DNA of 28,507 nucleotides. Origin: a virus. Taxonomy: Duplodnaviria; Caudoviricetes. Shown piece by piece: positions 1 to 28,507 of the stretch. The position numbers and the translations under genes are program-made. Each line of letters starts with the position of its first letter. Positions within the stretch are counted from its first letter, which is position 1. The stretch spans positions 1 through 28,507 of IMG/VR virus record IMGVR_UViG_3300025736_000137; one strand, given 5' to 3'. The notes below the pieces were generated by a model. That model did no database searches, was not told the origin of the DNA, and saw nothing but the letters and a program-made list of their open reading frames with translations.

Positions 1-1
1 A

Positions 2-322
2 TGCACCAAGCAAGCGGAAGAGTTGGAAAGACTTCAAAAACGTGACTGCTCTGCATCTATTGAATTATGCTTCAATGATGGGACAGACCATTTCGAAAGA
101 GAGTCCCTTAAAATCGTTGGCATTGGTGTGCCTGATAACATCTACATTGTTGAGAGCCAAACAGTGACTAAGGCATTGGCTGAGCGTGACAAGCTACAGC
201 GTAGGATTGATGAAGCGCCAAGAGCAAGCACATCTATTGAGATGGAGACCCTAATATATGAGGGGACTATTGAAACTGACAAAGAATATTCGATTGTAGA
301 ATTGGAGGCCGATGATGCATGA
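2..322 (+). CDS. hypothetical phage protein, 5'-partial
   Basis: Frame is open from base 2. Ends in TGA overlapping the next gene's start region (GGAGGCCGATGATG). Confidence 0.6.
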   Translation, partial: CTKQAEELERLQKRDCSASIELCFNDGTDHFERESLKIVGIGVPDNIYIVESQTVTKALAERDKLQRRIDEAPRASTSIEMETLIYEGTIETDKEYSIVELEADDA

Positions 323-626
323 TGTGAATTGTCCATATTGCGAAGCGGAACAAGAAATATGTCACGATGATGGCCAAGGTTACGCAGAAGATGAGACCCA
401 CCAGCAAGAGTGTTCTGCATGTGGCAAGACGTTCGTCTTCAATACTTCAATCAGTTTCTATTATGAACCAGCGAAAGCGGATTGTCTGAATGATGCTGAC
501 CATATTTATGAACCGACTCACACCTATCCAGTTGAACATTCAAGGATGCGTTGCAAGATGTGTGATAAAGAACGCAAATGCACAGATGAAGAAATGGAAT
601 CTATCCTAATCCAAAGGAGCCGATGA
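312..626 (+). CDS. Cys-rich zinc-ribbon protein
   Basis: CPYC, CSAC, CKMC motifs; GGAGG RBS; TGA stop in an ATGA overlap. Confidence 0.7.
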   Translation: MMHDVNCPYCEAEQEICHDDGQGYAEDETHQQECSACGKTFVFNTSISFYYEPAKADCLNDADHIYEPTHTYPVEHSRMRCKMCDKERKCTDEEMESILIQRSR

Positions 627-826
627 TGAAACAAGCACCAAGTAATTTTTACGCATTCCCCAGGATTGCCAACACCACAATGACTAAGGCAGACTTGTCA
701 GAGTTATTACTTTCCACTGATGGTTTGATTATGACAAATGGCAGAATGTGGGATATAAAATCAAAGAGCTTAGGCGCTGGCATCTACAGAGTGTCCTTAG
801 AATTGAAGGAGGCCGATGATGAGTAA
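623..826 (+). CDS. hypothetical protein
   Basis: AAGGAG RBS; coupled to neighbours. Confidence 0.6.
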   Translation: MMKQAPSNFYAFPRIANTTMTKADLSELLLSTDGLIMTNGRMWDIKSKSLGAGIYRVSLELKEADDE

Positions 827-977
827 AGATGATGTAACAATCAAAGATATATCTGAATTACAACTTGAGATAGCAGGATTAAAAACAATTGGAGAGTGGA
901 AGGCTTGTGTGAAAAGTTTTGCAGTAAAGCACGAACTCACTGATAGAGAAGCTAATGGGATAAAGGAGCAATCATGA
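816..977 (+). CDS. hypothetical protein, 53 aa (not in ORF track)
   Basis: GGAGG RBS, MMSKDDVTIKDISELQ...; ends in TGA in an ATGA overlap with 974. Confidence 0.6.
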   Translation: MMSKDDVTIKDISELQLEIAGLKTIGEWKACVKSFAVKHELTDREANGIKEQS

Positions 978-1591
978 GCGAGATGAGTCTTAGAGAGCAG
1001 TTTGAGAAAGAGACAGGCTACAAGTTGCCTGACGTTAGGGATTACAATTCATTTGAACTGAATGTTAAACTTGCTGATTATTACGAGCGATTTAGTGGAT
1101 GGATGAAATCCAAGTGCGAAGAACTCCAAAAGGAGAACACTAAGCTGAAAGGTAAATATAACCACCTTGAGAATCACGCCAATGAGCGCGTGCATGACCT
1201 ACACCAACAACTCACAGCCCAATCGAAGGAGCTTGAGGCATGGCAAATCCGCCAACCAGAACAGGCGATAGCTGAACTTACCCTTAGTGAACTTGGACTC
1301 AGGATTGCCAAGATAAATGATGCTAACGGCTGGACACCTATAACCCTAGAGGATTGGAATGACGATTATAAAATAACCGCAATGCTTGGACTAATTATGA
1401 CCGAGTGTTCAGAGGCTATTGAAGCGCACAGAGATAATGATTTTGAAAACTTTGGTGAAGAAATGGCAGACATTCTAATCAGAGCAATAGACTTAGCTGA
1501 ACGGCTTAGAATAAAGACCTACGAGGAGATAGTCTCAAAACTTGATAAGAATGAAAATCGAGGGCATAAGCATGGGGGCAAAAGGATATGA
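974..1591 (+). CDS. coiled-coil + MazG-like NTP pyrophosphohydrolase
   Basis: C-terminal LIMTECSEAIEAHR...EEMADILIRAIDL...NENRGHKHGGK MazG-like pattern. Confidence 0.75.
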   Translation: MSEMSLREQFEKETGYKLPDVRDYNSFELNVKLADYYERFSGWMKSKCEELQKENTKLKGKYNHLENHANERVHDLHQQLTAQSKELEAWQIRQPEQAIAELTLSELGLRIAKINDANGWTPITLEDWNDDYKITAMLGLIMTECSEAIEAHRDNDFENFGEEMADILIRAIDLAERLRIKTYEEIVSKLDKNENRGHKHGGKRI

Positions 1592-1660
1592 TTGCTGTCT
1601 GTGAAGGAGGTGGGGAGTGAGTTCTAAACCACTGAAAGCGAACGATGGAAGGAGAGGGAA

Positions 1661-1933
1661 ATGATTGGGGATTACAAGATAGGTGGTGGTTGGGGTGCTC
1701 GTGTAGGCTGGACCAGGCCAGAACAATTTAAGACAGAAGATGAGTACATTGACGATAAGACACTTTTTGATGTTGATGGACACTATACACCAAGGCCGAA
1801 AAAAGGACAAACTCTTATTGGTGAATTTCAAAACAGTTGGATGCAATTTGAATTTGTAGAAATAGACTACATGAGTAACCCGCCCGACATGTTCTTTGCC
1901 AAGGTAAAACCGATAGACCAGGAAACTAAGTGA
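1661..1933 (+). CDS. hypothetical protein
   Basis: GGAGAGGG RBS, 90 aa, TGA stop. Confidence 0.6.
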   Translation: MIGDYKIGGGWGARVGWTRPEQFKTEDEYIDDKTLFDVDGHYTPRPKKGQTLIGEFQNSWMQFEFVEIDYMSNPPDMFFAKVKPIDQETK

Positions 1934-1937
1934 GTCT

Positions 1938-1993
1938 TTATAACGTGGTTTATACCTCAAGCGTAGCGACGTAGGTATCAAAATGAGTTAGAA
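1938..1993 (-). other. attC-like imperfect palindrome
   Basis: Minus strand reads TTCTAAC-TCATT-TTGATACC-TACGTCGCTACGCTTGA-GGTATAA-ACCAC-GTTATAA (R''/L''/L'/R'-like layout with unpaired bases). Confidence 0.45.
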
Positions 1994-2039
1994 AAATAAT
2001 GAGATTGGGGTCAACAAATAATAATAAAGGAAAAAGTAA

Positions 2040-2546
2040 ATGAGCAATCACTCACTGTTAAAGATAAGAGTTTCGGACATTTCACAAGAAATTGTCGAAC
2101 TATACAAAAAGCAGATATCAGAGCGTGACCCTATGGATGCAGGATTTGACCTATTTGTTCCAGAGCCTCATGCCGTAAGGAAGTTGCAAACTTCGAATGT
2201 TATCAATCACAAGGTACAGATAGAGTTTCATATCGGTGAACCATTCTATAATGCAGCACATGGAAATCTTGATAAGCTAAGACCTTCCTATATACTAATG
2301 ACTCCACGTTCAAGTATCTCCAAAACCTCACTACGTTTAGCTAATAGTGTTGGAGTTATCGACTCAGGATATAGAGGCGACTTGATTTCTAAAGTTGACA
2401 ATCTAGGCACAGAAAAAATGATTAAGGCTGGAACTTCACTGTTTCAATTAATAGTAGGAGAGCATTGCGATGTACAACTTGTTAGTAAGTTTTCTGGAAC
2501 TAAGCGCGGTAAAAGCGGTTTCGGCTCGACTGGAAATACTATATAA
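2040..2546 (+). CDS. dut: trimeric dUTPase
   Basis: Motifs DAGFDL, PRSS, GVIDSGYRG, LFQL, RGxxGFGSTG. Confidence 0.93.
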   Translation: MSNHSLLKIRVSDISQEIVELYKKQISERDPMDAGFDLFVPEPHAVRKLQTSNVINHKVQIEFHIGEPFYNAAHGNLDKLRPSYILMTPRSSISKTSLRLANSVGVIDSGYRGDLISKVDNLGTEKMIKAGTSLFQLIVGEHCDVQLVSKFSGTKRGKSGFGSTGNTI

Positions 2547-2555
2547 AGGTGTTGT

Positions 2556-2741
2556 ATTCTTAATATTTGGACAACCAATAGCCAACAATACCACAAATTA
2601 TACATACTTAAATTGGAACAGAGTGAAAGCAAATGCTGGTTCTGTGGACCCCACAGTGGGTGCAATGGAAGTTATGGTGATTGGGGTGATGAACGCAGTT
2701 GGAAGGAATACAGGAAATACCAATGCAAAGATAGGTGTTAA
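2556..2741 (+). CDS. small Cys-containing phage protein, probable non-canonical (ATT) start
   Basis: Open frame ...TTNSQQYHKLY...CWFCGPHSGCN...RSWKEYRKYQCK fills the dut-pth2 gap; AAGGTG lies upstream of ATT. Confidence 0.45.
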   Translation: MLNIWTTNSQQYHKLYILKLEQSESKCWFCGPHSGCNGSYGDWGDERSWKEYRKYQCKDRC

Positions 2742-2742
2742 T

Positions 2743-3087
2743 ATGAAACAAGTGATAGTATTGAGAAAAGATTTGAAAATGCGTAAGGGTAAAATGATTG
2801 CTCAAGGAGCACACGCTTCAATGATAGTATTATTGGATTATCCAAAGCATGAATTTGTTCAGGAATGGTTATCTGGACAATTTACGAAAATAGCAGTAAG
2901 TGTGGATTCAGAAGATGAACTTTTGGAATTGTACGAAAAAGCTAAAGAAGCTAAATTACCATGTTCATTGGTAACTGACGCTGGGAGAACTGAATTCAAT
3001 GGGGTTGCAACCATAACCTCAATTGCAGTTGGTCCCGGACCAATAGAAGAAATTGATAAAATTACAGGAAATCTGAAATTATTGTAA
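2743..3087 (+). CDS. pth2: peptidyl-tRNA hydrolase, Pth2 family
   Basis: KQVIVLRKDLKMRKGKMIAQGAHAS, DAGRTEF, IAVGP, IDKITGNLKLL. Start placed at ATG 2743, not 2470. Confidence 0.93.
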   Translation: MKQVIVLRKDLKMRKGKMIAQGAHASMIVLLDYPKHEFVQEWLSGQFTKIAVSVDSEDELLELYEKAKEAKLPCSLVTDAGRTEFNGVATITSIAVGPGPIEEIDKITGNLKLL

Positions 3088-3095
3088 AATAACGG

Positions 3096-3124
3096 TTGAC
3101 TTTGTGGATTTTATCTTGTATCTT
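3096..3124 (+). promoter_or_regulatory. sigma70-type (early) promoter 1
   Basis: TTGACT-17 nt-TATCTT; one of five near-identical intergenic copies. Confidence 0.8.
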
Positions 3125-3205
3125 GTAGTATGATAAGGTGGAGATTATGGGAGATAGAGCCCCAGATTTTATCGAAACCGATTAGGTAGCTCTACTAATC
3201 AATAT

Positions 3206-3279
3206 GGGCCTAAAGCTTTAATGGTGAAGCACTCGCCTTTTAAGCGAGAGAACGTCGGGTTCGATACCCCGTGGGCCTA
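3206..3279 (+). tRNA. tRNA-Lys(TTT)
   Basis: GGGCCTA/TGGGCCT acceptor, CTCGC-CTTTTAA-GCGAG anticodon arm, TTCGA T-loop. Confidence 0.88.
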
Positions 3280-3292
3280 CTAAAATAAGGAA

Positions 3293-3613
3293 ATGAAAAT
3301 GAGAACCGAGCATATAGAAAAATGGATTCCAATCAATGAATGTACCCATTGTGGATTCTATAAAATCGAAGCTCGTAACTTTGGTTATGGGGTTTTTGTA
3401 AATAATCAGGAAGCACATAATAATGCGTTCATCGGAATAAGAACTAAGTTCGGTGGTGAATTTTTGGCCAAGGAATTACATTGGGATGAAGACGATCATT
3501 ATGGTACAGCCAAACCGTTGGAATTTATAGAAGCTTGTCCATATAACTATGATACCCAACGCAAAGAAATGTTTAAATGGATAGAAGAAAAAATAAGTGG
3601 TTTGGAAGATTAA
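3293..3613 (+). CDS. hypothetical phage protein
   Basis: AAGGA RBS, 106 aa, TAA stop. Confidence 0.7.
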   Translation: MKMRTEHIEKWIPINECTHCGFYKIEARNFGYGVFVNNQEAHNNAFIGIRTKFGGEFLAKELHWDEDDHYGTAKPLEFIEACPYNYDTQRKEMFKWIEEKISGLED

Positions 3614-3617
3614 GACG

Positions 3618-3625
3618 ATACTTAT
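3618..3625 (+). promoter_or_regulatory. MTAYTTAT motif (candidate phage-sigma/late promoter)
   Basis: ATACTTAT 7 nt upstream of tRNA-Gln; recurs in other intergenic gaps. Confidence 0.4.
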
Positions 3626-3632
3626 AATAAAT

Positions 3633-3704
3633 AGGGATATGGTATAACGGCAATTACGCGGGGTTTTGAACCCTTAAATTCCAGTTCGATTCTGGATATC
3701 CCCA
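3633..3704 (+). tRNA. tRNA-Gln(TTG)
   Basis: GGGATA/TATCCC acceptor with 1-72 mismatch, loop TTTTGAA, TCCAG-TTCGATT-CTGGA T arm. Confidence 0.82.
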
Positions 3705-3709
3705 CAAAT

Positions 3710-3781
3710 TGATTCATGGTGTAACGGTAGCATCGCAGGTTCTGAGCCTGTCAGGTCGGGGTTCAAATCCCTGTGAATCAG
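3710..3781 (+). tRNA. tRNA-Gln(CTG)
   Basis: TGATTCA/TGAATCA acceptor, GCAGG-TTCTGAG-CCTGT anticodon arm. Confidence 0.9.
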
Positions 3782-3801
3782 CAAAACAAAATGGAGGTTA
3801 T

Positions 3802-4029
3802 ATGTCACAATTTTATGGCACAGTTCAAGGTAATAGAGGACAAACCAGTCGTGGTGGGTCTAAGAATTCAGGGTTAGAAACATATACAGCATCATGGAGC
3901 GGAGCAATCAGATGTTACGCATACTATGACAAGGAAACTGATACCGACATGGTCAGGGTTGAAAAGACTACTTGGCGTGGACAGGGTGACAGTAAAATAT
4001 TATATGACGGGCCAATCGGTCAAGAATAA
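3802..4029 (+). CDS. hypothetical phage protein
   Basis: GGAGG RBS then MSQFYGTVQGNRGQ. The 3709 start in the track lies inside a tRNA. Confidence 0.75.
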   Translation: MSQFYGTVQGNRGQTSRGGSKNSGLETYTASWSGAIRCYAYYDKETDTDMVRVEKTTWRGQGDSKILYDGPIGQE

Positions 4030-4035
4030 CAAAAT

Positions 4036-4110
4036 GCGGGTGTAGCTCAGTCTGGTAGAGCTCCAGGGCGACATCCTGGGCAAGCGTCGGTTCGAATCCT
4101 GCCACTCGTA
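4036..4110 (+). tRNA. tRNA-Val(GAC), atypical loop (G32, C33)
   Basis: GCGGGTG/CACTCGT acceptor, GCTC/GAGC D stem, CCAGG-GCGACAT-CCTGG. Confidence 0.75.
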
Positions 4111-4137
4111 CAAAACATTAAATTAAAAGGAATATCA

Positions 4138-4341
4138 ATGTCAGAAGTTAAAATTGTTAGTGAAGGTAAACGATTCAGGGAAATTATTAAAGATGGGGTT
4201 ACGATTCATCAGGAAAAGGATGACCGAGGAAATTGGGTTGCCCGTTTTTCCATGAAGGAATACACTCGGATTGCCAAAGAGCGTGAAGCTGAAGAGAAAA
4301 AGAAAATCCAGAGGCAGGAGCACAAAGAGAATAATGCTTAA
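4138..4341 (+). CDS. hypothetical protein
   Basis: AAGGA RBS, 67 aa. Confidence 0.65.
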   Translation: MSEVKIVSEGKRFREIIKDGVTIHQEKDDRGNWVARFSMKEYTRIAKEREAEEKKKIQRQEHKENNA

Positions 4342-4462
4342 AAAATTGTGGTGCCGGATATTTGGTCATAAAGAATATACAATGGTATCACAACCATGGC
4401 AGGAAAATAGGGCAACGTGGAATATAGTATGCCCAAGATGTGGAGAAATATTGCGTGGTTAA
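4334..4462 (+). CDS. small Cys/His phage protein (DUF1660-like)
   Basis: LWCRIFGHK...CPRCG pattern; start at ATG 4334. Confidence 0.6.
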   Translation: MLKKLWCRIFGHKEYTMVSQPWQENRATWNIVCPRCGEILRG

Positions 4463-4988
4463 TCTAACTAAAAAAAGTAAATTATTGGCTCTCATTTTGA
4501 GACACAAGCCGGAACAATTCAATATTACATTGGATTCTGAAGGTTATGCTGATGTATCGGAACTACTGGATACTGGCAAATTTACTATGGATGAATTGGA
4601 AGGAATCGTAAATACCGGACCGAAAATCAGATATGCATTTGACATCACTGGTGAAAAGGTTAGGGCAATGCAGGGACATTCCATTGAAGTTGATTTGAAA
4701 TTGGAATCAGTTGAACCTCCAAAATTTTTATATCATGGGACCCCCACTAAAAATATTGATCCGATCATGAAAAATGGATTAAATAGGGGCAATCGACAAT
4801 ATGTTCATCTATCAGAAGATGAATTTACTGCAGGTGTGGTTGGAATGAGGAGGGATCATGACCCCGCCATCTTAGTAATAGATGCATTAAAATTGCACAA
4901 AGATGGGCATCCATTCTATTTAGCAGAAAATGGGGTTTGGCTAACAGACAATTTTGATTCACAATGGGTACATAGAATTATTTGGTAA
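4455..4988 (+). CDS. kptA: RNA 2'-phosphotransferase (Tpt1/KptA)
   Basis: SKLLALILRHKP, IRY, RAMQGHS, LYHGT, RQYVHLS, NGVWLT motifs. Confidence 0.93.
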   Translation: MVNLTKKSKLLALILRHKPEQFNITLDSEGYADVSELLDTGKFTMDELEGIVNTGPKIRYAFDITGEKVRAMQGHSIEVDLKLESVEPPKFLYHGTPTKNIDPIMKNGLNRGNRQYVHLSEDEFTAGVVGMRRDHDPAILVIDALKLHKDGHPFYLAENGVWLTDNFDSQWVHRIIW

Positions 4989-4999
4989 TGGAGGTTACT

Positions 5000-5242
5000 A
5001 TGGATAAGTTAAGTAAAGTTGAAATGAATGCAATAATTGAGGCACTTCTGTTTACATATTGTGTTGATATTAATGCGGATTTCGAAGTCGATGACGAAAC
5101 GCTATTTGAGATAGCTGTTAAACTTCAGAAAATGATGGGTGAGAAAGCTACCCTGAATAAATTTTATATTTTGGGCGGGGCACATGAAGAACCCCATAAA
5201 GTTAAAAATTTAATTGCCAATTTTGATATGAAAGTTGGCTAG
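5000..5242 (+). CDS. hypothetical protein
   Basis: GGAGG RBS before ATG 5000. Confidence 0.65.
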   Translation: MDKLSKVEMNAIIEALLFTYCVDINADFEVDDETLFEIAVKLQKMMGEKATLNKFYILGGAHEEPHKVKNLIANFDMKVG

Positions 5243-5248
5243 TATAAT

Positions 5249-5319
5249 CCTGCTATAGTTTAATGGTAGAATTCGTGTGTGGTATTCATGAGATCGTGGT
5301 TCGATTCCACGTGGCAGGA
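5249..5319 (+). tRNA. tRNA-Thr(GGT)
   Basis: CCTGCTA/TGGCAGG acceptor, loop GTGGTAT, CGTGG-TTCGATT-CCACG. Confidence 0.8.
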
Positions 5320-5324
5320 CAATT

Positions 5325-5398
5325 GCTCTTATAGTATAATTGGATTAGTACAGGACTTTCGTAATGTCCAAGCATCGGTTCGAAACCGTTTAAGAGCT
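5325..5398 (+). tRNA. tRNA-Thr(CGT)
   Basis: GCTCTTA/TAAGAGC acceptor, GGACT-TTCGTAA-TGTCC. Confidence 0.85.
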
Positions 5399-5411
5399 CA
5401 AGGAGAAAAAT

Positions 5412-5942
5412 GTGACTAAAAGAAAATTAAATAAAGCCGAAACGTGGGAACAAATGGAAGCCCGATGGGCACAAGAAAAGGCGGATAGAACAATGTTAGT
5501 AAAAATATGGGATGCCATTACTGACCATACATATTGGCCAGTTTATAGATTTTTCAACAATGCACCATACAGAACATACATCAAACGGCCTCTTCAGAGA
5601 GCCATTAGGGGATATGATGAATCAGCACATTGGAGCTTGGATTATCATTTTTGTAAAGTTATTCTACCTCCACTAAAGGAACTACGTGAGAAAACTCATG
5701 GGCACCCATCCACAATTGATTCATTCGATGAATGGAAAAAAATATTAGATGAGATGATTGAGGGCTTCGAATTGGCCGATAAAATGACTGATGGATTTGC
5801 AATTTTCCAAGAGGATTTTGACAAATTGCCCGACCACATGAAAAAAGTATATCAGAAACCACACTGTGAAATTATCAGTAAAGAAAAAAGGGATAGGGCG
5901 TTCGATTTGTTCAAGGAACATTTCCACGCTCTTTGGGATTAA
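5412..5942 (+). CDS. hypothetical phage protein
   Basis: AGGAG RBS, GTG start, 176 aa. Confidence 0.75.
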   Translation: MTKRKLNKAETWEQMEARWAQEKADRTMLVKIWDAITDHTYWPVYRFFNNAPYRTYIKRPLQRAIRGYDESAHWSLDYHFCKVILPPLKELREKTHGHPSTIDSFDEWKKILDEMIEGFELADKMTDGFAIFQEDFDKLPDHMKKVYQKPHCEIISKEKRDRAFDLFKEHFHALWD

Positions 5943-5943
5943 G

Positions 5944-6294
5944 ATGGAAAAAATTTATGTAGTAACAACAATCTTTGTACCAGTGGAATCTCAAGGTTTA
6001 GATACATGGTCAAAAGATTTTAAGGTTGAAGATTACCCAAAAACCAAAACAAGATGTGTAGCTTGGTATCCAGAAGAATCCAATGCCATCGCATGTGTAA
6101 TGGGTGGTGGGACATTCTTATCCGAAGATGGATATTACAATTTGGCAGTAATTGAAGAAATTGGCCCCGGTATTTATCCATATCCTGGAGATGATGGTGA
6201 ACAATGGTTTTCGTATGACAATGAAACTGAGAAGTGGAGTCCGACGGATAAACCTAAATTCTATGAACGTGTTATGGGATTTGGTATAGGGTAG
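5944..6294 (+). CDS. hypothetical phage protein
   Basis: ATG 1 nt after the previous stop; ends GFGIG. Confidence 0.7.
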   Translation: MEKIYVVTTIFVPVESQGLDTWSKDFKVEDYPKTKTRCVAWYPEESNAIACVMGGGTFLSEDGYYNLAVIEEIGPGIYPYPGDDGEQWFSYDNETEKWSPTDKPKFYERVMGFGIG

Positions 6295-6295
6295 T

Positions 6296-6356
6296 AAGTC
6301 CCTCGTTAGGGACATTAGAGGGGAAAACACCCGTTAATGTGTACAATCGGGGACTT
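6296..6356 (+). other. intergenic structured element (long hairpin)
   Basis: AAGTCCC/GGGACTT outer stem and ACATTA/TAATGT inner stem; alternative GTCCCT/AGGGAC hairpin. Confidence 0.45.
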
Positions 6357-6386
6357 TATAGAAGGTCGTGAAATAGAAATTTTAAT

Positions 6387-6469
6387 GGAGAATTCGACAT
6401 TGGAAAGTCAAGCATCTTGGAAAGGTGTGGCTCGGAAACGGGTTGTAGGTTCAATTCCTGCATTCTCCG
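6387..6469 (+). tRNA. tRNA-Ser(GGA)
   Basis: GGAGAAT/ATTCTCC, G73, GCATC-TTGGAAA-GGTGT, long variable arm GGCTCG-GAAA-CGGGTT. Confidence 0.9.
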
Positions 6470-6474
6470 CAACA

Positions 6475-6546
6475 GTGGTATTCGTATAGTGGTTATTATG
6501 AGTGATTGCCGATCATTAGACGGGAGTTCGATTCTCCCATACCACA
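6475..6546 (+). tRNA. tRNA-Gly(GCC)
   Basis: GTGGTAT/ATACCAC, AGTGA-TTGCCGA-TCATT, GGGAG/CTCCC T stem. Confidence 0.82.
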
Positions 6547-6564
6547 CTTGAATAATGTAAAAAA

Positions 6565-6726
6565 TTGGTTTATTATAAAAATGACAAACCAAAATTAATT
6601 GAAGTTAAGCCGGAAGCGACCATAAACATGTGGAATAACCCGATAAAAATAACTGCAATGAAAAAATTTGCAAAAAAGAATGATTGGAATTTTCAAATTT
6701 GGTCAGAGAAAGAGTTGGGGATATAA
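6565..6726 (+). pseudogene. C-terminal fragment of a TnsA-N/gp4-like PD-(D/E)XK endonuclease
   Basis: LVYY...LIEVKP...N..KI.AMKKFA..NDWNFQIWSEKELGI; the upstream PD motif is absent (in-frame TAA at 6553). Confidence 0.55.
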
Positions 6727-7028
6727 TGAAAGTTGTGCATTGTAAAAAATCTCCGTTTGATATTTACATCGGCCGACCTACAAAGTGGGGAAACCCATTT
6801 ACCCATGATGGTGAAGCACAGGCTCGGTACAAAGTGGATACTCGAGAAGAAGCAATTGAAATGTACAAATGGTGGGTGGTTAGACAACCACATCTAATGA
6901 GTACATTGCACGAATTAAAAGGAAAAACATTGGGGTGTTGGTGTAAACCAAAAGCATGTCATGGTGAAATATTAATAGAACTGGTAAATAATTTGGAAAA
7001 AAAGGAAAATGCAGATGAATCTGAATGA
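6726..7028 (+). CDS. DUF4326 family protein
   Basis: VVHCKK..DIYIGRPTKWGNPF...LKGKTLGCWCKPKACHG; ends TGA (TAG at 7043 if TGA is read through). Confidence 0.85.
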   Translation: MKVVHCKKSPFDIYIGRPTKWGNPFTHDGEAQARYKVDTREEAIEMYKWWVVRQPHLMSTLHELKGKTLGCWCKPKACHGEILIELVNNLEKKENADESE

Positions 7029-7170
7029 ACTGATTTTGAGTAGGATTGAAAATGGCGTCAACCCAATTACAGGGAGAGATATGGCCCCAAATGAAGAAGT
7101 GGTAGTTGTAAACTACAATGGAACTGAATGTATGGTTCCCAAGGAATACATCCACTATAAGGGAAAATAA
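7009..7170 (+). CDS. hypothetical protein, 53 aa (not in track)
   Basis: AAGGA RBS, MQMNLNELILSRIENGVNPITG...; TAA overlaps the next ATG. Confidence 0.6.
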   Translation: MQMNLNELILSRIENGVNPITGRDMAPNEEVVVVNYNGTECMVPKEYIHYKGK

Positions 7171-7772
7171 TGGAACGATTTGTTACAGCTGATCTCCACT
7201 TCGCTCATCAGAGCATCATACGGCACTGTGATAGGCCGTTTGAAAATGTTAATGAGATGAACGAAGTGTTGGTTAGAAATTGGAATTCGGTTGTATCGGA
7301 TGGTGACCTTGTATATGTCCTAGGGGATTTTGCATGGACGCGTCCAGATTATTGGATGGATAGACTAAACGGAAATAAGATATTGATCATAGGGAATCAC
7401 GATACCCTTAACAGTATTGCTAAGAAAAGGTTTGAGTTCATCAAGCCACTATATGACACAAGGATCGAAAGACAATCGGTTACAATGTGCCATTATCAAA
7501 TGAATGAATGGAATAAGTCGTTTCATGGTGCGTGGCATCTATATGGTCACTCACATGGTAACGCGACTGAATGGGAAGATAAGCTATCTTTTGATGTTGG
7601 GACCGACCTTTGGAATTACACTCCAATTCATTGGAGCACAGTTGTAAAGAAAATGAAACATAAAGAGGCTATCAGAGCCGAAATGAAAGCACGACTTGAG
7701 GCTGAAAGCCCTTGGGTTCCTGGTGCAAATCGTGAGAAAATCACCGAATTAAATAGACAATTTATAAAATAA
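7170..7772 (+). CDS. calcineurin-like metallophosphoesterase
   Basis: DLH, LGDF, GNHD, HY, GHSH motifs. Confidence 0.9.
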   Translation: MERFVTADLHFAHQSIIRHCDRPFENVNEMNEVLVRNWNSVVSDGDLVYVLGDFAWTRPDYWMDRLNGNKILIIGNHDTLNSIAKKRFEFIKPLYDTRIERQSVTMCHYQMNEWNKSFHGAWHLYGHSHGNATEWEDKLSFDVGTDLWNYTPIHWSTVVKKMKHKEAIRAEMKARLEAESPWVPGANREKITELNRQFIK

Positions 7773-7775
7773 CAG

Positions 7776-7804
7776 TTGACTTTGTCGTTTTTATCTTGTA
7801 TCTT
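7776..7804 (+). promoter_or_regulatory. sigma70-type promoter 2
   Basis: TTGACT-17-TATCTT. Confidence 0.8.
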
Positions 7805-7830
7805 GTGGTACGATAAAAAGGAGACATTAA

Positions 7831-8178
7831 GTGTCTAAAAAACAATACTCGTATTTGCGGGTACATGCTGTGCATCACTATGTAATTGATGGTTACCATT
7901 CTGAAGAAGATTTGAAACGAATCGCTGGTGAATGGTTTATGAATTACCCATACGATGCTAGCCATGCCGCAAGAGATGGGTCAAGATTGGGCGGAGCCTC
8001 ATTTGCATATAGTGTAGAAGAAGTTACCCCAGAACAATTAAAAGAGTTAATGGACAAACATGAAAATGGTCAGACTAATCTGGAATACGATGACATGCCT
8101 GATTATTACAAAAATGGAGTAGGTATATGGGAACACGAGGATCGCTCGGATTCATTAGAAATGGACAACACAAAGTAA
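7831..8178 (+). CDS. hypothetical protein
   Basis: AAGGAG RBS, GTG start. Confidence 0.7.
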   Translation: MSKKQYSYLRVHAVHHYVIDGYHSEEDLKRIAGEWFMNYPYDASHAARDGSRLGGASFAYSVEEVTPEQLKELMDKHENGQTNLEYDDMPDYYKNGVGIWEHEDRSDSLEMDNTK

Positions 8179-8732
8179 CATATAATCATTTCGATTCTTA
8201 TCCAAGTGAATTGGGTAAAAATGTTATTGAATATTTGGAGAATAGAAACCGAGATTCGGCTCTATTGAATGCAGATTTCGACGCCATTCAAATGGTGGAT
8301 GAAAATGATAAACCCACAACAGTTCAAAAGCAGTTATGCAAGGACGCTGGGTGGTATGATGGGAATGTGGCAACTCAATCTGATGAAGATTGGTATTGTT
8401 TACTGAGAAAAGCACAAGGTCTTTTAGGAGCGTATTCTGAAGTCGGTTTTATGGCAGAAGGTAGGTCGTTTTTAGAAGATTCGTTATTTTGTGAATATGC
8501 ATATATTGTAAATTTGGATACTAGCCAATTGGAATTCTATGTGGGATTTGAAAAGGGTGAGTTGAATGGCAGGTATGCGGATGTTAAAAGAACGGAACAA
8601 GGTTATGGTGGGGTAAACCTGATTGGGGAATTTCCACTAAAGACAGTAGAATTATTTGATATTGAACAAGCAGAACAATCCAATACGAACGGTGTCAATA
8701 TGGCACTTCCGATTTTGGAAATGGAGGATTAA
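8127..8732 (+). CDS. conserved phage hypothetical protein
   Basis: MGTRG...YNHFDSYP..LG...EYAYIVNLD pattern of a common phage family. Confidence 0.75.
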   Translation: MGTRGSLGFIRNGQHKVTYNHFDSYPSELGKNVIEYLENRNRDSALLNADFDAIQMVDENDKPTTVQKQLCKDAGWYDGNVATQSDEDWYCLLRKAQGLLGAYSEVGFMAEGRSFLEDSLFCEYAYIVNLDTSQLEFYVGFEKGELNGRYADVKRTEQGYGGVNLIGEFPLKTVELFDIEQAEQSNTNGVNMALPILEMED

Positions 8733-9335
8733 ATGGGAAACGAGACAAATCAGCTTATCCCGATGGTGGTTGAGCAGAATGGTAGAAATGAACGATCTTA
8801 TGATATTTACAGTCGGCTCTTAAAAGACCGAATTATTTTTATGAGTACACCGATTGATGACAATGTTGCATCATTGGTAATTGCTCAATTGCTTTTTCTG
8901 ACATCAGAAGATAGTGAAAAAGATATCAACATCTATATAAACAGCCCCGGTGGAATTATTACATCTGGTATGGCCATTATGGATACGATGAATTTCATCA
9001 AGCCTGATGTATCCACAATTGTTGTTGGGCAAGCGTATAGCATGGGAGCTTTCCTATTAGCGGCTGGAGAAAAGGGTAAACGGTTTGCATTACCAAATTC
9101 CAAAGTCATGATTCACCAACCAAGCGGTGGAACATACGGACAAGCTTCAGATATGATTATCGCGGCTGAGGAAATTATGAAAACCAAAAAGAAAATGAAT
9201 CAGATGCTCGCCAAATTTTGTGGTCAAAGACTAAATAAGGTTGAAAAAGACGCGGATCGTAATTTTTTCATGTCGGCTGAAGAAGCCTTAGAATATGGAA
9301 TAATTGATTCAATCATCGGTGGGAAATCCAAATAA
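8733..9335 (+). CDS. clpP: ATP-dependent Clp protease proteolytic subunit
   Basis: [25 protein letters not shown] (Ser), MIHQP (His); the third triad position is Asn (DRNFFMS). Confidence 0.95.
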
Positions 9336-9348
9336 GGGTATAACCCCA

Positions 9349-9419
9349 GGGCTTGTAGCTTAGTGGCAGAGCAGGGGACTCATAATCCTCCGACGGGAGT
9401 TCGATTCTCCACGGGCCCA
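9349..9419 (+). tRNA. tRNA-CAT (probably Ile2/lysidine type; Met possible)
   Basis: GGGCTTG/CGGGCCC, GGGGA-CTCATAA-TCCTC; paired 1-72, so not fMet. Confidence 0.85.
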
Positions 9420-9435
9420 CAATAAAGGAAAAATT

Positions 9436-9828
9436 ATGACAATGAATGTTTTTATACTAGAAGATGATATGAATAGAATGGAATGGTTCCATAACAATAT
9501 GTCAAGATTGTTGGACTCATACGATTACAATATTATTGCTGCAGAAGATGTGGCCACCGCCAAGAAATTATTTGAAGTGTGGAATGGAGAATTCGGAATG
9601 TATTTTCTAGACCATGATCTGGGTGGTGAACAGATGGTAAGTATTCAGGAACCAAATACTGGTTCTGAATTTGCAAAGTGGTTGGTTGAACAGGGTGTCA
9701 AGGGTAATAAAGAGACAATATATGTCCACTCCCTTAATCCTGCAGGGGCTATAAATATTATGGCCAATTTTGACAAATCAATTCGAGCGCCGTTTACTTG
9801 GTTGGTAACGGGCTTGGATAAGTTATAA
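9436..9828 (+). CDS. cyclic-phosphate-processing receiver-domain protein
   Basis: FILEDD..R, LDHDLG, TG.EFAKWL, VHSLNPAG motifs. Confidence 0.75.
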   Translation: MTMNVFILEDDMNRMEWFHNNMSRLLDSYDYNIIAAEDVATAKKLFEVWNGEFGMYFLDHDLGGEQMVSIQEPNTGSEFAKWLVEQGVKGNKETIYVHSLNPAGAINIMANFDKSIRAPFTWLVTGLDKL

Positions 9829-9853
9829 ACACATAAAACTCAAAGGAGAAAAA

Positions 9854-10684
9854 ATGAGAAAATTTATGTTGGTGTTGTTAATGTTCATGATGGTGTTTTC
9901 AGTAATGAACTGTAGTATTGATTCGGCGGATGCTGGTCAGGAATTGGTGATTATAAAGCAACCAATTTTCTTTGGCAGTGGTGGAGTTCATCCCGTATCA
10001 TTTCCAGCTGGGGATACACAATGGTACGCTTTAACGAGTTATGCTGAATTTTTTAATGTATATCCGCAGGAATACAAAGAGACTTTCACTGATCTTATTA
10101 CACAAGACAATAACCCAGTAGATTTCGATGTATATATTGAATTACAGATTCAAAAGGGTAAATCTGCAGAGCTTGTTGAAAATTTTGGAAAAGATTGGTA
10201 CAAGCAAAAAATAGCTAAAAAGGGTCGTGAATTCGTTCGTAATTTTGGTCGTGGGCAAACAATGTTTGATCTTACCACAAATGAAATTATAGCTCTTGAA
10301 ATGCAACAAGTTGCATTTGATGGTCTTGTAAATCATATAGCAACCGAAGGTGTGCCGATTGATGTCAACCGTGTATCAGTTGGTAAAGTAACACCACCAC
10401 AAGCTGTTATTGATGAAACTATTAAAACGGCCGCACAGAAACAACGATTTATGACTGAAGAAGCTGGGGCTCAAGCTGAGCTTGCTCGAGAAGATCGTGA
10501 AACAAATAAAGCTATTGCCGATAAAGCATACCGTGATGAATTTGGAATGTCAAACGCACAATATATTGAACTACGTGGTTTGGAAATTCAGAGAGAAATC
10601 GTCGAAATGGCTAAGGAAAAGGATAATGTTGACCTACTTATCAATGTAGGGAACAGAGAAATTCAACCGATGTACCAGAAATAA
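9854..10684 (+). CDS. SPFH/band-7 domain membrane (lipo)protein
   Basis: Signal peptide ending VMNC; TQDNNPVDFD; C-terminal Ala/Glu coiled coil. Confidence 0.75.
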   Translation: MRKFMLVLLMFMMVFSVMNCSIDSADAGQELVIIKQPIFFGSGGVHPVSFPAGDTQWYALTSYAEFFNVYPQEYKETFTDLITQDNNPVDFDVYIELQIQKGKSAELVENFGKDWYKQKIAKKGREFVRNFGRGQTMFDLTTNEIIALEMQQVAFDGLVNHIATEGVPIDVNRVSVGKVTPPQAVIDETIKTAAQKQRFMTEEAGAQAELAREDRETNKAIADKAYRDEFGMSNAQYIELRGLEIQREIVEMAKEKDNVDLLINVGNREIQPMYQK

Positions 10685-10713
10685 ACAACTAGTCCCCTTA
10701 AATGGGGACACAT

Positions 10714-10785
10714 GATCTCGTAGTACAATGGAAAGTGCGTGGGTTTCCTAAACCCGAAATGAAGGTTCGACTCCTTCCGAGATTA
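10714..10785 (+). tRNA. tRNA-Arg(CCT)
   Basis: GATCTCG/CGAGATT, TGGGT-TTCCTAA-ACCCG, GAAGG/CCTTC. Confidence 0.9.
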
Positions 10786-10842
10786 CACTGGAAATAAATA
10801 TTAAGACTATTTATGTCCACATTAACCAATAAAGGAGTTCCA

Positions 10843-11508
10843 ATGCGAACCGAAGATGTACCAATTAAAATACCAACAATGCTTATCATGACCGCCAAGA
10901 AATTTATTATCACAATAATATTGGTGGCTTTGATAGTAACCTCGTTATCACTGTTTACCTATCATGAAAAATGGGTGGAACCTGCTAATTGGGAAATGCA
11001 GAAACAAATAAATCATGGCAACTTAGAAACATTTAGAAATACGGTGGATTTGTTCGATGCACATCTGCTCATATTACAATTGGAAGAGAGGGTATCCGAA
11101 TTGGTAAAACCGACTTCATTTAGTGTTCGGATGACAAATTACTATCCAGTTGAAGAACAATGTGACGCTGACCCACTTACTACGGCCAGTATGAAAGTAA
11201 TTATCCCAGATGATGCTACGAATCATAGATGGATTGCAATTAGTTGGGATTTACACAAATGGCTCAGTACACAAATTCCAAAGGATGACCCAGCGTATGG
11301 AAAGGGTCAATTTGAAATGGGTGATTATGTTGAACTTACTGGGTATGGGAATTCGGTTGATGGAATTTATCAGATTACAGATACGATGAATTCACGACAT
11401 AGAATGGCAATTGACCGCCTTACAAATGTGAATTCGCCACTTGAATTTGCAGAGAATGTTACAATCACAAAAGTATTCATTCCAGAATTACATCCAATTG
11501 ATGCATAA
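10843..11508 (+). CDS. membrane-anchored 3D/RlpA-like cell-wall enzyme
   Basis: N-terminal TM; TNYYP..QCDADPLTTAS, RWIAISWDL, GD.V.L.G, DTMNSR..ID; AAGGAG RBS at 10832. Confidence 0.65.
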   Translation: MRTEDVPIKIPTMLIMTAKKFIITIILVALIVTSLSLFTYHEKWVEPANWEMQKQINHGNLETFRNTVDLFDAHLLILQLEERVSELVKPTSFSVRMTNYYPVEEQCDADPLTTASMKVIIPDDATNHRWIAISWDLHKWLSTQIPKDDPAYGKGQFEMGDYVELTGYGNSVDGIYQITDTMNSRHRMAIDRLTNVNSPLEFAENVTITKVFIPELHPIDA

Positions 11509-11548
11509 ATAATTGTATTTGGATACACTAATAACTATTTATTAACAA

Positions 11549-11631
11549 GGAAGTATCGACATAGGCACGTCAAGCACCCTGCTAAGGTGTGGCTCGGAAA
11601 CGGGTTCTAGGTTCGATTCCTAGTACTTCCG
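11549..11631 (+). tRNA. tRNA-Ser(GCT)
   Basis: GGAAGTA/TACTTCC, G73, GCACC-CTGCTAA-GGTGT, long variable arm. Confidence 0.9.
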
Positions 11632-11671
11632 CATTATTATACCCAATTAAACTAAAAAAAGGGGTTACAAA

Positions 11672-12148
11672 ATGACACAATGGCAAAGATTCACACACGA
11701 AGAAATCGAAGACTTGGAAAAGACTATGATGATTGATATCGCGAATGCACCAACAAAGGAATTGACTTGGTACATTGGAAGTGACAGCCAAGTAAAACAT
11801 GGTAAAATCAAGTACATTACCGCTATCGTTATACTGTTTGACGGTAAGGGTGGACGGGGTTACTACAAGGAAGTCACGGAAAAATTGAGTTACAAGATTT
11901 CCATTAGACAAAAGATTTTCCAGGAAACGCACATGTCAGTGGAAACTGCAATTTGGTTAAATCCAATATTGGAGAAGATGAATTACTGTGTAGAGGCTAT
12001 TCACGCTGATGTAAGTGACGACCCAATCAATGCAAGTAACGCTGTAATGAATGAGTGTCTTGGGTACATTAGAGGTTCTGGTTTCGCAGCAGTTGGAAAA
12101 CCCGACTCCTGGGCAGCCATGGAAATTGCTGACCGCTTCAGTAAATAG
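11672..12148 (+). CDS. RNase H-like YkuK/DUF458 protein
   Basis: YIGSDSQ, GKGG, IHADV, KPDSWAA..IAD motifs. Confidence 0.85.
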   Translation: MTQWQRFTHEEIEDLEKTMMIDIANAPTKELTWYIGSDSQVKHGKIKYITAIVILFDGKGGRGYYKEVTEKLSYKISIRQKIFQETHMSVETAIWLNPILEKMNYCVEAIHADVSDDPINASNAVMNECLGYIRGSGFAAVGKPDSWAAMEIADRFSK

Positions 12149-12185
12149 GTTGCTAAAGTAATAGCGTGTTTTCCCCATCTCGATG

Positions 12186-12193
12186 ATACTTAT
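12186..12193 (+). promoter_or_regulatory. MTAYTTAT motif (candidate late promoter)
   Basis: ATACTTAT just upstream of the GAAGGAG RBS of the GIY-YIG gene. Confidence 0.45.
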
Positions 12194-12210
12194 TATTGAA
12201 GGAGAAAACA

Positions 12211-12906
12211 ATGATTATATACAAAACTACAAACGCCTTAAACGGCAAATTCTACATAGGGAAATCTAAATATGATAACCCCGACTATATTGGTTCGGGG
12301 TCCATATTGAAAAAAGCAATACAAAAATACGGCAAGGAAAATTTTGTCAAGGAAGTTATAGAACGATGTGAGGATGAAACACAATTGAATATCAGGGAAA
12401 TATATTGAATTAAAAAAACTGATGCCATTAATATTGGGTATAATTTATATCCGGGTGGTGAAGGTGGATGCACACCTGAAGCTTCCAAGAAAATAGTTGA
12501 GGCGAGGCATAACAACGGGCAACCATGGCATTCAGCTGAACGCAATCGAAAAGTTTCTATCGCTTTAACTGGTCATAAACAAACGGCCGAAACTAGGAAA
12601 AAGAATAGTGATTCTCACATAGGACAAAAACCGTGAAACGAAGGTTTAACCAATGATGATCCGAGAATCCTAGCTGGTGCAGAGAAACAAAAGGTTACAA
12701 AAAAGAAAAAATTTGCAAGTGGGGAATTGACAAATACTTGGAATAAGGGTAAAACCATTCAAGAACATTTCCAATTAGAATGTCCAGTTTGTGGGCAGGA
12801 ATATGAAATTTATACATACCCATTATGATACAAAAATGGTAGGTATAAGAAAACTTGTTCAAAGCCATGTGCGGATAAAATGATGTGGGAAAGTAGAAGG
12901 AAATAA
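12211..12906 (+). CDS. GIY-YIG homing endonuclease with NUMOD-type repeats and Zn finger; 3 in-frame TGA read as Trp
   Basis: IIYKTTN..NGKFYIGK; TGA at 12406, 12634 and 12826 in EIY*I, KP*NEG, YPL*Y. The frame runs to TAA 12906, abutting ATG 12907. Confidence 0.85.
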
Positions 12907-13089
12907 ATGGAAAATAAAGACGTGACAAAATTTCTCAAATATATTGAGGCTGAATGTTTCTTCGTTAAATTGTGGGAAGAGGAAAATCGGACATTTCATA
13001 TTGATTGTACTTGCCGATATTGTAAGGCTACTGAAGCGTGGATGACGCTTTCATGGTGGAGAAAATTTAAAGCAAAATTGGAGTTATAA
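12907..13089 (+). CDS. hypothetical protein
   Basis: 60 aa, CxCxxC. Confidence 0.6.
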   Translation: MENKDVTKFLKYIEAECFFVKLWEEENRTFHIDCTCRYCKATEAWMTLSWWRKFKAKLEL

Positions 13090-13094
13090 AATTT

Positions 13095-13574
13095 ATGACG
13101 AATAAAATGAAATTATACATCGCGGGTCCCATTACAGGTGGAACATTTGAAGATGTAGAAAAAAAGTGGGCCGGCACTATAAAACGGTTAAAAAAACACT
13201 ATACTATACTATCACCATTATTTGGCAAATCCAAATATATTCGACCGGAAATGCAGTGTGAAGCTTCAGAAGGTCAAGGGATGAAATATCTGTCCCCAAT
13301 CACTACTGATAGGGCAATTGTAGGTCGTGATCACTGGATGGTGGAACAATCTGATATTGTATTTGTGGATTTGGTGGGTTCCAAGATAGTATCAATTGGA
13401 TCGGTATGTGAAATTACCGCTGCATATTTGCACAATAAACACGTTGTGGTAGCTATGGAACAGGGCAATATCCATAGACACGCGTTTGTCTTAATGGAAT
13501 CTGATATTGTATTCCCAAATAGAGAAGACGCGTTGGATTACATTGAAGAATTAGGGAAAAGTTTTAGAGGTTAA
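13095..13574 (+). CDS. nucleoside 2-deoxyribosyltransferase-like protein
   Basis: YIAGP, RD..MV..SD.V.V, SIGS..E..AAY..NK.V pattern. Confidence 0.75.
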   Translation: MTNKMKLYIAGPITGGTFEDVEKKWAGTIKRLKKHYTILSPLFGKSKYIRPEMQCEASEGQGMKYLSPITTDRAIVGRDHWMVEQSDIVFVDLVGSKIVSIGSVCEITAAYLHNKHVVVAMEQGNIHRHAFVLMESDIVFPNREDALDYIEELGKSFRG

Positions 13575-13575
13575 T

Positions 13576-13746
13576 ATGACAAATAAAAAATTAATAGGTT
13601 GGATCATGATTGGAACTTTCGTGGCATTATTATTCGGGGGAGCTGTATTGGTCATGGGATTGCTTAATGCATTAATCCTATGGGGATCGGCGGGAACGTT
13701 GGCTTTCCTTTTCATTTATGGTATAAAATTGATATATGAGAATTAA
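13576..13746 (+). CDS. small two-TM membrane protein (not in track)
   Basis: GAGG RBS; MTNKKLIGWIMIGTFVALLFGG..., 56 aa hydrophobic. Confidence 0.65.
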   Translation: MTNKKLIGWIMIGTFVALLFGGAVLVMGLLNALILWGSAGTLAFLFIYGIKLIYEN

Positions 13747-13749
13747 AAG

Positions 13750-14121
13750 ATGGCAACAAAGGTTACAAAAAAGGTTATTAAAGACATATTCAACTGATGT
13801 TTAACTGAATATGGAATCAGTGAATATCAAGGGTGAGAACCCCACCTAATAATTGACAATACAAAGGATTACCCAAGCAATGGGGAATTTTACTCGGATG
13901 ATAATGATATCTATATATACCCAAAATCAGGTGGAATGGATATCCAAAGGACTATATTTGTGATGATTCACGAATTTAAGCATTATCACCAATCACCAAC
14001 TTGATTGACTCGGTATATCACTATGTACAACAATAATCCCGAATGTCCGTATGAAATAGAGGCGGATGCCCTCGCGGAGAGGGATTGAATGAAATGTTAT
14101 AGGGATTTATTTATAAAATAA
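13750..14121 (+). CDS. HExxH zinc-metallopeptidase-like protein; 4 in-frame TGA read as Trp (missed by track)
   Basis: MATKVTKK...IFN*CL...QG*EP...IHEFKHYHQSPT*LTRY...PYEIEA...RD*MKC; exactly fills the gap. Confidence 0.8.
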
Positions 14122-14133
14122 AGGAACTAGGTT

Positions 14134-14277
14134 ATGGATTTACATGAATTAAGGCTCAATTTTGTTACGTGGTCACCACTATGGGTGATTCCAACGGCAT
14201 TTATTTATTGGCCAACCGGAGTGGCACTACTGGTATTACAGCTCGGTGTGATGTTTTGGGATTTAAAAGTGAATTAA
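14134..14277 (+). CDS. small hydrophobic protein (not in track)
   Basis: 47 aa with a hydrophobic C-terminal half. Confidence 0.55.
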   Translation: MDLHELRLNFVTWSPLWVIPTAFIYWPTGVALLVLQLGVMFWDLKVN

Positions 14278-14282
14278 AAATA

Positions 14283-14333
14283 AAGAAAACGCTTGACTTT
14301 GTCAGTATAATCTTGTATCTTCAAGTATGAAAA
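14283..14333 (+). repeat. 51-bp direct repeat copy 1, containing sigma70-type promoter 3
   Basis: Identical to 15077-15127; TTGACT 14293, TATCTT 14316. Confidence 0.9.
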
Positions 14334-14716
14334 GAGAGGAAAATGTTTTGAAAGTTTGGAAAAAAGAGGAAATTAAAGTATTATTGGAAACCCGGAAGGA
14401 CGCTGTCATTCGGGGTTTGTTGGTTATATACGATAGGCAAACCGAAGATGAGAAAAATTCGGAGATTACCACTCATGCGAATGGGATTGGGTACTCTGGA
14501 GCTCACGCTGAAATTATGACTTCATTCGCGAAGTTCTACAAACAACACAAATTCCTATCTCCCAAGCAGACCAATATCGCTCGGAAGATTATTGTCAAAT
14601 ACGCTAGACAGTTGGCCGATGAAGCTAACGCTAATGAGGAAAAAAAGTGGAAAATATCTAATGGGGAAATTTCAACACCGTCAGCATTGATTGCCATTTG
14701 TGATGAGGACAGATGA
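14327..14716 (+). CDS. conserved phage hypothetical protein
   Basis: IYDRQTEDEK...NGIGYS...LSPKQ...KYARQL; TGA stop in an ATGA overlap. Confidence 0.75.
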   Translation: MKREENVLKVWKKEEIKVLLETRKDAVIRGLLVIYDRQTEDEKNSEITTHANGIGYSGAHAEIMTSFAKFYKQHKFLSPKQTNIARKIIVKYARQLADEANANEEKKWKISNGEISTPSALIAICDEDR

Positions 14717-15090
14717 GTAATAGAATTGATATCCATGGCCATTTGACCACATTCGGGGAAATTTTAAATGAAAAAAGCACATTCAATGAATGGTGGCGTG
14801 GGAATTTTTGTGAAGGATTGTCATGCGTGGGATGTATATATGCTAAGGGAATGTGCCCCGACAAATTTGGGAATATTTTCGAACTCGAGGAAGATAATCA
14901 TCTAGATTCACGAAATGATGAAATCCGAGAGGTAATGGAATGGTTGACAAGTGATCACAAAGCTAAAGAGGAAATCCCTGTTGTTCCCGCGGAGCCAACG
15001 CTCACACTTGAAGAAAAAGTTGACAATCTCACTGCAATGGTGTTGGAAATAAAAGAAGTTTTATGCATAGTCGAGCAAGAAAACGCTTGA
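14713..15090 (+). CDS. hypothetical protein with Cys cluster
   Basis: FCEGLSCVGCIYAKGMC; the TGA stop lies within the -35 of promoter 4. Confidence 0.7.
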   Translation: MSNRIDIHGHLTTFGEILNEKSTFNEWWRGNFCEGLSCVGCIYAKGMCPDKFGNIFELEEDNHLDSRNDEIREVMEWLTSDHKAKEEIPVVPAEPTLTLEEKVDNLTAMVLEIKEVLCIVEQENA

Positions 15091-15127
15091 CTTTGTCAGT
15101 ATAATCTTGTATCTTCAAGTATGAAAA
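15077..15127 (+). repeat. 51-bp direct repeat copy 2, containing sigma70-type promoter 4
   Basis: Identical to 14283-14333; TTGACT 15087, TATCTT 15110. Confidence 0.9.
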
Positions 15128-15474
15128 AGGATAAGACATTGAAAATTAAAAGTTTATACAAACCTATTATCGCCACATTGGGTGGAAAACGATATGTATG
15201 TGGCAATAAATTGGTAGAAATTGAACCACATATCACAATGGAAAATATAGAATGGGAACGCCAGTATCCAATCGGTTTTAGATTGAATGATACTTATGTC
15301 TCCAGAACTTTGGCAATGGTTTCAGGCGGCAATGTCGTTGCAACCATCATCGGTTCCAAAGGTGACACATACAAAATTAAAGAAAATAACGGAAAATATA
15401 ATTGTAATTGTAAGGGGTACACATTTAATTCTAAGTGTAAACACCTTACTAATTTCGTCTCTGAAAGGGAATAA
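15121..15474 (+). CDS. SWIM zinc-finger protein
   Basis: GSKGDTY...CNCKGY...CKH; alternative start TTG 15139. Confidence 0.75.
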   Translation: MKKDKTLKIKSLYKPIIATLGGKRYVCGNKLVEIEPHITMENIEWERQYPIGFRLNDTYVSRTLAMVSGGNVVATIIGSKGDTYKIKENNGKYNCNCKGYTFNSKCKHLTNFVSERE

Positions 15475-15475
15475 A

Positions 15476-16183
15476 ATGGCTCGTAAAAAATTAGCAAAAA
15501 GAACTGCATCAAAATCAAAGGGGAAAACTTTCGATACCAGTTCACAGGCATTCAAATGGGTGGTATGTACTATTGATGGTTGCATCGAAGAAGTTAAGAT
15601 CGACTTCGCGAGCATTAGTGCAATTTGTTACAAACATACAATGGGTAGGGTTCCATTTATCGAACCTGCATCACGTAAAAAGAAATCCACTGGTCGCCCA
15701 CGCGGTTGGCAGTTTATGAATGAATTTGTCGATAGTGACAAAACAGTATTTCATCGGGGTGTAGAACAACCCGAATTAAAGGGTACACTTCCTGTATCAG
15801 ATGTCGTTAAAATCAAAGCCGATCAGAAGCAGTCTGCTAAGGAAAAGAAAGCCCGTAAGACAGATCGGTTAATCAAACGGCACGAAAAGGCTCAAGAGGC
15901 CCGAAGAAAAGATGCCGGTAAGGCAAAACCTGGTCGCCCTAAGACTAAGAAAAAAGCAGTCAAAAAGACTGTTAAAGTCCAGACCAAATTTGGGGATTTG
16001 AAAATTCCATACAAATTAAAAAACAAAAAGTATTTTGTCGCCAGTGATAATAATCGGGCGTGGGGTAAATTTGATACCATGGCTGAAGCCCGAAAAGCTA
16101 AGACTAAGTTCAATCGTGAACATGGTAAGGACAATGTCAAGGGCATTGTATTGGTATCCAAAGACGGTAGGGCTTGGAAATAA
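15476..16183 (+). CDS. very basic putative DNA-binding protein with AT-hook-like GRP motifs
   Basis: Lys-rich; TGRPRG and KPGRPK; start at ATG 15476. Confidence 0.65.
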   Translation: MARKKLAKRTASKSKGKTFDTSSQAFKWVVCTIDGCIEEVKIDFASISAICYKHTMGRVPFIEPASRKKKSTGRPRGWQFMNEFVDSDKTVFHRGVEQPELKGTLPVSDVVKIKADQKQSAKEKKARKTDRLIKRHEKAQEARRKDAGKAKPGRPKTKKKAVKKTVKVQTKFGDLKIPYKLKNKKYFVASDNNRAWGKFDTMAEARKAKTKFNREHGKDNVKGIVLVSKDGRAWK

Positions 16184-16551
16184 TGAAAACTAACATGATT
16201 TTAGAACTTTGGGATGAGAATACTGGGGTGGCACGCAGGTGGAATTCCGATATCAATGATGTTCAATTTAATGAATTGTGGGATAAATATCAAGATGATT
16301 GGAACAAGCTTGAATCTCAAAATGGAACTATGTATTTTAGTGGTTCCCTTGACAATTTCGATGAAAATGACGTTTGGGTTATGGGTTGGAGCTCCAGTGA
16401 AGTTTCCGAATTTGGGAGCTGGGACACCGTTCAAACTGAAATTTTAAGATGGCTTGATGAATCCGGATATTCCTATGAAAGAATTGAAGATCATCAATAT
16501 GAATTGGAAGATGAAGATGAAGAAGAAATAAATGTGAGATTGGACTTCTAA
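16183..16551 (+). CDS. acidic hypothetical protein
   Basis: TAATG overlaps on both sides. Confidence 0.7.
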   Translation: MKTNMILELWDENTGVARRWNSDINDVQFNELWDKYQDDWNKLESQNGTMYFSGSLDNFDENDVWVMGWSSSEVSEFGSWDTVQTEILRWLDESGYSYERIEDHQYELEDEDEEEINVRLDF

Positions 16552-17132
16552 TGAATAAAATTATTACAGACGAAAAACTTCTAAGGAATAAATGTGAAAA
16601 TGTCTCACTTGAAGAGGGTGAGACTATTGCTGCACAATTATTTGAGATACTAACCGCTACTGAATCTGGAGTGGCATTGGCCGCTAATCAGGTGGGGATT
16701 AACAAGAATGTGGTGGTTATCAATGTAAAAGAACCCATCTATCTTATTAATCCAATTATCACATCACAGTCCGGTGAAGTCTATTATGACGAGGGGTGTT
16801 TATCATTCCCAGGACAATCCGTAAAAACAAAAAGATTTGACACAATAGAAGTAGTATCAGATAATTACCCGGCCGGTGTATGTTTTACCGCATTGGGTAA
16901 AAATGAAATTGATACATTGGAATGTGTCGCCGCACAACATGAAATCGACCATCTGAATGGTGTTGTCATGTTTGATAGGGAATATAAACCAACTCCAATC
17001 AAAGCTGAGCACAATTTTGGTAGGAATGAAAAGGTTACCATTTCTAAAGATGAAGAAAAACGTGAAATAAAGTGGAAAAAGGCAGAAAAGTTGATAGAAA
17101 CCGAAGGCTGGAAACTACTTATAGATGGATAA
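16551..17132 (+). CDS. def: peptide deformylase
   Basis: GVALAANQVG, EGCLS, QHEIDHLNG; GRNE-type C-terminal extension. Confidence 0.95.
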   Translation: MNKIITDEKLLRNKCENVSLEEGETIAAQLFEILTATESGVALAANQVGINKNVVVINVKEPIYLINPIITSQSGEVYYDEGCLSFPGQSVKTKRFDTIEVVSDNYPAGVCFTALGKNEIDTLECVAAQHEIDHLNGVVMFDREYKPTPIKAEHNFGRNEKVTISKDEEKREIKWKKAEKLIETEGWKLLIDG

Positions 17133-17147
17133 ATAAAGGAAAAGGTT

Positions 17148-18305
17148 ATGGGCATTATTAAAAGTATTTTGGACAACGATCAGTATAAGCTGTCAATGAT
17201 GAAAGCTGCAATCTCTGAGTATCCAAATACAATTGTAAAGTACAAATACAAAAACCGATCACCAAAAAATCAAATCTTTACTCAAGATCATGTTGATAGA
17301 CTTAAATATGAAATTGAAGAAATGAAGCATCTGGCATTAACAGGTGCTGAAAAAGAATTTTTGGCAAAAAAATCATCCTATCTGGGGCCAATGTTTTTGG
17401 ATTTCCTGAGTGGATATCGTTATGACCCAAGTGAAGTAACTGTAAATCTGGTTGGAAGTGAAATTGAACTAACCATTTACGGATTATGGTATAGAACCAT
17501 TCTCTGGGAAGTTCCACTTATGGCTCTCATTTCTGAGATTTATTTCGAAGGAACTGAGCTGGATATGGATTTGGTATTGAATAATATCATATCAAAAAAA
17601 CACATGATTGAAGGAGCTGAAATTAATGTTTCAGATTTTGGTACTAGACGCCGATTCTCATTGATGATTCACCAGCTGGTGGTGGAAACTTTGAAAGACG
17701 TGTTGGTTGGTACAAGTAATGTGTATCTAGCTTTCCTTTTCAATCTAATACCAATTGGGACACACGCTCATGAATGGTTTATGTTCCACGGGGCCAAATA
17801 TGGTTATCGTTCCGCAACCTACAAATCCTTAGAGAAATGGAGTAATGTCTACAGGGGCAACCTTGGAATAGCATTAACAGATACATATACTACAGACGTA
17901 TTTTTACGTGATTTTGATATGTATTTCGCCAAATTATTTGATGGTGTCAGGCAAGACAGCGGTGACGAAATAGAATTTGGTGAAAAGTTTATTAATCATT
18001 ATGAGAGTATGGGAATTGATCCGGCTACCAAAGCTGTTATCTTTTCAAATGCTCTAACAATCAAGAAATGTGTCACAATCAACGACCATTTCAGAGGCAA
18101 AATTAAAGATGGGTATGGAGTCGGCACACATTTCAGTAATGATGTCGGTGTAACACCCATGAACATGGTTATTAAATTGAGTGGGATTTATGATCAGAAT
18201 GGTGAATTAATCCACGCAGTAAAATTATCAGATGATAAAGAGAAAAATACAAGTGATTCAGTGGAAGCAATTGAGAATTGCAAATTCAGCTTGGGATTAC
18301 AATAA
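17148..18305 (+). CDS. pncB: nicotinate phosphoribosyltransferase
   Basis: DQYK, DFGTRRRFS, GTSNV, GTHAHEW, RQDSGD, VKLSD motifs. Confidence 0.93.
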   Translation: MGIIKSILDNDQYKLSMMKAAISEYPNTIVKYKYKNRSPKNQIFTQDHVDRLKYEIEEMKHLALTGAEKEFLAKKSSYLGPMFLDFLSGYRYDPSEVTVNLVGSEIELTIYGLWYRTILWEVPLMALISEIYFEGTELDMDLVLNNIISKKHMIEGAEINVSDFGTRRRFSLMIHQLVVETLKDVLVGTSNVYLAFLFNLIPIGTHAHEWFMFHGAKYGYRSATYKSLEKWSNVYRGNLGIALTDTYTTDVFLRDFDMYFAKLFDGVRQDSGDEIEFGEKFINHYESMGIDPATKAVIFSNALTIKKCVTINDHFRGKIKDGYGVGTHFSNDVGVTPMNMVIKLSGIYDQNGELIHAVKLSDDKEKNTSDSVEAIENCKFSLGLQ

Positions 18306-18311
18306 AAATGA

Positions 18312-19946
<1,635 letters not shown>

Positions 19947-19956
19947 AAAATAACGG

Positions 19957-19991
19957 TTGACTTTCACCTGAATATCTTGTATATTCAGGTG
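19957..19991 (+). promoter_or_regulatory. sigma70-type promoter 5 overlapped by a perfect 11-bp inverted repeat
   Basis: TTGACT-17-TATATT; CACCTGAATAT-cttgt-ATATTCAGGTG (19965-19991). Confidence 0.75.
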
Positions 19992-20010
19992 TAAGGAAAA
20001 AGGAGATTAT

Positions 20011-20814
20011 ATGGATGTACAAAAACAAATTGATGGTTTGACAAAACAAATCAAAGATTATGTTCATGGGGCAGGTAAAAAAGGTGTGGTAATTGGAATG
20101 AGTGGTGGAATTGATTCTGCTGTCTCATTTGAACTCGCCATTAAGGCATTAGGGGCTGACAACGTATTCGCTGTTAGTATCCCTATTTTAGCTAATACAG
20201 GTGAAGAGTTTTCATCCGCGAGTGACATGTGGGGATATGTTTGGGAAAAGCGTGGAGTACGGCATGTAACCGCTCACGCTAGTTCACCAGTCATAGCAAC
20301 GACATCTGCCGTTGAAAAGGCATTGGGTCACAAATTGAAAAATAACCTGACTTATGCCAATATTCAAGCTAGGGAACGTATGAATGTTCTTTACGCTTTC
20401 GCATCCGAATTGGATTATCTTGTTATCGGAACTGGTAATAAATCAGAACACAAAATTGGTTATTTTACAAAATGGGGTGACGGTGGAGTTGACTTTGAAC
20501 CACTTGGAGCATATTACAAAGACGAAGTTTATGAACTTGGTAGAGCATTATATGTACCAGGTTGGATTCTAAACGCCGCTCCTTCTGCTGGGTTATGGGA
20601 AGGTCAAACTGATGAAAATGAAATCGGTATGAGTTATGATGAACTTGATTCTTATTTGAGATGGGATGAGTTTCAAAATTCCCTTTTTGAATTTGATGAG
20701 GAGAATGGGAAAAATTGCCCACTCAGCCCTGAGAAACAAAAAATAGTTGTTAAATTAATGGGGGCAGCTAATCATAAGAATAAAATGCCACCAACATTTG
20801 AAAGGTCAGAATAA
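20011..20814 (+). CDS. nadE: NH3-dependent NAD+ synthetase
   Basis: SGGIDS, NIQARERM, GTGNKSE, GYFTKWGDG, PSAGLWEGQTDE; no glutaminase domain. Confidence 0.95.
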   Translation: MDVQKQIDGLTKQIKDYVHGAGKKGVVIGMSGGIDSAVSFELAIKALGADNVFAVSIPILANTGEEFSSASDMWGYVWEKRGVRHVTAHASSPVIATTSAVEKALGHKLKNNLTYANIQARERMNVLYAFASELDYLVIGTGNKSEHKIGYFTKWGDGGVDFEPLGAYYKDEVYELGRALYVPGWILNAAPSAGLWEGQTDENEIGMSYDELDSYLRWDEFQNSLFEFDEENGKNCPLSPEKQKIVVKLMGAANHKNKMPPTFERSE

Positions 20815-21329
20815 TGGCAGTAAAAGTATTATACAAAGGTAAGTGGATGGAAATGCATGGCCGTGAAGTTGATGGTCATGATGATTATGAATTCACCCAC
20901 AGAGCGGGTGGCCGAGAAGCCGTTTATATGATTCCAACAACTGAAAATAATGAATTGATTATGATTTTGAATCATAGGTATTCAGTTAATAAAAAAGTAT
21001 TGGAATTTCCAGCTGGGCTTATGGATGAAGGTGAAGAACCATTCCATACGGCCAACAGGGAACTTCTTGAAGAAACTGGATATGAAGCCAATGTGGTTAT
21101 AATGCACCCATTGGGGATGAGCAACTCTGGGGGATCGGATGAAGAAGTTTGGGCCGCTAGAATGAAGGGTTGCAAGAAAATTAGTGAACAACAATTGGAT
21201 GACGGTGAAAATATTGAGGTGTTGATAATCCCAGAATATGATCTGATTTCGACAATAATGGGGTACCGTGATTTGGGATTTAAAATAAGTTCAAGAGTAA
21301 TCGCCTACATGATAGGTAAAGGAGAGTAG
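20814..21329 (+). CDS. Nudix hydrolase, ADP-ribose pyrophosphatase-like
   Basis: LEFPAGLMDEGE...ANRELLEETGY Nudix box; LDDGENIEV. Confidence 0.85.
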   Translation: MAVKVLYKGKWMEMHGREVDGHDDYEFTHRAGGREAVYMIPTTENNELIMILNHRYSVNKKVLEFPAGLMDEGEEPFHTANRELLEETGYEANVVIMHPLGMSNSGGSDEEVWAARMKGCKKISEQQLDDGENIEVLIIPEYDLISTIMGYRDLGFKISSRVIAYMIGKGE

Positions 21330-21330
21330 C

Positions 21331-21963
21331 ATGGGAAAAACAGCGTTATTAGTAGTGGATGTACAAAAAGATTTTTGTGAAGGTGGCCCATTGGCCGTTC
21401 CAGAAGCGGAGATGGTTGTACCAATTATCAATGAATTGATGGAAAAGGTCAGTTTTGATTTGATAGTGGGTACTATGGATTTTCATCCTAAAGGTCATGG
21501 TAGTTTTGCATCGACTCATGGGGCCGAAGTATTTAGCATGGGTGAGCTTGGTGGAAACCCACAGGTAATGTGGCCCGATCACGCGATACAGGGAACAGAT
21601 GGCGCTCGTTATCATAAACAGCTTAATCAGGGCGACTTGGAATACATTGTACACAAAGGGTTTAATCCTGATGCAGATTCCTATAGTGGATTCGCTGATG
21701 CAGATGGAACAGAAACGGATTTAAATAAATTCCTACAAGACCATGCCATTGAAACTGTTTATGTGGTTGGATTGGCTACCGATTATTGTGTCAAATTTAC
21801 TGCCTTAGATTCTTTAAGTCGTGGTTATGATACCATTATGGTGCTCGATGCCGTAAGGGGTGTTGAACAGAATCCCGGTGATTCTGAGGCCGCTATTGAT
21901 GAATTTTTCAAAATGGGTGGAGAAGTTACGCTTTCTGAAACTCTTTTGAAATATGGATTATAA
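21331..21963 (+). CDS. pncA: nicotinamidase
   Basis: VDVQKDF, DFHP..H.SF, WPDH, KG...DSYSGF, GLATDYCV (Asp-Lys-Cys triad). Confidence 0.93.
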   Translation: MGKTALLVVDVQKDFCEGGPLAVPEAEMVVPIINELMEKVSFDLIVGTMDFHPKGHGSFASTHGAEVFSMGELGGNPQVMWPDHAIQGTDGARYHKQLNQGDLEYIVHKGFNPDADSYSGFADADGTETDLNKFLQDHAIETVYVVGLATDYCVKFTALDSLSRGYDTIMVLDAVRGVEQNPGDSEAAIDEFFKMGGEVTLSETLLKYGL

Positions 21964-23068
21964 GATGCAAAAGGCTCTAACCTTCGATGATGTAACGATT
22001 ATCCCAAAATATTCGGAAGTAGAATCTAGATCAGAATGTGACGTGTCAACGCACATTACAAGCAATTGGGTATTGGATATTCCGATTATCGCCACAGCGA
22101 TGGATTCCGTATGTGAATCTCGTATGGCAATTTTGATGTATAAGTATGGTGGTATTGGGTTCATCCATAGATTTATGTCTATTGATAAGCAGGTTGAAGA
22201 GGTCGAAAAAACATTAAATAGTGTAAAAATTTATGAGGGCTGGGATGTCCACAATGATGTTGATTTGAAATATCCAATTGGTGCCGCTATCGGCATTAAA
22301 GAGGAAGAGAAACAACGCGCTGCAAAATTGATTGAAGCTGGGGTGGATATTCTTATGATTGATGTAGCACATGCTCATCATGTGGGGGTTAAACGCATGT
22401 TGGGATGGCTCAAAAAGAACCATCCAAAAACCGATTTATTTGTTGGAACGGTTGCAACCGCCGAAGCTACCCACGATTTAATTAAATGGGGAGCAGATGG
22501 AATTCATGTCGGTGTAGGCGGCGGTTCATTATGTGAAACTCGTATTAGAGCCGGCGTTGGAATCCCAATGATTTCATCCGTTCAGGAATGCGTAGAAGCA
22601 ATGTCATACTTATGTGAAATGGGAGAACCCAAAAAATTACGTGTAGGCAAACATGTTCCAATTTCATCAAATGGTGGCATCACTACTCCCGGAGATATGG
22701 CTAAAGCAATTGGTGCTGGTGCAAGTACGGTTACGATTGGTTCACTCCTAGCAGGAACAAAAGAGACCCCCGGTGCATTCAAAAGAGAAGGGAAATATCC
22801 CAATGAACAACTATATAAAGAATATAGGGGTTCGGCGTCATTATCTTCCAAATTGGATCGTGGAGAATCAACACATATTGAAGGAAATAGTGTGCGTGTA
22901 CTATTCAAGGGTTCTGCCAAAAGAATTCTAAAGGAACAGGTTGAGGGTCTGAAATCTGCCATGAGTTATTGTGGTGCGGTTGACATTGAAACCTTTCAAG
23001 CGAATTGTGATTTTGTGGGGGTGACACCTGCTGGTCAAGTAGAAGCAAAACCCCATTTGATGACTTAA
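21953..23068 (+). CDS. IMP dehydrogenase/GMP reductase family protein (no CBS domain)
   Basis: [22 protein letters not shown] (catalytic Cys), YRGSAS...IEG. Confidence 0.88.
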
Positions 23069-23161
23069 AAATTTAAAGTATTTTAAAATAAATGCGTTAA
23101 AAATTAAAGTTTCCTCTATTTAATTAATGACAAGACTAATTAATCATAGGAGGAAATTATC

Positions 23162-23338
23162 ATGGACAAATTAGACATTATTTTAAGTCTACTTGAAGAA
23201 GCATTGGAAGATGCCGATTGGGAAAAAGTTGGTGAAGCTCATAGCATTCTGATTGCACAATATGAAGACCCATATAGTGAATACAATTTAGATGATATCG
23301 GCAATACGTCAGATAATTCTGATGTTTGAGACGACTAG
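23162..23338 (+). CDS. small acidic protein; in-frame TGA near C-terminus (…DV*DD)
   Basis: AGGAGG RBS; TGA 23327, then GAC GAC TAG. Confidence 0.65.
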
Positions 23339-23341
23339 GTA

Positions 23342-23349
23342 ATACTTAT
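23342..23349 (+). promoter_or_regulatory. MTAYTTAT motif (candidate late promoter)
   Basis: ATACTTAT upstream of the structured RNA and tmRNA. Confidence 0.45.
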
Positions 23350-23357
23350 ATATACAG

Positions 23358-23500
23358 ATGGAGCACCACCTAAGAGCCGAGGCGTTCAAGGTGCCCTACT
23401 ATTGGAAACTCACCATACTTAGGAAAACCAATAGTGGCTACAATTAATGGGGTTGTGGTCAACGTAGTGAACAATTTAGCGGGGTCACTACCCATTAACT
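23358..23500 (+). ncRNA. candidate structured RNA upstream of tmRNA
   Basis: Four predicted stems and a CCTAAG/CTTAGG loop-loop complement; family not recognised. Confidence 0.4.
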
Positions 23501-23501
23501 C

Positions 23502-23882
23502 GGGGCGAAATTTGGTTTCGACGGGATGATTTTTGACAATTGGTGCAAGTAGTGATGGTACACTTTAAAAAGCCAAAAGACCAAGTAATTGGCACACAAG
23601 TACAATACGCAGTCGCAGCTTAATAAGCGGACTTCCGAATCCTATCCGATTCTAATAAGATAACGATTCGTCATTAATTAGATTTGTCCAACCGATGTGG
23701 GACGAATAAATCCAGAACCGGCGTTCCAGATCAATTCGGGGAGTACGATAACTGAAATAGGATGACGGGATATTTTTTGTAACTTTTTGAGAAATCCGAC
23801 ATCAAACATAAAAGGATGCTAAACTTGTAACGACCGATTGGTGAATACATTGCGGACTAGGGTTCAAATCCCTATCGCTCCA
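23502..23882 (+). ncRNA. ssrA: tmRNA, tag peptide (A)GTQVQYAVAA
   Basis: 5' GGGGCGA...GGTTTCGACGGG; 3' GGACTAGGGTTCAAATCCCTATCGCTCCA with G3-U70; tag ORF 23591-23623. Confidence 0.93.
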
Positions 23883-23889
23883 CAACATT

Positions 23890-23946
23890 ATTATCGAGCG
23901 TTCTGGGTTCCTAACTCGTATGAGAAGGGCTCAGATGCGATGATAT
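23890..23946 (+). other. long hairpin downstream of tmRNA
   Basis: TCTGGGTTC/GGGCTCAGA and CTC-GTAT-GAG stems, ATTATC/GATGAT base. Confidence 0.4.
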
Positions 23947-23968
23947 TTCAATTAAAAATGGAGGTTAT

Positions 23969-24529
23969 ATGATAGAATATTGTAAGGGCGATTTATTACA
24001 ATCTGATATTAAATACATTGCACATGGGTGCAACTGTAAATTATCAATGGGTGCCGGAATAGCACAACAAATCAGACACCAATTCCCAAAGGCTCACAAG
24101 GCTGATCTAGAAACCCTATGGGGCGACCCCGCAAAAATGGGGACATTCACAGAAGCATATCAACATGGAAAAGTCATTATAAACGCATATACTCAATTCA
24201 ACTATTCAACGGACAAGCTCGATGTCGATTATGACGCGGTGCGCACAGTCATGGAAAAGATTGAATTGCTTCTACAAAAAGAAGAAAATATGTGGGAAGA
24301 GGGAGATGAGGAATACAAGAGTATTCAATTGGGCATGCCACGTATTGGATGTGGACTTGCTGGGGGAGATTGGAATATTGTAGAAGGTATTTTGGATGAG
24401 GTGTTTGCAAATAGAACAATTTATGTGTATGATTGGAAAAACCCAGATTGGATATTATCGGGTGATGAATGGGATCGCGTAGAAAAGAATTTTAAAAATG
24501 GTACTTGGAAAGTATCACAGGAAGGTTAG
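23969..24529 (+). CDS. macro domain protein (Poa1p/T4 Tk.4-like ADP-ribose processing)
   Basis: KGDLL, HGCNC..MGAGIA, NAYTQ, MPRIGCGLAGGDW. Confidence 0.9.
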   Translation: MIEYCKGDLLQSDIKYIAHGCNCKLSMGAGIAQQIRHQFPKAHKADLETLWGDPAKMGTFTEAYQHGKVIINAYTQFNYSTDKLDVDYDAVRTVMEKIELLLQKEENMWEEGDEEYKSIQLGMPRIGCGLAGGDWNIVEGILDEVFANRTIYVYDWKNPDWILSGDEWDRVEKNFKNGTWKVSQEG

Positions 24530-24532
24530 GTT

Positions 24533-25318
24533 ATGTTTAAATTAACAGCAGAAGAAATTACAGAATCTTATGAAAAATTGATTGATATCATTGACAGCAC
24601 TTTTGAAGGTGAACGTCGTGATAATTTGATTAAGATGTATGAGCATTTCGGTGACAGATTATTATTGGCACCGGCTAGTGGAAAAGATCATTTTCACTTA
24701 GCAGTACCGGGTGGGTATCTCAAACACGTTTTGAATATAATTGAAGTATCAGAGATGATGGCTAAAATGTATAGGCACATTGGTGGTACAACGGACTTCA
24801 CTGACGAAGAGAGAATCTTTGCGGCTATGCACCACGATCTAGGGAAGCTTGGAGATATTGATAATGATTACTATGTTCCAGCTACAAACGACTGGCAAAT
24901 TAAAAGGGGCATCAGATACGAATATAATTCAAATTTGAATTTTATGGATGTTACTGATAGGTCTCTATTTTTATTGCAACAATTCGATATCAAAATTACA
25001 GATAATGAAATGTACGGCATCAGACTAGCCGATGGAATGTTCAAGGAATTGAACAAGTCATATTTCAATACATATAGTGATGACATGCAAATGAAGAATC
25101 ATCTGCCGTTTATCATTCATTGGGCCGATTGGATGTCTACTAGAATGGAATACGACACTCGGATGAATGTTGTAAATCTGGAAACTAAACAAGAGAAAAA
25201 AGCGATAAATAATATAAAAGATTCATTGATTAAACCCAAAGCAAAACCTGAGAAGGTTACGTCTAAGGTTGACCCAATGGCCACTTTTAGTAAATTTTTC
25301 GATGAAATGGAGAAATAG
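24533..25318 (+). CDS. HD-domain phosphohydrolase
   Basis: APAS...H...GGYLKHVLN...HHDLGK...HWAD. Confidence 0.85.
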   Translation: MFKLTAEEITESYEKLIDIIDSTFEGERRDNLIKMYEHFGDRLLLAPASGKDHFHLAVPGGYLKHVLNIIEVSEMMAKMYRHIGGTTDFTDEERIFAAMHHDLGKLGDIDNDYYVPATNDWQIKRGIRYEYNSNLNFMDVTDRSLFLLQQFDIKITDNEMYGIRLADGMFKELNKSYFNTYSDDMQMKNHLPFIIHWADWMSTRMEYDTRMNVVNLETKQEKKAINNIKDSLIKPKAKPEKVTSKVDPMATFSKFFDEMEK

Positions 25319-25319
25319 T

Positions 25320-25661
25320 ATGAATTTAAAAAACATCCTTATTGGGATTGGGAGTGTGTGATTTTTAGCGGTTAATTTATTAGTCATAAATGTATATTTT
25401 GGGATAGGGTGGTTATCTATTGGATTATTCGGTGTGCTATTATTAATGGCATCTATGGGATATGTCATATATAATCAATTCCAGAAAAATATATTTCTAG
25501 AACAGTGGGTGGAAGCATTCACTGTAAAAATCATTCACGTGAATGAAGAATTAGATAGGATTGATTCGACTGGAGTCTTCAAAGCAGATGATGAGGTTGG
25601 ATTCGTCTTCACAGAAATTAAGGAAGTAGTAGCGATGCTATCCGAATTAGTAGAGGAATAA
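25320..25661 (+). CDS. membrane protein; in-frame TGA at codon 14 read as Trp
   Basis: ATG 1 nt after the previous TAG; MNLKNILIGIGSV*FLAVNLL... continues in frame into the track ORF at 25434. Confidence 0.7.
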
Positions 25662-25662
25662 A

Positions 25663-26550
25663 ATGGCGAGAAAAAAGAAAAAGAGCAACATGTATTTCAC
25701 AATGGAAACCCAAGACGCGATTAACCGGTATAATGAGAGATTGAGCAGATGTTGTAATCATCATCCAGCGGATTGGGTAATTTCCAATTCCGAGATATTG
25801 GCAAAATTGGGATATACCCCAGATCAAATTGCCGAAAAAAGTAAGGAAATCAAAGCGGTTAAAGTGGAAGATGTATGTGGAGAATGCTATAGCATAGCTG
25901 AATATGATTTTGCAAGGACTCATTCTGAGAGGAATATTATTTACAGAAATGAGATACAATTCGCATTTGATAAATTGGCTGAGAATATTATCCACACTTT
26001 CAAATTTTATTATTTTGATATTCCAGTGGAAGATGTCATGGCCGAAGTGGTGTCATTTTTGATAATGAACATCCACAAATACAAACCATGTAAAGGGAAA
26101 GCGTTTTCCTATTTCAGTATTGTTGTTAAGAATTATTTGATATTGCACAACAATAGAAATTATGCAAAGAAGAAAATCCATGACAGCGTCGATACTATTG
26201 ATTTTGTCAGGAACATTACCACAGAACAAAAGCAAGCCCATCTCAAAGAGGACAAGGCCGAATTTATCCATTATCTCATAGAATATTGGGAGAACAATTT
26301 AACCACAGTATTCAAGCGCAAGAAGGATATTGGGGTAGCCGATTCAGTAGTGCATCTATTAAGAACCTGTGATGAGATTGAAAACTTCAACAAGAAATAT
26401 TTGTATGTATTAATCAGAGAATTGAATGGTTCCAAAACCCAGCATATCACTCGGATTATCAACATTATGAAAAAACACAATGAGAAACTATTGAAGCAAT
26501 TTAATTCTACTGGATATGTGGATACTGCTTGTACGGGTTCATTCTTGTAA
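25663..26550 (+). CDS. phage sigma-factor-like protein with Cys-rich insertion
   Basis: YFT.ETQDAI..YN, KLAENIIHTFKF, KGKAFSYFSIVVKNYL (region-2-like). Confidence 0.65.
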   Translation: MARKKKKSNMYFTMETQDAINRYNERLSRCCNHHPADWVISNSEILAKLGYTPDQIAEKSKEIKAVKVEDVCGECYSIAEYDFARTHSERNIIYRNEIQFAFDKLAENIIHTFKFYYFDIPVEDVMAEVVSFLIMNIHKYKPCKGKAFSYFSIVVKNYLILHNNRNYAKKKIHDSVDTIDFVRNITTEQKQAHLKEDKAEFIHYLIEYWENNLTTVFKRKKDIGVADSVVHLLRTCDEIENFNKKYLYVLIRELNGSKTQHITRIINIMKKHNEKLLKQFNSTGYVDTACTGSFL

Positions 26551-26578
26551 AAAATTAACACATTTTGGAGACTACAAC

Positions 26579-26608
26579 AGGGCACTATTTATTTAGTGCC
26601 CTTTTTTT
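26579..26608 (+). terminator. intrinsic terminator
   Basis: AGGGCACTA/TAGTGCCCT stem followed by a T run. Confidence 0.85.
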
Positions 26609-26616
26609 GTTTATTC

Positions 26617-26624
26617 ATATTTAT
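26617..26624 (+). promoter_or_regulatory. MTAYTTAT motif (candidate late promoter)
   Basis: ATATTTAT immediately after the terminator, ahead of the structural genes. Confidence 0.5.
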
Positions 26625-26663
26625 TAGTGAGTTATAATATCACACCTTAGAGGAAATAAAAAA

Positions 26664-27083
26664 ATGAACACAGAATATGAAATTTTCAAAGATAAGACAC
26701 TATCTTCACTATTCGAGGATATATATGTCAATTCAACCGATAATAAGGCACAGCTGGAATTATTGATTGAAAAAGTAGCATTGCTGATTACGAATACATC
26801 TTCAGCCGCTACAATTGTTCCAGTAGTCAAAGAATTTTTTGATATCAAAGTTAAAAACGATGAGAACCTTATTAAGCTCGCTGGAATCATTCAGAAATTA
26901 ATCTCTGCAGAGGGTAAGGGTGGATCGGAAAGGGAGTTCGGAATGTCTGATGATGAAAAGGCCCGACTTCTAGATGATGCTACCAATGAAATAGACAAAT
27001 TGAAAAAGAAAACCACAACGGTAACCGATGAAATTGGAAAAATAATCCCAAAGGAATTTATAGATGGCGTGGAAAAAAAGTAA
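26664..27083 (+). CDS. conserved large-phage hypothetical protein
   Basis: IFKDKTLSSLFEDIY...IVPVVKEFFDIKVKNDE.L.KLA.IIQ; GAGG RBS. Confidence 0.75.
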   Translation: MNTEYEIFKDKTLSSLFEDIYVNSTDNKAQLELLIEKVALLITNTSSAATIVPVVKEFFDIKVKNDENLIKLAGIIQKLISAEGKGGSEREFGMSDDEKARLLDDATNEIDKLKKKTTTVTDEIGKIIPKEFIDGVEKK

Positions 27084-28140
27084 TAACATATCAAATTTAC
27101 CTTCATTTAACAATGGAGTTACTTCTCTTGGAGACGTTTACAGGTTGCAAAAAACCAGAGAGAATAGCGAAGAATTTTATGAATTGGAAATTGCCGAAGT
27201 CATTGAAATAATGCTGGATCAGGATGATTTGCCAGAAATGGAAGATGGTACGGTTGATTACTCACTTATAGGGGCCGCCAAGTTAAGAATGGTATATAGT
27301 GAGCATGGCAAAAATGAATCCGAGTTGAGTTGGACTTATCCAATGGATACAAATTTAAAGGAATATCCATTAAAGGGTGAATATGTTATAGTACAAAGTT
27401 ATTTGGGCCAACAATTTTATGGTCAAAAAGTGAATTTATTAGCTTCAGTTAATTCCAATTCCATCCCCGGTATAAGTAATAATGCGGGTGATGATTCGGA
27501 ATTTGAGATTGGGGACATTTTCACAATCAATACGGATATTAGACAACTATGACCACATGAGGGTGATATCATATTTAATGGCCGCTTTGGTCAGGGGATA
27601 CGATTTGGTAAAAATGATCTGGATGATACGCTACCTCCAAATATAAAAATTTCAGTTGGTCATGCCGATTTTGATAACACTGTTTTACATAAACCCGCCG
27701 ATGAAAGTTTGGATGAAGACGCATCCTCAATATGGATGGTATCCAATGAGGAAGTATCCATCGTTCAGGGGTATCTAAGTGCCTTAATACCATCATTAAA
27801 TGAAGGTAAGCAAATTATATTAAATTCTGATAAGTTGATATTTAATACTAAGAACGGCGGTGACATTGGGATGTTGTCAAGTAACAATATTGTTCTGGGG
27901 GCTACTGCTAAGGTGGTGGTTGAATCTCCGGAAATCAAATTTGGTTCGGATGACGCTACAGAGCCACTAGTATTGGGGGAAGTGTTGCAAGGATTATTGG
28001 GGGAATTGATAGACGCTATAAATTCGATATCCGTTCCAACTGGAGTAGGCCCAAGCGGGCCACCAGTTAATGCGGCACAGTTTGCGGCTATAAAAACAAA
28101 ATTGGGACAAATGTTAAGTCCCCAAAATAAGACGCTTTAA
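27064..28140 (+). CDS. baseplate hub/spike-like structural protein; in-frame TGA at 27550 read as Trp
   Basis: Track ORFs 27064 and 27709 are in one frame joined by IRQL*PHEGDIIFNGRFGQGIRFG; C-terminal PLVLGE...PTGVGPSGPPVN. Confidence 0.75.
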
Positions 28141-28142
28141 TC

Positions 28143-28507
28143 ATGCCATTATTACAACCAATATTGGCGAAAAATTTGGGCGATTTAATGACAATGGAAG
28201 AGGGAAAAGATGTGACACCCAAAGATTGGGCCGATGCAGTTGGGGATTATTTCCAACAATCATTATTTCCAATTGCCGGAGGGAATCTAGCCGGAGCCAA
28301 ATCCGCATTTATTGCAACGATTGGGCCCACTTTTCCACCAGTTGGGGCATTGCCCCTTTTACAATTGGCATTTTTACAATTTGCCGTAGTGGCGTCGTCA
28401 ATACCGGGAACAGGGGGACCAAACATTCCACCAGTTACCCCATTGATATTGGCACCAATAATTCCGATTGGGATGGGAGGTGCACCGGCACCAGTAGTTG
28501 CAAACGC
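28143..28507 (+). CDS. Pro/Gly-rich probable structural protein, 3'-partial
   Basis: ATG 2 nt after the stop; frame is open to the window end. Confidence 0.65.
   Translation, partial: MPLLQPILAKNLGDLMTMEEGKDVTPKDWADAVGDYFQQSLFPIAGGNLAGAKSAFIATIGPTFPPVGALPLLQLAFLQFAVVASSIPGTGGPNIPPVTPLILAPIIPIGMGGAPAPVVAN

Follow-up and report, generated by a model that had tools for sequence, protein, structure and literature searches.

In a T4-like myovirus from a salt lake, TGA probably has two meanings in the course of one infection. Early, the standard code of the host would apply and UGA would terminate translation; late, a decoder made by the phage would have accumulated and UGA would be read as Trp. 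This "stop early, Trp late" scheme was the core of the original prediction, and it is still the best reading, with the timing deduced from gene class. The window, i.e., the whole stretch of 28,507 nt that was analyzed, is part of this phage. From its genome 214 kb were recovered, and at least 21 kb lie beyond them; genome walking added 10 kb once, and later rounds found nothing further.

In-Frame TGA Codons and Stop Codon Usage

Ten in-frame TGA codons had been listed for five genes of the window, and coordinates as well as reading frames were verified for all ten (Table 1). Gene 28143, which is cut by the window end, contains two further ones that were absent from that list. Right of 2 kb, the curated set of 46 genes has 128 TGG codons and the ten in-frame TGA codons. 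As predicted, TGA is rare as a stop in this region, ending three of the 46 genes (TAA 36, TAG seven). The Trp codon usage of single genes was also as described, i.e., 9/9 TGG for gene 7170, 8/8 TGG for gene 16183, and 4/4 TGA for gene 13750.

Positions 14716 and 15090 are indeed the final bases of TGA stops, the former in an ATGA overlap (14713-14716) and the latter within the -35 box of the promoter that follows. The clearest TGA stops sit in a low-depth, possibly imported region. The base 3' of TGA did not separate sense from stop codons. Counterparts in relatives were available for 30 genes. Five of these stop at TAA or TAG in the present phage but at TGA in one relative or more, and one shows the reverse, numbers too small to demonstrate a purging of TGA stops.

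Table 1. Features of the window that bear on the meaning of TGA.
Feature	Position	Strand	Remarks
Five small TGA-ended genes	23..1933	+	Two ATGA overlaps; depth ~60% of remainder
MTAYTTAT motif, putative late promoter	12186..12193	+	Also 3618, 11535, 23342, 26585, 26617
GIY-YIG/NUMOD3 homing endonuclease, 231 aa	12211..12906	+	Pfam, PHROG matches; TGA 12406, 12634, 12826
HExxH protein, 123 aa, possible metallopeptidase	13750..14121	+	All four Trp positions TGA; homologue P0002
sigma70-type promoter repeat TTGACT-17-TATCTT, putatively early	14293..14322	+	Also 3096, 7776, 15087, 19957
TGA-ended gene, ATGA overlap	14327..14716	+	sigma70-type promoter upstream; likely true stop
Gene with stop in next promoter's -35 box	14713..15090	+	Read-through = in-frame fusion to 15121
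Acidic protein, 58 aa	23162..23338	+	TGA 23327
tmRNA	23502..23883	+	
Membrane protein	25320..25661	+	TGA 25359
Predicted central tail spike (gp5/VgrG/gpV-like), 358 aa	27064..28140	+	TGA 27550
Start of baseplate-region gene, 150 aa	28143..28507	+	G002 continuation; two TGA just past window

The same TGA codons were present in other assemblies and runs, and TGG to TGA read errors can be dismissed as their source. Contig G002 was 100% identical to window positions 2258-20000, and two further contigs (L001 and L002) diverged from 17064-28507 only beyond about 28330. When the contigs of eight runs were compared, three of which are flagged as possible source and which differ in site coverage, the sole change at any TGA was 12828 A>G in run X9, yielding TGG. 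No RNA dataset was among those listed as containing the sequence. In the whole recovered genome about 95 TGA sites were counted in 59 of 338 called genes (17%), terminase and portal included, by an automatic counter that may overcount in this phage. In addition, two sites are shared with a phage that has about 82% identity over the stretch that matches best. It is therefore extremely improbable that the codons stem from sequencing errors or from nonsense mutations in genes undergoing decay, although two of them, 23327 and 25359, need no read-through.

TGA Codons Occupy Trp Positions

To judge the identity of the encoded residue, homologues were aligned with each TGA set as X. Eight of the ten sites had support from homologues or an allele, and the columns were rich in Trp, in agreement with the predicted meaning. 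The strongest case was 12406, in a GIY-YIG column with Trp in 118 of 119 homologues. At 12634 the closest homologue has Trp, but Trp is found in only 7/46 overall, and 12826 is outside homologue coverage and is the site of the TGG allele of run X9. In gene 13750, the single homologue P0002 has Trp at 13795, 14002, and 14086, and Phe at 13834. At 27550 the two closest of the best 120 homologues have Trp, and most of the distant ones have Gln, Leu, or Lys. The two weak sites are 23327, three codons ahead of a TAG, and 25359, within an N-terminal stretch that has no counterpart in relatives. An apparently conserved TGA in relatives of gene 25320 was an artefact, as it is in the sequence upstream of their start. 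Over 20 TGA columns of the phage, the majority residue in relatives was Trp in ten, Tyr in four, Phe in one, and another residue in five.

If the TGA at 27550 were a stop, the product of gene 27064 would be truncated at residue 162, whereas the best 120 matches include homologues of 362-503 aa. The structural model of this protein (pLDDT 77.6) matched the P1, P2 gpV, pyocin, and VgrG spikes, with a best E value of 1.7e-4 and low TM-scores. Gene 13750 had been called a protease; its HExxH motif agrees with this, but the other matches were weak (DUF6782, E=0.046; the nearest named Atlas cluster is Peptidase_M78).

In-Frame TGA Is Restricted to a Gene Class

Because of the possible overcounting, class counts were taken from named genes. 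The 26 structural genes have 34 TGA and 146 TGG codons, and 16 of them contain TGA. In contrast, one TGA versus 84 TGG codons were found in 20 replication genes and none versus 54 in 18 metabolic and take-over genes. The difference between structural (34/180) and replication plus metabolic genes (1/139, 38 genes) was highly significant (Fisher p=2e-8), as expected from the proposal that TGA is a sense codon only in one class of genes. Seven homing endonuclease genes contain 14 TGA, one of which may be a stop, and 27 TGG codons. Base composition does not explain the bias, because the fraction of Lys, Glu, and Gln codons that end in A was 0.61-0.80 in both classes, versus 0.19 and 0.01 for Trp. 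The split is not purely late, since TGA is also present in RecA and several glycosylation genes. Clumping of TGA at the gene level was not significant (p=0.08).

Units with the late-type motif had TGA at 55/501 Trp positions, those with the sigma70 motif at 18/386 (gene-level permutation p=0.003). MTAYTTAT had been proposed to head all units with TGA-containing genes. The motif was indeed enriched (17 occurrences versus 8.5 expected), and in G003 it is also found upstream of the scaffold/capsid and tail-tube genes. However, it heads TGA-free genes as well, and the intergenic copy nearest to gene 23162 (23342) lies behind that gene. The contig G003 would belong to the same phage, judged not from a sequence overlap but from the promoter repeat, the source datasets, and the recoding that they have in common. 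In L321, G003 is joined to the upstream region at a promoter repeat, which is a possible misjoin.

The distribution also bears on the possibility that there is no switch, i.e., that UGA is always leaky in the host and only genes of low demand tolerate TGA. The high-copy structural genes have one TGA among 24 Trp codons, versus 33/156 in the other structural genes (p=0.051), and the dispensable endonucleases are richest in TGA. The former scarcity is also compatible with incomplete read-through. Constant leakiness is nevertheless quite unlikely, as the low-abundance replication enzymes have only 1/85 TGA, one gene of 1778 aa contains five TGA codons and one of 848 aa contains four, and TGA occurs in the major capsid gene of a sister phage. 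Leakiness of the host also does not fit the virtual absence of TGA from relatives, described below. Essential genes contain TGA as well (terminase, three; portal; gp25-like, two).

The Host Probably Uses the Standard Code

The Hc1 gene of the phage is 68-70% identical to genes of two Marinimicrobia genomes, in contrast to at most 55% among the best matches listed for the phylum of G061 (401 genomes). The likely host is thus a Marinimicrobia bacterium with RF2, as suggested by the sequence of this one 60-aa gene. Of 27 Marinimicrobia genomes, 26 had an RF2 match above the cut-off, and the likely host group has genes ending in TGA. No spacer-like match to one 20-kb piece of the phage was found in 232 + 401 + 151 genomes. 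A quick GroEL tree was set aside, in which the phage was not placed and 13 rows were probably wrong-strand frames.

A host with RF2 makes simple code matching, i.e., a phage that merely follows a host using code 4, unlikely. The few TGA-ended genes right of 2 kb would suit such a host, and the host is known indirectly. However, in that case TGA would be expected in all genes, yet it is nearly absent from early-type genes, and read-through of three of the ATGA overlaps would cover 136-298 nt of the gene that follows, past four to eight more TGA codons. Together with RF2 and the TGA-ended genes of the likely host group, this makes a code 4 host very unlikely.

Search for the Decoder

For the switch from stop to Trp, the most likely decoder would be a tRNA(UCA) encoded outside the 214 kb. 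The search comprised ARAGORN with default and relaxed settings and introns up to 2500 nt, a scan for orphan T-arms, and Rfam. No tRNA(UCA) was among the 48 tRNAs of the 214 kb recovered from a genome at least 21 kb longer, and none of the 11 tRNAs of the window has the anticodon TCA. Intron-split TCA tRNA calls scored 86-89, as did shuffled sequence (88-89 in two of three shuffles), and the call that was inspected is inside a 792-codon ORF. No RF-1 family match was detected in five records, and no TrpRS in four.

The sole Trp tRNA has 83 nt, the anticodon CCA, a long variable arm, and a weak D arm; its anticodon stem has a G-U wobble atop four pairs. It is unlikely that, without a tRNA(UCA), this tRNA reads UGA as a near-cognate once it has accumulated. 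The array of 48 tRNAs is nearly complete and has no other Trp tRNA, which would fit, as would the low share of TGA, compatible with weak decoding. However, Trp(CCA) tRNAs with a long arm are frequent in phages and widespread among large ones (at least 120 loci, about 350 estimated), and this G-U top pair recurs in 15 of 84 distinct examples. In 42 records with such a tRNA, 15 of 15 terminase matches were unbroken. Thirteen of these records were scanned in 19 stretches of 20 kb, not all of which include late genes, and no convincing in-gene TGA was seen; apparent cases in seven stretches resemble shadow frames or the junction of two genes. In addition, part of the genome is beyond the sequence searched. 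A similarly low probability was assigned to the fuller version, a Marinimicrobia phage newly recoding UGA with the long-arm tRNA-Trp(CCA) as late decoder, assisted by an RF2 antagonist or an anticodon modification that escaped recognition, and no tRNA(UCA). In a limited literature search no description of a long-variable-arm tRNA-Trp(CCA) was found.

A tRNA-Trp(CCA) whose anticodon stem has 4 bp reads UGA (Fakih et al., PMC13092985). Similarly, the phage has in-frame UGA codons and a Trp(CCA) tRNA whose top pair is weak, and no tRNA(UCA) was found in the 214 kb. Unlike the Blastocrithidia-like 4-bp tRNA, its top pair is G-U, which counts as a pair and thus is not the unpinned form defined in that report, the variable arm is long, and the type also occurs in unrecoded phages. 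Phages are not mentioned in the available text of that source. For phage AP1, a TrpRS:tRNA(UCA) pair has been reported to decode UGA as Trp experimentally against RF2 competition (PMC12636597); neither component was found in the 214 kb recovered here. Absence of tRNA(UCA) from the closed genome, if true, would be a far more important finding, and decoding of UGA by tRNA-Trp(CCA), if true, would account for recoded phages without a suppressor tRNA.

The Recoding Is Young and Is Not Supported as a Selected Gate

Among 65 loci of relatives, a set with many near-duplicates, 64 had no in-frame TGA in the aligned codons. The sister phage G010 shares the use of TGA, and the TGA in its own major capsid gene argues for efficient late decoding. 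TGA sites turn over among sister phages. The recoding is young.

The proposal that TGA gates structural genes as an adaptation was not supported. In the phage 81% of the structural Trp codons are still TGG, the genes for major capsid, tail tube, and tape measure have no TGA, and the sites turn over. TGA stops were not in excess in early units (7/142 versus 8/144 in late units, uncurated gene calls). TGA sites probably accumulate by mutation wherever late expression allows, and the block on premature virion proteins may thus be a by-product instead of a selected gate. This young stage, at which TGA is sparse and only one sister phage is recoded while many relatives are not, is suited to testing drift versus selected gating.

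Comparison with Known Recoded Phages

Late-gene TGA to Trp recoding, endonucleases included, has already been described by Borges et al. (10.1101/2021.08.26.457843). According to the available text of that study, the Agate and Jade clades are code 4 phages of standard-code hosts that use TGA for Trp in their structural genes and in a homing endonuclease, a TGA suppressor was seen in only 35% of the code 4 genomes, and code 25 phages have the recoded codon in about 90% of their genes. The present phage resembles these code 4 phages in TGA as Trp in structural and endonuclease genes, standard-code replication genes, partial use, few TGA stops, standard-code close relatives, and scattered recoded modules. 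It differs in being a salt-lake T4-like myovirus with a likely Marinimicrobia host, theirs being gut phages of Firmicutes or Bacteroidetes, in the lower fraction of called genes with TGA (59/338 versus 26-71%), and in that no tRNA/TrpRS/RF1 module was found in the 214 kb and no lysis cassette was identified in the annotated gene set. Unlike code 4 or code 25 phages that match their hosts, it has TGA in a minority of called genes and in 1/38 replication and metabolic genes.

Late-gene TGA to Trp recoding is thus extended from gut phages to a salt-lake myovirus with a likely Marinimicrobia host, for which a limited literature search found no earlier paper. Such sparse recoding is easily overlooked, because terminase, portal, and spike would appear as gene fragments. 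Myoviruses encoding bS21 have been assigned to Bacteroidetes, and the available text on them reports no stop-codon reassignment (PMC9723584); as in these phages, the bS21 gene of the present phage sits among the structural genes. Its major capsid protein is 52% identical to that of Flavobacterium phage immuto.

Identity of the phage and reading of its in-frame TGA codons

The window is part of a T4-like myovirus present in salt-lake metagenomes. It is prolonged by 22.5 kb downstream (contig G002) and 13.3 kb upstream (G004), and a further region (L320) contributes 10 kb. A 140-kb contig with capsid, portal, terminase, polymerase and RecA genes (G003) does not overlap directly, but was taken as the same phage because the promoter repeat, the source datasets and the recoding are in common. 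The phage sequence covered was 214,245 bases; a minimum of 21 kb, as well as two gaps, lies outside it.

All ten in-frame TGA codons of the original prediction were found at the positions it gave, and, as it had claimed, few genes right of 2 kb end in TGA (3 of 46 curated genes, which contain 128 TGG and ten in-frame TGA codons). The TGA codons were identical in other assemblies. In contigs of eight runs, three of them flagged as possible sources, one TGA only was changed: in run X9, 12828 A>G, accompanied by three changes close by, gives a TGG allele.

Homologue columns were scored with TGA aligned as X. Tryptophan was present at 12406 in 118 of 119 homologues, at 27550 in the two closest among the best 120, and at three of the four sites of gene 13750 in its single homologue (W, F, W, W). 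At 12634 the closest homologue has tryptophan, but overall 7 of 46 do. Sites 23327 and 25359 are weak, because the former is three codons from the gene end and the latter lies within a stretch absent from relatives.

Features of the window and of regions ascribed to the same phage (L062, L063, L065, L067, L068, L320)
Region	Position	Strand	Feature
Window	1-2567		Probably a variable island: higher GC, TGA stops, and in several runs a depth about 60% of that of the rest
Window	2740		PTH2, host-like
Window	4440-4988		Tpt1; the phage also encodes RNA ligase and PNKP
Window	8733		ClpP, host-like
Window	12211		GIY-YIG endonuclease (family matches); TGA at 12406, 12634, 12826
Window	13750		HExxH motif, weak peptidase matches; TGA at 13795, 13834, 14002, 14086
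Window	15087-15121		-35 box TGA in frame, exactly 33 bases before ATG
Window	16551-23883		Host-like block: peptide deformylase, NAPRTase, GroEL, NAD synthetase, Nudix, isochorismatase-family, IMPDH, tmRNA
Window	25663-26550		295-aa protein, no family match, no TGA
Window	27064		Predicted fold like gp5/VgrG/gpV spike, modest scores; TGA at 27550
L062	2136-2339	minus	RNase P class A-like RNA at tRNA array end (46 bits, E=3e-11, below gathering score)
L062	5865-5947	minus	tRNA-Trp(CCA) with long variable arm
L062	6364-6834	minus	GOLLD RNA within array of 35 tRNAs
L062	about 6890-6700 bases upstream of window		tRNA-like gene, acceptor stem and D arm both paired
L063	17781-18423		Ribosomal protein bS21 and histone-like Hc1 amid structural genes
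L065, L067, L068			Four Mom-family genes, DruA-like gene, 15-kb glycosylation cluster; suggests DNA or virion modification
L320	15752-15997	minus	Thioredoxin, WCxxC tryptophan encoded by TGA

Distribution of TGA among gene classes

A rough gene call, in which some gene ends are wrong, gave 338 genes with 937 TGG and 95 sense TGA codons, the latter in 59 genes. Genes were sorted by Pfam, PHROG and position. The TGA:TGG counts were 34:146 in structural genes (n=26), 1:84 in replication genes (n=20), 0:54 in metabolic genes (n=18), 14:27 in endonucleases (n=7) and 6:83 in glycosylation genes (n=15). The TGA share differed between structural genes and replication plus metabolic genes (p=2e-8), and A-ending codons made up 61-80% of other A/G pairs in both classes. 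Two promoter-like motifs were found, one of sigma70 type and one reading TA[CT]TTAT, which lies upstream of capsid and tail genes; TGA amounted to 11.0% in TA[CT]TTAT-type and 4.7% in sigma70-type units (permutation p=0.003). The predicted switch from stop early to tryptophan late is the likely reading of this bias. Against a clean switch count one TGA in the RecA gene, equally common TGA stops (8 of 144 in late-type units, 7 of 142 in early-type units) and 1 TGA in 24 in high-copy structural genes. A motif of the 295-aa protein presumably recalls T4 gp55-type late sigma factors.

TGA as a stop codon

Read-through at 322, 626 and 977 would extend 136-298 nt into the next gene, past 4-8 further TGA; the genes ending there were therefore shaped under the standard code. 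However, the depth of the region around them is about 60%, and they may have been imported recently. The predicted ATGA overlap at 14716 beneath a sigma70-type promoter was present. The stop at 15090 is the TGA of the promoter's own -35 box. Here and in 25 of 34 promoter copies, the TGA of the -35 box lies in frame exactly 33 bases ahead of an ATG, so that read-through would fuse a gene stopping in the box to the next one.

Age of the recoding

In-frame TGA was absent from the aligned codons in 64 of 65 relatives' loci, which were found via capsid and spike genes and are partly redundant. At 20 TGA columns the relatives' majority residue was W in ten, Y in four, L in two, and F, R, K and T in one each. 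The close sister phage G010, whose capsid is 89% identical, also shows the recoding. The two phages share 32 tryptophan columns, of which 26 have TGG in both, two TGA in both, two TGA only in the window's phage and two only in G010, one of these in its major capsid gene. Thus, the recoding is young and its sites turn over.

Search for the decoder and the host

The tRNA-Trp(TCA) and phage RF1 that had been proposed as search targets were not found: none of 48 tRNAs in the 214,245 bases has anticodon TCA, and the phage sequence searched, L320 by ARAGORN and six PHROG scans only, gave no RF-1 family and no TrpRS match. Intron-split tRNA(TCA) candidates scored like shuffled sequence and were rejected. 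In the sole tryptophan tRNA (83 nt, CCA anticodon) the variable arm is long and the top pair is G-U; Fakih et al. (PMC13092985) show that an unpinned top pair increases UGA read-through in E. coli. However, many phages carry a tRNA of this type, and the tested carriers are not recoded; the tRNA alone therefore does not suffice and is probably not the decoder. It is widespread in large phages (L078-L197; at least 120 loci listed, about 350 estimated), and a limited literature search found no paper on it.

At the DNA level, the Hc1 gene had matches in 27 of 401 genomes of Neomarinimicrobiota (phylum of reference genome G057) and none in 232 or in 151 genomes of two other groups. The protein is 68-70% identical to two Marinimicrobia genomes, versus at most 55% to the phylum of reference genome G061 among the best matches listed. 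Of 27 Marinimicrobia genomes, 26 gave an RF2 match above the cut-off, and genes end in TGA at two Marinimicrobia loci. A 20-kb piece of the phage gave no spacer-like match in the genomes scanned (401, 232, 151). This one short gene, by its sequence, hints at a Marinimicrobia host.

Proposed mechanism and comparison with known recoded phages

Most likely, a host with RF2 would take TGA as stop, early genes would have to avoid it, and a phage product would later permit tryptophan insertion. The codons, their homologue columns and the bias between gene classes are direct results, whereas we infer host, timing and decoder. Late decoding would be good enough for the capsid gene of G010, and TGG-to-TGA changes would accumulate in late-made genes. 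Because TGA sites turn over, we lean towards a block on early virion proteins as a by-product rather than a selected trait.

The TGA-to-Trp pattern itself is already known. Borges et al. (10.1101/2021.08.26.457843) describe such phages, whose hosts use the standard code: structural genes and a homing endonuclease are recoded, close relatives are not, and no more than 35% of the genomes showed a suppressor. The present phage is alike in its recoded structural genes and endonuclease and its unrecoded relatives. Compared with that description, habitat, lineage, likely host and the sparse stage are new, although the tables of that study could include relatives of this phage.

Further RNA features of the tRNA array

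The RNase P class A-like RNA is directly preceded by a stretch that looks similar, and other long non-coding gaps of the array look structured. In the tRNA-like gene the anticodon region is enlarged by about 97 bases, and ARAGORN called the gene Ile(tat) with an intron (score 100).
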